Under the pieces are notes generated by a model, which did no database searches, had not been told where the DNA came from, and saw only the letters and a program-made list of their open reading frames with translations. Below, piece by piece: positions 1 through 64,000 of a DNA stretch of 64,000 nucleotides. How positions within the stretch are numbered: the first letter of the stretch is position 1; each line of letters starts with the position of its first letter. This DNA comes from Escherichia phage EI-SP-GF, in the sequence record OR992645.1. One strand, given 5' to 3'. Both the position numbers and the translations under genes were made by a program.

Positions 1-96
1 TCTGATGAAGCTTACACTACAAACGATATTGTTGCAAACATGACTGAGGTGTTTGACCTAGACGAAAGTAATATAACTTTCCAACAAACTATTTAA
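1..96 (+). CDS. 3' end of an upstream CDS (partial)
   Basis: Open frame from the window edge to TAA at 94-96; same strand as the downstream structural genes. Confidence 0.3.
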   Translation, partial: SDEAYTTNDIVANMTEVFDLDESNITFQQTI

Positions 97-107
97 GGCG
101 GTGAGAT

Positions 108-794
108 ATGGCAGAGATTAAGTCGGATGTCAACCACATCCACACTCTGCCAGATTTTGTTCAGGGAGGTCTTGATTACCTGCCTGGAGATTTTCTGGCT
201 GAGAAGGTTAATTTAGTCACATTCTTAACCGTGTACCTTAAAAGGTTGGAGGATGTTGATAAAATGCTGGTAGGCTTGGCTGAAGGAAGATTGCTTAACA
301 ATGCCAGCGGGAGATACCTTGACGAAGTTGGTAATCAACTCGGTATTCTTCGGAATGGGCTTTCAGATGCGGATTTTCGTGCTACCCTGGTTATTCAGCA
401 AGCAGCAGCATCAAGGGGTGGGACTCGCGAAGATGTCATCTCCACCTTGCGACAATTGTTCGGAAGAGACAATTTCGATACGTGGAAAGGTGACAATTTC
501 AGGTTTGACATAAACATTAGAAAAACTTGCTTTGACATATTGCAGTCTATCGACCAGATCTTAGATATGCTGCCATTGCCTTGTCATTTGCGTCTTACGG
601 AGTCGCAAGGGCAAGCTTTTGGTTTTGAAGGGGACTCTACAGCTCTCGGCTTCGGATCAGTGTGGGAAGAAAACCAGTTCGGGGTTGGTGGGCTGGCTAC
701 TTTGTTATATGTTCCTGACGTAAGACCTGATTGGGATACCACAACTATTTATTGTGAAAGTATTACAGTAAACGCAACTAGACAGGAGGGTTAA
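108..794 (+). CDS. hypothetical protein, tail/structural module (228 aa)
   Basis: ATG start with purine-rich RBS; stop overlaps the next start (TAATG); no motif recognised. Confidence 0.5.
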   Translation: MAEIKSDVNHIHTLPDFVQGGLDYLPGDFLAEKVNLVTFLTVYLKRLEDVDKMLVGLAEGRLLNNASGRYLDEVGNQLGILRNGLSDADFRATLVIQQAAASRGGTREDVISTLRQLFGRDNFDTWKGDNFRFDINIRKTCFDILQSIDQILDMLPLPCHLRLTESQGQAFGFEGDSTALGFGSVWEENQFGVGGLATLLYVPDVRPDWDTTTIYCESITVNATRQEG

Positions 795-2866
795 TGGCAA
801 CAGCTGTTTTTAAACCTTACCGTGATTACTCTACAATGGCTGCACGGTTTCATTACCGCACAGTTCAGGATACTGCAGTTCCGGGTAGGGATTATGATCA
901 TGTTGAGGGCGATGTAACTATCCCGGTTGGGGCAACCAGTATTGAGATCCCTGTAGAAATTGTTGACAAATTGCCAAACAGGTTGCCAAGAAGCTTCTTT
1001 ATGGAGTTTTCATCAAACTCCCAAGGGGTTATGATTGGAACACAAAGAGCGAAATGTACAATAGTTTCAGATGAGAATCTTGACAGAATATCTTGGGATA
1101 CCGTTGAGGAGAGAATGTTTCACCCAAGATACTGGGTTACAACCACACAGCAGACTGAAAGCACCTGTATTGTTGCGGATAATAACTGCTGTATTAACCG
1201 TTTAGTGTCAAGAACATATGGGGGCATGGCTGGGTGCATTTGGGAAACAGTTGACAAGTATGACCATTTCGGCATTGGATTTGATGATCACTACGAGATG
1301 AGAAACACCAAGCTTTGGTTCAGAATGTCAATAACCAATGCCAGCAACTTCTCCACCCCTGAAAAGATGATTATGACTGTAGACCTTGTTGATGGTACAA
1401 TCATCTATGTTCCTTTAGCTCAATATGCTGTCAGCATCTCAGAGGATAAGAATGTTGCAGAAATTCATATTGATTTCGAGGACTGCGTCGGGATGGACCA
1501 GAACAACAACATGATGGGTGTTGATCCTCGGCAGGTGAGAAGGATTCTAATACCACTTATGCCTAAAGATTGGGTAGGTAATAGCACAGACCCGAGAACG
1601 GAAAATGTAGAGTGTGAGTTGCGTCTAGATCTTCTTCAGCCGGACACAGGCTGGAAAATGATGCAACTTAACAATATTCAGGTGAAAGAACACGATGTTG
1701 GGATCTGCACAGCATATGACGATATGTGGAACGTATCCCCTTTAAGGGTGTTGAGCAATATCAAGCGTCTGGGCTATACAGGAACCATAAACCATTATGT
1801 TGGTATGAGCCATTATTATGACTACACATGGTCAGGAACCCAATGGTCTATAAACAAAACAGGAGCTCTAAACGCTGCAGCTTATAAATGGCATGATGAT
1901 TTTATGTACAATGCCAAACGACATGACTTCGACGTTATGCAGTCTGTAAGCTTTGAGCTTTATAGCGATGCCTGTCCGTTGGAATGGACCCAGAGAGACT
2001 GGAACGATAACTATGCTAAAACAGGCTATACGCCTTGTAGTTACCTCCTGTCTCCAACCATTGAAGAGGGCATGAATTTCCTTACTGCAGTATTTAAGAA
2101 TTTTGCATCAGCCGCTATGAGAAACAACCTGCCAGTGATTATGCAGATTGGTGAACCGTGGTGGTGGTTCAATACCGATACTCGTAAGCCTTGTATTTAT
2201 GACTACCCTACAAAGCAGGCGTTTTATGATGAGACTGGTGAATATGCACTAGACATTGGGACTATTGACGATCCTAAAACTGGCGGTGTTTATGACAAGT
2301 ATGTAGCATTTTGTCGTGGTAAGCTTGGCGCTCGTATTGCAGCCATTTCAAAGGCAATAAAAGCACACGCTGCATCGGCTCAGATGACAGCTTTACTGTT
2401 TTTCCCCACTATTATGGAAACCGAGCTTACGCAAAAACTGAACCTTGCTGACCAATATAAAAAGGAAGCAGGTGCTCTTGATTTCTTCTGCACTGAGTGC
2501 TACGATTGGGTGATGCAGGGAGGTATTGAAAAGGCAAAAGAGTCTGTAAACATACCTATCGTTAAGTTAGGTTGGAAACCGTCTGAAATACAATACCTTG
2601 CAGGGTTCGTTCCTAGCAAAGAGCTTGCTCCGGTATATGGCTACGACCCAACCAGGAATTACCAAGAATTTTTATGGAGATGTATTTGCGGAAACATGGC
2701 AACCATAGAGTATAGATACCCTGAGGTAAAACAGTATGTGTGGGCATACCCGCAAGTAATGTCTGACAGCATCACTGTTACCGCCAGAGATTCTACTGTT
2801 CTGCATATGGGGCAGGTTGCTCTGAAAGGGTATGTAGAAGATGTTGTTCCGCCAGACTTCTCATAA
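794..2866 (+). CDS. hypothetical structural protein (690 aa)
   Basis: Long ORF translationally coupled to neighbours inside the fibre module; no motif recognised. Confidence 0.5.
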   Translation: MATAVFKPYRDYSTMAARFHYRTVQDTAVPGRDYDHVEGDVTIPVGATSIEIPVEIVDKLPNRLPRSFFMEFSSNSQGVMIGTQRAKCTIVSDENLDRISWDTVEERMFHPRYWVTTTQQTESTCIVADNNCCINRLVSRTYGGMAGCIWETVDKYDHFGIGFDDHYEMRNTKLWFRMSITNASNFSTPEKMIMTVDLVDGTIIYVPLAQYAVSISEDKNVAEIHIDFEDCVGMDQNNNMMGVDPRQVRRILIPLMPKDWVGNSTDPRTENVECELRLDLLQPDTGWKMMQLNNIQVKEHDVGICTAYDDMWNVSPLRVLSNIKRLGYTGTINHYVGMSHYYDYTWSGTQWSINKTGALNAAAYKWHDDFMYNAKRHDFDVMQSVSFELYSDACPLEWTQRDWNDNYAKTGYTPCSYLLSPTIEEGMNFLTAVFKNFASAAMRNNLPVIMQIGEPWWWFNTDTRKPCIYDYPTKQAFYDETGEYALDIGTIDDPKTGGVYDKYVAFCRGKLGARIAAISKAIKAHAASAQMTALLFFPTIMETELTQKLNLADQYKKEAGALDFFCTECYDWVMQGGIEKAKESVNIPIVKLGWKPSEIQYLAGFVPSKELAPVYGYDPTRNYQEFLWRCICGNMATIEYRYPEVKQYVWAYPQVMSDSITVTARDSTVLHMGQVALKGYVEDVVPPDFS

Positions 2867-2878
2867 TCAGGAGATAAA

Positions 2879-3919
2879 ATGTCAAAACCTAGTTTTCCAT
2901 TAGAGATTTGGGCAGAGGAGGATCAGGTTCTGCCTAACACCCACAGACAGAACAGGCTACGCCCGATTGATGATTTGTGGAGAAAAGGTTGGGATCTTGG
3001 TCAAAAGCCGTCATGTGAAGAACTTAACTATATTTTCAATATGCTCGGGACTTGGGCAAAATATATTGCTGACGAGCAGATCCCCGCCCAAGAGGGCCGT
3101 TATCTGGTACGTGATAATAACCTGAGCGATCTTCTGAACATTCCTGTCGCCCGTAGAAACCTTGGGATTATTACTAAGGAAGAGGCAGACGCCAGGTATG
3201 TAAAAGTTACAGGAGATACAATGACAGGCCCCTTAGGTTTGCAGCGTATCAACTTTAAAGCTGCCGAGACAGATAAGGCTTGGATAGAGACAACTATTGG
3301 TCCAGATAAGACAACTCTCGACTTTGGGTTAAGTGATAACACTGGGGCGTTTGATGATGGTGGCACATCTACAGTAGATGCGTTTCGTTGGAGATTCCAG
3401 CCAACTCAGCCAGACATTAATCCAGAGTTCACTTTGATGTACCTGAACGCGATCACGGCTAACCGTGCGCTGTTGAAAGTGGTAGGTAATGTTGAAGTTG
3501 TCGATAACATGCGGTGTAACAACCTTACCATCAGCAGCACAGCAACATTCACCAACTGTAATGTGGCTAGTCAGTTGACAGCTGGGTCCGTATATGTTAA
3601 TGGCGGCGCAAGTTGTGACAGTATGGTTGTAAGAAGCCAGCATTGTGTTGTCGGTAACAGAAATGTGGTGCGCTCTGTGAATGGAGTGACGGCTAACGGT
3701 AACGGCGATGTAACGATCACCATCCCGCAGACAGGGGTACAGGATATCAGAATCGGTGCAAGACTTGTTGATGGTGTTTCTGAATCTCCAGTTCGCAACG
3801 GCTACGTTGTCACAGGTTGGCATTTTGGTGATAAAAAAGAGATGCGTGGTTCAACCTACTGGGCAGGACCTTTACAAAAACTTGTAAATGGTCAATGGAT
3901 CACTGTTAATTATGCGTAG
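2879..3919 (+). CDS. tail fibre protein, paralog A (346 aa)
   Basis: RBS GGAGATAAA before ATG; motifs YV.KTGDTMTGPL, LGLQRI, FRWRFQP, LNAITANRA; C-terminus KLVNGQWITVNYA shared with the 4932-5978 product. Confidence 0.6.
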   Translation: MSKPSFPLEIWAEEDQVLPNTHRQNRLRPIDDLWRKGWDLGQKPSCEELNYIFNMLGTWAKYIADEQIPAQEGRYLVRDNNLSDLLNIPVARRNLGIITKEEADARYVKVTGDTMTGPLGLQRINFKAAETDKAWIETTIGPDKTTLDFGLSDNTGAFDDGGTSTVDAFRWRFQPTQPDINPEFTLMYLNAITANRALLKVVGNVEVVDNMRCNNLTISSTATFTNCNVASQLTAGSVYVNGGASCDSMVVRSQHCVVGNRNVVRSVNGVTANGNGDVTITIPQTGVQDIRIGARLVDGVSESPVRNGYVVTGWHFGDKKEMRGSTYWAGPLQKLVNGQWITVNYA

Positions 3920-3933
3920 ATCGGAGGACTAGC

Positions 3934-4518
3934 ATGAAAATACTTCAAGAGTTTAAACTTTACCAACCGGGATCTGGCGAATACTACACCAACAAGGAGA
4001 CCAAGGAGCTGACTCCTCAGGAGGTTGAGGATTACACAGCATACACTGGATATTTTTTACGTAATGATGATGGCGATTGGTATGTGCAATCACGAACACT
4101 GCGACAAGAAAATCCCGGCTGTATCTTCTTACTTGTTGACGAGAAGGGTATTCTTAAGACATCTACAGAAGAACCTGATGCCTTGTGGCCTGCTCCAGGT
4201 CTTCGTGTGGTTATCGCCAAAAAAGAAGAGGTACCAGAAAACATTATGCTCCACCACGACGCTTTGCGTTTAGTTGGTGATGAATTTGTCACAGACAATG
4301 AATTCTTTGTTCAACAGGCAGAGGGTGTCATAGAGACAGAACTTGCTTGGGCTACTGCTAGAATTGGTGCCTATCAAGACATGATTGACCTTGAATACGA
4401 TCTTACTGATGACCAAAAACGCAACATCAGAGATTTGAAAATGTACAGGGTAAAACTTCTTGAAATAGATACATCTAAAGCCCCTGACATTTTCTTCCCG
4501 GAACGACCTACCCTCTAA
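3934..4518 (+). CDS. hypothetical protein downstream of fibre A (possible fibre accessory/assembly protein)
   Basis: 194-aa ORF with RBS GGAGGA; function inferred from position only. Confidence 0.4.
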   Translation: MKILQEFKLYQPGSGEYYTNKETKELTPQEVEDYTAYTGYFLRNDDGDWYVQSRTLRQENPGCIFLLVDEKGILKTSTEEPDALWPAPGLRVVIAKKEEVPENIMLHHDALRLVGDEFVTDNEFFVQQAEGVIETELAWATARIGAYQDMIDLEYDLTDDQKRNIRDLKMYRVKLLEIDTSKAPDIFFPERPTL

Positions 4519-4529
4519 GAGGAGGTGTT

Positions 4530-4844
4530 GTGGAGTTGGATTTGGCGGCATTGTACGGTATCTGCATGGGTACCGTTGTCCCGATCTGTGTATGGGCTTT
4601 CAACCAGTGGCACACCAAATGGAAAGGTATTTCCAAGAGGTTGGATGAGCTGGAGAAAGACCTCATTTTAGTGAAAAATAGCATGGTTACAAAAGATAGA
4701 CTTGATTCCATTATCGAGACCCGGTTAAGTAAGCTAGAGGCCGATATTAACGACCTTAAGCAAGATGTCAGGACAGATGTCTCCGGTATCCGAGCTGATG
4801 TACAAAAGATTTTGCACATGCTTGTAGAGCATAGTAAAAGGTAA
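4530..4844 (+). CDS. small membrane-anchored coiled-coil protein
   Basis: GTG start after RBS AAGAGGAGG; hydrophobic N-terminal segment followed by a charged heptad-like region. Confidence 0.4.
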   Translation: MELDLAALYGICMGTVVPICVWAFNQWHTKWKGISKRLDELEKDLILVKNSMVTKDRLDSIIETRLSKLEADINDLKQDVRTDVSGIRADVQKILHMLVEHSKR

Positions 4845-4931
4845 ACAAAGGTAAGAACGGTAAGGATGCCGTTCTTGCATTTTGTTCTCTAAAGTGTTAA
4901 AATAGTCCTTAAGGAATTTTCTCAGGAGAAT

Positions 4932-5978
4932 GTGATGACTAAACCAGTTATCCCTCTCGATATTTGGGCCAATCAGGATGTTGTGCTTGAAAATACAGGA
5001 GAGTTGAACAAGTCTCAACCGAACAAAGAAGAGAGATTGAAAGGTTGGGATATGACACAAAGGATAGCATGTGAAGTTGTTAACTTTGAACTCCACATGC
5101 TCTCTGCGTGGCTAAAGCATTTAACAGAAGATGTTGTCCCTGGATGGGATAATAGATTCTTAAGGGTCACTAATAATCTGGCAGACGTTCCAGACAAAGC
5201 TGCTGCACGTAAAGTCCTCAATGTATACTCGCCTGAAGAAATGGATGACCTGTATGTTGACAAGACTGGGGACACAATGACCCAGACTCAAACTTTGGGT
5301 CTTCAAAGAATCGAGTTTGCATCCGCGTCAACAGACAATGCAGCGATATACACCACCATAACTCCAGACAAAACGATGATGGATTTCTGGATTATGGACA
5401 ACATCGGCGGCGCTGACGGCACAGACCTTGATGATCCTTCTCACCAAATAGACGGTTTCCGTTGGAGATTTCAACCTTCTGGTGGGCAGCCTGTGTTTTC
5501 GGCTATGAAGCTTAATGCTATAACTGCCAACCGTGCAAGACTGGCTATCCAAGGGAATCTTGAATGCAATGATGCAAAAAGCTCCTCTGCAAATGCTAAT
5601 GCGGTAACGATACCAAGAGCCACTGTTAATGGACAACAATCCTGCGGCAGCGCTCAAATAGGTGGAAGAGTGGATTGTAACGATAACACCGCCAGGGGTC
5701 AATATGCAACAGTTGGTGGGAGAAACGTGGTCCGCAGGGTAAATGGTAGTAGCGCAGATAGCAGTGGTAACCTTACTATTCCTATGCCTAGTAGGGGTGT
5801 TGAAGATGTAAGGATAGCAAACCGTTTCAGAACCACCTACAGAGAATCAAGAGTATACCCTGGGCATGTAATGTGCTCCGGCAATTACGCCTATAAACAC
5901 CCGTATCAAGGCGACTATTGGACTGGTGCCATTCAAAAATTTGTAAACGGTCAATGGATCACTATATCTTATGCTTAA
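4932..5978 (+). CDS. tail fibre protein, paralog B (348 aa)
   Basis: Colinear similarity to the 2879-3919 product (DKTGDTMT, LGLQRI, FRWRFQP, LNAITANRA, C-terminal KFVNGQWITISYA); start may be the ATG at 4935. Confidence 0.6.
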   Translation: MMTKPVIPLDIWANQDVVLENTGELNKSQPNKEERLKGWDMTQRIACEVVNFELHMLSAWLKHLTEDVVPGWDNRFLRVTNNLADVPDKAAARKVLNVYSPEEMDDLYVDKTGDTMTQTQTLGLQRIEFASASTDNAAIYTTITPDKTMMDFWIMDNIGGADGTDLDDPSHQIDGFRWRFQPSGGQPVFSAMKLNAITANRARLAIQGNLECNDAKSSSANANAVTIPRATVNGQQSCGSAQIGGRVDCNDNTARGQYATVGGRNVVRRVNGSSADSSGNLTIPMPSRGVEDVRIANRFRTTYRESRVYPGHVMCSGNYAYKHPYQGDYWTGAIQKFVNGQWITISYA

Positions 5979-5987
5979 AGAGGGTAA

Positions 5988-6254
5988 ATGAAATTAACTC
6001 AGTTTTTATGGGGGTTGGTTGCGGCATCGGATGACCCTACGAAAGTGTCCCAATCTAAGCTATGGTCAAACATAGGCATGGCAGTGATGACTGGGGTGTT
6101 TATTCATATGGGGTACAATGATACGCTTCCTGAATGGTATGCGTGGATATACGCACCTTCAGTAGCCTGCCCCCAGCTTATTAGCAAATTCATCTCGCTC
6201 CGGTGGGGTTGCCAGCACCCTGACCACGTTAAAAACGAAGAGCAAAAAGCTTAA
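5988..6254 (+). CDS. small hypothetical protein downstream of fibre B
   Basis: 88-aa ORF with RBS AGAGGG; hydrophobic stretch. Confidence 0.4.
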   Translation: MKLTQFLWGLVAASDDPTKVSQSKLWSNIGMAVMTGVFIHMGYNDTLPEWYAWIYAPSVACPQLISKFISLRWGCQHPDHVKNEEQKA

Positions 6255-6263
6255 GGAGAAATC

Positions 6264-8009
6264 ATGGCGCAAGACATGACAAGCTTCGAGCAGGCGGTAG
6301 ATCAAGTAATTGTTGATTCTGAACGTTTGCACTTGGTTGTCAACGGTAACGCTGTGGATGAAGTTGTCGTAGAGGATGGGACCACTATCCCTACGGTACG
6401 AAAAGCCATGCTTGACAACCTTTATTTTAAAACGCCACCGATCCCTTGGGCGTATGGTGCATCCACAACAGTTTTTAACCAGCTGTATGAGTTTAAAGGA
6501 GATACAGGCCCTCAGTGGTGGTACGCTCCAGCAGCGTCAAAATCTAACCCGGTTAGGATGCCAGCAGATCCTTCACAATCTCCGAACTGGAGATTATACA
6601 CCGACTCTGCAGTAATGGCAAAATACTACGCAAAACTTAACAGCCCAAGGTTCGAAGGTGACCCGAGAGTACCTACACCTCCAATGGATGATAAGTCCGA
6701 GTCTATAGCAAACACAGAGTTTGTTGTTGACTATGTGGATAGCATATTTAAAGCCATGGAGGGGATGAAAGTTACTGTAGGATCTTTGGTGGTAAAAGGT
6801 CTTACAGAACTTGCTAACACTATAGTTGGGGGTACCCTTACCTTACACGGACCTGTTAATGGAGCAGATTCTACTGCACGCTTCAGGAACCTAATCCTTA
6901 CGGCAAATACTTCTACACTGACTTTTGCGTGGAGCGATCCTAAGCATGCAGACTGGAGAAGCACAGAGCTGCAACCTCATGAAGTATCAACTCACAGAGT
7001 TATAGCTGACACTATAACTTCTGGGAAACCAGTGGCTAATAACAACGATGTGCATTTTGATGGTCTAGGTAATAACTTTTTTGACTACGTGTACATTCGC
7101 GGTAATGCCATGAAGGCAGCCACCGAACCGACATTGCAGGTTGATGGGACCACCAGGGTTAAGAACCTTGAGGTGACAGGCACCGTTACAGGGATAACCT
7201 ACTCTGTAGATGGCACCATGATCTACCCTAGCTATATTGAAAGCACGGGAGATGCACTGATCAATGGAGATTTAGAGGTTGGCGGATCTATAGTCATTCG
7301 TGGCACAGCATCTGTCCAGAACATATCTTTAAATACTCTGAGGGTGAATGAGCGTGCCACTTTTGAAGGAGAAGGGCTTACAGCCAACAAAGGTGTAATT
7401 ACCGAGCTGACAACCACCACTTTAACTGCAACAACTGCAAACTCTGAAAACTGCAACGTTACCAGAAACTTGCAGGTAAATGGAGATGTTAGTTTAAACG
7501 CAGCAGGGACTGGCACCACCTACCTTCACAACCTTGAAATATCAGGTACAGTGACTGGGTGGCTGCCAGACTTCTCTAATGTCAACTTTGTCTGTAATGG
7601 CATTAACTCCAGTGGCAAGATAACCACCTCTCAAGAAATTGAAGCTGGTAAAACTATTACTGCCCCTGCTTTCCATGCAGGGAAGGTGGAGTTTGACTTA
7701 GAGGAGGCTGACGCATCTAGTGGGACATGGACACCTAACGGGCAGGCCAATATGTATGTTGTCCACGCGAAAGGGGACTTTACAATAGGGCAATGGCCTG
7801 GAACATCGGCTGAAGATAAACCTTACCCGTTCACTGCAATCATCTATGTCATTCAGGATGCTGTAGGCCACAACGTGACTTTACACGATAAATATGCCAT
7901 ACTGTCGGCTACTCCTGTTATTAACAACAAAGCCAACAGTGTCACCTTGCTACAATTGACATATTGTGGTGTTGGTGATATTGTGGATGTGGTTATTGCA
8001 CAACGTTAA
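6264..8009 (+). CDS. tail fibre / tail spike-like protein (581 aa)
   Basis: RBS AAGGAGA; repetitive G/T/V/N-rich beta-type segments (NLEVTGTVTG, TLTATTANSEN) typical of fibre shafts; terminator-like hairpin downstream. Confidence 0.5.
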   Translation: MAQDMTSFEQAVDQVIVDSERLHLVVNGNAVDEVVVEDGTTIPTVRKAMLDNLYFKTPPIPWAYGASTTVFNQLYEFKGDTGPQWWYAPAASKSNPVRMPADPSQSPNWRLYTDSAVMAKYYAKLNSPRFEGDPRVPTPPMDDKSESIANTEFVVDYVDSIFKAMEGMKVTVGSLVVKGLTELANTIVGGTLTLHGPVNGADSTARFRNLILTANTSTLTFAWSDPKHADWRSTELQPHEVSTHRVIADTITSGKPVANNNDVHFDGLGNNFFDYVYIRGNAMKAATEPTLQVDGTTRVKNLEVTGTVTGITYSVDGTMIYPSYIESTGDALINGDLEVGGSIVIRGTASVQNISLNTLRVNERATFEGEGLTANKGVITELTTTTLTATTANSENCNVTRNLQVNGDVSLNAAGTGTTYLHNLEISGTVTGWLPDFSNVNFVCNGINSSGKITTSQEIEAGKTITAPAFHAGKVEFDLEEADASSGTWTPNGQANMYVVHAKGDFTIGQWPGTSAEDKPYPFTAIIYVIQDAVGHNVTLHDKYAILSATPVINNKANSVTLLQLTYCGVGDIVDVVIAQR

Positions 8010-8057
8010 TATATCTGACCGCTCCTGACGGGGCGGTTTTCTTATCTGGAGAACACA

Positions 8058-8834
8058 ATGCTTCCAATCCCTTTGCTAAAACTTGGTCGTCATTTCCTCG
8101 ATAAGAGGGGTGGAGTTAAGGAACTTGCTGTTCTGTCATACCCAATAGACAACAGTGACGGTACAAGCACTACAGTAGCCTATGTAAATAGCTTAGCTAT
8201 ACTTTTTGACGATGGTCAGCTTAATATTACTGGCTATAACAAGTTCGGGGAGTGTCGCACTGGGGATCGTAACCCTATAAACTACCCGAGCGAGACGGCC
8301 TGGAATGTTGATCATGTGTGGAGAGCAGACCGTGCGTTTGTGATCCGGACTTTTGATAACCAGTTTTTCTACATCGGCTGCACTGCAGGTCTTATCGGAT
8401 CCACTGCGGCAGGTGGTAACGATGTTTGCGTAAACGAGTGGACACCTCTTCCGGAACAGATTGTTAAAGGATTGCACCTTGACACCCACCCAGAGCGCCT
8501 TATTGAGGTAATGGGAGGTATTAACAACACTGTCTGGGTTATTGCAGAGGCAGAAGGTACTGGCATACTGAACCTGTATGGGTCTGGTAACAACACCTAC
8601 GGATCTTTACATGTAGATAAAAACCAGCATGCAACTCCTGTAAAGATTGGTGAAACATCAGAAAATCCTGAAACAGGCCCTTGGAAAAACCCAAGTATCA
8701 ACTGCGAGGTGCATGACAACTCTGTTATTTTCGGTGGGCCTAGAGGTTTTTGGATTGCTGGATACGACTTTCTGAGAAACAACAGTAGAAACGACCTTGT
8801 TTGGCCCCTGCTCAGATTACTCGCAACGATTTGA
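8058..8834 (+). CDS. hypothetical tail-associated protein (258 aa)
   Basis: ATG with RBS TGGAGAA; 3' end overlaps the 5' region of the next long ORF in another frame. Confidence 0.4.
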   Translation: MLPIPLLKLGRHFLDKRGGVKELAVLSYPIDNSDGTSTTVAYVNSLAILFDDGQLNITGYNKFGECRTGDRNPINYPSETAWNVDHVWRADRAFVIRTFDNQFFYIGCTAGLIGSTAAGGNDVCVNEWTPLPEQIVKGLHLDTHPERLIEVMGGINNTVWVIAEAEGTGILNLYGSGNNTYGSLHVDKNQHATPVKIGETSENPETGPWKNPSINCEVHDNSVIFGGPRGFWIAGYDFLRNNSRNDLVWPLLRLLATI

Positions 8835-8869
8835 AAGGCATTCCTGCAGATGAGGAGTGGAAAGGATTC

Positions 8870-11800
8870 ATGTGTGGTCCGAACGGGGCGATAATTGCAA
8901 CGCAGAGGATGCACAAGCCTAATGATCAGCAACTTGTTAACGTATTCTACGGGCAAGATGTCTGGGGAGATGATACATGGCGTTCCTTAAATATTACCTA
9001 CACCCATGAAGTAATAATGGCTCGTGGGTACGGAACAAGTGGCATTTTCTTCAATAATGGTACTAAGCAGTATCGCGGATTCTCTCGCAACCTGTGCAAC
9101 GATATTGGAGCACAATCTGCAAACAATAATCCTCGCGCCAATTTTATCCATTATCAAGCTCTTGCTACAGCCAAGTATGTTGAGCAACGACTGCCAGTTA
9201 GCTGGACAGAGAGTGTTTACTTCCAGGGTATTCATAGAGAAGGTTTTTTAGGGACCTTTACCGTTGTTAATGGCAAACTTTGGTGGTCAGGCATCCCAAG
9301 GGGAAGTTTTGCAGGATCTAATAACCTGTTTGGCGGCAGACTTAACAGCCAGGGGTTCACAGAGGTTCCTGAGAATTGGTATAAAAATGTCCCAGTAGAT
9401 AGTTGGGATATTGATGATATTTTTGACGTTAACGGTGTTAGCAGTGTTAGCAATATTTACATCGGTGACACGGTCAAGATGAAATTGAAGCCTCAACCAG
9501 AGGGGGCCACGTTCATTATTGACAAGATTGAACTGGTAAATGCTGCAGGCACGGTTGTTACAGATGCAAATTACCAATTCTCCACCAACTGGAACCACGG
9601 CGGGGCCAACGAGGTTGTTGTTACTCAGTATAACAGAAATGTTAACAGACGCGGTCTGTACTCTGTAAAAATAACCTATCATGACAAGCATGGCACGGGC
9701 AGAACTCACACAACAAGGACTTTGAACTGGAACACTATAGTTCCTGCGTATCCGTCTGATGGTAAATGGCACACTGTAGGCAGAAACAAACAGTTCCATG
9801 TTAACGATACTGTGTACTTTGGGCTTAACGCTGCTCAGCCAGCTCCAGAAAGCGATACAGCGTATATGGTTCGGCTGCACAGGCAAGATGCTGGGTCTGT
9901 TACCTACGATGTGACCCAAGAGATCTACAATCAGAGACGCTCCACGTATGACAATATTGTGAAAACACAAGCCTTGTGGGAGTTCAACCCTAACGGCAAA
10001 GGTGGTAAAATGTTGCAGGTTAACGAGCAAAACGGAACATCGTTAACTGTCCACGAACACCCAGACCCTTGGCCTGACCCTGGTAAACCTAACTCAGGTG
10101 CTCGCACACTGCAAGTTGTCAGTCATGATGTAGGCTATTTTGGGATACGTTGGGAGGCCACAGTAAAATATGCCGATGGGACAACAAACAACATAGGGAT
10201 TACGCTTGGTGGCACTAGTGAGAGTAACTCGCTGAAAATTGCCTACACTCCTAGAGGTATCTCTATTGACAACATGGATATAGTCCGTAACGGTTACGGA
10301 GATGTAAACATCAAAGTTACTCTTGGTGAGCATCTTGGCGGAGAAAGGATCATTATGTATGCCTTTGATCATGACCCTCGAACCAACGGAACTTATGCAA
10401 ATCAGGCCTGGAGTTACCTGATAAGTGCACCTGAGCCGAATACTAAAGAATTCTACTACGGTATGAAGCGAGATGTGTGCAAGAAAACAGGAACACACGA
10501 CTGGATTGCTATCTGTGTTAAAGATGAGAGAACAGCTTGGGATGAGCCTGTTAACCGCTGGTTCATAGGTATTCCCACCAGAAGTGATAAATACGTTGAA
10601 GAATATATTGTATGTATGGGCGGCACCAACCTCAACATGTGTTGGAACGAGGACGCAAACAAATATTCTGATTATGACTATATGAGGGACTACTCTTGTA
10701 ATCAATGGTTCAACCAATCCGGGTATGCTAATAGACAGTCAAGGGTAAACCCTGCAATCTTCACAGATACGCAGGTTTTCTTGACAAAACAGGCCAACGA
10801 GGTTCAGACCTTCAAGAACAACTATGATCCTAACAAGTGGTTCTACAACTGTTCCGGAGCAATATTCTGGGGGCCTGGTGAACTGCCTGATAGTGGTTCT
10901 TGCTTCGAGGCTGCAACCTATGGCAGTGACTATATTATGGGGCAGGTCAAGAAGTACAAGATGATTCCAGGACCTGAAACTTTAGGTAATGCTGTTGACC
11001 CGTACATAAATTTCGCAGCTATACATGCTAATATGGATGGAGAGAGATATCCGTTTGTTGTTCCGTTAACTTGGGGGTACAAACGTGTCGTGATGATTAT
11101 TAAATGCGATCTGATCGGGAAGCAAGTTCTTGCAGAAAATGGAACATCCACACACCCTTTTGAAGTTGCTCTGCACTACCAGTTTGCAGACTCACCATAT
11201 GCAGGGGATAAAAGAATATCCGACACAGACTCTAAGCGCTGTAAGAAAGTTTTACTTGGAGCCGGGTGGTGGTGGTACGAGTTTGATTTGACAGATAAGT
11301 TCACAGATGATACCAAAACTCTCACAGGTATCCGTCTGGACCTTGGTGAGAACATGCATAAAAGTGTTTGTGATGGTACCTACGGTGACCCTACGGTATA
11401 TCTAAAGTATGTTTCTCTTGAGCATCGCGAAGAGGATGTTTACGGTCCAAAACTGAGATTGTTTGGCGCATGGATTGCCAAAGACAGAGTAGGTATGGGT
11501 AAGAAGGTGAGAGGCTTCTTGATAGATGTAGGGACAGAGGACATGCTGGTTAATGCAGTATGGCCTGAATTACCCGGAACTCAGTGGAACAACTCTGCCA
11601 AATCTATAAACTGGTACAATATTCACAGAGCTATGTGGACCACTAACTGCTACTTGTGGAGAGAGCTTAACGATCAGGCCTTTGGCTTTAGTAACGGCAG
11701 AAGGATGGCGATCATTTGCTGGACAACATTGCAAAGATGTTATGACCATGACTATGAGATTGGTGGTAGGGCATGGAAAGATATCAGGGACAGAGTTATA

Positions 11801-13681
11801 TACAATTTTGCAGACGATAATGGTGGCGGGGCATATAACTTTGGCACAAGCCGACTTATCCATTTGAACGGATCCTCAGCCTACAAGAAAGAGGGTTACT
11901 CTGGGTCTATGATTGAGTGGGGTCTGGTGAAAGATGCTCGCGTATTGATGGGTCAACAACTTGCTGCTGCAATAGGACCTAGCGCAGTGCAGTCGGTTAA
12001 ACCAGCGTGGTTCGATATCCCAATATGGTCATCTGGAACACCAGGAACTGCGGCAATTAACCCTACCACCGGAGATTTGGAAATCTCTTGGGAGGACTTA
12101 AAGCAGGTCGGTGGCTGGGATAAGACTGGGTACCAGGTGCAATGGTGGAGATCTGACGGATCGTTAGCGGCTGATGAGTTTGTTAAGGACAATTTCTACA
12201 CCATGTCCTCTGCAAAAGCACAACAATTGTTTGGTCAGGCCACCCCGTCAACGATCACTATGTCCATGTGCTGTAAAGACAACAGGACGGGAGCTCTGGG
12301 ACCAAGGGTTGCTAAAGTTTTCTCAGGTATTAAATGGAATCTCCCTGTTCAAAGTGTTTCATGGAAGCAAATAGGTGATAACAAGCTGCTGGTTACTCCT
12401 GCCTGTCAGTTCAACGCAACTCTTAACGTTGATCCTGCTGTTGCGGCAAACTCAGCTAAAGCTTCTGACTTCTCTGTGTCTAACACTGCTATGGCAGATG
12501 TGAGGAAGATTGACACACTGAACGCCAGAATTACCTGTAAAAACACTTATGGCACATTCCAGATCATCAACAACTTCACAGATGCTGATTCTAAGGTAGT
12601 AAGGACAGCAAGCCAGACTATGCAGTTGGGCACTCTGGCATACTCTGCCCTGATCACTGAACAATCTCCTACTCTTCAGGGTGGGGGTGTTGGTAAGTTG
12701 ATCACAACACCTGTGTGGAAGCCAAATGAGTGGGTTGTGTTTGATTTGACTGTAGACTTCTCCAGTGACAATAACTGGACATGGGTAAGGAATTGCTTGC
12801 CACAGTTGATGGGCGGTCCAAATTCCGTTAGTGATAGCCACGACTCTACCGATCCGAGCGTGTTCCAGGTGGGGAAAACTCACCCAGAGACTGGGGAAAC
12901 GTTGCCTGACAGGAAGTATGCTTTAGTTTGCATCTCCAACGGCAAGGCAGATATAACCTTCTCGGGGATACACTCGTATAACGGCACTTACAACTTCTCT
13001 AAAAAGTACAGCCTCAAGGCAGGTAACATTATAGACGAAGTTGGTCCGTTATATAACCCAGGTAACGGTATTGGGATTGTAACTGGTATTCTTCCTATGC
13101 AGGAGCCTTCTATAACCCCAGCCAACGTGCCTGGTATCAGAAAAACTTGGGAAAGTAGCAATACCAATATTGCAACAGTGGATGCTACCACAGGACTGGT
13201 AACATTTAAGGCTACCGGGAATGTCACCATAAGGTTTGTAGTTACAGATGATGCAGGCCGCAAAACGTCTTCAACATCGTTTACTGTCAAACAGATGGCA
13301 CCTCAGTGGTTTATTTGGGAAGGAAATCCTCTTGACGGGGCTTACCCTAGACCTGCAGGAACGTCTAATATGAGGGTCTTTACCGGTCCAGTCATGGACA
13401 ATCCAACCACAACCACCAACCCTGCATTTTTTGGTGCTTACATACCTGAAATTATTGGCCTACCAAGGAACCAAATACAATTGCTTTTCGGGGCAGGCGT
13501 TGATGGTCTAGCCACTTTCGGGTACAGTGACAACATTGATGCAGCCAGAAGCTCGGGTTGGATTGGATTTAAGTTCCAGTGGAACCCTGGTGGTAGAACA
13601 TTAGGTCTTGCAAGTGTAGGTGTTATGCTGCCTGGCAACCAGCAATACCATCTCGAAGCTTATACAAACTTCCCTAGTTAA
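8870..13681 (+). CDS. large tail fibre/host-specificity protein with Big_2-like Ig domain (about 1,600 aa)
   Basis: Long ORF; first ATG at 8870 with AAAGGA RBS (frame opens at a TTG at 8801); C-terminal segment NIATVDATTGLVTFKATGNVTIRFVVTDDAG resembles bacterial Ig-like group 2; followed by a strong hairpin terminator. Confidence 0.55.
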   Translation: MCGPNGAIIATQRMHKPNDQQLVNVFYGQDVWGDDTWRSLNITYTHEVIMARGYGTSGIFFNNGTKQYRGFSRNLCNDIGAQSANNNPRANFIHYQALATAKYVEQRLPVSWTESVYFQGIHREGFLGTFTVVNGKLWWSGIPRGSFAGSNNLFGGRLNSQGFTEVPENWYKNVPVDSWDIDDIFDVNGVSSVSNIYIGDTVKMKLKPQPEGATFIIDKIELVNAAGTVVTDANYQFSTNWNHGGANEVVVTQYNRNVNRRGLYSVKITYHDKHGTGRTHTTRTLNWNTIVPAYPSDGKWHTVGRNKQFHVNDTVYFGLNAAQPAPESDTAYMVRLHRQDAGSVTYDVTQEIYNQRRSTYDNIVKTQALWEFNPNGKGGKMLQVNEQNGTSLTVHEHPDPWPDPGKPNSGARTLQVVSHDVGYFGIRWEATVKYADGTTNNIGITLGGTSESNSLKIAYTPRGISIDNMDIVRNGYGDVNIKVTLGEHLGGERIIMYAFDHDPRTNGTYANQAWSYLISAPEPNTKEFYYGMKRDVCKKTGTHDWIAICVKDERTAWDEPVNRWFIGIPTRSDKYVEEYIVCMGGTNLNMCWNEDANKYSDYDYMRDYSCNQWFNQSGYANRQSRVNPAIFTDTQVFLTKQANEVQTFKNNYDPNKWFYNCSGAIFWGPGELPDSGSCFEAATYGSDYIMGQVKKYKMIPGPETLGNAVDPYINFAAIHANMDGERYPFVVPLTWGYKRVVMIIKCDLIGKQVLAENGTSTHPFEVALHYQFADSPYAGDKRISDTDSKRCKKVLLGAGWWWYEFDLTDKFTDDTKTLTGIRLDLGENMHKSVCDGTYGDPTVYLKYVSLEHREEDVYGPKLRLFGAWIAKDRVGMGKKVRGFLIDVGTEDMLVNAVWPELPGTQWNNSAKSINWYNIHRAMWTTNCYLWRELNDQAFGFSNGRRMAIICWTTLQRCYDHDYEIGGRAWKDIRDRVIYNFADDNGGGAYNFGTSRLIHLNGSSAYKKEGYSGSMIEWGLVKDARVLMGQQLAAAIGPSAVQSVKPAWFDIPIWSSGTPGTAAINPTTGDLEISWEDLKQVGGWDKTGYQVQWWRSDGSLAADEFVKDNFYTMSSAKAQQLFGQATPSTITMSMCCKDNRTGALGPRVAKVFSGIKWNLPVQSVSWKQIGDNKLLVTPACQFNATLNVDPAVAANSAKASDFSVSNTAMADVRKIDTLNARITCKNTYGTFQIINNFTDADSKVVRTASQTMQLGTLAYSALITEQSPTLQGGGVGKLITTPVWKPNEWVVFDLTVDFSSDNNWTWVRNCLPQLMGGPNSVSDSHDSTDPSVFQVGKTHPETGETLPDRKYALVCISNGKADITFSGIHSYNGTYNFSKKYSLKAGNIIDEVGPLYNPGNGIGIVTGILPMQEPSITPANVPGIRKTWESSNTNIATVDATTGLVTFKATGNVTIRFVVTDDAGRKTSSTSFTVKQMAPQWFIWEGNPLDGAYPRPAGTSNMRVFTGPVMDNPTTTTNPAFFGAYIPEIIGLPRNQIQLLFGAGVDGLATFGYSDNIDAARSSGWIGFKFQWNPGGRTLGLASVGVMLPGNQQYHLEAYTNFPS

Positions 13682-13691
13682 CAGGAGACAA

Positions 13692-13722
13692 ATAAAAAGG
13701 GGCCAAACGGCCCCTTTCTTTT
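13692..13722. terminator. bidirectional Rho-independent terminator between convergent genes
   Basis: AAAAAGGGGCCAAACGGCCCCTTTCTTTTT: GC stem flanked by an A-tract and a T-tract. Confidence 0.6.
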
Positions 13723-13727
13723 TATAG

Positions 13728-13928
13728 TTAGTAATACTCCCAACATGCCCCATCTTCAGACGGCTTGACTCGCTTACCCTTGTGGTCCACATAAGTGTAA
13801 CCGCAACCTTCGCAGATAACAGGTGCCGCATAACCTTCCTTCCACTGATCTTCTGTGATCAGTCCTTCCAGATCTCTGCAGTCAAAACCAAACAACTCTT
13901 CAGAACAATTTTTGCAAAAATCAGCCAT
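13728..13928 (-). CDS. small zinc-ribbon protein
   Basis: 66 aa with CxxC...CxxC (CKNC ... CEGC); ATG start. Confidence 0.4.
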   Translation of the reverse strand: MADFCKNCSEELFGFDCRDLEGLITEDQWKEGYAAPVICEGCGYTYVDHKGKRVKPSEDGACWEYY

Positions 13929-13931
13929 TTC

Positions 13932-14339
13932 TCAGTCCTCGCATTTAACAAATTTTTCTACAGATCCACCAAGCACAGCTTGTTGTTTGATGGCACTTTC
14001 TTCATCATAGTGGATAGACTTATGTTCCGTACCTCCGAACTTACCTGTGTGGAAGGTGTGCACCCAAATCTCTTTGGGAAGGGATTTATTCTCTTCTTCC
14101 ACCAATTCCCACATACCCCACAAGTGATCTGTGATATCTTTGATGAAATATCCCTCGCCGAGGTTTGTATTCACACTATAGGCCGATTCGTGATCTCCGT
14201 GAATATAACGGAAGGCAGTATACTCTTTCCCTGGCGTGAAGTGGGTATCCATCAGTATAGCTGTTAGAGAATTAGGGTCTCGAAAGCCCAAGAACTTTAG
14301 TTTAACAATTTCGACGTTCACACTTGCAAGATTATCCAT
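13932..14339 (-). CDS. hypothetical protein
   Basis: Start moved to the first ATG with GAGGAG RBS (the frame opens at a TTG at 14414); no confident motif. Confidence 0.4.
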   Translation of the reverse strand: MDNLASVNVEIVKLKFLGFRDPNSLTAILMDTHFTPGKEYTAFRYIHGDHESAYSVNTNLGEGYFIKDITDHLWGMWELVEEENKSLPKEIWVHTFHTGKFGGTEHKSIHYDEESAIKQQAVLGGSVEKFVKCED

Positions 14340-14502
14340 GACAATCTCCTCTGCTTGGTTGATGAGATAATCATATATAAATCTGGTGTTGATGTCAAGC
14401 TTAATTTTAAGCAATTTGAGAGGGTATTTTATTTAGAGAGGTAATCACACAGAGGTAGGCAGTTTATGAAGGCACAGGCCTCGTTTGAGGCCTTAAAACA
14501 GA

Positions 14503-14883
14503 TTATGACGATTTGACGTAGCGCTCTGACAAAGCTGGGAAGCCAAAAGCAGCACCTACACTACCGTACGCTATCCACCATTGAAGTTCATCGTGACACC
14601 ATTTTCCGATCAGAAAGGTGCTGGGGTAGCGAGTCAGTATTTTGGCATAAGCTTTAGGGTCTGCATCCTCTGGGATAATGATGCTTGGAACATCTTTGTT
14701 ATGACCACAGCAGCAGTTTAGAGTTTTCAATCCTGCCGCCCATAGACTCATGATAGGTTTAGCCATGCACTTATCAAGGCACACACGTTTTTTGCCGTCA
14801 CGGAGCTTTTTAGGCACATCAACGATAACATTTGGATGCTTGGCACCTTTCACTTTCCAATTATAAGATTTACACTTGCACAT
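14503..14883 (-). CDS. Cys-rich hypothetical protein (possible metal-binding/nuclease-like)
   Basis: 126 aa with CKCK, CLDKC and CCCGHN clusters; ATG start. Confidence 0.4.
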   Translation of the reverse strand: MCKCKSYNWKVKGAKHPNVIVDVPKKLRDGKKRVCLDKCMAKPIMSLWAAGLKTLNCCCGHNKDVPSIIIPEDADPKAYAKILTRYPSTFLIGKWCHDELQWWIAYGSVGAAFGFPALSERYVKSS

Positions 14884-14913
14884 TTAGTCAGTCTCCATCT
14901 AGAAAGCCATACT

Positions 14914-15084
14914 TTACTTAAAGTCTTTGTCACCTATTACGATTGCACGAATCCACTCATTGTGATGCTCAATGGATGTAAGGTGTAACATAATGCAGTG
15001 ATTGTCATTACCGAACACGGCTCGATAAGCCTTAGCAGCACCATGATATAACTTCCACATCACGTAATGGTATCTTCGTTTCAT
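14914..15084 (-). CDS. small His/Cys-rich protein (56 aa)
   Basis: Translated by hand; ATGA overlap with the stop of the upstream HAD gene; absent from the ORF track because it is under 60 aa. Confidence 0.3.
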   Translation of the reverse strand: MKRRYHYVMWKLYHGAAKAYRAVFGNDNHCIMLHLTSIEHHNEWIRAIVIGDKDFK

Positions 15085-15554
15085 GGTTCTTTCTCCGGTT
15101 CAGGATCTGGGTAATCTTCAATAATAAAGGGCCATCCGTTACGCTTAGCGTCAGACTTATACTCAATCTCCTTCATTGCAAACTCTAACTGATTCTTAGC
15201 CGGAATGCAAGCTGGAGAGTCATCAACCCAGATGTCTGGGTAGATATCAAACTGCGCCAGATAAGCGGCCTTCTGAACGCCTCCAGTATAAAACACTCCA
15301 ACATCGAGCTCCTTGCGCCAGTATTCGATGTCCACGTTGTCTTGAGTGATGAATCGGGAAGTCACAAGATAGACTGTCCACCCTTCCTTCTTCAGGTCCT
15401 TAATAAGGCGGGAGAAGATGAAAGGGCTCGCATTAAACGTTCCATCAAAGTCAATAGCAATGATGTGTGTGCCGTGACGAGTCTCATATGGATTACTCGT
15501 GGTGAGATTGCTGTAGTTAAAAGGTACTTCTTCTCCGCAGTAGCTGTAGTCCAT
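15081..15554 (-). CDS. HAD-superfamily phosphatase (nucleotidase-like)
   Basis: Motif I IAIDFDGT, motif II VYLVTSR, C-terminal acidic motif IWVDD; ATG with AAGGTG RBS. Confidence 0.55.
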   Translation of the reverse strand: MDYSYCGEEVPFNYSNLTTSNPYETRHGTHIIAIDFDGTFNASPFIFSRLIKDLKKEGWTVYLVTSRFITQDNVDIEYWRKELDVGVFYTGGVQKAAYLAQFDIYPDIWVDDSPACIPAKNQLEFAMKEIEYKSDAKRNGWPFIIEDYPDPEPEKEP

Positions 15555-15556
15555 AT

Positions 15557-15832
15557 TCACACCTTCTCGTTGATAAATTTACGGGCGGTTTGGTGAGTTG
15601 TTTCTGCTGTCTTCAGAATGATATTAATTTTATTGTCAAGATCATTCATCTCAGCAGTTAATTCAGGAATCTCTCCAGCATGCATGGTGAAATCATACAT
15701 AGACATACCCAGGATCTCATTGATGCGGCGGTTGCATTCTGCAGCACGCTGGTTCATTTTCCAAGCTAACACCAAAGCCTCCTGCGTAGCCTCCAGTGCA
15801 AAGTCTAATACGTCAGCTTCTTCTTTCGTCAT
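15557..15832 (-). CDS. hypothetical protein
   Basis: 91-aa ORF, ATG start, coupled to neighbours. Confidence 0.4.
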   Translation of the reverse strand: MTKEEADVLDFALEATQEALVLAWKMNQRAAECNRRINEILGMSMYDFTMHAGEIPELTAEMNDLDNKINIILKTAETTHQTARKFINEKV

Positions 15833-15888
15833 CTCAGTCTCTCTTGTTGTATTGTTGATAGGTGTATGAATGCTTTATAACTCACCTT

Positions 15889-16455
15889 TTATTCAAACTG
15901 CAATAGCAAATCCACTACCGCGCTAGGTCTGTCAACAAATTCCCCAGGCCCACATGCCCACAGAGGGTATCCGTCTACATACCGCCAAATCCAACCTGCA
16001 GTGTGGAGTTCTAGCAGGGCAGTACCGTCTTTACTGTCAACCACTCTTTCCCACAGTGTTGGGCAGCGAAGCTTGAGGATCGGATCCCCTCCCTTATACC
16101 CATCCATGTAGATACCCATCGCAAAGTTTAACATCATCTTTTTGTGCACTGACCTCTTACTGAGGGTGCTCATCACTTCCTCTTTGTGAATGTTTGTAAG
16201 CTTCTCCTTGGCTACCCGCAGATCGTTGCAGCCATTGTTCAGAAGATCTTCCAGACACTTGATCCGAAGGTCGTGAATATCTTTGTCGTGCACCGTTGGT
16301 ACAGGGTCGTAGCGATAGAGCACCGTTGATACAAGGTTGCTCGGGTGTGGGTCTGACAGCAACCCATAACCCCAATACTCCTCTGTATCTGAAAGGACAA
16401 GACACCCAATGTCTCTGTCAAGCTTTCCTGTGTTGTAAGCCACATTGACCGCCAT
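15889..16455 (-). CDS. hypothetical protein
   Basis: 188-aa ORF, ATG start. Confidence 0.4.
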   Translation of the reverse strand: MAVNVAYNTGKLDRDIGCLVLSDTEEYWGYGLLSDPHPSNLVSTVLYRYDPVPTVHDKDIHDLRIKCLEDLLNNGCNDLRVAKEKLTNIHKEEVMSTLSKRSVHKKMMLNFAMGIYMDGYKGGDPILKLRCPTLWERVVDSKDGTALLELHTAGWIWRYVDGYPLWACGPGEFVDRPSAVVDLLLQFE

Positions 16456-16457
16456 GA

Positions 16458-16703
16458 TTATAGCTCCACTAGCAAAGTGCTCTCAAAATGCCTCTCATGC
16501 AGACCGTTATAAGGAACCACTTCCACAACACCGTCGCGGATGTATGGAGCCATCATGGTGACATAATCACCGAACGGGTTGACATTATCACTAACCACGA
16601 CCACATGCTGGCCCTCCTTGGCAGAGTGCCAGATAGATCTGCACTTCATCATGTGTTCGAGAGCGCCAGGTAAAATCTTGTTACGTTCTTTACGGGTCTT
16701 CAT
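16458..16703 (-). CDS. hypothetical protein
   Basis: 81-aa ORF, ATG start, tightly packed. Confidence 0.35.
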   Translation of the reverse strand: MKTRKERNKILPGALEHMMKCRSIWHSAKEGQHVVVVSDNVNPFGDYVTMMAPYIRDGVVEVVPYNGLHERHFESTLLVEL

Positions 16704-17149
16704 AACAGATATAGCTCCTTATGAAAGTGGGCTTTCAATTTCTCACCGAGAAACTTCTTGATACCTTCCTCTAAAGTGTTTTCGATGTAGTCCAACTTAA
16801 CTGCTTCGATGGACATATCATAGATCGCCAGCTCTAAGCTGTCAAGTCCCATCATAGCATGAACCATAAGATTTTCATCTTCAGATACATTCAGGGGACT
16901 TCCTATAACATCTGGAGGTAGAATAGTTTCCCAATTATTCTGGGCGGTAGATCTCCCGCCATCCACCTTACGTCTCAGCTCGAATGTATTCTTAGTGTAG
17001 AACACTTCATAAGAAACGATACGACTGTCACTCTCATAATGGACGAAGTTCAAGTAGGAGCCCAGCCGTAGTCGGCAAACTTCTACCCCAAACCATTGTT
17101 TCTTATAAGAATTCAGGCTAATGCTGTCGCATTCACGTTTGCTCAACAC
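16700..17149 (-). CDS. hypothetical protein
   Basis: 149-aa ORF; GTG start preceded by AAGGAGAG RBS; ATGA-type overlap with the downstream gene. Confidence 0.4.
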   Translation of the reverse strand: MLSKRECDSISLNSYKKQWFGVEVCRLRLGSYLNFVHYESDSRIVSYEVFYTKNTFELRRKVDGGRSTAQNNWETILPPDVIGSPLNVSEDENLMVHAMMGLDSLELAIYDMSIEAVKLDYIENTLEEGIKKFLGEKLKAHFHKELYLL

Positions 17150-17165
17150 GGCTCTCTCCTTCTTG

Positions 17166-17399
17166 TTAATCTTCGTAAATAATGATTTCTGCTTTAGGTT
17201 TTCGTGCTTTCAGGTCCAGCTCTATCCAGTGCACCATCGCTGTTTCAAGAAAAACAGCCTGGATGCATCCGTCTTCAGCGTGCCCTACCAGCATAACAAG
17301 ATCTTCACATTCATCATCTGCATCACGGACATACAAGATCTCTCCAGATTCAAAGTCTTTCACAACCTGATTGCTGGATAATTTACGAATTTTTGCCAT
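17166..17399 (-). CDS. hypothetical protein
   Basis: 77-aa ORF, acidic. Confidence 0.35.
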   Translation of the reverse strand: MAKIRKLSSNQVVKDFESGEILYVRDADDECEDLVMLVGHAEDGCIQAVFLETAMVHWIELDLKARKPKAEIIIYED

Positions 17400-17400
17400 A

Positions 17401-17664
17401 TCAGAAACCCTCTAAAAAGCTCTTGTAGAAAATAATCTCAGTATCCACACCAGTCACGATCTTGTCGTTCCTGATTTCATCTGTAAGATAGGTGTCAAAA
17501 CGCAGCACCTGTGTGGTATTGTCACACATCCACTCGGCTGTGACCATGGCAAAAATCTTGGCATCTTCATTATCTGGTGTGAATGTTACCACCTCACCGC
17601 ATTTAAACTTTTCGATAGGTTGCGTGTTAGCTTTTGGTTCTGCAATGGTGATTTTTGTAGTCAT
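17401..17664 (-). CDS. hypothetical protein
   Basis: 87-aa ORF, ATG start. Confidence 0.35.
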   Translation of the reverse strand: MTTKITIAEPKANTQPIEKFKCGEVVTFTPDNEDAKIFAMVTAEWMCDNTTQVLRFDTYLTDEIRNDKIVTGVDTEIIFYKSFLEGF

Positions 17665-17930
17665 TACTCTTCCTCCATAGTTTCACCAAATACTTCGATA
17701 CGAGCGTCAAGCTCTGTTGCTTTCAGCTCCCCGACAAAATCTTTCAGTTCTTTCTCGTCAAGATCGTATGCCCACACACAAGATGAGCATGCAGATTTCA
17801 CGATTAGCAGTGTAGATACACGGCCTGACTCTGTAATCATGCTCACAATGGTTCCTACAGGGAACGTGTTGATAGCTTTTTTAACTGGGCGTTCAGCTTT
17901 AATTACTACCTCTGTTGCCATAAATACCAT
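17664..17930 (-). CDS. hypothetical protein
   Basis: 88-aa ORF, ATG start overlapping the upstream stop. Confidence 0.35.
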   Translation of the reverse strand: MVFMATEVVIKAERPVKKAINTFPVGTIVSMITESGRVSTLLIVKSACSSCVWAYDLDEKELKDFVGELKATELDARIEVFGETMEEE

Positions 17931-17936
17931 CCTCTC

Positions 17937-19397
17937 TTACTTAGCATACTCGATTAATTCCACAGTTTTCCCAAAGCTCGGGATATAATTTTTATTATAC
18001 CCTTCAGTGAGAACCCATAAAGTATCGTACTTTTTCCACTTGTTGTCAACAGCCTTTTGTTCAAAGTTATGCTCAAAGTAGAGGTCGGTAAGGACGATGA
18101 CATCTTTTGCATTCGGTATGTTAGCATCCAGATACTCGAACACGCAGGCGGCTGTTGTGCCCCATGTTGAGTGGACCTCATAGTTGATCATCTCATCGAT
18201 GTTACCGCGAGTGTATACTTTAACCTCTCCAACCTCGGTTGACCAACAGAACATCGTAACCTTAAACTCTTTATACAAATTGCACAACCCGGTGATCTCA
18301 TTGAACATTTTCTTTAAAGTTCTTTGCGAGATCGATCCAGAAACGTCCAAAGCCACTACAATATCTATGGTGTTTTCCGGATTACGACCAGGAACAATAA
18401 TGTGTTGATTCTTGTTTATAGCTCTAACTTTTCGCATTGTGGTGGTCAAAGACCCAGATCGGCGACCAGGTTTTCTGTAGGTTAGCTCGGCCTTTCGTTT
18501 AGACAACATACGTTGCTTAATAATATCTATATAGTTGATTACAGGCTTGCCTCTGTTTTTGACAAACTCGCGCACCGCCTCAGGGCAACGACCTCCTGAA
18601 GCTTGCATTGCTGCTTCCAACATGTCACCAGAGTCCTGCATGGCCTGATCTTTATCAGATTGACTGATTACTGGTTGCGGCTGATCATACCCCATAGCCT
18701 TTCCAAGATCATCACTAGTGCCACCGTTCCCGCTCATGTGATCATCGGTTTGTCGTTTATCTCCTTGGGAGTTCTCGCCTTTACCATTCTTACTTTTACC
18801 GCTATTCTGATCTCTTTGTTTATCAAGAACTGCATAGACGTTCTCAGCAATCCATCCATGAAACTTCATGTCGCAGTAGCAATTAGCTAAGAAGCCAAAA
18901 GGCTTACCTTTTACGAACTCAGTGCTTTTCCCCTTCGGGAAGAAAACACAAGGAGGCTTGCTAAAGTCAACCACAAGACCTGTGTTGATAACGTGATCAC
19001 AAGCAATATTGAACAGTTCCGGCTCAAAGCTTTTACCACGGACCAGATGATCACAGATAATATGCCCCACCTCATGTGACAGAAGGAAGGCCACCTCTTT
19101 CACAGATTTTGGGGAATAGAAAACCTCAGCCATCTCAAACTGCTTGTCAGTCAGAGATGCTTTAAGAATGGTTTTACGCTCATCTGCCAACCCCATAATG
19201 AACTCAGGGCTGTAGTAGATGCGTTTATGGTCTGTTGCCATAGTGGAGCACCATGTGTGGTTTTCTACGAACTGCAACCCTGACAACAGTGTGCCATAAA
19301 ACGGCAGCTTTTCAAGAAGGTACATGCGAGCGGCCTGCAGCATTCGCAAGGCATCATCTTTTTGTGCGGTAATGATTTCTGAACTTCTGCTATCCAT
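17937..19397 (-). CDS. vWA-domain protein with N-terminal HExxH metallopeptidase-like domain
   Basis: HEVGH zinc-binding motif in the N-terminal half; C-terminal MIDAS-like VVALDVSGSIS; start taken at ATG (MDSRSS) with GGAG RBS. Confidence 0.6.
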   Translation of the reverse strand: MDSRSSEIITAQKDDALRMLQAARMYLLEKLPFYGTLLSGLQFVENHTWCSTMATDHKRIYYSPEFIMGLADERKTILKASLTDKQFEMAEVFYSPKSVKEVAFLLSHEVGHIICDHLVRGKSFEPELFNIACDHVINTGLVVDFSKPPCVFFPKGKSTEFVKGKPFGFLANCYCDMKFHGWIAENVYAVLDKQRDQNSGKSKNGKGENSQGDKRQTDDHMSGNGGTSDDLGKAMGYDQPQPVISQSDKDQAMQDSGDMLEAAMQASGGRCPEAVREFVKNRGKPVINYIDIIKQRMLSKRKAELTYRKPGRRSGSLTTTMRKVRAINKNQHIIVPGRNPENTIDIVVALDVSGSISQRTLKKMFNEITGLCNLYKEFKVTMFCWSTEVGEVKVYTRGNIDEMINYEVHSTWGTTAACVFEYLDANIPNAKDVIVLTDLYFEHNFEQKAVDNKWKKYDTLWVLTEGYNKNYIPSFGKTVELIEYAK

Positions 19398-19430
19398 TAA
19401 AACTCCAGAAGGGGCCATTGGCCCCTGTCA

Positions 19431-20420
19431 TTATTTAACGTGCTTGAAAATACCAGCCAACTCGGTCATTGTCATGCGAGTGGTCTTCATAAGGTCTGTC
19501 ATAGCCTTCTCCATGATTGGAGATACTACCATGAAGTTACCTTTGGTGAAACCTTTGTTCCAGTCGGTAACTAATAGGGGTTTAAGTCCGGCACCGAGAC
19601 GTTCACCAGTTAAAGCACAACATTTTCGAATGTATGTGCTCTTAAACTGGCTGAATGACAGATCAACTTTCATACCTGCATCGTAGAACGTCTGGCAATA
19701 GAAAGTGTAAGCTTTGGCAATCTCAACATCGTCAGGCAGTGCAGGAACCTCTTCTGTAAGCTCTTCTTCGACCCCTTGAGGCTCTTTTTCCTCTTCGTAA
19801 GCCTGTTGCGTCATCTCTTCAATCTCCTCTACTACAGGCTCGTTTACAATGTCAGAAATGTGCTTGTTGGCTCCACGATTAGCCATGAAGTTTTTAAAAT
19901 CCTGCATTGGTGACATATCTTCCTCCCATTCTTCGTCAAAGAGTGCTAGTTTATCCTCTTCCGTTCCATATTGCAAGATGAAATCTTCAAAAGTGTAATC
20001 ACCTTTCAATTTCTCCATACGCTCTTCGCTCAGGTGGAGCATCATCTGCTGGACAATTTTTCGATCAGTTTTATCTTTAATCAGGACTGCGGTCTTTTTA
20101 TCTACCAGACAATCCTTTAGAGAGTTGCATCTCAATCCCACCACACAACAGTTATCAACCGCATAAGGACCTTCATCATCTATCCGCTCTAGAGATGGGT
20201 AGAAAGGATTTCCCAGTCCGTTTTCATCTGTGTGCATGTCGAAAGGTATAAGGGTATAGTCGCATACCCCCTCTCCTAAAAGTTTTTTACCAAATAGGAG
20301 ATATTCTTCCCATGACAGGTTGAACTCTATATCTCGTTTCCGTGCATTATTCTGTTTGCGTCTGTATTTTTTGAGCAAGCGCTCTAACTCTTCTGGTGTA
20401 TAATATTTTTCAAGATTCAT
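19431..20420 (-). CDS. hypothetical acidic protein
   Basis: Start taken at ATG (MNLEKYY); the frame opens at a TTG at 20486; Glu-rich central region. Confidence 0.45.
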   Translation of the reverse strand: MNLEKYYTPEELERLLKKYRRKQNNARKRDIEFNLSWEEYLLFGKKLLGEGVCDYTLIPFDMHTDENGLGNPFYPSLERIDDEGPYAVDNCCVVGLRCNSLKDCLVDKKTAVLIKDKTDRKIVQQMMLHLSEERMEKLKGDYTFEDFILQYGTEEDKLALFDEEWEEDMSPMQDFKNFMANRGANKHISDIVNEPVVEEIEEMTQQAYEEEKEPQGVEEELTEEVPALPDDVEIAKAYTFYCQTFYDAGMKVDLSFSQFKSTYIRKCCALTGERLGAGLKPLLVTDWNKGFTKGNFMVVSPIMEKAMTDLMKTTRMTMTELAGIFKHVK

Positions 20421-20493
20421 GAGTTGTCTCTTGTTCTCTGTGGGTGGAGAAATCTTACCAAGCGCCTGGGGAGATGTCAACCTCAAAAACGTG

Positions 20494-20522
20494 TTGACTT
20501 TACTCTAAATCTCCGATATAGT
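20494..20522 (+). promoter_or_regulatory. sigma70-like promoter for the rightward transcription unit
   Basis: TTGACT-17 nt-TATAGT in the divergent intergenic region; overlapping TCAAC/GTTGA inverted repeat. Confidence 0.45.
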
Positions 20523-20562
20523 GCACCCATTCGAAAGAAAACTAACATAGGAGCACTTATTC

Positions 20563-21462
20563 ATGGCAAATCTTAACAGTTTTAGCACCAGGTGGCAACA
20601 GGATATAACAACCAATCTTTCAGCTGGAGATATCCTTTCTGCAATTTACGAGGCTTTGGATGATAAAGCTACTTCAAGATCGGTTTGTACTAATCCGCTA
20701 ATTCCTATGGTGATGAAGGTAATTGAGCGGAGGTTGGTATCTGGGTCCGATAAGTGGACATACCTTGATAATGGAGGGCATACTTACTCCAACGGATATG
20801 TTGATATAAAAGTGGAATACGCAGTATCATACCGCCGGAGCGGTTCTGTAACTTTCAACTTCTCTGGAGGTTTCCGATCTCTGGCAACTTCACCTTTTGT
20901 TTCCTCAGAGGAGAAGTATGAGCTGCCATTTCTTTGGATGATGGCTAACGCGACAGGAAAAACCCCCGTTAGCATCCGAGTAAAATACAACTACAACGGA
21001 TCTAGTAAGATCTATGCCGAGAGTGTCTCAGCAAGTTTTTATTTTGTGATGGGGGATGGAATCCTCAAACATATAAAGATGTGCGATATGCATGATGTTA
21101 TAAATGAAGTGACTGATAAGAATGTCCTAGTGAAAGACCTCAATAATTTTTATACACCTGGAGACTATTACGTCAACCGCCCACTGTGCATCTTTAATGC
21201 CGCACACCCTTTAGGTGAGTATTTGATCGCCAATAGCGATATTGCCAATAATCGCTTCGAGGTAGCAAGAGTACAGAATGAGGTGTTGACATCTTGCAAG
21301 AGCGGTGATAAGTTTACCGAAGAAGAGATGGGTGTTTTAGAGATGATGGGATATAAGTGTAGCCTTTGGGTAGATGAGGTGTTTAATGACGGCATCTATG
21401 GACAGGATATTTACCCACTAAAGAAGTATACTGATTCCAGTTTAATTTACGCGGAGATTTGA
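20563..21462 (+). CDS. hypothetical protein (299 aa)
   Basis: ATG with AGGAG RBS; first gene of the rightward unit. Confidence 0.45.
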   Translation: MANLNSFSTRWQQDITTNLSAGDILSAIYEALDDKATSRSVCTNPLIPMVMKVIERRLVSGSDKWTYLDNGGHTYSNGYVDIKVEYAVSYRRSGSVTFNFSGGFRSLATSPFVSSEEKYELPFLWMMANATGKTPVSIRVKYNYNGSSKIYAESVSASFYFVMGDGILKHIKMCDMHDVINEVTDKNVLVKDLNNFYTPGDYYVNRPLCIFNAAHPLGEYLIANSDIANNRFEVARVQNEVLTSCKSGDKFTEEEMGVLEMMGYKCSLWVDEVFNDGIYGQDIYPLKKYTDSSLIYAEI

Positions 21463-21737
21463 CTATGATGAAGTCATGTGGTAGTGTATATTATGTTGGT
21501 GAGAATGTTCAGGCAGATAGTGTGTGGAAATCCATTAAGTCCACCACCGATGATGCCTTCTTGAGCGGGTTATGTTTCCCCAATCCTGGGGACATTCTCC
21601 CTCACCCTGGGGATTTTGTTGTCAACAAGACAGACGGTTATACCGTGTGCCTGATGGTTGAAAAAATCTTTTTAGACACTAGACACAATCACCGTCTTGT
21701 GCTAAAATTTCAAGAATGTAAAATGACAGTTGCCTAA
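21459..21737 (+). CDS. hypothetical protein
   Basis: 92-aa ORF, ATGA overlap with the upstream gene. Confidence 0.35.
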   Translation: MTMMKSCGSVYYVGENVQADSVWKSIKSTTDDAFLSGLCFPNPGDILPHPGDFVVNKTDGYTVCLMVEKIFLDTRHNHRLVLKFQECKMTVA

Positions 21738-21749
21738 GGAGGCCTATCA

Positions 21750-22106
21750 ATGTCTAAAGTTACTTATCGTGCAGCTATTTACTGCAATGAGCAACCAATC
21801 AATAGTGATGGTCACTGCTTTTTTAAAGAAAATCAGTTGGGCTGTATTGCCCTCCCTGATGAAGGGGAAGGTTATATGATTGCATTGACAGGGTTTGAGC
21901 CTGAAGCCTTGGAAGCCAATCTGGACTACCTAGTAGAGAAGGGTGCTGCAGACTTGGTTGCCAATGGCCTCTCCATAAGCCTTGAAGAAGTGGAGCGCTT
22001 CATGGGCAATTACCGTGTAGTGCGTGAGTTCACTATCGAGGTGGAAACTCCAGAGTGGGGTAGCACTGAAACTAATGCTGAAGAAAAAGAAGAGGGGGTA
22101 GAATAA
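21750..22106 (+). CDS. hypothetical acidic protein
   Basis: 118 aa, RBS AAGGAGG, Glu-rich C-terminus. Confidence 0.4.
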   Translation: MSKVTYRAAIYCNEQPINSDGHCFFKENQLGCIALPDEGEGYMIALTGFEPEALEANLDYLVEKGAADLVANGLSISLEEVERFMGNYRVVREFTIEVETPEWGSTETNAEEKEEGVE

Positions 22107-22363
22107 TGAAAGTGCAGATCTTGACTAATGCCGAGAAGATGTTTATCGAAGATACGCCTTTTGAAACTGGTGAGCTACAGTTTGTATATTTTGTTGACTT
22201 AGATAAGGTTTTTCCTGCGCTGAATCTGGGTTTGGAGAAAGTACCTTATAAAACTCTATGCCAGGTTGTCCGTGCCTTAGCAGCAGATGGAGAGTTCCAC
22301 ACCCTTGAAGATATCCAGACCTATGGGTATCTTGAACTGCAACGAGAAGAAGAGGTAGACTGA
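22106..22363 (+). CDS. hypothetical protein
   Basis: 85-aa ORF coupled (TAATG) to the upstream gene. Confidence 0.4.
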   Translation: MKVQILTNAEKMFIEDTPFETGELQFVYFVDLDKVFPALNLGLEKVPYKTLCQVVRALAADGEFHTLEDIQTYGYLELQREEEVD

Positions 22364-22365
22364 TA

Positions 22366-22746
22366 ATGGCCCAGTGGAAGACAACAGTTGACCTTCATGA
22401 TCAGTGGTTAGGACGCATAACTGAAGACGGGAAACTGGTAGAGTGGGACAACAAGCATGTTAGCGAGTTGGCAAGTATTGTGGCTGGCAAGTTACGCTCC
22501 AAGTTCCCTGAACAACTGGATCCTGATAATTCAAAGTTCGATCCTGAGTTGGAGGATGTTGTATACTACTTCGATACCGTGGATGACTACGATGCGTGGC
22601 TTGCAGCACGGAATCTTTACCCGCAAGGCTCTGCTATGCGCCAGATGGAAGAAGATTATCCTCCGTGTGAGCAATTCAATAGCGCAATGACTTGCCTCTA
22701 TGATTGGGCAGATAAGAACCTTGTCTGGATTCGAACTGCATTCTAG
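22366..22746 (+). CDS. hypothetical protein
   Basis: 126-aa ORF, ATG start. Confidence 0.4.
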   Translation: MAQWKTTVDLHDQWLGRITEDGKLVEWDNKHVSELASIVAGKLRSKFPEQLDPDNSKFDPELEDVVYYFDTVDDYDAWLAARNLYPQGSAMRQMEEDYPPCEQFNSAMTCLYDWADKNLVWIRTAF

Positions 22747-22749
22747 TAG

Positions 22750-23055
22750 GTGGTGGCAGGGATGCCGCTTAGAAGAGTAATAAACATGTTATACCAGAAA
22801 CACGAACTTTGTGCAGAAAAAGAGTTAAATTTTGACAAAGTTATCCACAGATATTGTTACGGGAAAACCGGAAGATACCTAAAAAGGTGGACTCCAGCAT
22901 TCTTTCACCCCAGCAGGAGACTAAGCCCTGAAGAAGCAACAGCAGAAAGGGTTGCATACAACTGGGAAGTTGTGTACGATATTGACAGATCCGATGTGAC
23001 ATCTGTTTTGGAAAACTTTGAAAACACTTACACACAAGTAGAGGACTTTTACTAA
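22750..23055 (+). CDS. hypothetical protein
   Basis: 101-aa ORF; start codon uncertain. Confidence 0.35.
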   Translation: MVAGMPLRRVINMLYQKHELCAEKELNFDKVIHRYCYGKTGRYLKRWTPAFFHPSRRLSPEEATAERVAYNWEVVYDIDRSDVTSVLENFENTYTQVEDFY

Positions 23056-24239
23056 TGTCAAGAAACGTATTTGAAAGTGGTCAAATCACTGTCCGTGAGT
23101 TGCCAGCTATTATTCAGTTTGCCCAGCGTCATAACCGATCTGTCCTGATTTTAGGACCAATGGGCGTGGGTAAGAGCCAGGTGATGAAGCAGATTGCCGA
23201 TAATATGTTCGGTGAGCGAGATGACAACCTGGTTGACGTGCGACTGTCAGATAAAGATCCTGCCGACTTATCTGGGCTACCTATCCCTGTAGAAGCGGAT
23301 GGAACTACACGTACAGTGTTTGCAATTCCAGAATTTTGGCCTTCGGATCCGGACTGGAGCGGAATTATCTTTCTGGATGAGCTTACTCATGCAGATAATT
23401 ACCTGCAAAAGGTTGCAATGCAGATTATGCTCGACCACAAGTGCGGCACCTATGCATTCCCTAAAGGCTCTGTTTTTGTGGCTGCGGGTAACCGTTCTAC
23501 AGATGGTGCGGTTCTTTCGGCGCTCGAAGCTCCTCTGGCTAACCGCTTTATCATTGTAGAGGTTACAAGCAATGCAGAGGTGTTTATTGAGGACTACGCA
23601 TTCCTTAATGGGGTGCATTCCTCTGTAATTGGATATCTGAAAAGAGTTCCATCAGCTATCGATAATTATGAGGCTATGGCTGAGATTAATTGTCCATCTT
23701 TTGCCACACCGCGATCTTGGGTTGCTGCATCTGATATCTTGCACGATTTTGACAGCGGTATTATTTCTGACGCTATGGCCCGTGTTCTTCTGCAAGGTGC
23801 TATTGGTCACACTGCAGCGGTAGAGATCTGGACCTACCACACCAAGAAACGCAACTTACCGGAAATCGGTCGGATTATGGCAGGTGGTTGCAAAGAATAC
23901 GTAGGTCCTAAGCAGCCAGACATCTTGTGGATTCTTGGATCTGAAGGTTGTATCGCTATTCGTAATATGATGGAAAATGCAAGTATCTCTGACGAAGATC
24001 TTGTCAGCTGCGTGGCAAACTTCCTCGATTTCCTTTGGGAAAACTTCAAGGACGAGAACCGAGATTTTGTATTCTCAGTCTTTATGGCGATGATGAAACC
24101 TAACGCCTTAGGAAATGCCTTGCTTATCGGTAAAGGGCGTGACAAGATCGTTGCTCAACTGATCAAAGCGTACCCAAACCTGATGAAGATTGTAAAAGAG
24201 TTTGGTGAAGAGTTTAGCGCCATTTTAGCTAAAGCTTGA
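23055..24239 (+). CDS. MoxR-like AAA+ ATPase
   Basis: Walker A LILGPMGVGKS, Walker B IIFLDELTHAD, downstream AAGNRS segment; about 390 aa as in MoxR/CbbQ-type ATPases. Confidence 0.6.
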   Translation: MSRNVFESGQITVRELPAIIQFAQRHNRSVLILGPMGVGKSQVMKQIADNMFGERDDNLVDVRLSDKDPADLSGLPIPVEADGTTRTVFAIPEFWPSDPDWSGIIFLDELTHADNYLQKVAMQIMLDHKCGTYAFPKGSVFVAAGNRSTDGAVLSALEAPLANRFIIVEVTSNAEVFIEDYAFLNGVHSSVIGYLKRVPSAIDNYEAMAEINCPSFATPRSWVAASDILHDFDSGIISDAMARVLLQGAIGHTAAVEIWTYHTKKRNLPEIGRIMAGGCKEYVGPKQPDILWILGSEGCIAIRNMMENASISDEDLVSCVANFLDFLWENFKDENRDFVFSVFMAMMKPNALGNALLIGKGRDKIVAQLIKAYPNLMKIVKEFGEEFSAILAKA

Positions 24240-24248
24240 GGAGGTTGT

Positions 24249-24629
24249 ATGGCTAAAGTAGGTAAGCGGGGAAACTACTTGGTGGTATTGACCGAGGAGC
24301 CGGAGAAGGAGTACGAATGCAGCTCCACTTGTGTGATCGATATCCGAGAAAAAGATGTGGATGAAATCTGGTTTAAAATACTGGACGCTTGCGACAGCAG
24401 TGACTATTTCTTCATCTATGTCAACGATAAAGCTGGGTTCTTCCATGACGATGGGGAATTACCGTATGAAATTTATGAACTTGTAGAGGCTTGCCATCGT
24501 GGAGATGCGGAGTTGTTTGGTCTACGGCTGAAAAGCGGTAAATTCTTCTATCAAGATGAATGCATGAATCTTCACAACTTCGTAGAGGGGACTTGCAACG
24601 ATGGAGAGATTTTGGCACACTACGATTAA
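24249..24629 (+). CDS. hypothetical protein
   Basis: 126-aa ORF with GAGGAGG RBS; followed by a hairpin terminator. Confidence 0.4.
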   Translation: MAKVGKRGNYLVVLTEEPEKEYECSSTCVIDIREKDVDEIWFKILDACDSSDYFFIYVNDKAGFFHDDGELPYEIYELVEACHRGDAELFGLRLKSGKFFYQDECMNLHNFVEGTCNDGEILAHYD

Positions 24630-24643
24630 TTTCTAAGACACAC

Positions 24644-24670
24644 CCCCGCTTCGGCGGGGATTTTCTATTT
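24644..24670 (+). terminator. Rho-independent terminator
   Basis: CCCCGC-TTCG-GCGGGG followed by ATTTTCTATTT. Confidence 0.5.
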
Positions 24671-24679
24671 GGAGCTATT

Positions 24680-25180
24680 GTGAAAATTAAAATCTTTGCT
24701 ATTATTTTGAGCGCATTTTTATCGCTGCCTGTTGTTGCAGCACCAAAACAAAAAGTATATCACACTTGCAAGCCGTCGGATACTAAGGAAAACATTCTAG
24801 CATGCAATATCTACAGGGAGGCTAGAGGGGATGGCACGATGGGTATGCTGGCATCCGGATTTGCCACACTAAACAGGAAATCCCACCCCAAATACCCAGA
24901 CACTATAAGAAAGATTGTCTACCAACCTAACCAGTTTTCGTGGACAAACCACGGCAAAACTTTTAAGGTGACAGAAAAAGATTCATGGGATCACGCTAAA
25001 AGTCTTGCAAAGATGCTTCTAAAGGTCTATAATAACAACCATGTTGCATACATGGCTATGGATATAACAGGTGGAGCAACACACTACCATACAACAAAAG
25101 TACGACCGAAATGGGCAAAAAAGATGCAGAGGACAGCTCAATTCGGGAGTCATATCTACTACAAGGAGCGCAATAAATGA
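24680..25180 (+). CDS. secreted SleB/CwlJ-like cell-wall hydrolase
   Basis: GTG start with GGAG RBS; N-terminal signal-peptide-like KIKIFAIILSAFLSLPVVAAP; motif CNIYREARGDG...ATLNRK...QPNQFSW resembles the SleB hydrolase family. Confidence 0.55.
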   Translation: MKIKIFAIILSAFLSLPVVAAPKQKVYHTCKPSDTKENILACNIYREARGDGTMGMLASGFATLNRKSHPKYPDTIRKIVYQPNQFSWTNHGKTFKVTEKDSWDHAKSLAKMLLKVYNNNHVAYMAMDITGGATHYHTTKVRPKWAKKMQRTAQFGSHIYYKERNK

Positions 25181-27159
25181 TTGTAAACAGCAATGAAACT
25201 AAAGCGGTGCTAACTGGGAATATGGAGGTAACCCGGGGATCAATTTCTCTGAACAAAGAGACTTTTGGGCTAATCATCAAAGGGATTTATGAAGATAAGG
25301 TACTGGCAAGCTGCCGTGAACCGATCTTCAATGCTGTGGACTCCCATGTTGAGTCTGGACGGGGTGATGTTCCGATCATCATTCACTCTCCTACAGACCT
25401 TGAACCATACTTCTTTGTGCAGGACGTTGGATTAGGCATGTCAGAAGAGATGGTCCGCAACACCTTCATGAACCTCGGAGAGTCAACCAAGCGCAACAGC
25501 AACGCTCTGGTAGGCAATAAAGGTGTTGGTTCAAAGGCCCCGTTCAGTATGGTGGACACTTTCGATGTAATCAGTGTGCACAACGGTGTGGAAAGCACAT
25601 ACCTATTGTTCTTAGACCAGGGTATCCCAAATGTCACCAAGATCCGTGAGCGGAAGACTGAAGAGCACAATGGGGTAAAAGTTCAGTTTCATGTTAAGAA
25701 AGAGCATGTTCTGAAATATCGTACCGCTATTGCATCATGCCTGCGCTATGCAAAATTTCCGTTCACTGTCACCGATCCGATGACGAGCAAGATGCTGGAG
25801 GGGGACAAAGTAGAGGCGCAGTATCGCTACGAGAAAGATGGTTGGAAAATGACTATCCTGAAAGGTTATACCAGCTCTGATGAGAGCCGTGTTGTGATGG
25901 GTCACCAACCTTACCGCTCTAAGTTCCTGGAGACATTGACCGATTACCCTGCAATCTGCGTGGAAATTCCTATTGGGGATTGCAATATTAACCCTGGGCG
26001 TGAATGGACCATAGAGGGCCATGACGACGGTGGATTCCAGGATCGCCTGGAGGCCTTTGTCAAAGAAGGTATACGTCTTCGCGGGGCAGAAGTTGTTGCA
26101 GAACTGGAGACGGCAAAAACCTCCGCAGAAGCACGTGAAATGATGAAGAATAGTGGGGTGTTCGGACACATCTTCGGTAAAAACTTTATGTGGAACCGTT
26201 GGGAAGAAACAGGACTTGGAGACTTAGGCGATTGTGAAATTTTCGCTGGCGGCTTAAATAAAGGCCGCATAGGCTATGCTCGTTATGGAAAGTCAGAGTT
26301 CTTACGGGGAGTCTATTTAGTATTTAACGACGGAGACGGCAAATATAACCGAAATAAGTGTAACTACTTAAGCGAGATCACCGGACGCAACGTTTTCTAT
26401 TGCCGTAACACGGATCTGGTGGAAGAGTTTAAAGAAGCGGCACACCACCCGTTCTTTGCAGATACGGTCAAATTGTTATCAGAGCTCCCTCGCCGACCTG
26501 TCAAGAAAGGTGAAACAAAAACTCGTTATGAGCCAGGCTATTGGGTTAAAAAACTTGAGAAGGATGGTTACTTCCGCCGTGAACGTATTACTAAGGCAGA
26601 GTTCCGGAAGATTAAACACTGCATCCCTTATGAGGGTGATATCCAACGTGGAAGTTGTTGGCTGGGGCAGATGAGTAACATCTACCAGCAAGATTATGAC
26701 CGTGTACGTGCGGCACTTCAGATTCCTGAAGGTGAAGATCTGTATCTGGTATCTGAATCTCGTCTGCTTTGGACTGATCCTGATTGCCAGTATGTTACAG
26801 AGAAGAATGTGGAGCACCTGTTGAAAGAGGATGCTTGGAAATTCTTACTGACCCGTGCAGCAAATGAGACTTCTTATGACAGCCTGTATAGACAATTAGG
26901 GAAAATTATTCCCATGCAAGATTTTGGAAATTATCGGCCACATTTCCACAAGTGGGAAGGTAACACCACGTGGAAGCACAGTGAGCTAAATCATCGTGCC
27001 AAAATCTTAATCGCCAACCGAGTTAAATGCGGGAAGGCCTATATTGCAAGATTGGAAAAGAAATACCCACTTTTGAAGCATGTAGGCTTGAAATATTGGG
27101 ACACCCCTGCTATGATTGAATACCGTGAGCTGATTGATACAAAGAATAACACCAAATAA
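25177..27159 (+). CDS. rIIA: rIIA-like protein with GHKL-type ATPase domain
   Basis: N-box-like EPIFNAVDSH, G1-like QDVGLGMS, G2-like GNKGVGSKAPFSM; as far as I recall these match the T4 rIIA N-terminal ATPase motifs; followed by a co-oriented partner gene. Confidence 0.6.
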   Translation: MIVNSNETKAVLTGNMEVTRGSISLNKETFGLIIKGIYEDKVLASCREPIFNAVDSHVESGRGDVPIIIHSPTDLEPYFFVQDVGLGMSEEMVRNTFMNLGESTKRNSNALVGNKGVGSKAPFSMVDTFDVISVHNGVESTYLLFLDQGIPNVTKIRERKTEEHNGVKVQFHVKKEHVLKYRTAIASCLRYAKFPFTVTDPMTSKMLEGDKVEAQYRYEKDGWKMTILKGYTSSDESRVVMGHQPYRSKFLETLTDYPAICVEIPIGDCNINPGREWTIEGHDDGGFQDRLEAFVKEGIRLRGAEVVAELETAKTSAEAREMMKNSGVFGHIFGKNFMWNRWEETGLGDLGDCEIFAGGLNKGRIGYARYGKSEFLRGVYLVFNDGDGKYNRNKCNYLSEITGRNVFYCRNTDLVEEFKEAAHHPFFADTVKLLSELPRRPVKKGETKTRYEPGYWVKKLEKDGYFRRERITKAEFRKIKHCIPYEGDIQRGSCWLGQMSNIYQQDYDRVRAALQIPEGEDLYLVSESRLLWTDPDCQYVTEKNVEHLLKEDAWKFLLTRAANETSYDSLYRQLGKIIPMQDFGNYRPHFHKWEGNTTWKHSELNHRAKILIANRVKCGKAYIARLEKKYPLLKHVGLKYWDTPAMIEYRELIDTKNNTK

Positions 27160-27169
27160 GGAGACAGTT

Positions 27170-28375
27170 ATGATTTTCATCTACGAACACTTCAAAACTC
27201 GTAAAGAAGCACGCGACCGCCGTGCAGAACTTGAGAAGAAGGGTTTCACATGTGCCATTGAGAAAGGTGACACAACCTGGACACTGGCAGTTGGTGCCCC
27301 AGAGTTGTTCGATCCTGACCGTGACAGCGTCTGCTACACCCGTGAGGATTTTGAAACCCGCGAAGAGGCCCGTTTATTTCGATACGGTCTGGAAGATAAC
27401 GGTAAGTACGCTATGATCTTAGATTTAGGCGAAGGTTCCGTTAAACGTTGGGGCGTGGTATACCCACTGTGTGTTGTTCACGGTGTGGGGTTCACTGGGG
27501 TAGCAATCAAGTCAGAAGAACCTTTAGTAGAAGTCAAAGATCCGGTGCTGGAGGTGGTGAGCAGTGTGTCTCAGCAACAGACTCGAAGCATCGAGCCTTT
27601 GGTGGTTATTTGCGGGGAACTCCTCCAGATCACCTGCAACGAAGGCATTTTTGAAATTCGCCGCAGTGAAAGTGAGGAAGTTTACCAGAAAGTCTTCGAC
27701 CATATCTCTGTTCAGGAATATGACGAGGCAATTGGTGAAATCCTTGTCTGGCTGGAACGCAAGAATGAGTTCACCACACTTGCAGACAACCTGATCATGA
27801 AAGATGGTAAGCTCTACTACTACGGTGTAGAGATGCGATCCACCATTGCAAAGAAAATTGAGAAAGATTATGCAGACGGAACACTGGATGACCGCTATGT
27901 GAAATTCCTCGTTCGCCTGCTACGCAATCCTTCTGCAAAATCTGTAAACATGCTCTACGATTTTATGCAGGCAAACGACATTCAGATTGCAGAAGATGGT
28001 CGAATCATTTGCTACAAAGGGGTTCAGTTTAACGGCGACAAGTGGGTGGATTGGCACAGTGGTAAAGTCCCACAATACCAGGGGGCTTTTGTATCCATGC
28101 CTCGTAACTTTGTAGAGGATGATCCGGAAGCTGCATGCTCTTATGGCCTGCACTGTGCCAGCAAAGAGTATGCAAAGAGCTACGGAACTGTGATGACGGT
28201 TATGGTTGACCCTGCCGATGTAGTTAGTGTACCTTACCAACACAACAGCGCCAAGTGTCGTGCATGCCGCTACGAAATCGTAGTAGCTCCAGAATCACGC
28301 AAAGATGGCGACCCAATTGAGTACGTGGTTGACCGCGACGGTAATACTATCGACATTATCTACGAGGAGGCGTAA
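27170..28375 (+). CDS. rIIB-like protein (assigned by synteny only)
   Basis: ATG with AAGGAGA RBS, directly downstream of and coupled to the rIIA-like gene; no motif recognised. Confidence 0.4.
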   Translation: MIFIYEHFKTRKEARDRRAELEKKGFTCAIEKGDTTWTLAVGAPELFDPDRDSVCYTREDFETREEARLFRYGLEDNGKYAMILDLGEGSVKRWGVVYPLCVVHGVGFTGVAIKSEEPLVEVKDPVLEVVSSVSQQQTRSIEPLVVICGELLQITCNEGIFEIRRSESEEVYQKVFDHISVQEYDEAIGEILVWLERKNEFTTLADNLIMKDGKLYYYGVEMRSTIAKKIEKDYADGTLDDRYVKFLVRLLRNPSAKSVNMLYDFMQANDIQIAEDGRIICYKGVQFNGDKWVDWHSGKVPQYQGAFVSMPRNFVEDDPEAACSYGLHCASKEYAKSYGTVMTVMVDPADVVSVPYQHNSAKCRACRYEIVVAPESRKDGDPIEYVVDRDGNTIDIIYEEA

Positions 28376-29745
28376 TGGAAAAAGGGCAGTACGATGTAGG
28401 CACAGATGCTGCCCTTGTTGCAATCATGAGTGGTGAGAATGTCTTCGTAAGTGGACCTGGTGGAACCGGGAAGACATATCTTATCAACATGATCCAGTCC
28501 ATGTATGGAGACTCTTGCATAACGGTTGCCCCGACAGGGGTAGCCGCTTTAAACGTTAATGGAGCAACAGCGCACCGAACTTTCGATCTTGCCGCAGGTG
28601 TGAGCATGGAGTCAGACTGGACAGCAATAAGGGCAAAAACAGCAAAGCCTCTGAAAAGCAAGGCATTTACCATCCTAATTATCGATGAAATTTCTATGAT
28701 CCGTGCTGACAAGTTCATAGAGATGGATAGAAAACTCCGCTTTCTTCGGAAAAATGACAAACCTTTCGGGGGCATTCAGGTGTTATTGTTTGGAGATTTC
28801 TACCAAGCACCTCCGGTTGTCTCTTCTATGGAGAAGGAAGCCTACTTCAACTTCTACCACACAGATCTGTGTTGCTATACAGAGTCTTGGGAGGATCTTA
28901 ATCTTCACAATATAGCTTTAGTAGACCAGTTCCGTCAGGAATCTGTTCGCTTCGCCACAATGTTGAACTGTGTTCGTGAAGGTCGTCGCATAAAAGAGGT
29001 TGTAGCAGAGCTTAACACTCGTTGCTATCATGGTGGTGTCCCAACCGATGCCTTGACCATCTGTGCCACCAATAAGCAAGCAGAAGAGGTGAACAGACGT
29101 TTCTATGATGCCATCAAGGCCCCAGAGAAGACCTACATTGGTAAAATGAAAGGTAAGTTCCCCTCCACACTACCTGTGGAGCAGGAAATGAGGCTGAAGA
29201 TAGGGATGAAGGTTATGATAACCTCAAACGATGTTGACCCGACACACAAAGTTCCGTACTATGTCAACGGGACACGCGCCACAGTGGTAAAATTCAAGAC
29301 CAAGTCTGTGGTGGTTGAGCTGGAAGACGGGACACAGGTTGAAATCGAGCCGAGATTGTGGGAGAATAACGAGTACAAACCTTCCCAGAGGTACAATATT
29401 GCCGAAAGGAAGATGGAGAAGTTCATAGAGAGGGTTGTGATCGGGTCTTATGAGCAACTTCCTTTGAAATCTGGGTACGCAGTAACATCGCATAAAAGTC
29501 AAGGACTTACGTTAGATTGTTACAACCTAGACCTCGGAAAGAACGGAGCTTTCTCTCCCGGAATGACGTATGTTGCCTTGAGTCGGGTTAAGACGATACA
29601 AGGAATAAACTTGTTGCGTCCATTAAGAGAGGTGGATATTATTGTTGACCCGAGAGTCGTAGAGTTTTATAATACAACTTTCCCTGGCTTAGACGAGAAA
29701 GTCAGGAAAGATTTTGAAACTAGAGCAGAAAAGGGGGACGTATGA
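28375..29745 (+). CDS. Dda/Pif1/RecD-like superfamily-1 DNA helicase
   Basis: Walker A VSGPGGTGKTY, Walker B ILIIDEISM, C-terminal VTSHKSQGLTLD motif typical of RecD/Pif1-type helicases. Confidence 0.7.
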   Translation: MEKGQYDVGTDAALVAIMSGENVFVSGPGGTGKTYLINMIQSMYGDSCITVAPTGVAALNVNGATAHRTFDLAAGVSMESDWTAIRAKTAKPLKSKAFTILIIDEISMIRADKFIEMDRKLRFLRKNDKPFGGIQVLLFGDFYQAPPVVSSMEKEAYFNFYHTDLCCYTESWEDLNLHNIALVDQFRQESVRFATMLNCVREGRRIKEVVAELNTRCYHGGVPTDALTICATNKQAEEVNRRFYDAIKAPEKTYIGKMKGKFPSTLPVEQEMRLKIGMKVMITSNDVDPTHKVPYYVNGTRATVVKFKTKSVVVELEDGTQVEIEPRLWENNEYKPSQRYNIAERKMEKFIERVVIGSYEQLPLKSGYAVTSHKSQGLTLDCYNLDLGKNGAFSPGMTYVALSRVKTIQGINLLRPLREVDIIVDPRVVEFYNTTFPGLDEKVRKDFETRAEKGDV

Positions 29746-30083
29746 GTTTGTGGAGAAATATAGTTAACTACGTGTGCGGTAATCCAAATCCTGAAGAGAA
29801 GGATGTTGTGATTCACGATTTTACTAAAAGATCTCGTGAAAAAGACCTCCTGCTAACAAAGGTGATCGATAAAGACCCTGCAGTAGGAGATTGGGCAGGT
29901 TTTGCGTTTACATCTGACAAATACACCTTTAACAAAGGTGACTACCTTGTTGTGGATTTTAACGAAGACATCGAGGGTGCTGAACCTTACTATCAGACCC
30001 TTATCGTTGCAGAGTGTGTTGAGCTCTCTGCAAACATGCACAGTTTGATTCTTTTTGAGCTTGACTCTGAAGACCTTCAGTAG
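29742..30083 (+). CDS. hypothetical protein
   Basis: 113-aa ORF, ATGA overlap with the helicase gene. Confidence 0.4.
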   Translation: MSLWRNIVNYVCGNPNPEEKDVVIHDFTKRSREKDLLLTKVIDKDPAVGDWAGFAFTSDKYTFNKGDYLVVDFNEDIEGAEPYYQTLIVAECVELSANMHSLILFELDSEDLQ

Positions 30084-30143
30084 TAAGATGTGAGTCTAAA
30101 GGGGAGGCACTCCTCCCCACAAAAACTAAGGAAGCACTAAACG

Positions 30144-30446
30144 ATGAAACGTTATAAACCATACACTTTTGAAATCGATTTCGAACTTGACGATATGTTT
30201 ACTGTGGAAGCTCAGGCAGTTGTCCAGTTGCCAGACCCGGAGTGCCGTGATTCTGATGTTGACTATTACGGATTTAGACAAATTACCGATGTGCATGTTT
30301 ACCACAACGGTGAAGAGGTGAACTTCCACCAACTGCCAAACGATATGCGCCACTCAATTTACAAACGTGCAGCCCGTGAACTAGAGTCCTATCTGGATGC
30401 AGCGACGACAGCAGCTGCGTTTGCGGAAGAAGTAGGAGGTTTCTGA
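30144..30446 (+). CDS. hypothetical protein
   Basis: 100-aa ORF with AAGGAAG RBS. Confidence 0.4.
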   Translation: MKRYKPYTFEIDFELDDMFTVEAQAVVQLPDPECRDSDVDYYGFRQITDVHVYHNGEEVNFHQLPNDMRHSIYKRAARELESYLDAATTAAAFAEEVGGF

Positions 30447-30841
30447 TGATTACAGGTGTGAAGATTATCCAATACCACTTAACCAAATTGGAGGATGCTG
30501 AAAAAGAGCTTGCAGAAGTTCTGAATAGTGGATATACTTTGCTATCATGCGCCTGCTCAGACACCTACGCTGTGTGGACACTTATCCGGAAGGAAGAGCC
30601 TGCGGGGATCTTGGTGCCAAACCCTAAGATCATTAGTGAGGTGGATGACTACGCTCAGGACGGCCTTCCAGAAGGCTGGGAAGTATGGGAAGGTGGTGAA
30701 AACCCTGCGCCAGGTAAGTGGGTAAAATACAAACTACGTAGCGGTGCACAGCACGCTGGATACTCTGATAACCTGGACTGGAGTCATTCTTCACCGGAAT
30801 CATTGGTAAGTGCATATGATATCATAGCTTTTAAGGAATAA
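30446..30841 (+). CDS. hypothetical protein
   Basis: 131-aa ORF coupled to the upstream gene. Confidence 0.4.
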   Translation: MITGVKIIQYHLTKLEDAEKELAEVLNSGYTLLSCACSDTYAVWTLIRKEEPAGILVPNPKIISEVDDYAQDGLPEGWEVWEGGENPAPGKWVKYKLRSGAQHAGYSDNLDWSHSSPESLVSAYDIIAFKE

Positions 30842-30853
30842 GGAGAAGGCGGT

Positions 30854-31336
30854 ATGTCAGATTTTATGTGGAAAGTGGGTTATGCCTCTCCTGAAATGTG
30901 CGAGGCTTGCTTTGTAAAAATAGGCCGCGAGGATATTGACAAAGTAATCTTTAAGTTTCGTGATGTATCTGTGATCGGCAACCGAGTGCTTAAGCACTTA
31001 AAGAATCTGAAGCTCACCAAAAAGAAGTTCTTCGGACTTTTCGAAGAGAAAGTTGATGCTTGGACCCATTGCATTCAGGAAGCTAAATCTCACTACAGTG
31101 CTATCGTTACCCCAGAACGGGTAGCCAAGATGGAAGGATTCATCAACAGCACAGAGTTTGAGTGCCTAAAGGCTGCCCTTGATAGCTATCCAAAGTGCCT
31201 CAAACACCTTGACAAGTATGTAGAAAAGGATGGTGAAATGTATCTCACTCTGGACGCATACTATGAGATGCAAGAAATTTTAAATTTAGATTTGACATTG
31301 GTATCCACCGAGTATACAATAGGTATCCGGGTTTAA
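30854..31336 (+). CDS. hypothetical protein
   Basis: 160-aa ORF, RBS AAGGAGAAGG; terminator downstream. Confidence 0.4.
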   Translation: MSDFMWKVGYASPEMCEACFVKIGREDIDKVIFKFRDVSVIGNRVLKHLKNLKLTKKKFFGLFEEKVDAWTHCIQEAKSHYSAIVTPERVAKMEGFINSTEFECLKAALDSYPKCLKHLDKYVEKDGEMYLTLDAYYEMQEILNLDLTLVSTEYTIGIRV

Positions 31337-31341
31337 CACTA

Positions 31342-31370
31342 GGCCCTGCCCGAAAGGGTGGGGCTTTTTG
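31342..31370 (+). terminator. Rho-independent terminator (copy 1 of a duplicated 22-nt hairpin)
   Basis: GCCCTGCCCGAAAGGGTGGGGC followed by TTTTT; identical hairpin at 42142. Confidence 0.55.
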
Positions 31371-31387
31371 CATTAGGAGACAGCAAA

Positions 31388-32152
31388 TTGAAATTTATCT
31401 ACAAAGACCACTACCACAAAGGTGTTGTGTGGAGTCTATTTGACGGGTCTGGTGGTGCAGTTATTGACTGGGCAAAAGCTGGGTACCTGTGCCTGTGCTT
31501 TAATGCAGAAGGTGCTGACCACGGTAGTTATGCAGAGGTGATAACCGATCATCCCAATATTCACTATGTGGATTATTGGATTGACCCATGGTTCCCTCAG
31601 GAAACTTTTTGCATGTACCCAGCTCCAGACTTTATTCTTGCATTTCCTCCGTGCACGCATTTAGCGGTGTCGGGTGCTGCACATTTTAAGAAAAAGCTGG
31701 CTAAGGACCCCCTGATCCAAATTAATGCTGTAAAGGATGCTCGGGTTGCGGAAGAGCTGGGAGAGATTTACGATTGCCCGTGGCATGTAGAGAATCCTGT
31801 TGGTGTTATGTCCACACTGTGGCGCAAACCTGATTACCGTTTTCATCCTTCTGACTATGGCGGGTATTTACCGGAGGATGATGTAAACCCCTGGTTTCCT
31901 GAATTTATAGCTCCACGTGATGCCTATCCAAAAATAACTTGCGGCTGGATAGGTAATGGATTTATAATCCCGGCCACAAAACCTGTCCCGCAAATAGTTG
32001 ACGCGGTTAGCGGGTATTCCATGCAACACGCCAAGCTGGGTGGAAAGAGTGCAAGAACGAAGATGATCCGAAGCCTCACACCACGTGGCTGGGCAAAAGC
32101 CGTATTCTTAGCAAATGAGCCTGTAGTAAGGAGCAGAATTAATGGGAAGTAA
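31388..32152 (+). CDS. C5-cytosine methyltransferase-like protein (short, PCT variant)
   Basis: Motif I-like SLFDGSGG, motif IV-like FPPCTHLAVSG, motif VI-like HVENPVG in canonical order; TTG start 7 nt after AGGAGA; only about 254 aa. Confidence 0.45.
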   Translation: MKFIYKDHYHKGVVWSLFDGSGGAVIDWAKAGYLCLCFNAEGADHGSYAEVITDHPNIHYVDYWIDPWFPQETFCMYPAPDFILAFPPCTHLAVSGAAHFKKKLAKDPLIQINAVKDARVAEELGEIYDCPWHVENPVGVMSTLWRKPDYRFHPSDYGGYLPEDDVNPWFPEFIAPRDAYPKITCGWIGNGFIIPATKPVPQIVDAVSGYSMQHAKLGGKSARTKMIRSLTPRGWAKAVFLANEPVVRSRINGK

Positions 32153-34220
32153 ATTTATGGCATCTGCATACAACCGTTTCGGTGAGCCAAACCCGAAAGC
32201 AACTAAGTATAAAAGTGGGGGAAGTGTGAAACGAGACTATCGTGATGAAAAAGAAGTTGAAACTGTAGAGACTGTTTTAGAAAATACTAAAATTGTCCCT
32301 GTTCCACAACAAAATATCGGACTGATGGCTGCACAGTATTTCGGTGTACGATCATCCCTATCCCAAGAGGATGGTGTAACTGTTACTGCCACCTACTTCC
32401 CGTATTATGACCGCTACGGTAATCTATCTGGCTTTAAAAAGCGTGACTGGACAATCCCTAAAGAGCAAAGGGGCCATTTCTCAGTTGTTGGCATAGTAAA
32501 AGCCAACTCCCAGATGTTTGGTCAAAAGCTGTGTGCATCTTCCAACAACCGTAAGCAGATTAACGTTTGTGAGGGAGAAGGTGATGTTATTGCAGCATGG
32601 CAGGCTGCATATCAGGTGCAAGTAAAAGGAATTCTCACCAATGCTAAAGCCCCAGCGAAGGTGGAGCAGTGGGCTAAAGAGGTCCAGGATGGGATCGATG
32701 CAGTTATCAACGGCGGCGATCTTGCAGGAAAACCCTGCCTACCTTTTGTTGGAATTAACTGCGGGTGTGCAAACGCAGTAGACACTTTTGCGAACAATGA
32801 GAAATTTATCCGTAGCTACGGAACAGTAGTCCTTGCAATGGACAACGATGCAGCTAACGAGGTAGAGAAGCAAAAACACGTTATCAAAGGTGTTGAAGCC
32901 ACACATAATATCGCGGCATTTTTGATGGCTGATAACGTTTACCACGTGGAATACCCCAGTGAGGTAAACGACCCTGACGGTGTAAAAGATATCCGTGACA
33001 TGCTGAAGGCTAAAAAGCTGGAAGATATTGTCAACATGTTCCGTCACCCAGTCAAATATGTGCCTGATGCTGTATCTGATTTAGAAGACTTCTCCATTGA
33101 ATCTCTTCGTAAGAAGACTTCTAATGGCGTAGATATCAGCGCGGAGTTCCCTAAATTGCAGAAGATGCTGAAAGGACTTCACAAAGGCACCTTGATGATG
33201 CTGACAGGCCCATCTGGCGGTGGTAAAACAACTGTAGCCAAGAAACTAGAACACTGCATTGCAAAATACTTGATGGATCCTACATGCCCTAAAGCCGATG
33301 ATTATGAAGAGGATGATCGCCTGTGTCTGATTCACCTTGAAGAGGACCCTGAGGAAGCAATTAACTCTCTATACGCCAACCAGTTGGGGTTTGATGTTAA
33401 AGAGTTTGTTGAAGACCCTAGTCAGTTCCTGACTGATCAGGAGCATGCTGAGATTCACCAATCTTGGGCCAAGGCTGGAAAAATCAAAGTGTTCAAGCAT
33501 TTTGGGTCTATTCCTGTAGATGAGTTGATCACTAAGCTTAAACAAATGGTGTGTCTGTATCACTGCCGTTATATTGTGCTGGATCACCTATCCATGGTAA
33601 TTTCAGGGCTTAATGTTAAGGATGAGCGAAAAGAGCTGGACATGGCTATGACCCAACTAGCCGCGTTCTGTAAGCAGTTTAATGTATTTATCTTGGTGAT
33701 CGCTCACCTGAAACGCACAGAGATTGTGCCTCCAAAGGACAAGGATGGGAATCCGTTACCTTTCTGGTATCCTGTACGAAAAGAGAACCTTCGAGGTAGT
33801 GCCGGATTGGAGCAACTTAGCTGGGTAGTTGTTGGGGTGGAGGCAGAAGAGATGGTGGATCGTTCCCGTGGACGTGTCCGACTGGTAGGTCTTAAAAACC
33901 GCCCAGCAAAAACGTTAGGCATTGCGGATACCTTAGTTATGGATCCTCACACAGGTAAGTTCCATGATGCCAGCAATTGGTACTGGGACAAAGAAATGCA
34001 GATGTTCACAGACGGCGAAGGCGGGGAGGTTGTTTGGAGACCTCAAGCTATGTTTGAGGATCAAGAGCACGCAGTTGTAGAAACACCTGTAGGTAGGGTT
34101 GTGGCTGATAAGGTTGTAACTCCTACTGTTAACCCTGTTGACACACAAGAAGACCTTCCGTATGATGATCCGTCCTCTGACCCTGTTCCCGGTTTTGAAG
34201 ACGATGAAACACCTTTTTAA
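32142..34220 (+). CDS. primase-helicase (TOPRIM primase fused to DnaB-like helicase)
   Basis: TOPRIM-like CEGEGD and LAMDNDAANE; helicase Walker A LTGPSGGGKTT and Walker B YIVLDHLSM; arrangement as in T7 gp4-type proteins. Confidence 0.65.
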   Translation: MGSKFMASAYNRFGEPNPKATKYKSGGSVKRDYRDEKEVETVETVLENTKIVPVPQQNIGLMAAQYFGVRSSLSQEDGVTVTATYFPYYDRYGNLSGFKKRDWTIPKEQRGHFSVVGIVKANSQMFGQKLCASSNNRKQINVCEGEGDVIAAWQAAYQVQVKGILTNAKAPAKVEQWAKEVQDGIDAVINGGDLAGKPCLPFVGINCGCANAVDTFANNEKFIRSYGTVVLAMDNDAANEVEKQKHVIKGVEATHNIAAFLMADNVYHVEYPSEVNDPDGVKDIRDMLKAKKLEDIVNMFRHPVKYVPDAVSDLEDFSIESLRKKTSNGVDISAEFPKLQKMLKGLHKGTLMMLTGPSGGGKTTVAKKLEHCIAKYLMDPTCPKADDYEEDDRLCLIHLEEDPEEAINSLYANQLGFDVKEFVEDPSQFLTDQEHAEIHQSWAKAGKIKVFKHFGSIPVDELITKLKQMVCLYHCRYIVLDHLSMVISGLNVKDERKELDMAMTQLAAFCKQFNVFILVIAHLKRTEIVPPKDKDGNPLPFWYPVRKENLRGSAGLEQLSWVVVGVEAEEMVDRSRGRVRLVGLKNRPAKTLGIADTLVMDPHTGKFHDASNWYWDKEMQMFTDGEGGEVVWRPQAMFEDQEHAVVETPVGRVVADKVVTPTVNPVDTQEDLPYDDPSSDPVPGFEDDETPF

Positions 34221-34278
34221 TGTTTAACCAAGAGTGGGAGGGGTAGTACAACCGCCTCCCCTTTAAGGAGAACTGTAT

Positions 34279-37056
34279 ATGAGTATGTGGTCTTTCGACC
34301 TGGAGGCCTCTGGTTTACTAGAAGACCTAGATCTTTATTATCACTGCGGCTTGTTTAAAGAGCTGAATAAGAACCGTTTTATGCTGTTCCTTCCTCTAAA
34401 TGACCGCACACACTACTCTGAAGAGGATATAGAGAAGGCTAAGAACTTTATTCTGGCAAAGAAAACTCTTTATAAAGATTTTGAAGTTCGCATAGCAGAT
34501 TTTTCAGAGTTGGAAGGTTGGCTTACAGGCAATTCTGACTGGTCACCCACAGCTTTGAACTGCCACAACTGCTACAGCTACGACTTTATGCTGATGGAGA
34601 GATTGTCCGGTATTCATTTTGATATGTTCCGTGACCCTAAGTGTATGGGGACTATCAACGACCACCAGGTTAATCTGTTTGATACGTTGGCGATGAGCCG
34701 AATCTTGTGGCCTGATCGCCCTTTACCAAAAGGTTGTCCGGACTCTGTATTCAACCCGGTTACTAAGAAAATGCAGCCTGTTGGTCCTCACGGACTTATG
34801 GCATGGGGCTACGCCCTTGGTAACCAGAAAGTTCAAATTGATGACTGGCGCGATCTTCCGTTGTGGAAGTATGTGGATCGTGTATTCGAGGACGTTATCA
34901 TCCAGGAGCTGCTCTGGAAAGAGCTGGTAGCGGAATCAAAAGGTGTATTCTACGGCAAATCTGACATGCAGAACTTTATGTACGATCCAGCCAAAGAGAA
35001 GCCGAAAGGGTTCAAGAAGATCACCTGGAAGAACGCATTACGTCGAGGCATGCTGCAGCACTTCCTGATGGAGCTGCAGGCCCGTCAGGGTGTATACTTC
35101 GACATAGATGGAGCTATTGCTTTACGTGACCGTTGCGATGCGTGGATGAAAGAAATAGCTGATCGTGTTGAACCACAACTGCCTTTAAAAGAGCTGTCAA
35201 TGTCTCAGCGGCCCAAGTTCCCTGAAAAGCCGTTTAACCAAGACGGGACAATCTCTAATAATGGTTGGAAATGGTTAAAAGATAAGCTTGGCTATCCTGT
35301 AGACATGAGCGCTTTAGAGTTCAAAGCCCCGCCTAAGAGAGCATTTACCTCTACAGGGGATGTCAGCAAGATGGGGATAAAATGGTGTGAAGAGATGGGC
35401 TGCAAAGACCCCGATAAGATGGCTGATTTCTTGAGAGGCTATATTAAGGGCACTTCCACACCACACCCTTTGCCTAAAGAGCTGATGGATCAGGCAATAA
35501 GTGATCTACAGCAGAAGCGAATGCCGGACTGCAAGATACCTATGAAAATCAGCAATCAGGACGACATTAAGCGGTATCTGATCAGCGCTGGCTGGCTCCC
35601 GACAATGTGGAGAACTAAGGATGTAACTAAAGACAGCAAGAAGAAAGCTCTACCTGATGCAGATGTTGATGCACGAGTATATGCTTATATGGACGAGCTT
35701 TTAGAGTCAGAGTATTGTGACCTAATTATCAACTTCTGGAACAAAACTGATGCTAAGTTCCAGACAACCGTGCACAAGTTCCGAAGCTTTCCTAACTCCG
35801 AAAGGATTAAAAAGGAAGTGTTCGGGAAAATACGTAGAAAAGCCAGGGCACTTATTACTTCTCCGCAACTGAAAGATACGTTTGGACACCTGTGTCCGAA
35901 TCTTGAAAAATTGAACGGAGAGATGGCTAAAGATATCGTCTTGTGGTTATCATTGCGAAACCGCAGATCGGTCCTTGACCCAATCAAGGAGGATAAGGTT
36001 GATACTGGTCTTCTTAATCACCCACGTTTGAAGATTGACCATAAGCTTCCTGCTAAAAGTTCTGGGCTAACAAACACTTCCAGACAGAAACACAGTATTT
36101 GTGCAAACATGCCTAAACCATCTCCTAAAGTGGTTATGGGTAAAGAGATGCGTAGTCTATGGGGTGTTCCTCCTGGATACTTTCAGATCGGTATTGACGG
36201 GTCCAACTTAGAGCAGCTTATCGGGGCTTGGGGTGCCTTTGAGTTCGACAACGGCCTGTATTATGATGTTGTAAGTAACGGAGACGCACACCAAAACAAT
36301 GCTGAGGCATATACAAAAGTAGCAGGCAGAGAGGTGTCCCGTAACGACGGTAAACCTATCACGTATGGTGTTATGTACGGGGCACAAAAAGATAAAGTTG
36401 CAGATATGCTGGACATCTCTCCAGAGTTGGGGCAAAGGGTAATAGATGCACTTTGGGATGCCAACCCCGGTCTTAAGGGGCGCAAAGAGGATCTGGAGAA
36501 ATTCTGGGAAGCAACAGGTAAGAAGTTTATCTACTCTTTTGACGGTCATGCTATTTGGACACGCTCTAAACACTCTTTGCTTAATGCATATCAGCAAAAT
36601 GGCGGTGCATCACTGTGTGACCTAGTTGGGATACTCATGCACCACCAGATGGTGAAGCGTGGATGGTATGATGAGGGTGTTCGTCGTATTATCTATTACC
36701 ATGACGAATATCAGCTTCAAGTGCCTGACACACCTAAGTATAAAACCGTATACACCTTCGACACAATTGAAGAGCTGGAAACATTTAAAGCCCAACAAGA
36801 GGCTAAACTTCATGTGTTCGACGGTCATAAGTACAAAAAGGCACGCAAAGATGAGGACGGAAACGAAGTGGTTGACAAGGATGGAAATACGGTATACGAT
36901 CCTATCTTGAACGATGACGGAAAGCTTGAACTTATCTGGAGCCCTGTGGGCGAAATGGTGGTGCATTGCTTCTGGCAGGCTTCTAAAATGATGGGCGTTC
37001 CGTTCCAGATCACAGGTGAATACTTGTGCGGTCGTAACTGGGGCGATTGTCACTAA
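34279..37056 (+). CDS. family-A DNA polymerase with 3'-5' exonuclease domain
   Basis: Exo I-like FDLEASG near the N-terminus; motif B-like R..GK.ITYGVMYG; motif C YYHDEYQ; 925 aa. Confidence 0.75.
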   Translation: MSMWSFDLEASGLLEDLDLYYHCGLFKELNKNRFMLFLPLNDRTHYSEEDIEKAKNFILAKKTLYKDFEVRIADFSELEGWLTGNSDWSPTALNCHNCYSYDFMLMERLSGIHFDMFRDPKCMGTINDHQVNLFDTLAMSRILWPDRPLPKGCPDSVFNPVTKKMQPVGPHGLMAWGYALGNQKVQIDDWRDLPLWKYVDRVFEDVIIQELLWKELVAESKGVFYGKSDMQNFMYDPAKEKPKGFKKITWKNALRRGMLQHFLMELQARQGVYFDIDGAIALRDRCDAWMKEIADRVEPQLPLKELSMSQRPKFPEKPFNQDGTISNNGWKWLKDKLGYPVDMSALEFKAPPKRAFTSTGDVSKMGIKWCEEMGCKDPDKMADFLRGYIKGTSTPHPLPKELMDQAISDLQQKRMPDCKIPMKISNQDDIKRYLISAGWLPTMWRTKDVTKDSKKKALPDADVDARVYAYMDELLESEYCDLIINFWNKTDAKFQTTVHKFRSFPNSERIKKEVFGKIRRKARALITSPQLKDTFGHLCPNLEKLNGEMAKDIVLWLSLRNRRSVLDPIKEDKVDTGLLNHPRLKIDHKLPAKSSGLTNTSRQKHSICANMPKPSPKVVMGKEMRSLWGVPPGYFQIGIDGSNLEQLIGAWGAFEFDNGLYYDVVSNGDAHQNNAEAYTKVAGREVSRNDGKPITYGVMYGAQKDKVADMLDISPELGQRVIDALWDANPGLKGRKEDLEKFWEATGKKFIYSFDGHAIWTRSKHSLLNAYQQNGGASLCDLVGILMHHQMVKRGWYDEGVRRIIYYHDEYQLQVPDTPKYKTVYTFDTIEELETFKAQQEAKLHVFDGHKYKKARKDEDGNEVVDKDGNTVYDPILNDDGKLELIWSPVGEMVVHCFWQASKMMGVPFQITGEYLCGRNWGDCH

Positions 37057-37107
37057 TGTAAACTATCAACACACGGAAGTGTTGTTAGACAAAGAGAGGA
37101 GACTTTT

Positions 37108-37392
37108 ATGGTAGTAGAACCAACAAAAACATTTACCTCCATGACTATCCCTGTCATTATGCAGGTAGAATGCGTTCAGGTGTCCCAAGTATGGCCCGGT
37201 ACTAAAATTCCAACAGGACCTGATTTCTTTCAGGTTGGCAAAGTGTACAATGTCTGGAAGGCACCAGATTGTTATCCTTTCATTAAAGATGACCGTGGAA
37301 TGCTGTGGTATCTTGGAAATGATTTGACACTGCACCTTGGGAATGCTATTATTGCAGTATTCAGACTTAACAAGAAGGAGACTGATCAATGA
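37108..37392 (+). CDS. small protein, member 1 of a tandem paralogous family
   Basis: Shared pattern GKxY...KDD.G..WYL with the next two genes; RBS GAGAGGAGA. Confidence 0.4.
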   Translation: MVVEPTKTFTSMTIPVIMQVECVQVSQVWPGTKIPTGPDFFQVGKVYNVWKAPDCYPFIKDDRGMLWYLGNDLTLHLGNAIIAVFRLNKKETDQ

Positions 37393-37616
37393 CGACTTTG
37401 GTTAAAGCTACCTTTGTAGAAGAAAAGATGACAGACCTGTCATTCTTTAAAGAAGGAAAGACCTACGAGGTTTATTACGATAAAGCTCGTGCAAATAAAA
37501 TGATTAAAGACGAGGAGGGTATCTCCTGGTATATCTCCCATCTGGCAAATGGTGAGTATCATATCTATGGAACCACCCTACTTGCCAAGTTTGTAGCTGT
37601 TGAAGAGGATCTATGA
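37389..37616 (+). CDS. small protein, member 2 of the tandem paralogous family
   Basis: GKTYEVYYD...KDEEGISWYIS; ATGA coupling. Confidence 0.4.
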   Translation: MTTLVKATFVEEKMTDLSFFKEGKTYEVYYDKARANKMIKDEEGISWYISHLANGEYHIYGTTLLAKFVAVEEDL

Positions 37617-37807
37617 AAGTAAAGTATCTGGCTGAAGGTATGAGTAGGTATTTTACCCTTGGAGAAGAATATTGGCCCTTTACAAGTAACGGCGATGTCT
37701 ACGTGAAAGATAATTTCGGTACGCCGTGGTTTTTACACTCTAACGGGTTAGGATATTCTATTTATCGCAGTGCAATGAGTAACACAACCCTTGCAGAGTT
37801 TGTATAG
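37613..37807 (+). CDS. small protein, member 3 of the tandem paralogous family
   Basis: GEEYWPF...KDNFGTPWFLH; ATGA coupling. Confidence 0.4.
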   Translation: MKVKYLAEGMSRYFTLGEEYWPFTSNGDVYVKDNFGTPWFLHSNGLGYSIYRSAMSNTTLAEFV

Positions 37808-37817
37808 AGGAGGTAGA

Positions 37818-38189
37818 ATGTTAGTAAAAGGTACCCACACAGTCAAACAGCGTATTGAAGTTGAGATTGATGATTGTGAGCTGAAGCATATTCTACGGTC
37901 ATGCTCTAACGTTTTGCTCCTTAGTATTCTCCAGGAGCGAGCGGAGAACGAGTTCTTAAATGCACTGGCAGGCCACCCTGGCGACTTCTGTGTGCGTAAA
38001 CGTGGAAATAACAAGCCTTGGCTATGGGAAATTGATGCCAGTTGGGATTACCACAAAAATGAAGGCATAGACGAACCTATCCGAGAGCTAACCGAAAATG
38101 AGGTTCAGATGTATGAAGATGTTTGCCAATGGGCAAAAAGTCAACAGACCTATCTCGATCCCTGGTGGATGATTGAAAATAGTCGTTGA
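37818..38189 (+). CDS. hypothetical protein
   Basis: ATG after GAGGAGG RBS; 123 aa. Confidence 0.4.
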   Translation: MLVKGTHTVKQRIEVEIDDCELKHILRSCSNVLLLSILQERAENEFLNALAGHPGDFCVRKRGNNKPWLWEIDASWDYHKNEGIDEPIRELTENEVQMYEDVCQWAKSQQTYLDPWWMIENSR

Positions 38190-38265
38190 CAAGAAGTAAG
38201 ATTAGATATAAGATGCTCCACACAAATAGGGAGTTGATTTTTAAACAATTGAGGAGACTGCTAAA

Positions 38266-38520
38266 ATGAAAATTACTTTGAAGCCAGAATGCGTTGCAAA
38301 TGACCGAGCTTTTAAAGATTGCACACTCGGTGCAATTTATGAAGCAGAGTTTTGTGAGAACCCTCTGGTAAAAGCCCTTCTGGAAGAAGGAACCTGTTTA
38401 TCACAAGAAGAACTTGATGAGTTGGAAAACTCGGCCCAGTGTCTTACCTTTAAAGATGATGAAGGGGATTCTGTCTGGTGCACTGTTAACGAAGTAGTTT
38501 TTGTAAAACCTGAGCATTAA
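38266..38520 (+). CDS. small protein, related family member
   Basis: KPECVANDRAFKDCT...FKDDEGDSVWCT parallels the next gene's product; RBS GAGGAGA. Confidence 0.4.
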   Translation: MKITLKPECVANDRAFKDCTLGAIYEAEFCENPLVKALLEEGTCLSQEELDELENSAQCLTFKDDEGDSVWCTVNEVVFVKPEH

Positions 38521-38583
38521 TACTTGACAATAGAGATGGGGTCTAATATAATGGCCCTATCAAAACGAAAGGAGACCACAGCA

Positions 38584-38856
38584 ATGACCAAACAATATCA
38601 ACGAATTAAAGCCAAGGTTAAGCCAGACTATCTGGAGAAGGACTCTGCTTTTCGGGACTGCACAGCAGACAAAATTTACACAGGGGCCGTCCTGCTAAAC
38701 GATGAATTTGAAGTGGATGTGCTAGGTAAGGAGGCTACTATCAAGGATGACCAGGGAGATTATGTTTGTTGCACCACCAGAGAGCTGGAGGTATTAGAAT
38801 ACTTCGGTGAAATCTTCACCTCTCTTGATGATTACTTAGATGACGAGGAAGCGTGA
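38584..38856 (+). CDS. small protein, related family member
   Basis: KPDYLEKDSAFRDCT...IKDDQGDYVCCT; start taken at ATG (MTKQYQ). Confidence 0.4.
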   Translation: MTKQYQRIKAKVKPDYLEKDSAFRDCTADKIYTGAVLLNDEFEVDVLGKEATIKDDQGDYVCCTTRELEVLEYFGEIFTSLDDYLDDEEA

Positions 38857-39257
38857 TGAAAAACATTTGGGATATTAATATCTTTGAAGCCTCTGAGCTT
38901 GACGGTGCCGATGGAGTTATTATAGTCTCTGATGGAAAGGCAACATTGACCTCTGGACTGACCTATGAGGACACTACCTACGCACTGGGAGATCTTGCCT
39001 TGTTGAAATCCACAGGTGACTCTCTGGAAGAACGTCTGCAAGGATTTGCCTTTAAAGAAGGCACAAGCACCACACTGATGTGCACTACACGCACTGTTCA
39101 GTTGGGCAACGGAGTCTATATGGTCATTGCAGTGTGCCCCAAATTCAGCAACATCAATAAAGATGATGCTGACGCTGTCAACGACGTGGTTGTCCTCTTC
39201 GTTGGTGACGCTATGGCAGATCTGATGAATGCAGGAGAAGCAGCAAATGAAGACTGA
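38853..39257 (+). CDS. hypothetical protein
   Basis: 134-aa ORF, ATGA coupling. Confidence 0.4.
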   Translation: MMKNIWDINIFEASELDGADGVIIVSDGKATLTSGLTYEDTTYALGDLALLKSTGDSLEERLQGFAFKEGTSTTLMCTTRTVQLGNGVYMVIAVCPKFSNINKDDADAVNDVVVLFVGDAMADLMNAGEAANED

Positions 39258-39549
39258 AAACATAAACCCAACAGGGTTCTTGAAAGTATACCGTGAACTG
39301 CTGTATACTACAGAGGACAGTGTTCTAGAGTATCCAGAATACCTTTTGCTGTATAAGTATCTACAGGAAGCTGGTGAAAATCTACCAGTTAGTGCAGAAG
39401 GCGGTCCGAACTGGATATACAGCGCATGGAGAAAGGTTGACATTCTCCCAGATCCAGGAAAAGATATGGTAGTTTGGCAGCTTATCAACAACATCGGGAT
39501 TCCAATCTTTGATGAAGCTGTTAAAATCTATTTTGAACTTGACGATTAA
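39247..39549 (+). CDS. hypothetical protein
   Basis: Start at ATG (MKTENI) with AGGAGA RBS. Confidence 0.4.
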   Translation: MKTENINPTGFLKVYRELLYTTEDSVLEYPEYLLLYKYLQEAGENLPVSAEGGPNWIYSAWRKVDILPDPGKDMVVWQLINNIGIPIFDEAVKIYFELDD

Positions 39550-39566
39550 TATCAGGAGACCTTAAG

Positions 39567-39812
39567 ATGGCTGAAGTAGTTGCTCGCGCAGGACAGAAAG
39601 TACGTTGTGTTGAAGTAGGTTTTGGTGGCAAAGGGTGTCAAAACTTGACTCAAGGTAAGGAATACACTGTTGTTTCTGGTGGTGGTGACGAAAGTATTGT
39701 GTTCGATGACCATATTCTGGATGTTGAAAACTTTGAAATAATTGACGATGATGGTGATCCGATCACCTGCCTGCTGAACGGGAGTTGGGGCACTTTCGAA
39801 GTAATTGGCTAA
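39567..39812 (+). CDS. small protein, possible distant family member
   Basis: 81 aa; GKEYTVV...DDGD pattern; RBS AGGAGA. Confidence 0.35.
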   Translation: MAEVVARAGQKVRCVEVGFGGKGCQNLTQGKEYTVVSGGGDESIVFDDHILDVENFEIIDDDGDPITCLLNGSWGTFEVIG

Positions 39813-39849
39813 TAAATAGCTGTTGTAATTTACAGAAGGAGATGCTAAA

Positions 39850-40260
39850 ATGGTGTCTCCTTTATGTTGTTCAAATAAAATCGGAGATTCCACAATGGAA
39901 CAAATGAACGATCAAGCGTCGGTTGCGATGAACGAGCAAGAACAACCTCAAGAATTTTTCTTAGGGTTAAGCAAAGATCAAGTGTCTCTTCTGCTGGTAC
40001 TTTCTTCTTTTATGGGAAGACTTCAGGAGCTCACACAACAACCAGAGGCTGAACAGTTATTTCAGGCTCTGCGCGAAGAAGAAAAATATCGTCGTTTGGA
40101 TTATGCCTTAGGTTGGGTAGCTCAGCAACGAGATATGCTAATGGCCCTTTCTGGGACGACAAGTTTTGCAATGGGCCTGTTGGCTCAAGTGCAGGACAAA
40201 TTAATTCAAGCAGGGTTTGCACACACAGCAAACACCAACGAAGAACAAGGAGACAAATAA
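39850..40260 (+). CDS. hypothetical protein
   Basis: 136-aa ORF, RBS AAGGAGA. Confidence 0.4.
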   Translation: MVSPLCCSNKIGDSTMEQMNDQASVAMNEQEQPQEFFLGLSKDQVSLLLVLSSFMGRLQELTQQPEAEQLFQALREEEKYRRLDYALGWVAQQRDMLMALSGTTSFAMGLLAQVQDKLIQAGFAHTANTNEEQGDK

Positions 40261-41531
40261 TGAGCGTTATTCAACAATTTGCCAACCCGATGAATCCGCG
40301 TGAAACTGTTTTACTGGCTCACGGTATGATTAAACGTGTCAGCATCAAGCCCATTAAAGGTGCTGATCCTACAACAGGTATTAAAACCACTGTGTGGCAA
40401 GGTAAGAAAATTGAATCCAGCCACACCATCTCTTTACTGATTTCTGAACTGGACTCCTCTGATAACCTGCTCCAAGGTGGTGAAGAAGTTTGGATCAGTA
40501 TGGGTGATAAACTGCTTAAGCATGGTCATCAAGACTCCGTCTCTGTTAAAATTGACGACAAGTGGGAAACCGTAACGCCAGGATGGATCGTAAATATCCC
40601 TTTGAAGGCAAACGAGCATAACGGCAAGACCTACTACAAAGGCTCACTGGCTAAAATGGTTAAGTTGGGGGCAGGAGAGGCTCCAGCAGCGCCACAGCAA
40701 CAAAAACAGCAACAAGGCACACAATCACAAGGCCAGAAGCAGAAACCTCAGCAGAATGCCAATCAGGACGTTTTACGCATCTATGGTGATGTGACTCAGA
40801 TTGTTGGCAACGTGGTTACTGTCAATGATCACAAGATTGGTGAAGGTGCTATGGTTGTCACGGATGAGCAGCTTAAAGACCTGGTGGTAGGTGGTCGTGT
40901 TGCAGCCATTGTTGACAAAGACACCGGAAACATTATCAGTGGTTTCAAAGCCTACCCACCTAAGGCAGAGAACGGTACACAAGGTTCTGGTGGTAAGCGT
41001 AAATCCTCTTACGACCCCATCGGTGTAGAGACAGGGCACAGTATCAATGCATTGCAGATCATCCTGGATCGCGGGTTTAAGATTGACAGCCCTTTAGATG
41101 TGGCTAAAACACTGCACGTGGTCACCATCGAGCTTAAGAAAGAGTACGCTCAAGCCACTAACCGAACTGAAGATGAAGTAGGTGCCAGTGTTGGTAATGC
41201 GGTATTGAACGCTTGTCGCCGTATTGACAAGAAAACGAAAGTTGATGATTTTGCAGTAGCAATTACTGCAGAGGCAAAAGATGTCTTGACTAATCTTGCT
41301 GAACCGTTGTATGATTGGATCAAGAACGGTGCTGGAGCCACTGACCATCAAGAGCCTCAAGCTGCCAAACAGGAAGCCGCCCCACAGCAAAACACTGTAG
41401 ACGCTCCTCCTGTAGATGATGCGGAAGACGACCCGATGGATCAGAATCCGGCACAGTACGACTTCTGTGATGACATACCTTTCGCTCCGGTAGGTCTGCA
41501 ATATGGTAAAAGTAGAATCTACGCATTGTAA
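40260..41531 (+). CDS. putative ssDNA-binding protein with Gln-rich linker and DDIPF motif
   Basis: Start at ATG overlapping the upstream stop (TAATG); low-complexity Q-rich linker; acidic C-terminal region containing DDIPF about 17 residues before the end; sits between polymerase and nuclease-like genes. Confidence 0.4.
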
Positions 41532-42126
41532 GAGGTGCATCAAGTGCGGAGAGGTGAAAAACCTCTCCGAGTTCTACAAACATCCAAAGATGGCTGACGG
41601 TCATCTTAATAAGTGCAAAGAGTGCTGTAAGAAGGCCAGCAGAGAGGCTGACCAGTTTTCCCACAACTCTTCGGAAAAAGGTGTAATACGCGTGCTGTAC
41701 AAGTCTCAAAAGTGCAACAGCAAGCAAAGAGGTCACCCTCCTCCGACTTACACCAAAAAAGAGTTTAAGGAGTGGCTATACCTAAACGGTTACAAAGAGT
41801 TGTATGATCAGTGGGTAGCCAGCGGATACGACAAAAGGAAAAAGCCTTCTTGTGACAGGATAGATGATTTCAAAGGGTACTCTTTTGATAATATCCGTTT
41901 AACGACTTGGGGAGAAAATAAAGATAAGCAGACGGAGGATATTCTGTTGCATAGAAGCACCAGCGGTAGACGGTGTAAAAATGTAAGGAGGCTGGACATG
42001 AATGGCAACGTTCTTAAAGAATGGGTATCCCACAATTCTTGCCGAAGAGAAACAGGGATATGTGTTGATTACTACATTCATGAAAAAATTCCAGCTCCCG
42101 ATGGATACCTCTATGAATACTTCTAA
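41503..42126 (+). CDS. HNH-like (degenerate) endonuclease / zinc-finger protein
   Basis: N-terminal CxxC...CxxCC cluster; later CDRIDD...[12 protein letters not shown] resembles an HNH core with the His replaced; start uncertain. Confidence 0.4.
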
Positions 42127-42141
42127 CATTTAGTTAACATA

Positions 42142-42170
42142 GCCCTGCCCGAAAGGGTGGGGCATTTTTG
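42142..42170 (+). terminator. Rho-independent terminator (copy 2 of the duplicated 22-nt hairpin)
   Basis: GCCCTGCCCGAAAGGGTGGGGC followed by ATTTTT; identical to the hairpin at 31342. Confidence 0.55.
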
Positions 42171-42187
42171 TATAAGGAGATCTAAAA

Positions 42188-42604
42188 ATGACATTAGAAG
42201 ATATCATTGTTAAACCTGAGAACTATGACCGATACAACCTGTCAACTCAATCTGTAGACCTTGGATGCGCCACGGTCAGTGCGTGGCTGGTTAACGGAAA
42301 AGAGCTGGATAAATGCTTAGAAGCTCACATGTCTATTAACAAGTTTCTGGATGAAAATACTCACTGGCTGGAAGGTGCAGGTGTATACGCTTCGTGGCTA
42401 GAGAGTATGGGATTTGACTACCAATCTGAAGAGGGGTGGTGGAGCTATCTGGCTATCTGTCCAGAGACATTGCAATGCTTCATGAAATATTCTGAAGATT
42501 TGGAGTACCGGGCGGTGGTTGACAGTGCTATTGCTCGTTATAGCCGTAAACCTTTTTCCCACGACATTAAAACTGTGGAAGAATTTGTTGAAGTTTTCTG
42601 TTGA
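42188..42604 (+). CDS. hypothetical protein
   Basis: 138-aa ORF with AAGGAGA RBS. Confidence 0.4.
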   Translation: MTLEDIIVKPENYDRYNLSTQSVDLGCATVSAWLVNGKELDKCLEAHMSINKFLDENTHWLEGAGVYASWLESMGFDYQSEEGWWSYLAICPETLQCFMKYSEDLEYRAVVDSAIARYSRKPFSHDIKTVEEFVEVFC

Positions 42605-42700
42605 CACAGGTTGTAAGGTGTGCAATTATAACCTTGTTGAGCTGGAGGATGTGATGAACGAAGAAAACTGGGATGTATAACTAACAGGAGGCCACTGCCC

Positions 42701-42898
42701 ATGATTTATCGAATCCGTGTGAGAGAAGATGCACCAGGTTGTTACTTTGACTGGCGTGGGTGGTGGTTTCTCCACCCAATGGATGGACTCACAGATAGAA
42801 TGCTAGATGCTGCCCTTTACACAGATACTGACATAGAGTATAATCTTTACTTGAAGGATGGTATCGATAACGGCCTGTTTGAAGCAATTCCTGCGTAA
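42701..42898 (+). CDS. hypothetical small protein
   Basis: 65-aa ORF with AGGAGG RBS. Confidence 0.35.
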   Translation: MIYRIRVREDAPGCYFDWRGWWFLHPMDGLTDRMLDAALYTDTDIEYNLYLKDGIDNGLFEAIPA

Positions 42899-42963
42899 GA
42901 GAATGTGATCGCCATGTTTTATGATCTTCCTGTAGCACCACCTATTGATCCTGGAGAACTACG

Positions 42964-43389
42964 ATGATTTATGAAATGCCAAAACTGATTCGTGACGATG
43001 CACGAAACGCCCACACCTTTATTATGGGCAAGCGCATGGATATTATTTGCCACAAAGACTTCTGGGAAGGAAGCTACTTCACAGAATATTTTGGAAAAAT
43101 GGATGATGGCCTACTGATCCAGTTTTACACCGATGCGGAAAACAACATTAGTTGGGAGTTCGAGACCGAAGATATCCATAAACTTTTCACCTTCCTCGAC
43201 ATTAAGGTTAAGGCCAAGTTTGAAGAAGGTGAGTGCGACGATTGTGGATTTTATGAGGTAACAGATTTCTATCTTCCGAGCGGTAAAAACCTTTACTATG
43301 AAAGCCACTTCGGTAACTCCAATATGCCACAGTGCTGGACTGAGTTTTTTGAAATTGTGGAAGAGGAGCTGGAATATCGTGATTATTGA
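42964..43389 (+). CDS. hypothetical protein
   Basis: 141-aa ORF, ATG start. Confidence 0.4.
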   Translation: MIYEMPKLIRDDARNAHTFIMGKRMDIICHKDFWEGSYFTEYFGKMDDGLLIQFYTDAENNISWEFETEDIHKLFTFLDIKVKAKFEEGECDDCGFYEVTDFYLPSGKNLYYESHFGNSNMPQCWTEFFEIVEEELEYRDY

Positions 43390-43837
43390 TACTGTAGAGG
43401 GAGATTTAATCTCCCTTTTTAAGAGCGGTGCTGGTCACCTGATCCACGGTTGTAACTGCTTCCACACAATGGGTAAGGGTGTAGCAAAACAGATTGCCCG
43501 TGAGTTCCCTCAAGCATTGGAAGCTGATAAAATGACTATGCACGGTTGCCTAAGCAAACTGGGCGCGTTCTCCCGCTGGGAGCACTTATCTCCGATAGGT
43601 ATTGTCTACGGAATAAATCTGTATACTCAGTTCTACCCAGGGCCTAATGCTGAATATTTCTCAATACTGAAAGGCTTTGAGCGAGTCAATGAAGTATTTG
43701 AGGGGTCGATTTTACCATTCTACATCCCTAAGATCGGGTGCGGCATAGGCGGTTTGAAGTGGGAACATGTAGAGGACATTATTAACCTTGCCACTTTTGA
43801 TATAGATATTATAGTGGTGGAGTACAAAGGGTGTTGA
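43379..43837 (+). CDS. macro-domain protein (TARG1/DarG-like ADP-ribose hydrolase fold)
   Basis: GTG start after GAGGAG; EGDLISLFKSGAGHLIHGCNCFHTMGKGVAKQIAREFP resembles, from memory, the TARG1-type macro-domain signature GDLF...AH.IS.DC.MGAGIA. Confidence 0.45.
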   Translation: MIIDTVEGDLISLFKSGAGHLIHGCNCFHTMGKGVAKQIAREFPQALEADKMTMHGCLSKLGAFSRWEHLSPIGIVYGINLYTQFYPGPNAEYFSILKGFERVNEVFEGSILPFYIPKIGCGIGGLKWEHVEDIINLATFDIDIIVVEYKGC

Positions 43838-43891
43838 CAGCTATATTTTAAGGTGGTATAGTCACCACAACGATTAAGACAGGGGAGCACT

Positions 43892-44086
43892 ATGGAGACT
43901 AAAATCCTAATTCTAGCTGTGATAGATACAACAGAAGGAGCCATGTTTGAATCTGCAGGAGGGTATTTCTACCTGCCCTATGGAAAAAGAACTTCCGAGC
44001 CGAGTAAAGATTCAATCCTCAAAGTGTTCCCGTGTGCTTTCTGGCTGGAGATTCTGGTAGAAGATTGCAGAGGACTAGGGAGATAA
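43892..44086 (+). CDS. hypothetical small protein
   Basis: 64-aa ORF with AGGGGAG RBS. Confidence 0.3.
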   Translation: METKILILAVIDTTEGAMFESAGGYFYLPYGKRTSEPSKDSILKVFPCAFWLEILVEDCRGLGR

Positions 44087-44088
44087 TT

Positions 44089-44283
44089 ATGAGAAACAAG
44101 AAAGAGCTTTACTCTGGTGAGTGGATAAACGATCAACAGGTAGGAGAGGTAACCTGCTTCCGGTGCTTTACTCGGTACAATCTTAAAACTGCACCAAAAA
44201 GTGTTCCAAAGACTGATGGTTATTACATAAAAGAACCCCATTGCCCGAAGTGTAAATGCCGATTATACTGGAGTAACCTGTAA
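44089..44283 (+). CDS. small zinc-ribbon protein
   Basis: CFRC...CPKC pair; ATG with GGGAGA RBS. Confidence 0.4.
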   Translation: MRNKKELYSGEWINDQQVGEVTCFRCFTRYNLKTAPKSVPKTDGYYIKEPHCPKCKCRLYWSNL

Positions 44284-44346
44284 AAGGTTGACATCTGAAA
44301 ACTGCAGTATATAATACAAACATAGACTAGCAGAGAGGGATAAATT

Positions 44347-44538
44347 ATGGTAATTTTTAATCGAGACGGTATCATAGTTAGACAGCACCCATTCCTTGAA
44401 TACTATCAAGTTGAGCAATGGTGTTACGGGGATTGCAGTCATTCCTATGGGCAAAGTTGGGGATATCGCACAGTTTTTGAATCAACAGACATTGATAAAG
44501 TAAAACAGAAAGTTTTAGAACTTCTTAACAACAAGTGA
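44347..44538 (+). CDS. hypothetical small protein
   Basis: 63-aa ORF with AGAGGGA RBS. Confidence 0.35.
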   Translation: MVIFNRDGIIVRQHPFLEYYQVEQWCYGDCSHSYGQSWGYRTVFESTDIDKVKQKVLELLNNK

Positions 44539-44548
44539 GTATCGTACC

Positions 44549-44881
44549 ATGGTAACATTAGAAAGACGTAAAGCTATCGCCGCCACACTGGCAGACATTT
44601 TTTGGGATTGTAATTTAAAATCTACCCGAAATTGTGGCGCATCTGTAGATGTATTATTCCCACGGCCTACTATTGTTGCAATGGGCAACCTGCTCGATGT
44701 GGTATATGGAGCATGGGACAAGGAAGGTGGATTCTATATCTGGCAACCTGACTACGGGACTTGGAAAGAGGTTAGTGGTTCTACGGACTTCACCCCTGCA
44801 GTGGCTAAAATGGATGGCTGGAAAATCTATGTCGGTAACGACATGGAACTGAAAGGCGAAATTGTTTACTGGTTACCTTAA
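44549..44881 (+). CDS. hypothetical protein
   Basis: 110-aa ORF. Confidence 0.4.
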   Translation: MVTLERRKAIAATLADIFWDCNLKSTRNCGASVDVLFPRPTIVAMGNLLDVVYGAWDKEGGFYIWQPDYGTWKEVSGSTDFTPAVAKMDGWKIYVGNDMELKGEIVYWLP

Positions 44882-44901
44882 GAAAGTGCAGGAGATAAAG
44901 T

Positions 44902-45147
44902 ATGAACAAAGGGTGGACATTTGTAGACGGCGTTAAAAACATGCCTCTCGGAAAGTATATTGTAGCCATGGCAGATGAGAATGGCAAGGTGGATTTCGGA
45001 GTTTGCGAGATTGTTCTTGCAGGATCTGGTGACTATGCCCACAAAACTGGGATAATTAACGGTCATTTCTACTTTGATTACAACCCTGTCGTGGCGTATA
45101 TGGCTATGCCAGAGTTAGAGCTCCCAAAGGAGGGTGCAGATGTTTAA
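44902..45147 (+). CDS. hypothetical protein
   Basis: 81-aa ORF with AGGAGA RBS. Confidence 0.4.
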   Translation: MNKGWTFVDGVKNMPLGKYIVAMADENGKVDFGVCEIVLAGSGDYAHKTGIINGHFYFDYNPVVAYMAMPELELPKEGADV

Positions 45148-45337
45148 GCTTAAATCTGCATGGAACATTGCTGTGGGTGATGAGATCCGCATTCCGGGTG
45201 GGAAGACCGTTATGAAGATATCCCGTATTGAATACGAAGGAGACCGTGTATTCCACATCTTTGCAGAAGATGGTCGGGAAATTTATGTACAAGCAGGCTC
45301 TCACATCTATATCCGTAAGAAAGGGGATGACAAATGA
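45134..45337 (+). CDS. hypothetical protein
   Basis: 67-aa ORF coupled to neighbours; RBS AAGGAGGG. Confidence 0.4.
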   Translation: MQMFKLKSAWNIAVGDEIRIPGGKTVMKISRIEYEGDRVFHIFAEDGREIYVQAGSHIYIRKKGDDK

Positions 45338-45663
45338 CAGAGATCATTATTTCAACTGCAGGGTATGTATTCCTGACAATCATTGCTCTGACCATTTTGG
45401 TGGCGGTATATGGATTTGTTATTCTACCTATTCTTGAGACAATTAGTTTGTGTCGGTGTTGGAGAAAGGCTTACGGTCCACAGCCGTGGAGGGACTGGCC
45501 CCACCTGGTTCGCATAGCGTTCTCTTATGCTTATGATCACGCCAGCAGTGCATGCATAACAGGGTATCACGCTCACAATTGGAACTGGGAAGGGTTGGGT
45601 AGATGGAATGTTATAAAGACCATACCTCTACGTATGCACAAGCCTAAAAACAAAGACAATTGA
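45334..45663 (+). CDS. small membrane protein
   Basis: 109 aa; N-terminal hydrophobic segment VFLTIIALTILVAVYGFVILPIL; ATGA coupling. Confidence 0.4.
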   Translation: MTEIIISTAGYVFLTIIALTILVAVYGFVILPILETISLCRCWRKAYGPQPWRDWPHLVRIAFSYAYDHASSACITGYHAHNWNWEGLGRWNVIKTIPLRMHKPKNKDN

Positions 45664-45974
45664 TACTTGAAAATCCCTGGCACATCAAGTATAAGGAGGA
45701 TTTCTAAAATGGATTTCCTCCTTTTGATATTTTACCTAGCCGGATATTTTAAAATTCTTAGAAAATCAGAAAATGGATCGAAAACTAAAATGGATTTTTC
45801 AAGACAGGCGCGATAAGATGTGCTGCTCATTCTATCGTTCGCACCGTACTTTAAGTTACTATTCCAGATTTTCCGCACATACCCTCACCCTTCTACCAGA
45901 ACTTTCCCAGCTTACCTTTGACCTTTTATAACAATAAGCCCATTATTCTCAGTAGGTTTTGATACATCTCTCTC

Positions 45975-46062
45975 AGTACTCGATCTGTTTTTCGTTTCAA
46001 AGATTGAATTTTCTGAAAATTTTTCTCGATAAATTTCTTAGTACTCGATCTGTTTTTCGTTT
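45975..46062. repeat. tandem repeat in an AT-rich non-coding region
   Basis: AGTACTCGATCTGTTTTTCGTTT at about 45975 and 46040 (65-bp period) with degenerate further copies (CGATTTTTCGTTTTC, TTTTCTGAAAAT/TTTTCTGGAAAT). Confidence 0.6.
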
Positions 46063-46267
46063 TCTGAATCAGATTTTCTGGAAATCGTTCCGGAGCTCGA
46101 CCTGAAATTTTTGGGGACGAAATCGATTTTTCGTTTTCGGAAATGGATTTTTAAAATTTGTATATGGAAATATTTAAGGAGGTATTATTTTATATAGAAT
46201 TGTCACGGTAGGTAATTAGCATGCTAACTAAATTTATGAAATGCGAAAAGTTCTCATTTAGAATTTT

Positions 46268-46478
46268 GAATGATAATCATTCTCGTTTGCAGAATAACGG
46301 GCACCCCCGGTGATTGTCTCCCGGCCCCTGTTGCCCCGGCTTGTTATTATAGTATCACACAGGACAAAGAAAGCAAGGATTTTTTGCATAAATTTTTAAA
46401 TGATAATGATAACCGTTCTCATTTTATGCAGCGCCCATCCCCGGTGGTTGTCTCCCCCGTCACCGGTGCCTGCCGTCC
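46268..46478. repeat. two paralogous GC-rich elements of about 75 nt (possible structured RNAs)
   Basis: AATGATAATCATTCTCG...GGCACCCCCGGTGATTGTCTCCCGGCCCC versus AATGATAATGATAACCG...GCCCATCCCCGGTGGTTGTCTCCCCCGTCACCGG; no convincing ORF. Confidence 0.5.
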
Positions 46479-46923
46479 TTTCGATAGGTATATTGTGCCA
46501 CCTGTCGGGGCCGCTGTCAACACTTTTCAAAAAAAAAATTCTAACCTGATGCGCTAACCGTTGCAACCTGGCGGGGCCAGCCTGACCAGGTAGGAGAGAG
46601 TGAAAGCTTGCAAACCTGGTAGGCCTATGCTACAGGGCAGGTAACAATTGAAGAGGAGGTACAAAAATGAAAGGTAATTTGATCCCCTGGAAATGTAGCG
46701 ATTAATGACGCTGAGGCTATCGCCCTGGTTGAAAAGGCTATGGCGGGAGCGTTGGAACATAAAGAAGAGTACGAAAAAATGATGGTTAACCTGGTAGGGG
46801 CGGCGGCTGGAGAATTCTGCCCAAAAAATAATTCTAACTAATGGTTGACAGCTCGGATAGTTCTGTTATTCTTATCCTTGCAAGGTGAACAACACCACAC
46901 TAATTAACAGAGAGGATAAAATC

Positions 46924-47121
46924 ATGAACGCCTACGGAATTAAAGTACGTCGCAACACTTGCCAGGCCGTCACCGATCAAATGATTTGCCAGGTGGACGT
47001 AACCATCAACAACGGGCAAGGCCTTTATAAATTCCGTCGCGGTCAGAGCTATACCCGGCAACAGCTTAATCGTTGCGCCCTGACAAAAGGCCAGATCAAC
47101 CACTGGTTTAATAAAAAATAA
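46924..47121 (+). CDS. small early-region protein
   Basis: ATG after AGAGAGGATAAAATC; TTGACA promoter-like box upstream; 65 aa. Confidence 0.45.
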   Translation: MNAYGIKVRRNTCQAVTDQMICQVDVTINNGQGLYKFRRGQSYTRQQLNRCALTKGQINHWFNKK

Positions 47122-47124
47122 GTA

Positions 47125-47153
47125 TTGACATACAGTCCGACACCAAATACACT
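47125..47153 (+). promoter_or_regulatory. sigma70-like promoter
   Basis: TTGACA-17 nt-TACACT. Confidence 0.45.
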
Positions 47154-47185
47154 AAAAGCACAAAAGACACTAAGAGGATAAAATC

Positions 47186-47584
47186 ATGAAAACCACTACC
47201 TTTAATTTTGATAATGCGGACTTTTCTTTTTCTGATGTCAAGAACTGCCGCCGTGATCGTGGATTTTACAAGGCTTATAATCTGGTGGGCCTGGACGATG
47301 ACAATAATTTGCACGAAGTAGCTGAGATCCGGTATTATGCCGCCGCCAGCGGGAACACTCAATACTGCGTTTTTTGGATTCACGACAACAAGAACAATAA
47401 GTACGGTTATACTGGCGGGAAGGCGAGCGGTCACGGTTACGATAAAGCTAATGCAGCACTTGAGAGCGCATTAAATGCTATGGGGATCACTGCCAACGGC
47501 TGGATCTATGAAGAAGAGTTTTTGTCGGCACTTGCTAACCACCTGGGCTATAAAAAGCACATTGTAACATGCGCCCACGAATAA
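47186..47584 (+). CDS. small early-region protein
   Basis: ATG after AAGAGGATAAAATC (same leader as the previous gene); 132 aa. Confidence 0.5.
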   Translation: MKTTTFNFDNADFSFSDVKNCRRDRGFYKAYNLVGLDDDNNLHEVAEIRYYAAASGNTQYCVFWIHDNKNNKYGYTGGKASGHGYDKANAALESALNAMGITANGWIYEEEFLSALANHLGYKKHIVTCAHE

Positions 47585-47591
47585 AAAATTA

Positions 47592-47619
47592 TTGACACGC
47601 TGCAAAATTAAAGTAAACT
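47592..47619 (+). promoter_or_regulatory. sigma70-like promoter
   Basis: TTGACA-16 nt-TAAACT, followed by leader hairpin GGCGGGAA-TGTT-TCCCGCC. Confidence 0.5.
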
Positions 47620-47667
47620 AGGCACAAAAGGCGGGAATGTTTCCCGCCAACACAAAGGAAAAAGATC

Positions 47668-48063
47668 ATGAATAAGAACGTACGCCGCATCATGAACGAA
47701 CTGGCAAACGATGAAAAAATTATTGATATGCATTTGGTCAACATTTGCCGCCGTTGTGTAACATATAACAACCGCGCCGCAAAAGCGCGTGAGATGAACG
47801 CAAAAGGCACCTTAAAGCCCTTTCAGGTGGTTGTAAAATCTATAACTAATGCAGCAGGCCAGGCGCATGACCACAACAACGAGAGCACTAATATTGATCC
47901 GTCTTACGTAATGAAACGGATCCGGACTTGCAAGAATAAAGATCAGGTGTATAACGTCATAGATTGGCTGGACTCCATGGGCGATGTTGTTTATAATAGG
48001 TTTTCTGCAGCTATCGAGATCCAGCTTGACAGACTGGACGGGAAAGTACTGAAAACTTACTAA
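47668..48063 (+). CDS. small early-region protein
   Basis: 131 aa; RBS AAAGGAAAAAG. Confidence 0.5.
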   Translation: MNKNVRRIMNELANDEKIIDMHLVNICRRCVTYNNRAAKAREMNAKGTLKPFQVVVKSITNAAGQAHDHNNESTNIDPSYVMKRIRTCKNKDQVYNVIDWLDSMGDVVYNRFSAAIEIQLDRLDGKVLKTY

Positions 48064-48074
48064 GTTTATTTTTA

Positions 48075-48111
48075 GATGGCCTTGACTCCAGGGCCATCAA
48101 TAAAGTAAACT
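48075..48111 (+). promoter_or_regulatory. palindrome-embedded promoter element, copy 1
   Basis: GATGGCC-TTGACTCCAG-GGCCATC hairpin with TTGACT as -35 and TAAACT 18 nt downstream. Confidence 0.5.
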
Positions 48112-48142
48112 AATCCCAGTTAAGCTAAAAGGGGGCTTAAAG

Positions 48143-48262
48143 ATGAGCACTACACGCCAGCACACAAAGGTAACTATTATCGTTTGCATCATTGGTTATA
48201 TCCTGGCGCAAATGTTGATGGGTAGCGCCAACAGTGTCGCAAAATTTTTCTTAAACTTTTAA
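48143..48262 (+). CDS. small hydrophobic peptide (39 aa)
   Basis: Hand-translated: MSTTRQHTKVTIIVCIIGYILAQMLMGSANSVAKFFLNF; RBS AGGGGG; directly after promoter element copy 1; under the track threshold. Confidence 0.3.
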   Translation: MSTTRQHTKVTIIVCIIGYILAQMLMGSANSVAKFFLNF

Positions 48263-48290
48263 TTGACAAGCTAACTTAGATCAGTATACT
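48263..48290 (+). promoter_or_regulatory. sigma70-like promoter
   Basis: TTGACA-16 nt-TATACT; leader hairpin GGGAAAACTTCCC downstream. Confidence 0.55.
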
Positions 48291-48340
48291 AAACACATCA
48301 ACGGGAAAACTTCCCAGAACACACAAAAGGAGAAAACACC

Positions 48341-48682
48341 ATGACTACTATGACCGCCGCAGAAAAAGCTATTCAGATCGCTGCCCTGAAAAAACAGATC
48401 GCAGACCTTGAGAATAAGATCGATAACTTTGAAATCGACGAGGACAAGTACGACGAAAACTATGATGAATGGTTAGACGAGATCTACGGCGAAATTATGA
48501 TCGGAAACATTTCTTTTCTTCCGTCGCGTATCCTCAAGGAGCTAGATCCTATCGCTTACCGCTGCGGATTTAGCGACTACATCGACAGCCTGGATATTGA
48601 GGACGATGAAGAATACCAGGAATTACAGACAGAGTTGGAAGAAGCAAAAGAAGAGCTTGCGGAGCTGGAAGAAAACGAGTAA
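48341..48682 (+). CDS. highly acidic coiled-coil protein
   Basis: 113 aa, strongly D/E-rich (DEDKYDENYDEWLDE, ELEEAKEELAELEENE); RBS AAGGAGA. Confidence 0.5.
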   Translation: MTTMTAAEKAIQIAALKKQIADLENKIDNFEIDEDKYDENYDEWLDEIYGEIMIGNISFLPSRILKELDPIAYRCGFSDYIDSLDIEDDEEYQELQTELEEAKEELAELEENE

Positions 48683-48693
48683 GATTATTTTTA

Positions 48694-48730
48694 GATGGCC
48701 TTGACTCCAGGGCCATCAATAAAGTAAACT
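48694..48730 (+). promoter_or_regulatory. palindrome-embedded promoter element, copy 2
   Basis: Identical to copy 1 (GATGGCCTTGACTCCAGGGCCATCAATAAAGTAAACT). Confidence 0.5.
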
Positions 48731-48771
48731 TTATACTGTTAACACTGAACTAATGCATAGGAGTTAAAACC

Positions 48772-49017
48772 ATGGCAGCACTAATCACTAAATATTACGC
48801 CCCTACCAACACCAAAAGCGCCCGTATCATGGTAAAAGGCTTCGGACGTAAAAAGGTTTACACCTGGGATTATTCCCTAGACATGGAAGACAACTACACC
48901 AACGCGATGACTGATTTTATTAATGAACTAAATAAGCAGATCTTAACCAATTATAAGGTGACCGACATCGCCTATGTTGGGGAAGGTGGGATCTGTTTTG
49001 TCGGTATTGTCAAATAA
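48772..49017 (+). CDS. small early-region protein
   Basis: 81 aa; RBS TAGGAG. Confidence 0.45.
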   Translation: MAALITKYYAPTNTKSARIMVKGFGRKKVYTWDYSLDMEDNYTNAMTDFINELNKQILTNYKVTDIAYVGEGGICFVGIVK

Positions 49018-49092
49018 ACTGTTTTTTCGGTGGCCCTGGTGGCAGGGCCATCTATAAAGATAGTTTATTAACACCATGAAAGGAGAAAGTAC

Positions 49093-49446
49093 ATGATCAG
49101 CGGGGCTAGTTTTATTATTGGCGCTATTGCTACAGCTTTAATTGTAAACAAGATCCAGGATAAAAAGGAAAGAGGAAGTACCGCCCTTGCAGAATATCCA
49201 TTTTGGACATTCAACGATAACGAAGATTATATTATAAAGTATAAAAATAAAGAAGGTTACCAAGTAACACCGCGACCGATCCCGGCTTACAAGATGCAGG
49301 AAACACTATACCGCTTGGAGGCAGGGGGCGCAAAAATTGTGGACTTTTGGGGATACGATCACACAGATCAGGAAGTTATAAAGCGCCGTATCCGGGCTAT
49401 TCAGGCCAATATTGAAGTTAGCAAGGGGGGAATATATGAAGATTAA
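49093..49446 (+). CDS. small membrane-anchored protein
   Basis: 117 aa with hydrophobic N-terminus ISGASFIIGAIATALIV; RBS AAAGGAGAAAG. Confidence 0.45.
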   Translation: MISGASFIIGAIATALIVNKIQDKKERGSTALAEYPFWTFNDNEDYIIKYKNKEGYQVTPRPIPAYKMQETLYRLEAGGAKIVDFWGYDHTDQEVIKRRIRAIQANIEVSKGGIYED

Positions 49447-49633
49447 TTTTGAGAAAATTGTAAAGCGATCTCATGATTCCGAAGAGCTGCCGGAACGCCG
49501 CCAGCGTAACAATAAACTGAATAAGCCAAAAAGATTTGGGAAGATCTGGCGGAATCATTATGATCGTAAATTGCCGGGCCTCCTTTTGGAACGTGAACGG
49601 CAGGCGGAACGATACCGCCACAAAGGCAACTAA
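49436..49633 (+). CDS. small basic protein
   Basis: Start at ATG (MKINFEK) after AAGGGGGG; Arg/Lys-rich; canonical terminator downstream. Confidence 0.4.
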   Translation: MKINFEKIVKRSHDSEELPERRQRNNKLNKPKRFGKIWRNHYDRKLPGLLLERERQAERYRHKGN

Positions 49634-49641
49634 CAACCAAC

Positions 49642-49670
49642 GCCCCGCCATCGTGCGGGGCTTTTTATTT
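49642..49670 (+). terminator. Rho-independent terminator
   Basis: GCCCCGC-CATCGT-GCGGGGC followed by TTTTTATTT. Confidence 0.6.
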
Positions 49671-49791
49671 CTACCCTACAAATAGCGCCCCTGGTTGGCC
49701 CCACAACGCCCTAAAAGCCCCCTACCCATGCAATCCCCTTTCTTAACCTGAAAACATCGTCAAAGGCTGTTTTAAAGCGTTAAAAATATTG

Positions 49792-49819
49792 TTGACATCT
49801 AAAATATTCTAGATATACT
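49792..49819 (+). promoter_or_regulatory. sigma70-like promoter
   Basis: TTGACA-16 nt-TATACT. Confidence 0.55.
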
Positions 49820-49854
49820 AATCACATCAAAGCGAGAAGTAAGGAGTAAACGCC

Positions 49855-50115
49855 ATGCGTAAATTGAAAAATTTTGATAAAGTCGATGTTGTCCTAAATA
49901 ATTTTTACTACTGCAATAACAAGGCCGTTTGGTGGCGTGATAGTTCCACCGATAAAGTCAAGGCGCGCTTTCTCCAGGGGCACTGGCAAGGCCGCCCAGT
50001 GATTAAAATCATGGGGCAATTGGTAGCGTTTAAAAATTGCCGCCGTGTTGATGACGTTGAAGAGATTTTAAACATTTTGCGCCACAATAATTTAAAAAAT
50101 AGTGTTGACAAGTAA
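49855..50115 (+). CDS. small early-region protein
   Basis: 86 aa; RBS TAAGGAG. Confidence 0.45.
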   Translation: MRKLKNFDKVDVVLNNFYYCNNKAVWWRDSSTDKVKARFLQGHWQGRPVIKIMGQLVAFKNCRRVDDVEEILNILRHNNLKNSVDK

Positions 50116-50132
50116 ATCTCAATAAGTATACT
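50105..50132 (+). promoter_or_regulatory. sigma70-like promoter
   Basis: TTGACA-16 nt-TATACT overlapping the end of the upstream gene; leader hairpin GGCGGGAAAACTTCCCGCC. Confidence 0.55.
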
Positions 50133-50189
50133 TAAACACACAGGCGGGAAAACTTCCCGCCACCAACAAAGAAAATAGGAGAAAATATC

Positions 50190-50813
50190 ATGACTACCGT
50201 TAACATTACCACAGGTTACAATTTAGCTTTCGACGTGCTGACCGACGAACAAAAAGAAAAAGCCGTGGAAATGGTCCGCGAAAGAGAAGAACACAGCGGG
50301 GATAACTTTTTTGCAGAAAGTGTAATTGAGTACTATAAAGAATATGTTTTTCCAGAGTACGGCCTTGAAGATACCGATGTACATTGGTCAGGCTTTTGGT
50401 GCCAGGGTGACGGCGCGTCAATCAGTGCGGAAAACGTGGATTTAGAAAAATTCTTGCGTAAAGTCAAGTCTCTGACTAAATTCCGCTCAATTCGTCACTT
50501 GTTCGGCACAATGCACGATGGCGAGTTATCCGCAAGTGTTGAGCGTGATCCATATAGCCGCTATAGTCACGAAAACACTGTAAACGGGTACATCGATACT
50601 ACATGGCTAGACCTGACCACCAAGCAAGAAAACAAAGTGGAAGATCTGGAAGAGCTGATCACCGAGACGGTACGGGAGTTATCCCGCAAGGTTTACGTAG
50701 ACCTGGAGGAGGCCTATCTAGAACAGTTCACTACCGAAAACCTGATCGGCCTTATTGAGGCCAATGATTGGCGGTTTGATGTCGATGAACACGGTGAGAT
50801 GACTTTTTCATAA
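50190..50813 (+). CDS. acidic early-region protein (207 aa)
   Basis: RBS ATAGGAGAAAA; D/E-rich throughout. Confidence 0.5.
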   Translation: MTTVNITTGYNLAFDVLTDEQKEKAVEMVREREEHSGDNFFAESVIEYYKEYVFPEYGLEDTDVHWSGFWCQGDGASISAENVDLEKFLRKVKSLTKFRSIRHLFGTMHDGELSASVERDPYSRYSHENTVNGYIDTTWLDLTTKQENKVEDLEELITETVRELSRKVYVDLEEAYLEQFTTENLIGLIEANDWRFDVDEHGEMTFS

Positions 50814-50821
50814 ATAAAGTG

Positions 50822-50849
50822 TTGCAATAACCTAAAAACCTGCTATATT
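50822..50849 (+). promoter_or_regulatory. sigma70-like promoter
   Basis: TTGCAA-16 nt-TATATT; leader hairpin GGGGCAAGACGTTTGCCCC. Confidence 0.45.
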
Positions 50850-50902
50850 AAAACTCAAGGGGCAAGACGTTTGCCCCCACACAAAACAAAGAGGTAAACA
50901 TT

Positions 50903-51283
50903 ATGAAAAACACTACTAAAGCTATTGACACCGTTATGTTTAACCTGGTTACCTTTCGCGAGGATATGAAAGATCTTCCACGTGAAACAGTGTGCGATCA
51001 CATTGAAAACTATCGCAAACTAATCAAAGAGTTGCCTTTAAAACGTGATCAGTATGCGGCTAACGCCATGCTTAATGCCATGATCAAAAAGATGATCCAG
51101 TGTGATTTAACTTTGGCCTATGACTATGCTGGTGGTCGTTTTGCAGTATACAATCAGCCCGTGCCCGGTATGGGCACCACCGAAGAATTGCACGCGCTCA
51201 ATCTAAAACAAGACGTGTGGGATAGTATGCCCCGCGTGGTGGTGTGGGCAGAAAGCGGAAAGATTTACGGCGATAATTTTTAA
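50903..51283 (+). CDS. small early-region protein
   Basis: 126 aa; RBS AAAGAGGTAAAC. Confidence 0.5.
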   Translation: MKNTTKAIDTVMFNLVTFREDMKDLPRETVCDHIENYRKLIKELPLKRDQYAANAMLNAMIKKMIQCDLTLAYDYAGGRFAVYNQPVPGMGTTEELHALNLKQDVWDSMPRVVVWAESGKIYGDNF

Positions 51284-51293
51284 TCAGGTAACA

Positions 51294-51319
51294 GGCGGCA
51301 TATTTGCCGCCTTATTGTT
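51294..51319 (+). terminator. Rho-independent terminator
   Basis: GGCGGCA-TATT-TGCCGCC followed by TTATTGTT. Confidence 0.5.
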
Positions 51320-51347
51320 AAACAGAACTGCAAAAGAGGTACATAGA

Positions 51348-51719
51348 ATGGAATTTATTATTTTGGCTGTATTGGTTGCCTTGTTTAACGCCTGGATCGC
51401 TGGCAAGATGGGCAGATCCGCCTTTTTATGGTTTATTATATCTATTTTCCTGGGGGTGGTTGCAACTATTGTATTGGTTATCCTTGCAATTGTTGACAAG
51501 GGGAATAATAGAAAGGGTAAAGTATTTTCAGACCTGTACGACGCTCAAACGTTTGTCAACGCCTATTATAGTGATCTTCCAGTCTCCCTACGCTGCAGCC
51601 TGGCACAACAGGTTTTTGATGAGGCTAAAACCAGAGATCAAGCCCATGAGATATGTTTAACTGAGGCGGATCGCCTATTTGAGAGGAATAGAAAATATGT
51701 GGGCCAACCGTTTAAATAA
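51348..51719 (+). CDS. small membrane protein
   Basis: Start at ATG (MEFIILAV) after AAAGAGG; two hydrophobic segments. Confidence 0.45.
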   Translation: MEFIILAVLVALFNAWIAGKMGRSAFLWFIISIFLGVVATIVLVILAIVDKGNNRKGKVFSDLYDAQTFVNAYYSDLPVSLRCSLAQQVFDEAKTRDQAHEICLTEADRLFERNRKYVGQPFK

Positions 51720-51942
51720 TGCCACGTTAATTAATTCCTTTAGTGAAGATTTGAAGCCAGCCGCCTGGCGTGACGGATTCAATAACGAACGCTTTATTTT
51801 CAGGCCTGATCTTGAGGAATTTTATAACAATGGATCGAACAACAGCGGAGATAATTTTTCTTGTGGTGTGTGTCGTGATAGGACTCCTGGGGGCCATTGT
51901 AGATCGCGTCACTACTACCGGGAGGAAAGGGGGAGACGATGA
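51697..51942 (+). CDS. small early-region protein
   Basis: Start at ATG (MWANRL) after GAGAGGAA; overlaps the upstream gene by about 23 nt. Confidence 0.35.
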   Translation: MWANRLNNATLINSFSEDLKPAAWRDGFNNERFIFRPDLEEFYNNGSNNSGDNFSCGVCRDRTPGGHCRSRHYYREERGRR

Positions 51943-52062
51943 CAACCAAGGATAAGCCATGCACCGATAAGGTGCGCCGCGTTATGGTATGGCTTGAGAT
52001 TATCGCCCTTGAAATATTGCTAGGCGTAGGGATGTACTTTATCGCTGTAAGTAACTAGGAAC

Positions 52063-52091
52063 GGCCCCCGATCATGGGGGCCTATCTTTTT
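52063..52091 (+). terminator. Rho-independent terminator
   Basis: GGCCCCC-GATCAT-GGGGGCC followed by TATCTTTTT. Confidence 0.55.
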
Positions 52092-52197
52092 AAAAAATTT
52101 TTCTTCCGTGGTGTTGCAATCCGGTCCGGAATGTGGATAATAACAATCAACGGGGAGCTAATCCTCACCACCACAAAAACCAGAAAGGAGAAACAAA

Positions 52198-52398
52198 ATG
52201 AGCAACAATATCCGCGTTATTAACTTCAAAAAAGAAGAAAAAATTGCCGTGCTGATTGACGGTCAAGAAATCTTCAAGGGCGACTATGAAGATCATCAAA
52301 CGGCGATTAGTATCACTCGCGTGATTGGTTACCATAATTTTTACCCCCAAGGAGCTGAGGCAGCGGTTAAACGAATCAAAGAGATTGTAGGCCTGTAA
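52198..52398 (+). CDS. small early-region protein
   Basis: 66 aa; RBS AAAGGAGAAAC. Confidence 0.45.
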   Translation: MSNNIRVINFKKEEKIAVLIDGQEIFKGDYEDHQTAISITRVIGYHNFYPQGAEAAVKRIKEIVGL

Positions 52399-52410
52399 AA
52401 TTTATTTTTA

Positions 52411-52447
52411 GATGGCCTTGACTCCAGGGCCATCAATAAAGTAAATT
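52411..52447 (+). promoter_or_regulatory. palindrome-embedded promoter element, copy 3
   Basis: GATGGCCTTGACTCCAGGGCCATCAATAAAGTAAATT; same element as at 48075 and 48694. Confidence 0.5.
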
Positions 52448-52491
52448 TAAACCCTGTTAAAATACCACGCAGTTAACAAGGAGTGATAGAC

Positions 52492-52791
52492 ATGTTTATC
52501 CAGGCTAATAATCTTTATTTCTTTGATGGTCAGATCGTAGATGGTGTGGAAGTGGAGATCACTGGGTGCCCTGGCGGTCAGGCTATGACTTTTCGGAATA
52601 ATGCCTTTGATGATTCTCATATCGTTATGAGAATGGAAGTTACGAAGCTGGATGACAAGAAAACACTCATTGACTATTCTGTGAAAGATCATCCAGACTA
52701 CCACATGATCTATGGTGATTTGTGCATTGTTGACCGTGACAAGGTGAGCGGCATTGTGATCGCTATTGTGAACGATGTTTTCTCAAACTAA
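52492..52791 (+). CDS. small early-region protein
   Basis: Start at ATG (MFIQANN) after AAGGAG. Confidence 0.45.
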   Translation: MFIQANNLYFFDGQIVDGVEVEITGCPGGQAMTFRNNAFDDSHIVMRMEVTKLDDKKTLIDYSVKDHPDYHMIYGDLCIVDRDKVSGIVIAIVNDVFSN

Positions 52792-52808
52792 TTTCAACAG
52801 GTGATTTT

Positions 52809-53159
52809 ATGAAAGTTAAATTATATTACCTTAATGAGCTTAACCCCCTTGCCCAGGTCCGCGCCCTAGCTAATACCTTGATTTGTGAGAAATCTGTATA
52901 TTGTGTTGAGCTTAACGCCATGCGTGAACGTCTCAAAGGTGGTTACTTTAACATCCATGCTGCAATCAACGGCCTGAATATGGAATTTATCCGTTTACGT
53001 AACAGCCGCCGGAATCTGGCAAGAATGGAACAAGATCCGGCCCACCTTCGTAAGCTGGTTATTGAAAATCATCTGATGTTTAATGCCGAGGGTGATTATT
53101 ACCATTTTCACCGCAAACGCTGGTACCGTGGCGGCAATACAGGCAAGAATGCAAAATAA
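52809..53159 (+). CDS. small early-region protein
   Basis: 116 aa; basic C-terminus. Confidence 0.45.
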   Translation: MKVKLYYLNELNPLAQVRALANTLICEKSVYCVELNAMRERLKGGYFNIHAAINGLNMEFIRLRNSRRNLARMEQDPAHLRKLVIENHLMFNAEGDYYHFHRKRWYRGGNTGKNAK

Positions 53160-53197
53160 GGCCCCAGGCAGGGCCTACAGCGACCTAAACACTAGCA

Positions 53198-53228
53198 GGC
53201 TATGCAATCGCATAGCCTTTATTGTTTT
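53198..53228 (+). terminator. Rho-independent terminator
   Basis: GGCTATGC-AATC-GCATAGCC followed by TTTATTGTTTT. Confidence 0.55.
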
Positions 53229-53275
53229 GACGTTACAACGGCCCTAAGGCGCTTAAAAAATTTTTAAAGAAGTAC

Positions 53276-53304
53276 TTGCATCATTCCCGACAATATGGAT
53301 AATA
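53276..53304 (+). promoter_or_regulatory. sigma70-like promoter
   Basis: TTGCAT-17 nt-(G)ATAATA. Confidence 0.45.
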
Positions 53305-53361
53305 AGAGTTGTCGAGGGGGGAGGCCCCCAATCATTGACCAGATAGATAGGAGTTAAAATC

Positions 53362-53646
53362 ATGGCTATTGTTACCGCTGGCGATGTAGTAGAAATGGAA
53401 GCAAAATACTTAAAAGCGGGTATGCATATCCTACGGAATGATCAAGAGTTATTATTAACGATGGTTGACTATAATCCCGGCCAGGATTATCCAAGCATCG
53501 ACTACTTTTTTGAGTATGTTAATGAAGAGTTGAAAGAGGATGAGGCCTACTGCGGTGAGTTCTGCAACTTCTTTTGTCCTGATGAGGTTGTAAAGGTTAT
53601 TTATCAACCTGGCGTAGCTTTCCCGCTGCACGCTATCAATAAATAA
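53362..53646 (+). CDS. small early-region protein
   Basis: 94 aa; RBS TAGGAG; N-terminus MAIV.. like the 54020 product. Confidence 0.45.
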   Translation: MAIVTAGDVVEMEAKYLKAGMHILRNDQELLLTMVDYNPGQDYPSIDYFFEYVNEELKEDEAYCGEFCNFFCPDEVVKVIYQPGVAFPLHAINK

Positions 53647-53710
53647 ACCTGGCGGGGCCGAAAAGGCCCCTACAGCATAAAATTATGAAAATAAAGAGAG
53701 GTAAATCATC

Positions 53711-53944
53711 ATGATGGAACAAATTAAACGCACCGAGGCTATTAATGGCAATGTGATCTATTTTGTTAGCAATAACGAGAAAGGCGTACCATATGCAGCG
53801 GTAATAGTACAGCCTGACGGTGATTATTGGTTTACTGTATACGGATCTTATTCTTTCGGGCGTCCGGTGCATGATAGAATTTTGAAAGTAGCGAACCCTA
53901 CCGGGAAGAATATCACAGCAGAAAAATTTTTTGAAAATAGTTGA
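53711..53944 (+). CDS. small early-region protein
   Basis: 77 aa; RBS AGAGAGG. Confidence 0.45.
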   Translation: MMEQIKRTEAINGNVIYFVSNNEKGVPYAAVIVQPDGDYWFTVYGSYSFGRPVHDRILKVANPTGKNITAEKFFENS

Positions 53945-53968
53945 CATGACCATATAAAACTGTAATAT
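53941..53968 (+). promoter_or_regulatory. sigma70-like promoter
   Basis: TTGACA-16 nt-TAATAT overlapping the upstream stop. Confidence 0.5.
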
Positions 53969-54019
53969 ATAAATCAAAGGGAGCAACAAGCCCCACCAAC
54001 CACAAAGAGGATAAAAATC

Positions 54020-54199
54020 ATGGCTATTATTGCAAAGACCGAGATCGTAGGCTTAGATTCTATTCTCCTCGCATATGAGGAAGCTATAGAAATGTATGTG
54101 GTTTCCTATGGTGAGTATATCCGTGAATATGAATCTATTGATCTAGCTTTTGAATGTTATATTCGCCAGGTTAATAAAGCGTACGATGATTATCGTTAA
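54020..54199 (+). CDS. small early-region protein (59 aa, absent from ORF track)
   Basis: Hand-translated MAIIAKTEIVGLDSILLAYEEAIEMYVVSYGEYIREYESIDLAFECYIRQVNKAYDDYR; RBS AAAGAGGATAAAAATC identical in style to other leaders. Confidence 0.4.
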   Translation: MAIIAKTEIVGLDSILLAYEEAIEMYVVSYGEYIREYESIDLAFECYIRQVNKAYDDYR

Positions 54200-54291
54200 A
54201 ATAGTTTGACAACAAACAACCATCTAACAAAGCATAATACATAAGGTGGTAGAATGATCCGCCACCCCGGAACAAAGAAGAGGTAAACACC

Positions 54292-54537
54292 ATGAAAAGC
54301 AATAAAGGTTATAACGGTTACAAAAACAAAACTCATTGGAATGTAAGCCTTTGGATTAATAACGATGAGTCATTGTACCGGTTGGCCCAAGGCTTTATTA
54401 ACGCTAATGCTAATCGTAATGATGCGGCGCGGGATATGATGCTTTTTCTGGAGCTAACCGGACAAGATAAGACCCCGGACGGCTTCAAGTACAGCACTAC
54501 GGCGATCCGTGCCGCGATGGTTGGAATGAAACACTAA
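54292..54537 (+). CDS. small early-region protein
   Basis: 81 aa; RBS AGAAGAGGTAAAC. Confidence 0.45.
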   Translation: MKSNKGYNGYKNKTHWNVSLWINNDESLYRLAQGFINANANRNDAARDMMLFLELTGQDKTPDGFKYSTTAIRAAMVGMKH

Positions 54538-54614
54538 AAGCACATAGCCGCCTTACCCTGGGGCTGTGGTAGCGGCCCCATGAATAAGGTTACTAACAGA
54601 AGAGAATAAACACC

Positions 54615-54719
54615 ATGAAACAGAAATTAATCGATGCAGTGATCTTGATTATTGCCCTGGGTATTGGCCTGATTGCAACCATGTCTAATATGATCTTGTC
54701 TTCCAACGGTATCGGGTGA
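54615..54719 (+). CDS. small hydrophobic peptide (34 aa)
   Basis: Hand-translated MKQKLIDAVILIIALGIGLIATMSNMILSSNGIG; RBS AGAGAATAAAC; under the track threshold. Confidence 0.3.
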   Translation: MKQKLIDAVILIIALGIGLIATMSNMILSSNGIG

Positions 54720-54728
54720 GGTTGGCAA

Positions 54729-54944
54729 ATGATCACTAACAAAACTGGCAAAACAGAATTTTTACGCAACTTACAGATCGGCAAGCCTGAGATCTGGTAC
54801 TGCACTAAAACACCGCGTGACGAAATGAAAGACTTCACCGCCACGCTGCAACGGGTAAAGATATCTATCACGCAGAAAAAGGCCTTACTAGTGGTGGAAG
54901 GGGAAATCCCCCAAACCGTTGTTATAGTTGAGCGTACAGCATAG
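54729..54944 (+). CDS. small early-region protein
   Basis: 71-aa ORF. Confidence 0.4.
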   Translation: MITNKTGKTEFLRNLQIGKPEIWYCTKTPRDEMKDFTATLQRVKISITQKKALLVVEGEIPQTVVIVERTA

Positions 54945-55035
54945 TTTAATTTATACCGATACCCGAAAATTAACCAACAAATCATAAACAGGCGGTTACC
55001 GCCGCCTTAAACGTAGCAGAAAGAGGATAGACACA

Positions 55036-55326
55036 ATGAAAAAGATGATCGCAGTGGTTGCCCTGGTTGTTGGACTTAGTGCGCCTGCAATGGCTAATGA
55101 GCTGGCAAAAGAGGTTAATCTAACGGATATTCATGCCGTCAATCGAATCGGGGTTACTTATCGCTTATGCCTTGCCACTAAAACTTTTAATGACGGTACA
55201 ACAGAGTACTACGGATTCGAGGGTATCCGGTGCGGTGAACTTGCTCGCGACCTTAAGGAAGATCCAGACCTGGAAGATTTGCCGATGACGGTAAACGGTA
55301 AAGCTTACGTAAACCGCCAACAATAA
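55036..55326 (+). CDS. small secreted/periplasmic protein
   Basis: Signal-peptide-like N-terminus MKKMIAVVALVVGLSAPAMA; RBS AAAGAGGATAG. Confidence 0.5.
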   Translation: MKKMIAVVALVVGLSAPAMANELAKEVNLTDIHAVNRIGVTYRLCLATKTFNDGTTEYYGFEGIRCGELARDLKEDPDLEDLPMTVNGKAYVNRQQ

Positions 55327-55342
55327 GTAAGGGCGATGTAAA

Positions 55343-55534
55343 ATGAATACTGAACAAGTTAGAAAGGTATTGGCGGTACTGCGTTATCATAATCATAAAA
55401 AGGTGATAGACGATCCTGATTATGTAGATTCAAGCCTGGAAGAGGACACGCTACAAGCTATAGGCCATATGCAAGAATTGCTTAAACGCATGACAGAGAA
55501 AAACCGACCGGACTACATAGGGGGTAAAATATGA
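55343..55534 (+). CDS. small early-region protein
   Basis: 63-aa ORF. Confidence 0.4.
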   Translation: MNTEQVRKVLAVLRYHNHKKVIDDPDYVDSSLEEDTLQAIGHMQELLKRMTEKNRPDYIGGKI

Positions 55535-55842
55535 TCGCTATTACGCCAACCGTTTTAGATTGGTATCGGCAACGCATAGCGCCTCCACTGGCTATCTTCA
55601 AAGATGCGGAAGCAAAACAACGCCGGATCTCAATACATGAGATCATCAACCTTAACGCTGGAGGCACACCATACCGCCCAGGACCTGGCCGTGAGATGGA
55701 CAATACATTGGCGATCCTGAAGATACGCCGTAAACGGTCCTCCCTTACGCTGGATTCATTACACACAATGCAGTCTCCGTTCCAGGTGACTGGGAAACGG
55801 ATCGCCAGGTCCTGGACAAAGGCCAATGACCGGACCGTATAA
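55531..55842 (+). CDS. small early-region protein
   Basis: 103 aa; ATGA coupling; basic. Confidence 0.4.
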   Translation: MIAITPTVLDWYRQRIAPPLAIFKDAEAKQRRISIHEIINLNAGGTPYRPGPGREMDNTLAILKIRRKRSSLTLDSLHTMQSPFQVTGKRIARSWTKANDRTV

Positions 55843-55976
55843 ATAAAAGTGTTTTGGTACTGATTTTGGGGTTGACTTGTTCGGCCCCTTTTGCTATTCT
55901 TATTAAACGGGCGGCACTTGGGAACAGGTGGAGACAATCACCGGGCCTGCCTGTCATATAAGAACTATAAAAACCG

Positions 55977-56005
55977 TTGACATCTGCCATGGGGTGGGGT
56001 AACAT
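55977..56005 (+). promoter_or_regulatory. sigma70-like promoter
   Basis: TTGACA-17 nt-TAACAT. Confidence 0.45.
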
Positions 56006-56059
56006 TTATCTTGAAGGGGCAAAGGTGCCCACACAACAACCAGAAGAGAGGAAAACACT

Positions 56060-56332
56060 ATGTCAAGCTGGATTAATCAAGAAGTCGAATCACGTTTTAA
56101 TGCTATTTGGGATCTCATCGAAAAAGAAGACGGCACATCAAGCCCCTACCTCAACAATTTGGAATTCCATTTTGTGGAAGCGATGAACGCAGAACATGAT
56201 CACGAAGGTGGTGCGGACGAGTTCGCTAAAGGGTATGGCTTCAACAATGCCAACGAAATGATCGAGGCGGTTGTACTCCAGGCTGAGGAAGATTATCAAT
56301 TAAAAACGCTTGAATTCTGCCGCCGTAAGTAA
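56060..56332 (+). CDS. small acidic early-region protein
   Basis: 90 aa; RBS AGAGAGGAAAAC. Confidence 0.45.
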   Translation: MSSWINQEVESRFNAIWDLIEKEDGTSSPYLNNLEFHFVEAMNAEHDHEGGADEFAKGYGFNNANEMIEAVVLQAEEDYQLKTLEFCRRK

Positions 56333-56392
56333 TAAGATAATGACACGGGCCGGGAGGCCCACTAATCAGAACCGCACAAAGAGGTAAACATC

Positions 56393-56656
56393 ATGAAACG
56401 TCTTGATCAGCTTAAACTAGTTCAGTACATGGCCTACAAAATTCTTGAAGTCCAAAAAGGTAGCAAAAAAGAGGTTTGCGAGAAAGCGTACAAGATCTTT
56501 ACTCGTAAAAAAGACGATTGGATGTTGCGCCAGACTAAAAAGGCTGACATCTTGGGGTACCTGGAAGAAGAGATCCGACTTGAAGAGCAAGAAGAGATCC
56601 GCCGTAGTGAGGCAGATTATCAGGCAGCCTGGGAAAGCTGGATGAATAACAAATAA
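56393..56656 (+). CDS. small early-region protein
   Basis: 87 aa; RBS AAAGAGGTAAAC. Confidence 0.45.
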   Translation: MKRLDQLKLVQYMAYKILEVQKGSKKEVCEKAYKIFTRKKDDWMLRQTKKADILGYLEEEIRLEEQEEIRRSEADYQAAWESWMNNK

Positions 56657-56723
56657 TACAACAGGTTGCATGGTCAGGGGCGATAAAGCCCCTTGATCAC
56701 ATAAAAAATTATGCTATCCCTTG

Positions 56724-56752
56724 TTGACAGGGATCGGCAGTTTTGCTATATT
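56724..56752 (+). promoter_or_regulatory. sigma70-like promoter
   Basis: TTGACA-17 nt-TATATT. Confidence 0.5.
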
Positions 56753-56801
56753 CTTTTTTGAAGGGAAGTTGTAAGAAAATTAACTAAGAGGTAAAAACAC
56801 C

Positions 56802-57221
56802 ATGAACATTAAATCTGATAATCCGGCATATAGCTTTGATAACGCTTTTTGTCACGGTCCGGCGGCGAAAGGATTCGAAATCGATGGTAAACTAGTTATT
56901 GTCAATGTTGACGGGGAAGAGGTTGCAGTATATCCGGTGGCAGACGTTAAAAGCCGTCTACAATGCCGCATCGATGTTACCGCCTACCAGCTTGATCCGG
57001 TCCGGGTAGTTGCCCTGGTCCTGGAAGAAGAAATTAAAGCAATGCACCACAGCAACAAGTTTATTGGTGACGCTCAAGATAATATGAAGGTGTGCCGCCA
57101 TAAAGTTAATGAAGTGCTTAAAGAATATGGCTTTAAAGATCTGATGATCAAACGTGAGGAAAAATTCCGCTACCGTAACGACCTGGCAAATCGGATTTTT
57201 GAAATATACGAATCATTATAA
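56802..57221 (+). CDS. early-region protein (139 aa)
   Basis: RBS TAAGAGGTAAAAAC; last + strand gene before a strong terminator. Confidence 0.5.
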   Translation: MNIKSDNPAYSFDNAFCHGPAAKGFEIDGKLVIVNVDGEEVAVYPVADVKSRLQCRIDVTAYQLDPVRVVALVLEEEIKAMHHSNKFIGDAQDNMKVCRHKVNEVLKEYGFKDLMIKREEKFRYRNDLANRIFEIYESL

Positions 57222-57240
57222 TTTCTTAACTGAATTATCA

Positions 57241-57266
57241 AGGGGCTTAAAGGCCCCTTTCTTTTT
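57241..57266 (+). terminator. Rho-independent terminator ending the rightward early unit
   Basis: AGGGGC-TTAAA-GGCCCCT followed by TTCTTTTT. Confidence 0.6.
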
Positions 57267-57874
57267 GTCTGCTCTTCTCCTACCATAAACGGCCCTACCT
57301 GGCAAGTGGAATAATTGACTAGCCATCAATCCCACACACTGTACAAATATACATGGAAAATAACTATTGCATAATCTTTCATTGTGTGGTAGCAAGGCCA
57401 TTTTTACCCGTTTTCTCTCCCAAAAGTGCACGTAATGCAGCTATTGCACAAATTTTAACCTGATGCATATCTCCAATATCTTGTCAACAACTAAAAATCT
57501 TTATAAGTCATACACTTACACAGCATCGAAAGCGTGTTCTACGCGAAAAATCGAGTATAACTATAGCCGCCAGATCTCAGAATTCACGTACGCACGCCAT
57601 TCTATAGCCTGCAAAGTATTTATTCCAACCACAGAATAACGGAATAGTCAATACCTGCATAAAATAATTATTCGTGTAAACTGCATAACATAAATCAGCT
57701 CAGGTGTCAACATTTTTCGTAAACAGTCCGAAATTATCACGATGAGTTATCATAAACAGAGAAATCTTTAGTCGTCTAATGTTTACTGTACATTACTATA
57801 CTGACTGGAATCATTAGATGACTAAGAAAAAGATAAGAAATAATTAATAATGTAATTGTTTTACCTGTAACAAT

Positions 57875-58053
57875 AAGGCAACTATGCAAACGAATGGCAT
57901 GGCGCGACGGAGTCGCGACATAATATAAAAGCAGTAACCATCACCCCCGTGATGGTTTTTCTGCAATCTATTATTCAGATCATAGTTGCCTTGTATTTAG
58001 TTAATCATGACATAACAAGCAAGGCAACTGTAGATCTTCTAATAGTTGCCCTG
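57875..58053. repeat. alternating-orientation 12-mer repeats (ATAGTTGCCTTG family) plus a duplicated 20-mer
   Basis: ATAGTTGCC(T/C)TG at about 57983 and 58042, reverse complement at about 57875 and 58018; ATGCAAACGAATG(G/T)CATGGC at 57884 and 58142. Confidence 0.55.
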
Positions 58054-58174
58054 CTTTTATATTATGTCATAGATTATTAACTTATTAACTGTCAGCTTGT
58101 TGGCTGTTAGCTTGTCAATTGTTATCTTGTTAATTGTTTTCATGCAAACGAATGTCATGGCTTATCATCTCTGT

Positions 58175-58227
58175 GTAAACAGTTTGGGCGTAAACTATTC
58201 AGGCGTAAACAGTCTATGAGTAAACAG
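58175..58227. repeat. phased iteron array
   Basis: GTAAAC(A/T)(G/A) at 58175, 58190, 58205 and 58220, exactly 15 bp apart; further GTAAACAG copies at about 57719, 58532 and 59273 and inverted at about 58387. Confidence 0.6.
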
Positions 58228-59761
58228 TGAGATATGGAATAGTAACAGCCGTTATTGTGTCATATTGTGCTGCAGTGCGTTATGTTGTGCCATATTGTGT
58301 CACTATTATGTCAGACAAGTTTTTCCTCTCTTTGTCAAGTGCTGCATGAAAAATTTACAAACTGGTATGGTAGCATTTTTGCGGCCCTGTTTACATTCAG
58401 TTGTGTATGTATAACCCTTGTTGTGTGGGCGTTTAGACGTCTGGACGGTCAGAAGTCCGCAGGTTAATATCTAATCTATTGGCTGCTGACTATATCCCAC
58501 ACAAATAGTAAGAAATATAATTGTTATATGCGTAAACAGTAACCCATGTTATCAATCCCTGTATGTATCGCCAGTGGTGCGCATAATGGGTATTATGTTA
58601 AATTGCCCGTAATGATAACCATTCTCACAATGATAGGTATTCTCATTCACTCCCACAAGATAGATTGCAAATGTTGTGCCACTGTGTGAACGGCCTGGCC
58701 TATTAATTTGCCTCACTGCCTCGATATTTGAGAATTATTATAAAAATGAGAAGTATTCCCATTCCGTCCGCCTGGCAGCACTCCAGTCGCTACCGGCTCC
58801 TGACAGGGCAGCACTCCTGTAGGACAAGCACAAAATCGGGGCATAACTGCCTGTTCAGATATTTCTGGCTAACTCTTCAGGCCTGTGTGGGAAAAGCCAA
58901 CCTCTCCGGCGGCGGGGAGGGGTCAATTAAAAAATTTAGGTGGTGTATGAAGCGCTCTTCAGGCAAGGTGTGTATTATGGGATGAAACCCTCTTCAGGTG
59001 ATGATATTTGTGGGTGTGATATTTGCTGGAAAGCCAGATATGACGGGACTCCCGGCGGGGCAGGGGTAGTACAGGCAGGGAAAATGTGAGGATGTGGTGG
59101 GAGTAAATTGATCAGGCAGGTAGGATATGGAATATGTTACAAGTATGTTAAATATGGAGGCAGGATATTTGTAAGATTTGTGTGTAAAATCAAAGACTTA
59201 AGTGGTGTTGTGGTATTTTCTATAAATAATTCAAGTTTAATAGGTAATATTTGTCTCTATCCGCTTTGTGTGGTAAACAGATTCTAATTGAATTGGTTTA
59301 CAAGTGTATATAAAGTATACAAATTAAAGATATAAGAAACCCCCCTCCCCCTTCGGCTACCATTCACCTTTTCCTCTGACTGGTACTTAAACACTTATTC
59401 AGACTCTTCAGGTTATCACCCATATACTATATGGCAGTGACTGGTGTCCTCCGGCCCCTCTTTCGTCACCCGTCCGCTTCGCCATGCTAATGCCATAGCT
59501 AAAGGTTCGGTTGTTCACCCTGTTCACTCAGGTGTATCTCCATACCCCTTCAAACCGAAGAGAACAGAAAACCCGAATTACTCGGTAAAAGAAAAGAGAA
59601 GAACTTAATTTTATCAGGATAGGCAAGAATGTCAAGGGATGACTGCTCACTAAACAAGCAAACAGTCATGTGTGGTAGGTAAGTGATTGTGGTGGTGGAA
59701 AATTTAGTTGAAAGATGTGTTATAGTGCTTCCAGCACTTTAGCCGGGCGGCTAATTGTGTG

Positions 59762-59977
59762 TCAGTCCAGCGGTTCATCCTCCACTTCACTGAAATCAAT
59801 GTTCAGGGTCTCTTCCCAACCATCGATCTCAGCACAAGAGTGAAGTTCTTTAGGGTTTACTCCCAAAGCCTCAGCAACAGAGTCTATATTTAACACCTCT
59901 GGCAGGTATGATTCATCGAATTCAAGGTAAATCAGGCCACGAGTGTTGTCAGCTCCACCAAATATTTCTATCTTCAT
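59762..59977 (-). CDS. small acidic protein
   Basis: 71-aa ORF; its 3' end faces the large non-coding region. Confidence 0.4.
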   Translation of the reverse strand: MKIEIFGGADNTRGLIYLEFDESYLPEVLNIDSVAEALGVNPKELHSCAEIDGWEETLNIDFSEVEDEPLD

Positions 59978-60098
59978 GAAATCTCCTCTGGAAATGAGAG
60001 TGTGAACAGGGTTTTATACGTCCCAATGCACAGGAATTATGCACGTTTGCCTCTTCAGGCCATGCTTTAGCATGAGGAACCTGTGTGGGCTCGGTGCT

Positions 60099-60437
60099 TC
60101 ATAGTCTACCACCTCTGAACTCTTCGTGCTCAGGCATAATAGAGAACCAGATATCTACGATGTCCTCCCACGTCAGGTCATCAGCCTCAGGATCTACCTG
60201 GAGCGAAGATGGAGAATCTTCAGAATCGAAGTTTTCCTCTTTCACTGGCTCAGCCAATGGACATATGGTCACTCCTTCAGATGTCTCTTCAGATGCATGT
60301 GTGTTGATCATGTTCCACCCGTGAGTATTCCGGCAACAGCCGCTATGGACGTAATGATCATCAGGATCACCACTAAAACTTCGGACAATGTTCTCATTGT
60401 GTATTCCATATTCTCCAAACTGTGTGGATACTATCAC
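60099..60437 (-). CDS. hypothetical acidic protein
   Basis: 112-aa ORF. Confidence 0.4.
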   Translation of the reverse strand: MIVSTQFGEYGIHNENIVRSFSGDPDDHYVHSGCCRNTHGWNMINTHASEETSEGVTICPLAEPVKEENFDSEDSPSSLQVDPEADDLTWEDIVDIWFSIMPEHEEFRGGRL

Positions 60438-60669
60438 TGTAGCGGTAATGTGTCAACAGAAACGCCGCGAGGGTTTGGTTAAAATCCGAGCGTATGGTGA
60501 TTTGGGTCAAAACGGACGTGCGTTCTCGCTACGCTCGAAATAGAGAGTTGTTTGTAGGAAGCTCTTAAACGCTTTGTAATGAGATTAACTACCCAAGGTA
60601 TGCAATCGTGCACCAGATAAAGAAAAGGACGCCACAGAGCGTCCTAGGTGTCTTAAATTTGATGTTTTG

Positions 60670-60981
60670 CTATACCCATGAGGGCTTATCAAGGTTGGAG
60701 TAGCTGAAAGGTGTCAAAAGGTGACTGTCAAAATCTCTCAAACTATCCAGATCTTTTTCCTCGTCCTGACACCATCTGTGCCTACATTTATTGTTGTAGT
60801 GCATAGAATGCATAGCGTTCTGCAACTTAACAGGCACAAGCGATTCAGGAGTAGATAGTATTGTTGGGTATGCCAGGACTATCTCAAACAATGGAAACAC
60901 ATCGAAACTGAAGTTTGTTTCTGCAGAGGTTGATGGCATGTAGGAGTATTTAGCCGCCTTTGTAGACATAATCCACCTCAC
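60670..60981 (-). CDS. hypothetical protein
   Basis: 103-aa ORF coupled to the upstream gene. Confidence 0.4.
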   Translation of the reverse strand: MRWIMSTKAAKYSYMPSTSAETNFSFDVFPLFEIVLAYPTILSTPESLVPVKLQNAMHSMHYNNKCRHRWCQDEEKDLDSLRDFDSHLLTPFSYSNLDKPSWV

Positions 60982-61310
60982 ACAGGTTTGATAATACCTT
61001 CACCGAATAACTCTTCGTATCTAATCTTGTCCGGATCCCACTCCTGGATAATTTCGAAGATAATATCCAACCCTGGGATAATCACTTCTCCAGTGTCAAG
61101 CTTAGCAAGAACAAAACCGGAAGGTTGAATGGTTTCCCAGTTACGGCGATCAGAATAAAATACTTCGAAAATATCACCAACCTCAATCCGTTTCTGTTGC
61201 TCAAGATGCTCAAGGTTCTCTTTCATACGGATGCAGCGGATTTTTCGTGCAGGCCATAGACCACCTGCATCACGTTCATTCAATTCTTTTACAGTGATCG
61301 GCATACCCAT
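60978..61310 (-). CDS. hypothetical protein
   Basis: 110-aa ORF. Confidence 0.4.
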   Translation of the reverse strand: MGMPITVKELNERDAGGLWPARKIRCIRMKENLEHLEQQKRIEVGDIFEVFYSDRRNWETIQPSGFVLAKLDTGEVIIPGLDIIFEIIQEWDPDKIRYEELFGEGIIKPV

Positions 61311-61363
61311 CTCAAATCTCCTTCATAGGTAGTAAAAAGAGGGGCTTGGGCCCCTCTTTGTCA

Positions 61364-61669
61364 TTATTCTACAGAGCGTTTGAACAGAATGTCTGCCTCA
61401 GACATGTGCTCAACCTCTTCTTCGATTTTAGCTCGACGTTTTTCAGCCTCATAGCGAATATCGAACTCGGTAGCCACCAGAGATTTGATGAATTTAGGAG
61501 AATACAGGTGATCCTGCTTCTCAACGAGAATGATATCCTTAATGGCATCTTTCAGATCTTTAATCTGAAGTTGGAGTTCCACCAGTTCTTCGATTGTTTT
61601 GCGGAGGCGATCACGCTCTGCAGTGTCAGAAGGAAGAGAGGTGAACAGTTCAACTTTAGATTTAGCCAT
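61364..61669 (-). CDS. hypothetical coiled-coil protein
   Basis: 101 aa; charged heptad-like sequence. Confidence 0.4.
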   Translation of the reverse strand: MAKSKVELFTSLPSDTAERDRLRKTIEELVELQLQIKDLKDAIKDIILVEKQDHLYSPKFIKSLVATEFDIRYEAEKRRAKIEEEVEHMSEADILFKRSVE

Positions 61670-61697
61670 AGTAAGAGTCTCCTTATGTTGTTTTAAA

Positions 61698-61949
61698 TTA
61701 ACGTTCTACAAAAATACCGTTCAGTTCAATAACCAGGAATTTCTGGTCTTCACTATCGTCTCGTGCCAGCACCTCACAGACGTATCGGTCATCTCCATCA
61801 TCATCGCAGTCAAATACAAGACTGAGGACTTTATCATGATAAACCTTCGCCACTACCGCCTCGTAAGTATTGCCGATTGTGAATCCAAGATAATCTCCAA
61901 TGCATTTGACAACAACATGATCGCCAGCATTCAAGTCAATCTTCGTCAT
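61698..61949 (-). CDS. hypothetical protein
   Basis: Start at ATG (MTKIDLNAGD) after AAGGAG RBS; the frame opens upstream at 62015 with no start signal there. Confidence 0.4.
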   Translation of the reverse strand: MTKIDLNAGDHVVVKCIGDYLGFTIGNTYEAVVAKVYHDKVLSLVFDCDDDGDDRYVCEVLARDDSEDQKFLVIELNGIFVER

Positions 61950-62104
61950 TACTGCGCTCCTTGGGTAATAATACTGTATGTAAAACTTTAACCAGAGATG
62001 TGAATAACGCCCCAAAACACACCGATAGCGCTAAAACAGACAAGGCCATCATTAAAGCTTCAGTAAAATCAGTCACTCCTCACCTCTTGTTAGTCACTAT
62101 ACTG

Positions 62105-62368
62105 TCATTTATCCTTGCCGTCAAGAACTTTTTTAAATCTTTCAGGTATATCGCCTGTTCTTAGATAGCTCATGACCTCACAAGGTTCCCATTTGAATTT
62201 CTTGCAAAGCAGGGCGGCTGAGATTGTTTCATTGCGAAAAGAAAGGATATTAATATCCCATTCTGAGAACCCCAACTTCCGAAGGGTAGCTACAGAAATC
62301 CTCACCGCAACCCAGCAGCAAAAACATGCAACAAACGCCACTGCTATAACCCACATCAGGATGTTCAT
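62105..62368 (-). CDS. small membrane protein
   Basis: Hydrophobic N-terminus ILMWVIAVAFVACFCCWVAV. Confidence 0.4.
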   Translation of the reverse strand: MNILMWVIAVAFVACFCCWVAVRISVATLRKLGFSEWDINILSFRNETISAALLCKKFKWEPCEVMSYLRTGDIPERFKKVLDGKDK

Positions 62369-62457
62369 ACAAGCACCTCACTGAAATACAAGACACAGTG
62401 TTAAGGTTGCAGACCAGCAAATAATTAACAGTGCCGTTGCAACCTTGGCAAGATTTA

Positions 62458-62745
62458 TCATAGTGCCTCTAAGATTTCATACCCTTCGGGTCGGAATACA
62501 AGCCACTCCGTGGATCCGTTTGGTCGATACGCTTTATACAGAACAACCTGATCTCGGCACATGCACATAGCTACATAGTTTTCATCCACACCTGCAGCCT
62601 GCATTGCATCTTCTTCTCCGGTAACTGCTTTGCTTACAACCTCCTTAGTAGGCAGGTGTGCGATCAGCTCGTCACCATCATTAATTCCAAAATGGCTGAG
62701 TTCTCCACTGGTATCTTTAATCTTGATCTTAACCAAATCCTTCAT
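62458..62745 (-). CDS. hypothetical protein
   Basis: 95-aa ORF. Confidence 0.4.
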   Translation of the reverse strand: MKDLVKIKIKDTSGELSHFGINDGDELIAHLPTKEVVSKAVTGEEDAMQAAGVDENYVAMCMCRDQVVLYKAYRPNGSTEWLVFRPEGYEILEAL

Positions 62746-63074
62746 TAGTCTTCCCCCAAGTTCAAAGGTCCTAAGATTTCATATGCCAGATTAGAAGTTA
62801 CCAGGGGATCTTCTGCATCTTTAGTATTATACCACCCGTGAATAACCAGAGTCCCACTTTGCTTCATGTCTAACTGGAACTGTTCTGCCGTTTCCTCATC
62901 CATCTCCAAGATCTCCATGAGGTATTTGATGTTAGGAAGGTATGCAGCTGTTACAGTCCCCTCTACCAGGCCTTCAGGCCAACCTACATCCGGATGACAA
63001 GTAGGGACCAGAGAGGTCAGCTTGATAGTGTATGCTTTTTCTGCACGAGCCTTCAGTAACGGATCAATTTTCAT
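62745..63074 (-). CDS. hypothetical protein
   Basis: 109-aa ORF coupled to neighbours. Confidence 0.4.
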   Translation of the reverse strand: MKIDPLLKARAEKAYTIKLTSLVPTCHPDVGWPEGLVEGTVTAAYLPNIKYLMEILEMDEETAEQFQLDMKQSGTLVIHGWYNTKDAEDPLVTSNLAYEILGPLNLGED

Positions 63075-63424
63075 TATTCTTCCTCCTCTTCGGTGCCTGC
63101 TTCCAGTAGTAAGTTAAGAACATCTTCAGCAGAAGGTTCGTAGAACTCTTGGCCTTCGTTGTCGATGATACGATAGTCATCACCACGAATAATTAGAGGA
63201 TCGTCATCAAAACCTTCAAGACCTTTAACAACGACAACACGGTCGATTGCCATCATTGTAAGAACTTTATCAACATCTTCCTCTGCTACACCATACTGCA
63301 GCAGAATGTCTTTGGTAGGAGGGACAGCATCCACCACAACACCGTTACCAAAACCTTCCGGAAGTTTAGCTAAAATATCTTCCGGAACCACATTCATATC
63401 AAAACCTGTGATCTCTACTTTCAT
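63074..63424 (-). CDS. hypothetical acidic protein
   Basis: 116-aa ORF. Confidence 0.4.
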   Translation of the reverse strand: MKVEITGFDMNVVPEDILAKLPEGFGNGVVVDAVPPTKDILLQYGVAEEDVDKVLTMMAIDRVVVVKGLEGFDDDPLIIRGDDYRIIDNEGQEFYEPSAEDVLNLLLEAGTEEEEE

Positions 63425-63685
63425 TTACAGAACCTCTTCGTCAACTACTTCATAAAAATGGCTTGGGATTGCAATGGCGTTCTCGCCTTCACCTAAGAAC
63501 ACTGTCCCACTAACGATTAACATTAGAAGAACGTCTGCGATACCTTCCTCTGGGACGTTGCCAAAACCTTTAATCAGCTCGTAGGTTGGAAGATTTACCT
63601 CTAAGATGTCACCATCCTTAGAACGGAAATCAACACCGTCCTGAATCTCTGCCGTTTCAAGGTTTTTCAATTTAATCTTCATCAA
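63425..63685 (-). CDS. hypothetical protein
   Basis: 86-aa ORF. Confidence 0.4.
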   Translation of the reverse strand: MMKIKLKNLETAEIQDGVDFRSKDGDILEVNLPTYELIKGFGNVPEEGIADVLLMLIVSGTVFLGEGENAIAIPSHFYEVVDEEVL

Positions 63686-63761
63686 TCAGTCTCCTGTCTT
63701 GTTAAGATGAAGGTATTATTGCACACAGGGTTGGTGTTGTCAACACCTGTGTGTCATAAAA

Positions 63762-64000
63762 TTACTGAAACAGTGCAGATAAATTACCTTCTGGTGGGAA
63801 CTTATCTGCCAGGAATGGGGTTAGAACAGTGGCCTTCTGAAGATCAGGGGTCCACTCATTGTTCAGAACATCCCAGTAGTACGCAATGTTGCTGTGTGGG
63901 TGACGCATTACGAACTTTTTCCCTTCGTAGCCATCTGAAACCTCTACAGAAGAAATAACAACAGAATCTTCAAGGGTTTCTTCATAGAAAGATCCGCCTT
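63762..64000 (-). CDS. hypothetical protein (partial; 5' end beyond the window)
   Basis: Hand-translated minus-strand frame open from the window edge to a stop at about 63762; preferred over the + strand ORF 63707-63958 because it matches the orientation of its neighbours. Confidence 0.3.
   Translation of the reverse strand, partial: GGSFYEETLEDSVVISSVEVSDGYEGKKFVMRHPHSNIAYYWDVLNNEWTPDLQKATVLTPFLADKFPPEGNLSALFQ

What the first reader, a model, noticed from the sequence alone, without database searches (positions are those of the whole stretch)
43379..43837. Phage-encoded TARG1/DarG-like macro-domain protein (candidate ADP-ribosylation reversal / anti-defence factor)
The 153-aa product contains GDLISLFKSGAGHLIHGCNCFHTMGKGVAKQIAREFP, which from memory resembles the catalytic signature of TARG1-type macro domains. 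That fold removes ADP-ribose from proteins and, in DarG, from ssDNA thymidines modified by the DarT toxin. DarTG and other ADP-ribosylating systems act as anti-phage defences, so a phage-borne macro domain is a plausible counter-defence enzyme. It could alternatively degrade ADP-ribose-derived signalling molecules.
Basis: partly seen in the sequence, partly recalled or inferred. Interest (0 to 1): 0.6.

Follow-up and report, generated by a model that had tools for sequence, protein, structure and literature searches.

The report
Phage anti-DarT2 macrodomain (T4 AdfM-like)
An early gene of an rV5-like E. coli phage encodes a small ADP-ribose-removing enzyme closely related to the T4 protein recently shown to protect phage from the bacterial DarTG2 defence, so it is a well-supported but ordinary new member of a known family.

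Summary

It belongs to the Tk.4 family. It is 41% identical to T4 Tk.4 (E 7e-43) and 71% identical to the tk.4 gene of a Krischvirus, which sits in the T4 position. A 2025 preprint named T4 Tk.4 AdfM because a knockout becomes sensitive to DarTG2.

The TARG1 Lys84/Asp125 and DarG Lys80 positions hold Gln84 and Gly124. Gln84 was present in all 243 aligned relatives. The constellation H23/N26/Q84/G122 matches Streptomyces SCO6735, a Gln-type macrodomain shown biochemically to cleave thymidine-linked ADP-ribose from DarT-modified DNA.

Three family members are fused to NADAR, the domain that reverses guanine ADP-ribosylation.

The protein is not a DarG: it has no Lys, no DarT-binding domain and no darT neighbour. 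Activity is untested for this phage.

Verdict: new member of a known kind, modest interest.

The parts
43379..43837 (+). Macrodomain gene (152 aa, GTG start, TGA stop); orthologue of the rV5 'Tk.4' gene and homologue of T4 tk.4/adfM
43363..43368 (+). GAGGAG Shine-Dalgarno sequence 10 nt upstream of the GTG start, inside the end of the upstream ORF (translational coupling inferred)
   Evidence: read directly from the sequence
43445..43459 (+). Codons for H23-G24-C25-N26-C27 (catalytic loop 1). N26 is equivalent to DarG N22 and SCO6735 N27; H23 is equivalent to SCO6735 H24
   Evidence: H23 in 242 and N26 in 245 of 247 aligned family sequences
43616..43630 (+). Codons for N80-L-Y-T-Q84. Q84 occupies the position of TARG1 K84, DarG K80 and SCO6735 Q85
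   Evidence: Q in 243 of 243 non-gap sequences
43736..43753 (+). Codons for G120-C-G122-I-G124-G125 (diphosphate-binding loop). G122 is equivalent to SCO6735 G128; G124 occupies the position of TARG1 D125
42964..43389 (+). Upstream 141-aa ORF of unknown function (PHROG 8157). It overlaps the macrodomain start by 11 nt and is probably in the same early transcript. It is not a conserved partner outside Vequintavirus
42816..42844 (+). Sigma-70-like promoter match (TTTACA-17-TATAAT, 11/12) upstream of the two-gene unit; consensus match only
43834..43862 (+). Sigma-70-like promoter match (TTGACA-17-TATAGT, 11/12, TG extension) overlapping the stop codon; marks the start of the next early unit

Best explanation
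The gene encodes a stand-alone, Gln-type ALC1-like macrodomain of the phage Tk.4/AdfM family.

Proposed mechanism:
1. The gene is transcribed early by host RNA polymerase (inferred from the promoter matches).
2. The protein binds ADP-ribose attached to N3 of thymidine in phage ssDNA. That modification is placed at TNTC motifs by the host toxin DarT2 of DarTG2 systems.
3. The protein hydrolyses the base-ribose bond, releasing free ADP-ribose and restoring replicable, packageable DNA.

By analogy with SCO6735, Gln84, held in its rotamer by Asn26, positions the distal ribose. A backbone-held water next to His23/Gly24 starts the cleavage. The G120-G125 loop binds the diphosphate.

Shown here: the gene, the fold, family membership and the active-site constellation. 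Shown elsewhere for homologues: protection of T4 against DarTG2, and thymidine-ADPr hydrolysis by a Gln-type macrodomain. Inferred only: that this protein has that activity and that role.
For: - Family: 41% identity and E 7e-43 to T4 Tk.4 over the full length; 71% to the tk.4 gene of Krischvirus kvi, which sits in the T4 position vs|tk.4|tk; the rV5 reference record already labels the orthologue 'Tk.4'.
- Function of the homologue: T4 tk.4 was the single significant hit on a DarTG2 host, and its knockout is DarTG2-sensitive.
- The active site is compatible with thymidine-ADPr hydrolysis. An HMM alignment places SCO6735 H24/N27/Q85/G128 on window H23/N26/Q84/G122. In SCO6735, Q85A abolishes and N27S nearly abolishes cleavage of DarT-modified DNA, and the enzyme rescues E. 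coli from DarT (PMC9411070). These residues are 98-100% conserved in 247 relatives.
- Domain fusion: the three longest family members carry a NADAR domain, the fold that reverses DarT1 guanine ADP-ribosylation.
- The only hit in NCBIfam and in PADLOC is DarG.
- Setting: an early-type region dense in sigma-70-like promoters, 18 found against 9.0 +/- 2.7 in shuffles.
- The DarT2 motif TNTC is not avoided in the phage DNA, 2348 sites against 2202 +/- 38 in shuffles, so the DNA is an abundant target.
Against: - There is no experiment on this protein or on any Vequintavirus orthologue. The HIDEN-SEQ preprint studied the Vequintavirinae phage Bas54, but I found no DarTG2 test of it in the text.
- The T4 evidence is genetic only and comes from a preprint. 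Enzymatic removal of ADP-ribose by Tk.4 was stated there as 'likely', not shown.
- The Lys that is essential in DarG, TARG1 and the chimallivirus AdfM is absent.
- The long 'mobile loop' credited with SCO6735's high DNA activity is also absent.
- Bacterial members of the family are stand-alone genes beside housekeeping genes (rpoC, a class I aminoacyl-tRNA synthetase, semialdehyde dehydrogenase). None lies next to a DarT. The ancestral role of the clade is therefore not antitoxin-like, and substrate range may be broader.
- SCO6735 itself also acts on protein and on uracil-linked RNA ADP-ribosylation.
Confidence: 0.65

Rival explanations
1. Broad-spectrum ADP-ribose eraser. The enzyme's main in vivo substrates would be ADP-ribosylated proteins or RNA (for example uracil-linked ADPr), made by host toxins or defence ADP-ribosyltransferases other than DarT2. 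Protection against DarT2 would be one activity among several.
For: SCO6735, the closest biochemically characterised active-site analogue, also hydrolyses protein ADPr and uracil-linked RNA ADPr. The family is very large, with 11,186 50%-identity clusters at E <= 1e-10, and present in about 2,800 phage records from many host genera. That breadth may exceed the distribution of DarTG2. Bacterial members lie in housekeeping contexts without DarT.
Against: In T4, tk.4 was the single significant hit in the DarTG2 screen; I saw no other phenotype for it in the passages I read. The NADAR fusions point to DNA-base de-ADP-ribosylation. SCO6735 is inactive on 2'-OH-linked RNA ADPr, and reports on phosphate-linked ADPr within the same paper conflict.
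Confidence: 0.17
2. Metabolite-level enzyme of the Poa1p type: an ADP-ribose-1''-phosphate phosphatase or O-acetyl-ADP-ribose deacetylase. It might process the product of the phage's own Sir2-family protein, so its role would lie in NAD/ADPR metabolism rather than in counter-defence.
Against: The Sir2 gene lies about 51 kb away, outside the window, and I did not check how it is distributed among phages that carry Tk.4. Poa1p has Ser, not Gln, at the Q84 position. The T4 knockout phenotype is specific to DarTG2. The 'phosphatase' label is an inherited annotation, not a test.
Confidence: 0.1
3. Binder or hydrolase of ADPR-derived immune signals (Thoeris gcADPR or His-ADPR), acting as a sponge or signal-degrading anti-Thoeris factor.
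For: Macrodomains can bind such signals: the type II Thoeris effector ThsA uses a macrodomain to bind His-ADPR. One fusion protein gave a weak ThsA_Macro Pfam hit.
Confidence: 0.04

Closest known systems
T4 Tk.4 = AdfM (anti-DarT factor macrodomain; HIDEN-SEQ preprint 10.1101/2025.11.20.689424)
   Same: Stand-alone phage macrodomain of about 150 aa. 41% identity over the full length (E 7e-43). Identical motifs HGCNCFHTMG, NLYTQF.PGPN and P.IG.GIG. Located in an early gene region. A Krischvirus tk.4 at the T4 locus is 71% identical to the window protein.
   Different: Different phage family (Vequintavirinae rather than Straboviridae) and different neighbours: an unknown 141-aa ORF instead of vs. 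The DarTG2 phenotype was shown only for T4.
Streptomyces coelicolor SCO6735 (PDB 5E3B; PMC9411070) and Bacteroides BT1257
   Different: Only about 23-24% identity. SCO6735 and BT1257 have a mobile loop five residues longer, which the phage protein lacks. They are cellular, not viral. The Val25 side chain is Gly24 here, although the proposed role is played by the backbone.
DarG2 antitoxin macrodomain (T. aquaticus / M. tuberculosis DarG; PDB 5M3E, 5M3I)
   Same: Same macrodomain class. Asn22 is conserved as N26, with identical 58-residue spacing to the catalytic position. DarG is the best single-sequence PDB hit and the only NCBIfam and PADLOC hit.
   Different: Lys80 is replaced by Gln. There is no C-terminal DarT-binding domain and no adjacent darT. 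The score is 47.6 bits against the equivalog cutoff of 250.
Chimallivirus AdfM (PhiKZ gp104; Cell Rep 2026, PMC13309987)
   Same: A phage-encoded stand-alone macrodomain proposed or shown to counter DarTG2 by removing DarT2 ADP-ribose from DNA.
   Different: PhiKZ-type AdfM is a true DarG-like Lys-type protein (N23/K78): 131-136 bits to the DarG models against 48-50 for the window protein, and only 21% identical to it. The two proteins that share the name 'AdfM' belong to different sub-lineages.
Human TARG1/OARD1
   Same: Best Foldseek match (E 2.8e-10, TM 0.78) and best profile match (3.4e-18). TARG1 also reverses thymidine-ADPr.
   Different: The catalytic dyad Lys84/Asp125 is replaced by Gln84/Gly124, so the covalent Lys mechanism is impossible.
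AdfN (phage NADAR proteins, anti-DarTG1)
   Same: Same counter-defence logic: an orphan antitoxin-like hydrolase carried by a phage. NADAR is fused to this macrodomain family in three metagenomic proteins.
   Different: An unrelated fold that is specific for guanine-ADPr. No NADAR was found in this window.

Membership tests
Macrodomain superfamily (Pfam PF01661) | Macro fold with ADP-ribose-binding loops | tested here: met
ALC1-like / TARG1-like macrodomain class | Closest structural and profile similarity to TARG1, DarG, Poa1p, SCO6735/BT1257 rather than to MacroD, PARG or viral macrodomains | tested here: met
TARG1 family | Catalytic dyad Lys84 / Asp125 | tested here: not met
   Profile alignment puts Gln84 on Lys84 and Gly124 on Asp125
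DarG (DarG2 antitoxin) | Catalytic Lys80 (T. aquaticus numbering) | tested here: not met
   Gln84 aligns to the Lys of Mtb DarG, PhiKZ AdfM and DE15. Gln is present in 243 of 243 non-gap family sequences
DarG (DarG2 antitoxin) | Asn22 of catalytic loop 1 | tested here: met
   N26 aligns to it. The spacing from N to the K/Q position is 58 residues in the window protein and SCO6735, matching T. aquaticus DarG N22-K80 as numbered. N is present in 245 of 247 sequences
DarG (DarG2 antitoxin) | C-terminal DarT-binding domain, and a score above the equivalog cutoff | tested here: not met
   The protein is 152 aa. It matches only positions 3-143 of the 338-position NF048014 model, at 47.6 bits against a cutoff of 250. 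PADLOC DarG gives 50.5 bits over positions 4-141 of 329
DarG (DarG2 antitoxin) | Encoded next to a darT toxin gene | tested here: not met
   The ten neighbouring ORFs scanned gave only a phage zinc-binding domain in Pfam (plus a sub-threshold ORF126-like match in the same protein), and the nine scanned against PHROGs were families of unknown function plus an endonuclease. The ten recurrent neighbour families scanned beside 80 bacterial homologues also include no DarT
SCO6735-type (Gln-type) thymidine-ADPr hydrolases | Gln at the DarG/TARG1 Lys position, locked by the loop-1 Asn, with His24 and Gly128 equivalents | tested here: met
   An HMM alignment places SCO6735 H24/N27/Q85/G128 on H23/N26/Q84/G122. 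The residue roles come from PMC9411070
SCO6735-type (Gln-type) thymidine-ADPr hydrolases | Mobile loop five residues longer than in DarG/TARG1 | tested here: not met
   After Q84 the window protein has FYPGPNAEY, against HGMKTGSKGAPVRY in SCO6735. Its loop has the DarG/TARG1 length
SCO6735-type (Gln-type) thymidine-ADPr hydrolases | Hydrolysis of thymidine-linked ADP-ribose on ssDNA | not testable with these tools
   Needs an enzyme assay on DarT2-modified oligonucleotides
Phage Tk.4 / AdfM (T4 type) | Full-length homology to T4 Tk.4 with the family motifs, encoded as a stand-alone phage gene | tested here: met
   41% identity, E 7e-43; 71% to the syntenic tk.4 of Krischvirus; PHROG 335 at 2e-60; the rV5 record names the orthologue Tk.4
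Phage Tk.4 / AdfM (T4 type) | Confers resistance to DarTG2 | not testable with these tools
   Shown only for T4; needs phage genetics
Poa1p (ADP-ribose-1''-phosphate phosphatase) | His23 and Ser30 of the HxCNC...S motif, and phosphatase activity | tested here: inconclusive

The most novel reading that the evidence does not exclude
Tk.4-type phage macrodomains would be a third, independent sub-lineage of ALC1-like macrodomains, combining a Gln-type catalytic site with a short mobile loop. Phages would have recruited it from stand-alone housekeeping macrodomains of bacteria, not from DarG2 antitoxins. On this reading the T4-type and PhiKZ-type proteins both called AdfM are convergent. The Gln-type enzymes might then be general erasers of base-linked ADP-ribose (T-ADPr on DNA, U-ADPr on RNA), protecting phages against several ART-based defences at once.
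Probability: 0.25. Interest if true: 0.5.

Novelty: new member of a known kind. Interest (0 to 1): 0.3.

Why it matters
DarTG2 systems defend E. coli, and rV5-like phages are widely isolated on pathogenic E. coli hosts such as O157:H7. Knowing that they carry an AdfM-type gene predicts resistance to DarTG2 and gives a simple marker for host-range prediction.

The analysis also shows that the name 'AdfM' now covers two mechanistically different macrodomains, a Lys type and a Gln type. It links the abundant Gln type, found in about 2,800 phage records, to the one biochemically characterised Gln-type thymidine-ADPr hydrolase. That gives a concrete mutational test: Q84A and N26S.

None of this changes current concepts. 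It extends them to another phage group.

Tried and rejected
- Upstream 141-aa ORF as a functional partner. It overlaps the macrodomain start, but it has no Pfam family, is unrelated to T4 Vs (E 14), and its Krischvirus homologues are not adjacent to tk.4. Rejected as a conserved partner.
- NADAR (AdfN) in the window. phmmer with three NADAR domains against the six-frame translation found nothing.
- A DarT or toxin-antitoxin context for bacterial homologues. In 80 loci the recurrent neighbours are lineage-specific housekeeping genes. Rejected.
- A phage-encoded ADP-ribosyltransferase that the macrodomain might reverse. None is annotated in the complete relative NHEP1; only a Sir2 gene, about 51 kb away.
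- Avoidance of the DarT2 motif. TNTC is not depleted; it is slightly enriched.
- The concern that Lys-to-Gln makes the protein inactive. Rejected after finding the SCO6735 precedent.
- The first MAFFT and phmmer alignments placed the BT1257 Gln three columns off. hmmalign to the family profile and L-INS-i corrected this.
- The LeRoux 2022 DarTG paper is not held in the library.

Full report
**The sequence and its origin.** The window is part of a Vequintavirus, an rV5-like E. coli myovirus. Window 43000-44300 is 98.6% identical to phage vB_EcoM-ECP32, and 115 phage records cover at least 80% of it at 80% identity or more.

**The gene.** An ORF on the + strand ends at 43837. The mechanical ORF starts at ATG 43298. 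Four points support this:
- T4 Tk.4 and Krischvirus kvi Tk.4 begin at exactly the homologous residue, and kvi has ATG there.
- A GAGGAG Shine-Dalgarno sequence lies 10 nt upstream.
- The family consensus begins there.
- ECP32 is annotated the same way.

The product is 152 aa, and the quoted peptide is residues 8-44. Within Vequintavirus the gene evolves under purifying selection, with dN/dS 0.12-0.21.

**Fold and class.** Pfam gives Macro at 31.8 bits against a cutoff of 22, and PHROGs gives family 335 at 2e-60. An AlphaFold2 model built on a 72-sequence alignment has pLDDT 96.1 and pTM 0.91.
- Foldseek ranks TARG1 first, at E 2.8e-10 and TM 0.78.
- The family profile hits TARG1 at 3.4e-18 and Mtb DarG at 6e-18.

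Fold comparison does not resolve the sub-family.

**Family.** The protein is 41% identical to T4 Tk.4 over its full length, at E 7e-43. It is 71% identical to the tk.4 gene of the T4-like Krischvirus kvi, which lies in the canonical position between vs and tk. The reference rV5 record already names the orthologue 'Tk.4'.

Relatives occur in 2,803 of 50,697 phage records. A library of 1.84 billion representative proteins holds 1,317 clusters at E <= 1e-30 and 11,186 at E <= 1e-10.

**What is known about relatives.** Two recent papers define phage 'AdfM' proteins.
- In T4, tk.4 was the single significant hit when a transposon library was grown on a DarTG2 host, and a clean knockout became DarTG2-sensitive. 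Enzymatic reversal was proposed but not shown (preprint 10.1101/2025.11.20.689424).
- In chimalliviruses, PhiKZ gp104 removes DarT2-made ADP-ribose from DNA in vitro and is needed on DarTG2 hosts. Its active-site residues are N23 and K78 (PMC13309987).

**Active site.** The window protein does not have the TARG1 or DarG catalytic residues. Profile and multiple alignments place Gln84 on TARG1 Lys84, on the corresponding Lys of Mtb DarG (T. aquaticus K80) and on PhiKZ Lys78. They place Gly124 on TARG1 Asp125.

This is not a lesion. Across 247 family sequences the key positions are almost invariant:

| Residue | Conserved in |
|---|---|
| Q84 | 243 of 243 non-gap |
| N26 | 245 |
| H23 | 242 |
| N80 | 243 |
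| G120 | 243 |
| G122 | 242 |

T4 Tk.4 has the same NLYTQF motif.

The literature resolves the apparent conflict. Streptomyces SCO6735 is an ALC1-like macrodomain with Gln85 at this position, and it cleaves thymidine-linked ADP-ribose from DarT-modified DNA faster than DarG or TARG1. Q85A abolishes activity, N27S nearly does, G128E reduces it, and the enzyme rescues E. coli from DarT (PMC9411070).

Aligning SCO6735 to the family HMM puts H24/N27/Q85/G128 on window H23/N26/Q84/G122. The one SCO6735 feature that is missing is its longer 'mobile loop'. The window protein has the short DarG/TARG1 length there.

**Membership.** The protein is not a DarG.
- It scores 47.6 bits against the NCBIfam DarG equivalog (cutoff 250) and 50.5 bits against the PADLOC DarG model, covering only the macro part. 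A PhiKZ-type AdfM scores 131-136 bits against the same models.
- It has no C-terminal DarT-binding domain and no darT neighbour.
- It is only 21-22% identical to the Lys-type phage proteins.

The two proteins called AdfM therefore represent different sub-lineages.

**Context elsewhere.**
- The three longest family members are fusions of this macrodomain with NADAR, the fold that reverses DarT1 guanine ADP-ribosylation (AdfN/DarG1). One of them sits on a contig whose other called genes mostly lack Pfam hits. This links the family to DNA-base de-ADP-ribosylation.
- An exact-pattern scan found the family in 346 stretches of the one-genome-per-species collection (185,579 species).
- In the 80 best loci the gene is a stand-alone gene of about 150 aa. 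It lies next to lineage-specific housekeeping genes such as rpoC, a class I aminoacyl-tRNA synthetase and semialdehyde dehydrogenase, never next to a DarT.
- This suggests that phages recruited a cellular stand-alone enzyme rather than an antitoxin.

**Context in the window.** The gene lies in the long array of small + strand genes downstream of the DNA polymerase. Sigma-70-like promoter matches there are twice as frequent as in shuffles, 18 against 9.0 +/- 2.7. One lies upstream of the preceding 141-aa ORF, whose end overlaps the macrodomain start, and another lies right after the macrodomain stop codon.

The 141-aa ORF has no known family. Its Krischvirus homologues are not next to tk.4, so it is not a conserved partner. 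The DarT2 target motif TNTC is not avoided in this DNA.

No NADAR is encoded in the window. No ADP-ribosyltransferase or NADAR is annotated in the complete relative NHEP1. That genome does encode a Sir2-family protein about 51 kb away.

**Conclusion.** The most likely function is an AdfM-type counter-defence enzyme that removes DarT2-made ADP-ribose from thymidines in phage DNA, using a Gln-type (SCO6735-like) mechanism. I give this a confidence of about 0.65. The rivals are:
- a broader eraser role on protein or RNA (0.17);
- a Poa1p-like metabolite hydrolase, possibly tied to the phage Sir2 (0.10);
- an ADPR-signal binder or hydrolase (0.04).

However, the family was already recognised in the annotation, and a homologue was functionally assigned in 2025. 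It is a new member of a known kind and of modest interest.

Noticed in passing
window 41483-42112 (ORF 41503..42126, +): A block of about 630 bp is absent from the close relatives ECP32 and NHEP1 but present in bov10K2. It carries a 207-aa endonuclease VII/HNH-like ORF (PHROG 1035, 1.4e-40). This looks like a free-standing homing-endonuclease gene with presence/absence polymorphism, about 1.2 kb upstream of the macrodomain gene.
   Followed up: partly
window 57600-58300 (repeats at 58175-58228, also 57719 and 58527; inverted repeat 57917-57934 / 58051-58068): An ORF-poor stretch holds iteron-like GTAAAC repeats at 15-bp spacing and a perfect 18-nt inverted repeat. The HIDEN-SEQ preprint reports that an intergenic region of about 2 kb in the Vequintavirinae phage Bas54 tolerates no transposon insertions. 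This may be the same origin or regulatory region.
   Followed up: partly
L091:17141-17821 (relative NHEP1, outside the window): A Vequintavirus relative encodes a Sir2-family protein (PF02146, 60.5 bits) next to a gene annotated as nucleotide pyrophosphohydrolase and near an RNA ligase. It is another NAD-consuming enzyme in the same genome as the macrodomain, and its role is unknown.
   Followed up: partly
P0147, P0221, P0230 (metagenomic proteins; L093:6001-7419): Natural fusions of the Gln-type macrodomain with NADAR, plus DUF4326 in P0147. They would be candidate dual erasers of thymine- and guanine-linked DNA ADP-ribosylation.
   Followed up: partly
search hits H14-H16, H19-H20 (MG0656xx records): Sixteen records named 'Campylobacter phage', with Campylobacter jejuni (or, in one record, Campylobacter) given as host, are about 92% identical to this E. 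coli Vequintavirus region. The host or name assignment in those records looks doubtful.
   Followed up: no
window 36291-36319 versus L092 (NHEP1 DNA polymerase gene): The NHEP1 DNA polymerase CDS is 3,747 nt against 2,778 nt in the window. The alignment breaks at window ~36300, with about 1 kb extra in NHEP1. This suggests an intein or intron-type insertion in the relative that is absent here.
   Followed up: no
window 44032-44283 (+): The small ORF two genes downstream carries a phage zinc-binding domain (PF23903, 1.5e-22). It is the only neighbour with any Pfam hit.
   Followed up: no
L019, L023, L045, L059, L081 (Hyphomicrobiaceae genomes): In these bacteria the family member lies about 70 nt downstream of a class I aminoacyl-tRNA synthetase gene. 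In T4 and Krischvirus, tk.4 is adjacent to vs, the valyl-tRNA synthetase modifier. Probably coincidence.
   Followed up: no
BFVD hit A0A481YV05 (Marseillevirus LCMAC103): The best viral structural match (TMq 0.93, 39% identity) is a 302-aa giant-virus protein named 'SNF2 subfamily protein'. This recalls the ALC1 architecture of an SNF2 ATPase joined to a Gln-type macrodomain.
   Followed up: no

Follow-up and report, generated by a model that had tools for sequence, protein, structure and literature searches.

Results

Features of the gap

The window analysed here, a stretch of 64,000 nt from Escherichia phage EI-SP-GF (OR992645.1), belongs to an rV5-like Vequintavirus. A gap at 45664 to 46923 lies between a rightward block of replication and middle genes and the first early gene (46924 to 47121). 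Its features are given in Table 1, together with a second group of sites some 12 kb to the right. All features described in the first-pass annotation of this gap were recovered in place, and all of them exceeded chance expectation.

Table 1. Features of the gap and of the second palindrome cluster
Feature	Coordinates	Strand	Details
Intrinsic terminator of the upstream rightward block	45693..45733	+	Stem AAGGAGGA...TCCTCCTT, then UUUUGAUAUUUU
AT-rich block, highly conserved	45700..45800		Three AAAATGGAT motifs at 45706, 45770 and 45787
Variable non-coding spacer	45801..45974		Conservation 0.81-0.94, lowest of the left half; no codon periodicity
Iteron-like repeat unit 1	45975..46039		AGTACTCGATCTGTTTTTCGTTT, then AT-rich tail with palindrome AATTTTCTGAAAATT
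Repeat unit 2	46040..46104		Begins 65 bp after unit 1
Repeat unit 3, degenerate	46105..46160		GGGGACGAAATCGATTTTTCGTTTTCGGAAATGGATTTTT; 72% identical to reference copy
Fur-box-like palindrome O1	46240..46258		AATGCGAAAAGTTCTCATT; 22.7 bits, phage-derived matrix
Fur-box-like palindrome O2, head of element 1	46269..46287		AATGATAATCATTCTCGTT; 26.2 bits, phage-derived matrix
GC-rich tail, element 1	46296..46342	-	Between O2 and predicted P_L1 start
Sigma70-type promoter P_L1 (predicted)	46349..46376	-	-35 TTGCTT (46376-46371), 16-nt spacer, -10 TACTAT (46354-46349); predicted start ~46342
Fur-box-like palindrome O3, head of element 2	46405..46423		AATGATAACCGTTCTCATT; 27.5 bits
GC-rich tail, element 2	46428..46485	-	Paralogous to 46296-46335; between O3 and predicted P_L2 start
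Sigma70 promoter P_L2 (predicted)	46492..46520	-	TTGACA, 17-nt spacer, CACAAT with preceding TG; predicted start ~46485
Third leftward promoter, weaker candidate	46538..46566	-	TTGCAA, 17-nt spacer, TAGAAT; 9/12; partly conserved
Indel-rich GC-rich region	46567..46660		ACCTGG...CCAGGT inverted repeats, upstream of the small gene's ribosome-binding site
Small gene, frameshifted in the window	46667..46841	+	ATG at 46667 out of frame with conserved body 46692-46841
Sigma70 promoter of first early gene (predicted)	46845..46872	+	TTGACA, 16-nt spacer, TATTCT, with TG
Second palindrome cluster	58611..58763		58611-58629 (20.4 bits), 58629-58647 (23.0), 58745-58763 (24.0); weaker copy 58727-58745

The terminator at the left edge of the gap had a folding energy of -16.7 kcal/mol (z = -3.67), which none of 200 shuffles equaled, and it is almost unchanged in 10 rV5-like phages. 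Conservation of the AT-rich block was 0.93 to 0.99 per 20-nt bin. A fourth motif of the AAAATGGAT kind, GAAATGGAT, is located at 46140 within repeat 3, and in GAP31 the motif is inverted (AAATCCATTTT) and present in two copies upstream of the repeats. The AAATGGAT motif pointed out at first pass was found in four copies in the gap and in 3 further plus-strand copies across the remainder of the 64 kb. In 3 of 10 relatives, a 1-nt insertion disrupts the ORFs of the variable spacer.

The tandem repeat with a period of 65 bp was confirmed, with AGTACTCGATCTGTTTTTCGTTT exact in units 1 and 2 and degenerate in the third. Tandem Repeats Finder did not call it as an array and reported only a 12-nt micro-repeat. 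Repeat unit 1 was conserved at 0.94 to 1.0 and has homologous units in other genera; three-unit arrays spaced at 63 to 78 bp were present in GAP31, Seu621, CR3 and Hena1, and three repeats of 62 to 78 bp occur in four Vequintavirinae genera. The order of three repeats, Fur-like boxes and a leftward promoter is the same across Vequintavirinae genera, and the distance of 29 bp between O1 and O2 recurs in those genera that have more than one box. In Phapecoctavirus the boxes and the promoter are kept and the upstream repeats are different.

At the right end of the gap, conservation of the indel-rich region dropped to 0.58 to 0.79, and 14 nt that most relatives carry are absent from the window. 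The fold z-scores of this region were -1.3 and -0.7. Hairpin-like units of the AACCTGG(C/T)(A/G)GGGG kind, noted previously, are present, and the one at 46788 falls within the small gene.

Coding capacity and conservation

The first-pass statement that the gap holds no convincing ORF was upheld for 45664 to 46666, where the alignment with relatives contained no intact conserved ORF. It did not hold for 46667 to 46841, where a genuine small gene has left a remnant; the gene is intact in relatives (58 aa) and has a weak excess of substitutions at the third codon position (0.133/0.143/0.206 by position). Substitution by codon position was 0.125/0.143/0.095 in the ORF at 45773 to 45931 and 0.036/0.040/0.037 in the 95-aa ORF at 46270 to 46557, with no third-position excess in either, compared with 0.026/0.068/0.150 in a flanking gene. 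The frames of the gap ORFs are disrupted in relatives by indels of 1 to 2 nt, and the annotation of the gap differs from one relative's record to another. The 95-aa, the 52-aa and the minus-strand 48-aa ORFs were rejected as genes, having neither codon periodicity nor conserved frames. No tRNA or tmRNA was found by scanning.

The only stretch conserved across genera is 46229 to 46385, with 70 to 89% identity among the matching genera of the Vequintavirinae and Stephanstirmvirinae. Its counterparts in other genera were located in unannotated DNA every time. Two features of other genera, a minus-strand ORF and a second conserved block, have no homologue in the window.

Fur-box-like palindromes

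The AT-rich heads of the two elements are 19-bp palindromes of the form AATGA(G/T)AATnATT(C/A)TCATT. Known Fur sites typically match the consensus GATAATGATAATCATTATC at about 11 to 16 of 19 positions. The three best matches to this consensus in 64 kb were 16/19 at 46402, 15/19 at 46266 and 15/19 at 58608. The first of these (46402 to 46420) coincides with O3 and is the best in the whole window; the second (46266 to 46284) coincides with O2. O2 is identical over 16 nt to the fhuA operator of E. coli K-12, is invariant in 10 rV5-like phages and forms the core of the cross-genus conserved stretch. A second match overlaps O3 at 46399 to 46417, 6 bp to the left (14.1 bits). Fur matches in 6-bp phase were found at 46266/46272, at 46396/46402/46408 and at 58608/58614/58626/58632.

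When up to 3 mismatches were allowed, the 19-bp palindrome matched 6 sites in 64 kb, with 11 strand matches where 0.2 would be expected, and all of them fell within two clusters. The 7-1-7 inverted repeat TGATAATnATTATCA was also present: at a tolerance of 2 mismatches, the pattern TGAKAATNATTMTCA gave 9 matches against 1.3 expected, concentrated in the same two clusters.

A matrix built from 29 phage copies only was applied to E. coli sequence. In a 20-kb region, the top 6 matches were all located in the promoter regions of fepB-entC, fepA-fes and fepD-entS, which make up about 4% of that sequence. At the fhuA locus, the Fur operator ranked first. The phage palindromes favor G at position 6 (core position 4), where the Fur consensus has T. 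The operators of ArgR, Zur and other regulators were considered and set aside, since the half-site spacing of 9-1-9 and the 15-bp core agree with Fur and less well with the 18-bp ARG box. By sequence, the palindromes are Fur boxes. In a full-text literature search, no earlier account of such boxes in these phages came up, and a search on the Vequintavirinae returned nothing relevant on Fur boxes, non-coding RNA or an origin.

Box clusters and genome ends

The second cluster lies within a stretch equivalent to a direct terminal repeat: in HdK5, a terminal repeat of 459 bp corresponds to about 58312 to 58772 of the window. In the complete HdK5 genome, 11 sites of at least 14 bits were found, compared with 0.9 in shuffles. 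Sites of at least 18.9 bits occurred only at nt 10 to 162, at nt 11437 to 11620 (the gap) and in the right-end copy of the repeat, indicating that the boxes bracket the early-gene block. The start of the first HdK5 box is 10 nt away from the physical end of the genome, and the gap boxes lie 11.4 to 11.6 kb (8.2%) from the left end. For the gap boxes of the window, the distance to the terminus-equivalent point is 12.3 to 12.5 kb. A promoter match of 9/12 in the terminal cluster would put two boxes at roughly +8 to +45. KPP-1 has a 514-bp repeat in a convergent non-coding region, not in its gap homologue, and its boxes straddle the repeat boundary.

Predicted leftward promoters

At the position of P_L1, the best minus-strand sigma70-like match occurred at a fixed distance in 25 of 25 distinct loci, with the end of the -10 hexamer 77 to 82 nt to the right of the O2 start. 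The hexamers and their spacing are kept across these loci, and the spacer sequences are unrelated. The counterparts in other genera follow TTGNNN, 16 to 17 nt and TATNNT or GATANT, with 7 to 10 of 12 matches (9 to 10 except in phAPEC8-like loci, which have 7). The rV5-like loci have 8/12, in alternative registers. An invariant TGT (ACA on the minus strand) coincides with the predicted +1 of P_L1. P_L2 matches at 10 of 12 positions with an extended -10 and is conserved in rV5-like phages; in MiataMamis its -10 is CATAAT, which retains A2 and T6. In several genera, either strand of the AT-rich -10 region scores as a promoter, and the leftward direction of transcription is therefore a prediction. 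A rightward promoter overlapped by the boxes (TTGAAT, 18 nt, CAGAAT) was rejected as weak, position 2 of its -10 varying among phages (A, T or G).

The boxes are placed 55 to 105 nt downstream of the predicted starts of P_L1 and P_L2, the best supported of the promoters, and overlap neither -35/-10 pair. Such a placement is atypical for Fur repression. For the predicted leftward RNA, neither a terminator nor a product was found.

Discussion

A proposed Fur-gated control module

The best explanation that we can offer, to which we give about even odds, is that the gap is a conserved non-coding control module of two subfamilies of virulent enterobacterial phages, and not a set of structured RNAs. 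This module, gated by Fur, would comprise the terminator of the upstream block, the AT-rich and repeat block, the Fur boxes and two or three tandem leftward promoters. The sequence analyses themselves show the missing coding signal, the conservation, the equivalence of the palindromes to Fur boxes in sequence, the conserved promoters, the paralogy of the elements, the repeat architecture and the location with respect to the ends of the genome.

We infer that the predicted promoters fire and that Fur binds the boxes. Host RNA polymerase would initiate at P_L2 and P_L1 and read leftward. In iron-replete cells, Fe2+-Fur would occupy the boxes, 55 to 105 nt past each start, and would act as a roadblock that stops or attenuates leftward transcription. 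When iron is scarce, leftward transcription would continue into the repeats and the AT-rich block, which would most plausibly be a site of protein assembly, for example a transcription-activated replication origin. Since the terminal repeats also carry boxes, the whole early-gene block would lie between two Fur-box clusters.

The phage boxes resemble those of E. coli (fhuA, fepA-fes, fepB-entC and fepD-entS) in being 19-bp AT-rich palindromes with the 7-1-7 core TGA(T/G)AATnATT(A/C)TCA. They differ in that they are located on a virulent genome, in arrays with 29-bp or 18-bp spacing, and have no iron-related gene under them. The stx1 promoter on temperate phages is Fur-regulated cargo. The sitABCD operon on lambdoid phages is also Fur-regulated cargo (PMC6969025). 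In these phages, as would be the case here, a Fur box on phage DNA links phage-borne transcription to host iron. There, however, a single box serves one gene of a lysogen, accessory or virulence-related, whereas the strictly virulent phages carry arrays in core control regions and terminal repeats.

A more far-reaching proposal, about which we are distinctly doubtful, is that the Vequintavirinae and Stephanstirmvirinae use host Fur as a checkpoint, by which iron status gates either origin-activating leftward transcription or, in the manner of the T5 injection stop, further entry of the genome. If this were so, about ten strong boxes per genome copy could titrate Fur during replication, and host iron uptake would then be derepressed, which would serve the iron-dependent ribonucleotide reductases of the phage. 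Infection by rV5-like phages may be coupled to the availability of iron, and this is very different in the gut or in infected tissue from what it is in laboratory broth. These phages have a broad host range and are in wide therapeutic and biocontrol use, and for engineering purposes the gap supplies a candidate for an origin or a control module. The "non-coding" box of rV5 has been without an explanation since the rV5 genome paper.

A possible replication origin or phage operators

A replication origin is a possible, still tentative reading, and it is compatible with the Fur-gated module. An initiator would bind the repeats and the AT-rich DNA and unwind it, and leftward transcripts would activate or prime replication. 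Promoters combined with an unwinding element are known from T4 oriF/oriG and the T7 primary origin, and iterons from lambda ori and P1 oriR. The gap shares with these origins its direct repeats and AT-rich DNA, promoters that would fire inward, a non-coding character and a location near replication genes. Its three direct repeats are in one orientation, carry A/T tracts and adjoin AT-rich DNA (GC content of 24 to 33% at 46000 to 46250). This architecture is conserved across genera, the conserved promoters face the repeats, and the module lies just downstream of the DNA polymerase/helicase/primase block. The rV5 genome paper could not place the origin of that phage. Unlike the known origins, the gap has repeats that are long (62 to 78 bp) and few (three), and no initiator was found. 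There was no DnaA or IHF consensus in the gap and no inflection of GC skew at the gap in the local profile, so that the case for an origin role is an architectural one. The rV5 genome paper attributed all skew changes to transcription orientation. It was also considered that the G-rich 5' ends of the leftward transcripts could form R-loops, as at T4 oriF/oriG and the T7 primary origins, but other genera do not share the G-richness of the leader. Since the G-tracts are not kept there either, neither a G-quadruplex nor an R-loop was adopted as an explanation of the G-rich minus strand. The first-pass alternative of protein-binding or origin-like structures found support in part, from the heads, which are palindromic Fur-box-like operators, and from the repeats, whose architecture is common to Vequintavirinae genera; for an origin function it is tentative.

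The palindromes could instead be operators that a phage protein recognizes, in which case their likeness to Fur boxes would be incidental or secondary. Candidates for such a protein are a replication initiator, a repressor of early genes and a terminase or other DNA-end protein. The confinement of the boxes to the gap and the terminal repeats, the position of the first one so close to the HdK5 end, their adjacency to repeats of conserved architecture and the preference for G at position 6 are all consistent with this, and clusters at a repeat boundary, as in KPP-1, would also fit a DNA-end or packaging protein. Nevertheless, we regard it as rather unlikely. The phage matrix specifically retrieves genuine E. 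coli Fur operators, one box shares its 16-nt identity with the fhuA operator, and the 6-bp phasing of the matches is a usual trait of Fur arrays. In addition, a Pfam scan of 10 flanking proteins yielded no DNA-binding candidate and only a Macro domain.

The paralogous elements as proposed RNAs

The two paralogous elements recognized at first pass were confirmed, at about 85 nt each, with an alignment score of 57 compared with 17.9 ± 3.3 (maximum, 36) in shuffles. A single unit, made up of a Fur box and 45 to 60 nt of GC-rich DNA, is duplicated in tandem specifically in Vequintavirus, and each copy has its own predicted leftward promoter directly to the right. The GC-rich part of each copy would begin the respective leftward transcript. 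The tail of element 1 would form the first ~45 nt of the leftward P_L1 transcript, and it retains an invariant GCA....CGGTG.TT amid freely varying bases. The GC-rich elements gave 0 matches in 5,426 E. coli genomes when a host origin was considered.

These elements had originally been proposed to be structured small RNAs. Their strong sequence conservation and the adjoining promoters would agree with that, as would a hand-drawn outer 5' stem that is 84% paired and has one compensatory position, with a weak covariation score that was reached by 10 of 500 shuffles. The proposal did not survive the folding analyses, and we consider it improbable. Rfam gave no match at the gathering score in the window, with one noise match (E = 7.2) in 44.5 to 48 kb, and none in six related loci. 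For both elements and both strands, the folds were no better than those of shuffled sequences, an outcome that the first-pass annotation had named as refuting its proposal: z-scores of the GC-rich parts and predicted leaders ranged from +0.62 to -1.56 (dinucleotide shuffles), and -2.34 was obtained only when the palindrome was included in the folded sequence. The RNAalifold analysis of 13 to 15 diverged phages gave no consensus structure on either strand (-1.45 and -1.7 kcal/mol). A variable tetranucleotide changes to CC or GG within rV5-like phages without compensation. The lack of a terminator for the leftward RNA also argues against a small RNA.

Improbable readings: injection stop, terminus and small proteins

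By analogy with T5, the gap might mark the inner border of the DNA that enters first, where a region rich in sites for host proteins would hold up entry until the early proteins have been produced. In T5, Repeat Region 3 of the first-step-transfer DNA spans 1.2 kb near the 7.9% point. It is untranslated, contains 66-bp direct repeats, palindromes and DnaA boxes in pairs, and is conserved above the surrounding ORFs (Davison, bioRxiv 10.1101/866236). The gap is comparable in size, in its position about 8 to 9% from the genome end at the inner edge of a small early-gene block, in its direct repeats of about 65 bp, in its palindromes and array of candidate host-protein sites, and in its conservation above neighboring ORFs. 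Only small genes occur between the gap and the terminus, and in the window the first ones each come with a sigma70-like promoter. The analogy is nevertheless one of position and architecture, with no sequence similarity and with Fur-like sites in place of DnaA boxes. The T5 region lies within a terminal repeat of about 10 kb, compared with 459 bp in HdK5, and there is no report of two-step injection for rV5-like phages. Such an injection stop appears highly improbable.

That the gap is the genome terminus or packaging site, or codes for small proteins, can be dismissed as barely credible: several database records begin near rV5-like non-coding regions and some annotators have called gap ORFs, but the HdK5 terminal repeat maps 12 kb away, the KPP-1 repeat is likewise at the convergent region, and the gap ORFs show neither codon periodicity nor conservation of frame. 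Treating these ORFs as spurious calls would correct dozens of deposited genomes.

Genomic setting and conservation of the gap

The window phage is a Vequintavirus, an rV5-like myovirus. Its region 45600-47000 shared 97-98% identity with Escherichia phages ECP2303, ECP26 and B9-1 and 80-95% identity with about 120 further records. Sixteen to eighteen records labelled "Campylobacter phage", with C. jejuni given as host, share 87-93% identity with the window phage across non-coding DNA and look like mislabelled or contaminating rV5-like coliphages. The gap (non-coding region 45664-46666) was placed by a crude gene map of the window and the annotated complete genome of the relative HdK5. A long rightward block including DNA polymerase I, helicase and primase lies upstream, and about 25 small genes follow, the first of which carry their own sigma70-like promoters in the window. 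The map in the rV5 genome paper has a grey "non-coding" box that was left uninterpreted.

Conservation was scored per 20-nt bin in an alignment of ten rV5-like phages. The stretches 45700-45800, 45975-46160 and 46230-46530 reached 0.94-1.0 per bin, above the flanking genes; 45800-45975 was variable, and 46570-46660 was rich in indels. The repeats and motifs noticed in the first-pass annotation were recovered. The 65-bp-period repeat has a 23-nt core, AGTACTCGATCTGTTTTTCGTTT, at 45975 and 46040 and a third, degenerate unit at 46105, and was not scored as an array by Tandem Repeats Finder. The AAATGGAT motif occurs in four copies in the gap, AACCTGG-type units are present in the gap region, and the two GC-rich elements are paralogous (alignment score, 57 versus 17.9 +/- 3.3 in shuffles). 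The AAAATGGATTT motif of the left half lies at 45706, 45770, 45787 and 46140. It recurs inverted (AAATCCATTTT) in GAP31 in two copies 133 bp apart (1073-1100 and 1206-1233), which adds a third conserved motif to the module.

In sensitive BLAST searches, only window 46229-46385 was kept across genera, with 70-89% identity in Seunavirus, Mydovirus, Certrevirus, Henunavirus and Phapecoctavirus (Stephanstirmvirinae), and its homologues are unannotated DNA in every case. The first of its three parts consists of palindromic boxes, spaced 29 bp apart wherever more than one is present; arrays of three or four occur in CR3 and anhysbys. In GAP31, Seu621, CR3 and Hena1, the boxes are closely preceded by three 62-78-bp units of the common form GGnnCTCGATCG..TTTTC..CGTATTTTT..A/T tracts, and the AT-rich repeats at this place in anhysbys differ. 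The 65-bp repeats of the window are the Vequintavirus version of this architecture. The 38-bp "repeat_region" annotated by the depositors of anhysbys (2978-3015) is part of its box array with 29-bp spacing.

Coordinates and sequence characteristics of features in the window and its relatives
Feature	Position	Strand	Characteristics	Source
Leftward promoter P_L2	46520-46492	-	Near-consensus: TTGACA, 17-nt spacer, CACAAT with TG	Promoter scan
Leftward promoter P_L1	TTGCTT 46376-46371, TACTAT 46354-46349	-	16-nt spacer; predicted start ~46342	
Conserved stretch, part 1			Palindromes AATGA(G/T)AATnATT(C/A)TCATT	Cross-genus alignments
Conserved stretch, part 2			GC-rich, invariant GCA....CGGTG.TT	Cross-genus alignments
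Conserved stretch, part 3			AT-rich motif, then CAAG	Cross-genus alignments
~95-nt GC-rich block	GAP31 (L008) 1660-1770; homologous positions in L004, L005, L007, L009, L010			
Near-consensus promoter	59635-59608	Leftward	Within 57222-59761	

Fur-like boxes

With up to three mismatches allowed, the palindrome matched 11 times in the window, both strands counted, where 0.2 matches were expected. These represent six sites, which fall without exception into two clusters at 46240-46423 and 58611-58763. The classic Fur consensus is GATAATGATAATCATTATC. Its best three matches in the 64 kb (16, 15 and 15 of 19) were these palindrome sites, flanked by further matches in 6-bp phase. The K-12 fhuA promoter sequence ATAATCATTCTCGTTT shares a 16-nt identity with 46274-46289. 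As an independent test, a matrix derived from 29 phage copies alone was run over 20 kb of the ent-fep cluster in E. coli. All six of its best matches fell within the promoter regions of fepB-entC, fepA-fes and fepD-entS, about 4% of that sequence. These promoters are Fur repressed. At fhuA, the operator was the top match. Because of the consensus matches, the fhuA identity and the matrix test, the AT-rich heads of the two elements are, by sequence, Fur boxes. The boxes agree with Fur operators in four sequence-level criteria but do not clearly overlap a promoter, lying 55-105 nt downstream of the predicted starts. Full-text literature searches turned up no paper that had already described Fur boxes, non-coding RNAs or an origin for these phages.

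Leftward promoters and a possible Fur-gated module

In MiataMamis, the -10 element of P_L2 is CATAAT, with the critical bases kept. The distance between P_L1 and the box is fixed in 25 of 25 distinct loci. P_L1 has an invariant ACA at its predicted +1, and its spacers are unrelated in sequence between loci. In other genera it takes the form TTGNNN, 16-17 nt, TATNNT/GATANT and scores 7-10 of 12, only phAPEC8-like loci being down at 7. From the positions of the predicted leftward promoters, it follows that each GC-rich tail is the stretch from a predicted start to a Fur-like box. The aligned duplication covers the box and this GC-rich stretch; P_L1 and P_L2, whose -10 ends are 80 and 87 nt from the box start, do not align with each other. 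An A-run of 10 (46527-46539), situated between two candidate leftward promoters, differs from one rV5-like phage to another in both length and composition.

Support for a rightward promoter that would overlap the boxes was poor, since its -10 element is variable at position 2. In several genera, TTGAAT precedes each box and xAGAAT or TAGnnT follows it, so that the resulting 29-bp unit looks like a weak promoter pointing rightward (window 46266-46295 and homologues).

The gap may be a Fur-gated control module, a reading to which the sequence evidence lends about even confidence. The analysis shows that the boxes are equivalent in sequence to Fur operators, that leftward promoters are conserved, and that the module contains a duplication and a repeat architecture. 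Fe-Fur bound at the downstream boxes would limit leftward transcription into the repeat/AT-rich block, and this block would be a site of assembly, most plausibly an origin activated by transcription. Such an origin would fit the location of the block, directly after the replication genes, and the rV5 genome paper, which could not place one. The weak points of the module are the atypical placement of the boxes relative to the predicted promoters, a leftward direction that is only predicted, the lack of a defined RNA product and the missing host-initiator and skew signals; neither a DnaA nor an IHF consensus occurs in the gap. An origin as such, which is compatible with Fur gating, is possible but less probable.

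Genome ends

The KPP-1 paper describes a 514-bp direct terminal repeat. This repeat is located in the convergent non-coding region instead of the gap homologue, and it too has box-like motifs. The terminal repeat in the HdK5 record is exact, measures 459 bp and corresponds to window ~58312-58772, so this stretch includes the physical genome end. It also encloses the second box cluster, and in HdK5 the first box starts 10 nt from the genome end. In a scan of the complete HdK5 sequence, sites of at least 18.9 bits were confined to three places: nt 10-162, the gap (11437-11620) and the repeat copy at the right end. Sites of at least 14 bits numbered 11, versus 0.9 in shuffles. The box clusters thus bracket the early-gene block, and the gap is positioned at 8.2% of the genome's length. 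That the boxes abut the terminal-repeat boundary speaks for a phage-encoded protein as the user of these palindromes; set beside their match to host Fur operators, this is a doubtful alternative.

Window 57222-59761, at the convergence of the rightward and leftward blocks, is a region of about 2.5 kb without credible ORFs. It is bigger than the gap and holds the terminal-repeat equivalent and several terminator-like hairpins.

Folding of the GC-rich elements

The proposal that the two GC-rich elements are structured RNAs was not supported and is unlikely. On neither strand did the elements or their predicted leaders fold better than dinucleotide shuffles; no Rfam family matched the window, and a tRNA scan of it found none. 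RNAalifold gave only -1.45 and -1.7 kcal/mol for 13-15 diverged homologues. Among rV5-like phages, CC and GG replace each other in the tetranucleotide that follows GCA, without a compensating change. A hand-drawn outer stem was 84% paired with one covarying pair, barely above controls. The sole strongly structured piece was the terminator of the upstream block (45693-45733, z = -3.67).

Genera other than Vequintavirus have a second, highly conserved GC-rich block of about 95 nt, CTACCGGCGATCCACC...GGGGTGGCG, with a T-rich run after it. The consensus fold of this block (-13.5 kcal/mol on the + strand, with many G-U pairs) suggests the 3' end of a rightward small RNA or a terminator; it had no Rfam match. 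The block was not found in the window, where duplicated element 2 occupies its place.

Comparison with T5 and coding potential

Among known systems, the whole module most resembles Repeat Region 3 of T5 (bioRxiv 10.1101/866236). That region is 1.2 kb long and untranslated, lies at ~7.9% of the T5 genome and is better conserved than the adjoining ORFs; it contains 66-bp direct repeats together with palindromes and boxes for host DnaA arranged in pairs. The host factor differs, being DnaA in T5, with Fur-like boxes in the window, and only T5 has a long terminal repeat. A T5-like injection stop, to which this resemblance could point, is very improbable.

That the gap is a terminus or coding sequence is hardly credible. 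Third-position bias was absent in candidate gap ORFs (0.125/0.143/0.095 and 0.036/0.040/0.037; upstream gene, 0.026/0.068/0.150), and their frames are disrupted in relatives by 1-2-nt indels. Gap annotations in deposited genomes are mutually contradictory. The first-pass annotation had seen no convincing ORF up to 46920, which holds for 45664-46666 but not for 46667-46841, the remnant of a genuine 58-aa gene that is intact in relatives and frameshifted in the window. The frameshift, at 46667-46700, results from short C and A runs that have changed in length and represents either decay of a dispensable gene or homopolymer sequencing error. Phage pangalan has a length change at the same spot, without an annotated gene.

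Follow-up and report, generated by a model that had tools for sequence, protein, structure and literature searches.

Promoter-hairpin cassettes in the accessory-gene region of a Vequintavirus: possible protective leaders in modular control units

Introduction

What might a short GC-rich hairpin do when it recurs between the promoter and the ribosome binding site (RBS) of one phage gene after another? The question arises in a window of 64,000 nucleotides from Escherichia phage EI-SP-GF (OR992645.1), a Vequintavirus (rV5-like) with 96.9% identity to phage LL12. A sequence-only reading had listed five such hairpins as parts of a shared 5' layout, and this layout does recur: eight genes at 47.6-56.1 kb and one at 30.1 kb have a common control cassette, in which an AT-rich tract is followed by a sigma-70 promoter, 9-12 nt, a hairpin made of a G arm and a C arm, an A/C spacer, an RBS of the type AAGAGG(A/T)AAA and the ATG. 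The cassettes precede many small genes annotated without a function, in an accessory-gene (ORFan) region.

Anatomy of the cassettes

The five listed hairpins are all present, at 47630-47648, 48303-48315, 50143-50161 and 50859-50877 (cassettes A, B, C and D) and at 56347-56360 (leader J). They had been placed after a -10 box, which is correct for the first four, 9-12 nt past a sigma-70-like -10, but not for the one at 56347, which has no credible promoter. The promoter elements of the four are TTGACA or TTGCAA, a 16-nt spacer, and TAAACT, TATACT or TATATT. Cassettes A to I, the cassette at 30.1 kb and leaders J to M, with their hairpins, are on the + strand.

Cassette A (47592..47670; ATG 47668) carries TTGACA-16-TAAACT (47592-47619), the hairpin GGCGGGAA-tgt-TTCCCGCC, the spacer aacaca and the RBS AAGGAAAAAGATC; its leader has an MFE of -14.6 (z -4.0). 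Cassette B (48263..48343; ATG 48341) consists of TTGACA-16-TATACT, GGGAA-aac-TTCCC, a CA spacer and the RBS AAGGAGAAAACACC, and its hairpin is unchanged in 9 distinct orthologous leaders. TTGACA-16-TATACT is also found in cassette C (50105..50192; ATG 50190), with the hairpin GGCGGGAA-aac-TTCCCGCC, the spacer accaacaaagaaaat and the RBS AGGAGAAAATATC (folding z of the leader -5.5). Cassette D (50822..50905; ATG 50903) combines TTGCAA-16-(TG)TATATT with GGGGCAA-gacgt-TTGCCCC, the spacer cacacaaaacaaa and the RBS GAGGTAAACATT (z -2.9); its stem reads GGGGGCGAG/CTTGCCCCC in relatives, and its loop in ECP2303 is flipped, i.e., the reverse complement of that of the window.

Beyond this list, promoter-hairpin leaders stand before 52198, 53362, 54020 and 56060 (the ATGs of cassettes E, F, G and I) and at 30061-30146, with a doubtful one before 54292 (H). 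Cassette E (52114..52200) comprises TTGCAA-16-GATAAT, a weakened hairpin (GGGGA-gctaa-TCCTC, 52152-52166) which is perfect in relatives (GGGGAG-aca-CTCCCC or GGGGA-aaca-TCCCC), a CA spacer and the RBS AAGGAGAAACAAA. Cassette F (53276..53364) has TTGCAT-16-GATAAT, GGGGG-gagg-CCCCC at 53316-53329, whose central pair varies among relatives (GC:5, GU:4, AU:1), and AGGAGTTAAAATC. In cassette G (53941..54022), TTGACA-16-TAATAT is followed by the imperfect hairpin GGGAGC-aacaa-GCCCC (53979-53994; perfect GGGGC-aacaa-GCCCC in most relatives), the spacer accaaccacaaa and the RBS GAGGATAAAAATC (z -2.0). Cassette I (55977..56062) is made of TTGACA-17-TAACAT, GGGCA-aagg-TGCCC (56016-56030), the spacer acacaacaaccagaaga and the RBS GAGGAAAACACT. 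The promoter of H (54206..54294) is doubtful, with 21 nt from TTGACA to CATAAT; its hairpin (54245-54266), GGTGG-N12-CCACC / GGYGG..CCGCC, precedes GAGGTAAACACC and the ATG (54292) of a DUF7249 gene. The cassette at 30061..30146, outside the range first described, has TTGACT-17-TAAGAT, GGGGAGG-cact-CCTCCCC (30101-30118), the spacer acaaaaact, the RBS AAGGAAGCACTAAACG and its ATG at 30144.

In the eight window cassettes, the first paired base of the hairpin lies 9-12 nt past the -10; the interval between hairpin and ATG is looser (19-31 nt). The G arm always comes first, and the RBS is unpaired in the predicted folds. Promoter geometry would place the first base of the 5' arm at about +3 to +6 of the predicted transcript, with about 2-5 unpaired nt ahead of the stem; some or all of the hairpin could instead precede +1. 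The constant spacing from the -10 could be inherited in part through cassette duplication.

The pattern is in excess over chance. The MFE summed over the leaders is -99.9 kcal/mol, compared to -57.7 +/- 6.8 kcal/mol for dinucleotide shuffles (z = -6.2, 0/500). When the window and three distant relatives are taken together (three genera), 23 promoters have a strong hairpin beginning 8-13 nt past the -10, compared to 2.5 +/- 1.5 (maximum 7) in shuffles. The RBS pattern AAGAGGWAAAMAYCATG, with <=3 mismatches allowed, is present in 8 copies where 1.6 +/- 1.3 would be expected; all of them are on the + strand, within 46.9-56.4 kb. The spacers contain 60% A, 28% C, 9% G and 3% T (n = 117); T makes up 25% of all intergenic DNA.

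Hairpins without promoters, promoters without hairpins

Leader J (56347..56395; ATG 56393) consists of GGGCC-ggga-GGCCC, a CA-rich spacer and AAGAGGTAAACATC. It is classed as hairpin-only because a GATAAT 5 nt before the hairpin is all that is found upstream, with no -35 at 16-18 nt; its loop is ggga, aaaa or gaaa in relatives, around an unchanged stem. Three more hairpin-only leaders, absent from the earlier list, precede 53711, 54615 and 55036: K (53654..53713), with GGGGCC-gaaaa-GGCCCC (53654-53670) and an RBS after it, L (54560..54617), with GGGGC-N10-GCCCC (54560-54579) and AGAAGAGAATAAACACC, and M (54990..55038), with AGGCGG-ttac-CGCC(GCCT) (54990-55007) and AAGAGGATAGACACA. The counterpart of K in the phAPEC8-like L004 is a full promoter-hairpin cassette.

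Three promoters in the range have no hairpin. Those before 47186 (47125..47188, + strand) and 49855 (49792-49857) have leaders about 20 nt shorter, and the one before 56802 (56724-56804) has a long leader without a stable hairpin. Just upstream of the range, hairpin-less promoters are found before 46924 and before 44347 (44288-44349, whose leader is likewise about 20 nt shorter). A second class of cassette is a 51-nt repeat (family D1) composed of a T-rich tract, a GGCC..GGCC hairpin enclosing the -35 TTGACT, 18 nt and TAAACT; copy 1 is at 48061..48111 (+ strand), and further copies are at 48680-48730 (98%), 52397-52447 (94%) and 49015-49065 (diverged, 69%).

The hairpins of J to M are intercistronic, and A, B, C, D, G and H come after an upstream stop codon without another terminator, as would be expected of an attenuator or 3'-end element acting on transcripts that arrive from upstream. 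These transcripts would be terminated or attenuated, each gene then depending on its own promoter, or the hairpin, once the upstream mRNA has been processed, would form the protective 3' end of that mRNA; the position of the hairpin just past the next promoter would be incidental. Promoter-early stem-loop cassettes (PeSLs) are described in RB49/phi1, PST/T4 and nt-1/KVP40 (Arbiol 2010, PMC2839356; Comeau 2014, PMC4122927), and their authors assign a terminator/attenuator role to the stem-loop (PMC2839356). Terminator activity and mini-circles have been demonstrated for PeSLs (PMC2839356; PMC4122927): an inserted RB49/phi1 stem-loop lowered downstream lacZ like the strong terminator rrnB T1 (PMC2839356), which also counts against a protective hairpin. 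The RB49 stems likewise have no U-tracts and share the G-arm/C-arm polarity, and the annotation of phage Alma marks hairpins A and C as terminators. However, the sequence downstream of the hairpins contains 3% U and no U-tract, unlike the genuine terminators in this region, where at least five of eight nucleotides are T. Such canonical terminators (stem and T-run) lie ahead of the promoters of E (52063-52082), F (53197-53218) and I (55868-55888), which retain their hairpin; it is thus unnecessary for stopping upstream transcription. The tight spacing from the -10 also contrasts with the five variable stem-loop positions of PeSLs (PMC2839356), and a terminator 20-25 nt into its own transcript would abort that transcript too. 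We consider this explanation unlikely.

Conservation of the hairpins

The stem-loops had been called conserved; they are conserved as structures, not as sequences. Stems persist in relatives, loops change freely (UGU/ACA/AACA; GCUAA/ACA/AACA/GACA; GAGG/UGAU/GGUGAG), and stems differ between cassettes of one genome. In 45 copies, aligned by fitting to the covariance model itself, 6 of the 8 pairs vary on both sides and double-sided changes occupy 23 cells, compared to 6.7 +/- 2.0 (0/500 shuffles). Covariation at single orthologous hairpins within the genus is not significant (250/500 shuffles), and uncompensated stem mismatches are also seen. Since the non-Watson-Crick stem pairs are G.U in 17 cases and A.C in 3 (5 are others), the sense-strand RNA appears to be favoured as the pairing strand. 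The covariance model gives 13.7-50 bits to + strand copies and at most 16.4 to mirror images.

The copies of phAPEC8/phi92-like phages are still more stereotyped, and the stem GCGGGAA/UUCCCGC is found in A, C and more than 12 phAPEC8-like cassettes, behind a conserved CAUAG. This repeated stem, and the fixed position of the hairpin in the leader, would suit an operator recognised by an RNA-binding factor from the phage or the host: a translational repressor, a nut/boxB-like antiterminator, or a specific endonuclease controlling the timing or processing of early mRNAs. On the other hand, stems differ widely within a single genome, and the loops are the most variable part, even flipped in orientation among close relatives. 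No boxA-like element was found in any leader, and Rfam gave no match. The stems, of 5-8 bp, are also too short for RNase III. An operator is very improbable. A similar arrangement is also seen in GC-rich mycobacteriophages.

Modularity and recombination

The proposal that promoter-leader units are modular holds well. Cassettes B and C are 76% identical across 38 nt, the cassettes are paralogous, and phage V18 has a chimeric B/C cassette. As judged from sequence comparison, gene indels between relatives have their junctions inside repeated cassette or RBS sequences: the DUF7249 gene is missing in CM1, rV5_ev147 and I29, where leader H is joined to the next gene, three relatives have a 257-nt insertion at the RBS of leader J, and contig L002 is without 619 nt between class-2 copies 1 and 2, with a junction overlap of 49 nt. 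Because they resemble each other, the cassettes may double as homology patches for gene gain, loss and swapping.

Loop flips point to palindrome-templated DNA events, which could mimic compensatory change. The palindromes might act in the DNA itself, as cruciforms or recombination hot spots driving cassette shuffling, or in antisense, the minus-strand hairpin and T/G-rich tract terminating transcription from the convergent gene block. The junctions and the chimera located at cassettes, the loop inversions, the three hairpins that score as terminator-like on the minus strand, and the PeSL crossovers mapped within the stem-loop (PMC2839356) are in line with this. But most mapped junctions are in the RBS or the class-2 repeat and not in the leader hairpin, the tails on the minus strand make poor T-runs (TGTGTGTTTA), the G.U to A.C ratio favours sense-RNA pairing, and a uniform G-arm-first polarity would not be needed for a symmetric function in the DNA. 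A role of this kind is very improbable.

The hairpin could also be a functionless hitch-hiker, left over from an ancestral cassette that was duplicated, with palindrome-templated repair keeping it perfect. The paralogy of the cassettes, their decayed copies (E and G in the window) and the several strong promoters without hairpin are compatible with this idea, but it is highly improbable: the module occurs at equal offset, with unrelated stems, in Vequintavirus, phAPEC8-like and phi92-like genomes, the mycobacteriophages have a like arrangement, and the U-free flanking spacer is co-conserved.

A candidate protective leader

We favour, with a probability of about one half, a 5'-proximal protective hairpin followed by a nuclease-poor leader, in cassettes which would also serve as recombination sites. 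Each composite cassette joins an AT tract resembling an UP element to a sigma-70 promoter close to consensus, a GC hairpin, a spacer poor in U and G and a strong, standardised RBS. The hairpin would form in the sense RNA, as near the 5' end as the AT-rich, meltable promoter permits, and would limit 5'-end-dependent decay (by RppH, then RNase E/G). The U-free spacer would offer few internal RNase E entry sites, could not make an intrinsic terminator with the hairpin and would leave the RBS unpaired. On read-through or promoter-less transcripts, upstream AU-rich cleavage would put the hairpin near the new 5' end. We infer the transcription start sites, the protection at the RNA level and the early timing.

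5'-terminal stem-loops stabilise the E. coli mRNAs ompA and papA (Emory 1992, Bouvet & Belasco 1992, as cited in PMC3997798), and infection by T4 causes faster degradation of host mRNA through RNase E/G (PMC3014915). The four hairpins without promoter and the three to five good promoters without hairpin count against protection.

Comparison with known systems

The hairpins resemble intrinsic (Rho-independent) terminators in their GC-rich stem of 5-8 bp and loop of 3-5 nt, and some annotation pipelines label them as such, but they have no U-tract (3% U, compared to at least 5/8 T in the regional terminators) and lie downstream, not upstream, of the promoter. In the early region of T7, hairpins between cistrons become mRNA termini and affect stability; these RNase III sites have irregular stems of about 20 bp, whereas the window has 5-8 bp stems, each with a promoter of its own. 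In the antitermination sites lambda nut (boxA + boxB) and HK022 put, too, a small hairpin occurs early in the promoter-proximal transcript, but the window has no conserved loop, boxA or N-like context, and many copies per operon.

With the ompA, papA and synthetic 5' hairpins, the cassettes share a short stable hairpin a few nt from the predicted 5' end, an unstructured leader and strong RBS after it, and the importance of structure over sequence. They differ in that the feature recurs, within a mobile cassette, at some ten genes of a single genome, and in that the 5' ends are predicted; the predicted 2-5 unpaired 5' nt would be at the upper limit of the protection reported for the ompA experiments.

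The closest known kind, which the sequence-only reading did not recognise, is the PeSL cassette of the T4-like phages RB49/phi1, of which the window cassettes are a variant. Both are intergenic units of about 60-100 bp with an AT-rich tract, a consensus sigma-70 promoter, a G-tract/C-tract stem-loop, a CA-rich leader, an SD and the ATG, in numerous copies in a hyperplastic ORFan region, and both show indels and chimeras with cassette junctions between close relatives. The class-2 repeat, whose stem-loop encloses the -35, corresponds to a described PeSL subclass. However, the window phage is a Vequintavirus and not T4-like, and the RB49 stem-loop either separates the -35 from the -10 or overlaps the -10 and is hence absent from the cassette's own transcript, whereas that of the main class in the window is at a fixed offset, 9-12 nt past the -10, inside the predicted transcript.

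The early gene region

The 10 kb around the leaders is 92–97% identical to many Vequintavirus genomes (299 records), the closest being LL12 (96.9%), followed by Murica, rV5 variants and FFH2. From 42 to 57.3 kb, the window carries about 40 small genes in series on the + strand, which form the distal end of the rV5 unit '10-1-238-164' (PMC3606486). Of the ten proteins whose genes follow the leaders, eight lack a Pfam match and one is a DUF7249 protein.

Downstream of 57.3 kb, about 2.3 kb of non-coding DNA precede a convergent block of minus-strand genes. This stretch (57300–59600), which has no convincing ORFs and is the 'non-coding' box of rV5, contains short iteron-like repeats: GTAAACAGT about four times at 58175–58228, TGTTAGCTTGTCAAT 2.3 times at 58105–58138, and units of the ATTGTG(T/C)CA type at 58253–58313 and 58671. 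The stretch may serve as an origin of replication or in packaging. A 462-nt non-coding gap (45808–46269) contains three direct repeats of about 47 nt (at 45966, 46031 and 46105, with spacings of 65 and 74 nt), which are 72–100% identical and rich in TTTTCG/TTTTC.

Architecture of the leaders

The sequence-only reading had proposed that five early genes share a promoter followed by a hairpin at the 5' end of the transcript. All five hairpins are present where it placed them, and tabulating every intergenic leader gave a fuller set. Eight genes, named here by their start coordinates (47668, 48341, 50190, 50903, 52198, 53362, 54020 and 56060; cassettes A to G and I), are preceded by a sound sigma-70 promoter with a hairpin after it. 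Gene 54292 (cassette H) has a hairpin with a doubtful promoter, whose spacer is 21 nt long, and the leaders of genes 53711, 54615, 55036 and 56393 have only a hairpin. The full layout holds for four of the five original examples, the fifth being gene 56393. Five other leaders (genes 44347, 46924, 47186, 49855 and 56802) have a promoter without a stable hairpin; three of them (44347, 47186 and 49855) are shorter by about 20 nt, as though they lacked one module. The promoter–hairpin layout is also found outside the range first considered, at 30061–30146.

The promoters of the eight cassettes consist of TTGACA or TTGCAA, 16–17 nt and TAnnnT, with AT-rich tracts (e.g., aaaaattttt) upstream of the −35 box. 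The first paired base of the hairpin lies 9–12 nt after the −10 box, in a segment which is 56% A. The 5' arm is rich in G (63%), the 3' arm in C (60%), the loops have 3–5 nt, and the minimum free energies (MFE) range from −5.5 to −14.6 kcal/mol. The spacer on the 3' side of the hairpin is composed of 60% A, 28% C, 9% G and 3% U (n = 117), compared to 25% T in all intergenic DNA. The stem is 19–31 nt away from the ATG, and the predicted folds of the leaders keep the RBS open. The RBS consensus, AAGAGGWAAAMAYCATG, has eight matches with at most three mismatches (1.6 ± 1.3 expected), all on the + strand between 46.9 and 56.4 kb (repeat families D3 and D6–D8).

A second class of cassette is a 51-nt repeat present in four copies, at 48061, 48680, 49015 and 52397, three of which are 94–100% identical. 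It is composed of a T-rich tract, a hairpin which encloses the −35 box TTGACT, and then TAAACT.

The hairpins are in excess over chance. The summed MFE of the 14 promoter-bearing leaders is −99.9 kcal/mol, compared to −57.7 ± 6.8 kcal/mol in dinucleotide shuffles (z = −6.2, 0/500). Among all the strong promoter-like sites between 29 and 57.3 kb of the window and in three distant relatives (n = 79), 38 have a strong simple hairpin at most 48 nt away; in 23 of these 38 sites the hairpin starts 8–13 nt after the −10 box, compared to 2.5 ± 1.5 (maximum 7) in shuffles.

Conservation of the hairpins in relatives

The same region was compared in 14 Vequintavirus genomes or contigs and in three phAPEC8/phi92-like contigs, whose proteins are 64–69% identical. 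The conservation that had been supposed from the window is borne out at the level of structure: the stems differ between cassettes and persist in relatives while the loops vary, and one pair runs through a GC/GU/AU series. Within Vequintavirus the stems are kept and variation is greatest in the loops. The loop of cassette A is UGU, ACA or AACA, and cassette E exists as GGGGA-gcuaa-UCCCC, GGGGAG-aca-CUCCCC or GGGGA-aaca-UCCCC. The stem of cassette F is GGGGG/CCCCC, GGGGG/CCUCC or GGAGG/CCUCC; its central pair is GC in five sequences, GU in four and AU in one, so that all are paired. Some uncompensated stem mismatches are present among the relatives. Within the genus, covariation at the single locus of hairpin F, with one informative pair in ten sequences, is equalled by 250 of 500 shuffles, and hairpin E, whose stem is invariant and whose variation is in the loop alone, offers too little for covariation.

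The phAPEC8/phi92-like relatives have an identical layout, which is still more uniform and is repeated more than 12 times in 10 kb. The cassette starts with TTGACA, 16/17 nt, TAnnnT, 6 nt and CAUAG; the hairpin, GGCGGGAAA-ugg-UUUCCCGCC or GGCGGCA-auag-UGCCGCC, comes next and is followed by a purine-rich RBS.

MAFFT alignment of the paralogous cassettes left the stems out of register, and a covariance model was therefore built instead, from 22 cassettes; it recovers only six window cassettes, E, F, G and H being too different. The search with this model gave 36 copies on the + strand and nine weak matches (≤16.4 bits) on the minus strand, nearly all of which overlap + strand copies. In the alignment of the 45 copies, which is fitted to the model, six of the eight pairs change on both sides (23 cells, compared to 6.7 ± 2.0 in shuffles, 0/500). 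The non-Watson–Crick stem pairs are G.U (17), A.C (3) and others (5), several of the G.U pairs being loop-closing and uncertain. This G.U bias favours pairing in the sense RNA.

The loops of two cassettes are reverse-complemented in relatives (L003 and L016) while the stems are unchanged: UGU and ACA in cassette A (47638–47640), GACGU and ACGUC in cassette D (50866–50870). Such flipped loops are the signature of inversion of a palindrome at the DNA level or of template switching. In phage V18, the leader of the g53362 homologue has a run of about 17 G in place of the 5' arm and loop of the hairpin, which probably reflects an error of sequencing or assembly rather than biology.

Modularity and recombination

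The repetition of the layout had been taken to imply modular duplication of promoter–leader cassettes, and the comparison agrees with modularity. Cassettes B and C are 76% identical over 38 nt. In V18 the cassette of the g50190 homologue is a chimera, whose 5' half is identical to the B type (acgtaaaCGGGAAaacTTCCCG) and whose 3' half is of the C type, with the crossover point in the hairpin; this implies that sequence was exchanged between cassettes at a distance of 1.85 kb. Whole-gene indels are numerous among the 14 relatives, with junctions in repeated cassette or RBS sequences. One contig (L002) has an exact deletion of 619 nt between two class-2 copies; the junction overlap is 49 nt. The loss of g54292 in CM1, rV5_ev147 and I29 joined two RBS regions (32-nt overlap), and 36 nt of repeated RBS border a gene insertion of 257 nt that precedes g56393.

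The DUF7249 gene (54292–54537, 81 aa) varies in presence among close relatives. It is also found, with 76–96% nucleotide identity, in coliphages of about 145–155 kb from other genera (e.g., Justusliebigvirus) and in jumbo phages of more than 320 kb (Salmonella SD-15_S21 and Escherichia vB_Ec-M-J). In the phAPEC8-like contigs it has its own promoter and hairpin cassette.

The gene at 56802–57221 (window segment 56694–57241), annotated in Murica with a Rel homology domain, is wholly missing from four relatives (L002, L011, L012 and L015). At the junction, two GGGGC..GCCCC hairpin/terminator sequences that resemble each other (56670s and 57240–57259) overlap by 18 nt.

Similar cassettes in other phages

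Viral contigs were scanned for TTGACA, N16/17, TAnnnT, N8–14 and GGCGGGAA. Because the stem sequence is fixed, the scan is biased in ascertainment, and of its 130 matches only the 28 with a complementary CCCGCC arm, which was no part of the pattern, are informative; an SD and an ATG follow in 22 of these 28. Most single matches are probably due to chance. Many matches are GC-rich Mycobacterium phages (Thonko, Imvubu relatives), in which the cassette consists of TTGACAA, N16, GGTAACTT, about 10 nt, GGCGGG-aaaua-CCCGCC, an SD and an ATG. It is repeated in L037 (Thonko, 99.5%), L062, L067, L073/L081/L085 and L137, and Thonko has four cassettes in 3.5 kb. The order of the elements is that of the coliphages, and lineage and host are unrelated, which hints, from sequence, at a recurrent and widespread phage design.

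Possible role of the hairpins

Several known elements were considered. The scan for terminators on the + strand called none of the leader hairpins as intrinsic terminators. With no U-tract directly after the GC stem-loop (3% U), they are not canonical terminators, unlike the true terminators of the region. In the record of phage Alma, hairpins A and C appear as terminators, and such labels call for correction of the annotation. In the rV5 paper, 33 promoters and 20 terminators are given as separate lists (PMC3606486). The hairpins are not sites of the lambda nut type either, since their loops are hypervariable and no leader has a boxA-like match; such matches are at chance level in the window (45, compared to 50 ± 7). 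RNase III sites were rejected on stem length, the leader stems being too short for this enzyme. A scan of 42000–59500 on both strands with the covariance models of Rfam 15 gave no match at E ≤ 1. No earlier description of the leader hairpins was found in the literature on rV5, phAPEC8 and phi92, the phi92 genome paper being outside this search, and the literature on rV5-like phages and Vequintavirinae gave no usable start-site or transcriptome data.

The simplest reading is that the hairpin would protect the mRNA as a stem-loop close to its 5' end, like those of ompA and papA (references in PMC3997798). Its distance is fixed from the −10 box and not from the RBS, and it is kept in cassettes E, F and I despite a real terminator before the promoter; both observations tie it to the 5' end of its own transcript, and the flank free of U and the G.U bias of the sense strand agree with this. 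The main rival, by analogy with the promoter-early stem-loop (PeSL) cassettes of the T4-like phages RB49 and phi1, is the role that the authors of the PeSL studies gave to their stem-loop, which would terminate or attenuate transcription coming from upstream; the window cassettes show no U-tract, which stands against it. Roles of the hairpins at the DNA level may also exist.

Under the protective reading, the hairpin would be placed as close to +1 as an AT-rich, meltable promoter allows, and the leader after it would be without U-containing RNase E sites. Free of U, this leader and the stem would not together make up a terminator, and the RBS would be left open. The hairpin-only leaders would require an extra assumption, processing upstream of the stem. 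As in stabilisers of the ompA type, structure is conserved rather than sequence, as judged from the model-fitted alignment, single-locus covariation being non-significant. If +1 is 7–8 nt after the −10 box, as promoter geometry predicts, 2–5 nt would be unpaired at the 5' end, compared to about 0–4 nt for the ompA type, which would be borderline for protection.

T4 speeds up the RNase E/G-dependent decay of host mRNA (PMC3014915), so that a benefit of a protective hairpin to the phage is plausible. A link to an Srd-like activator of RNase E was considered. In rV5, gp11 is reported to be a probable Srd homolog (PMC3606486); the Pfam scan of the ORF at 19434–20486 on the minus strand, taken by position as gene 11, gave no family. 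A broader and unlikely proposal is that a 5'-proximal hairpin and a U-free leader make up a general 'self' signature of the early mRNAs of virulent phages, which would survive the accelerated RNase E/G-dependent decay that the phage imposes, and which would have evolved more than once, in coliphages like rV5, phAPEC8 and phi92 and, with the same promoter–hairpin–SD order, in GC-rich mycobacteriophages of the cluster-B type. If so, self/non-self discrimination at the RNA level would be built into a mobile promoter cassette.

If the hairpins truly cap 5' ends, the cassette would combine a promoter, an mRNA stabiliser, an insulating spacer and a standard RBS in one small, natural unit of expression. 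This would explain the strong and uniform expression of dozens of unrelated ORFans straight after infection and, because the same repeats are recombination sites, gene swaps which need no re-tuning. The leader cassettes could also be used as building blocks in synthetic biology and in phage engineering.

Comparison with PeSL cassettes

The nearest described system is the PeSL of RB49 and phi1, in which an AT-rich tract and a consensus sigma-70 promoter go together with a polyG/polyC stem-loop and with an ORFan's SD and ATG (PMC2839356). PeSLs cluster in hyperplastic regions and mediate indels (PMC2839356; PMC4122927). They also give rise to mini-circles. The window cassettes, too, are short and intergenic, and an AT-rich tract precedes the −35 box of their consensus sigma-70 promoter. 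They likewise have a stable stem-loop made of a G-tract and a C-tract, an SD and an ORFan start codon at the 3' end, hyperplastic clustering, and recombination between cassettes that gives indels or replacements (L002, g54292, the 257-nt insertion and V18). Direct inspection of the RB49 cassettes showed that promoter context, CA-rich leader and stem polarity are common to both.

The position of the stem-loop is different. In PeSLs it lies within or around the promoter (between the boxes, over either of them, upstream, or just before +1), whereas in the main class of the window it begins 9–12 nt past the −10 box, i.e., beyond the expected +1, at a fixed offset. In RB49 the stem-loop is between the −35 box and the −10 box or over the latter, and is therefore absent from the cassette's own transcript. 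Only the four class-2 repeats, with their stem around the −35 box, match the PeSL placement.

No report of PeSLs outside T4-like myoviruses was found in the literature examined (PMC2839356; PMC4122927). The window cassettes are best regarded as a variant type of PeSL, from a phage lineage new to these elements. This extends the PeSL concept beyond T4-like phages, to a form in which the stem-loop has moved into the predicted transcript, and it sharpens the question of what the PeSL stem-loop does.
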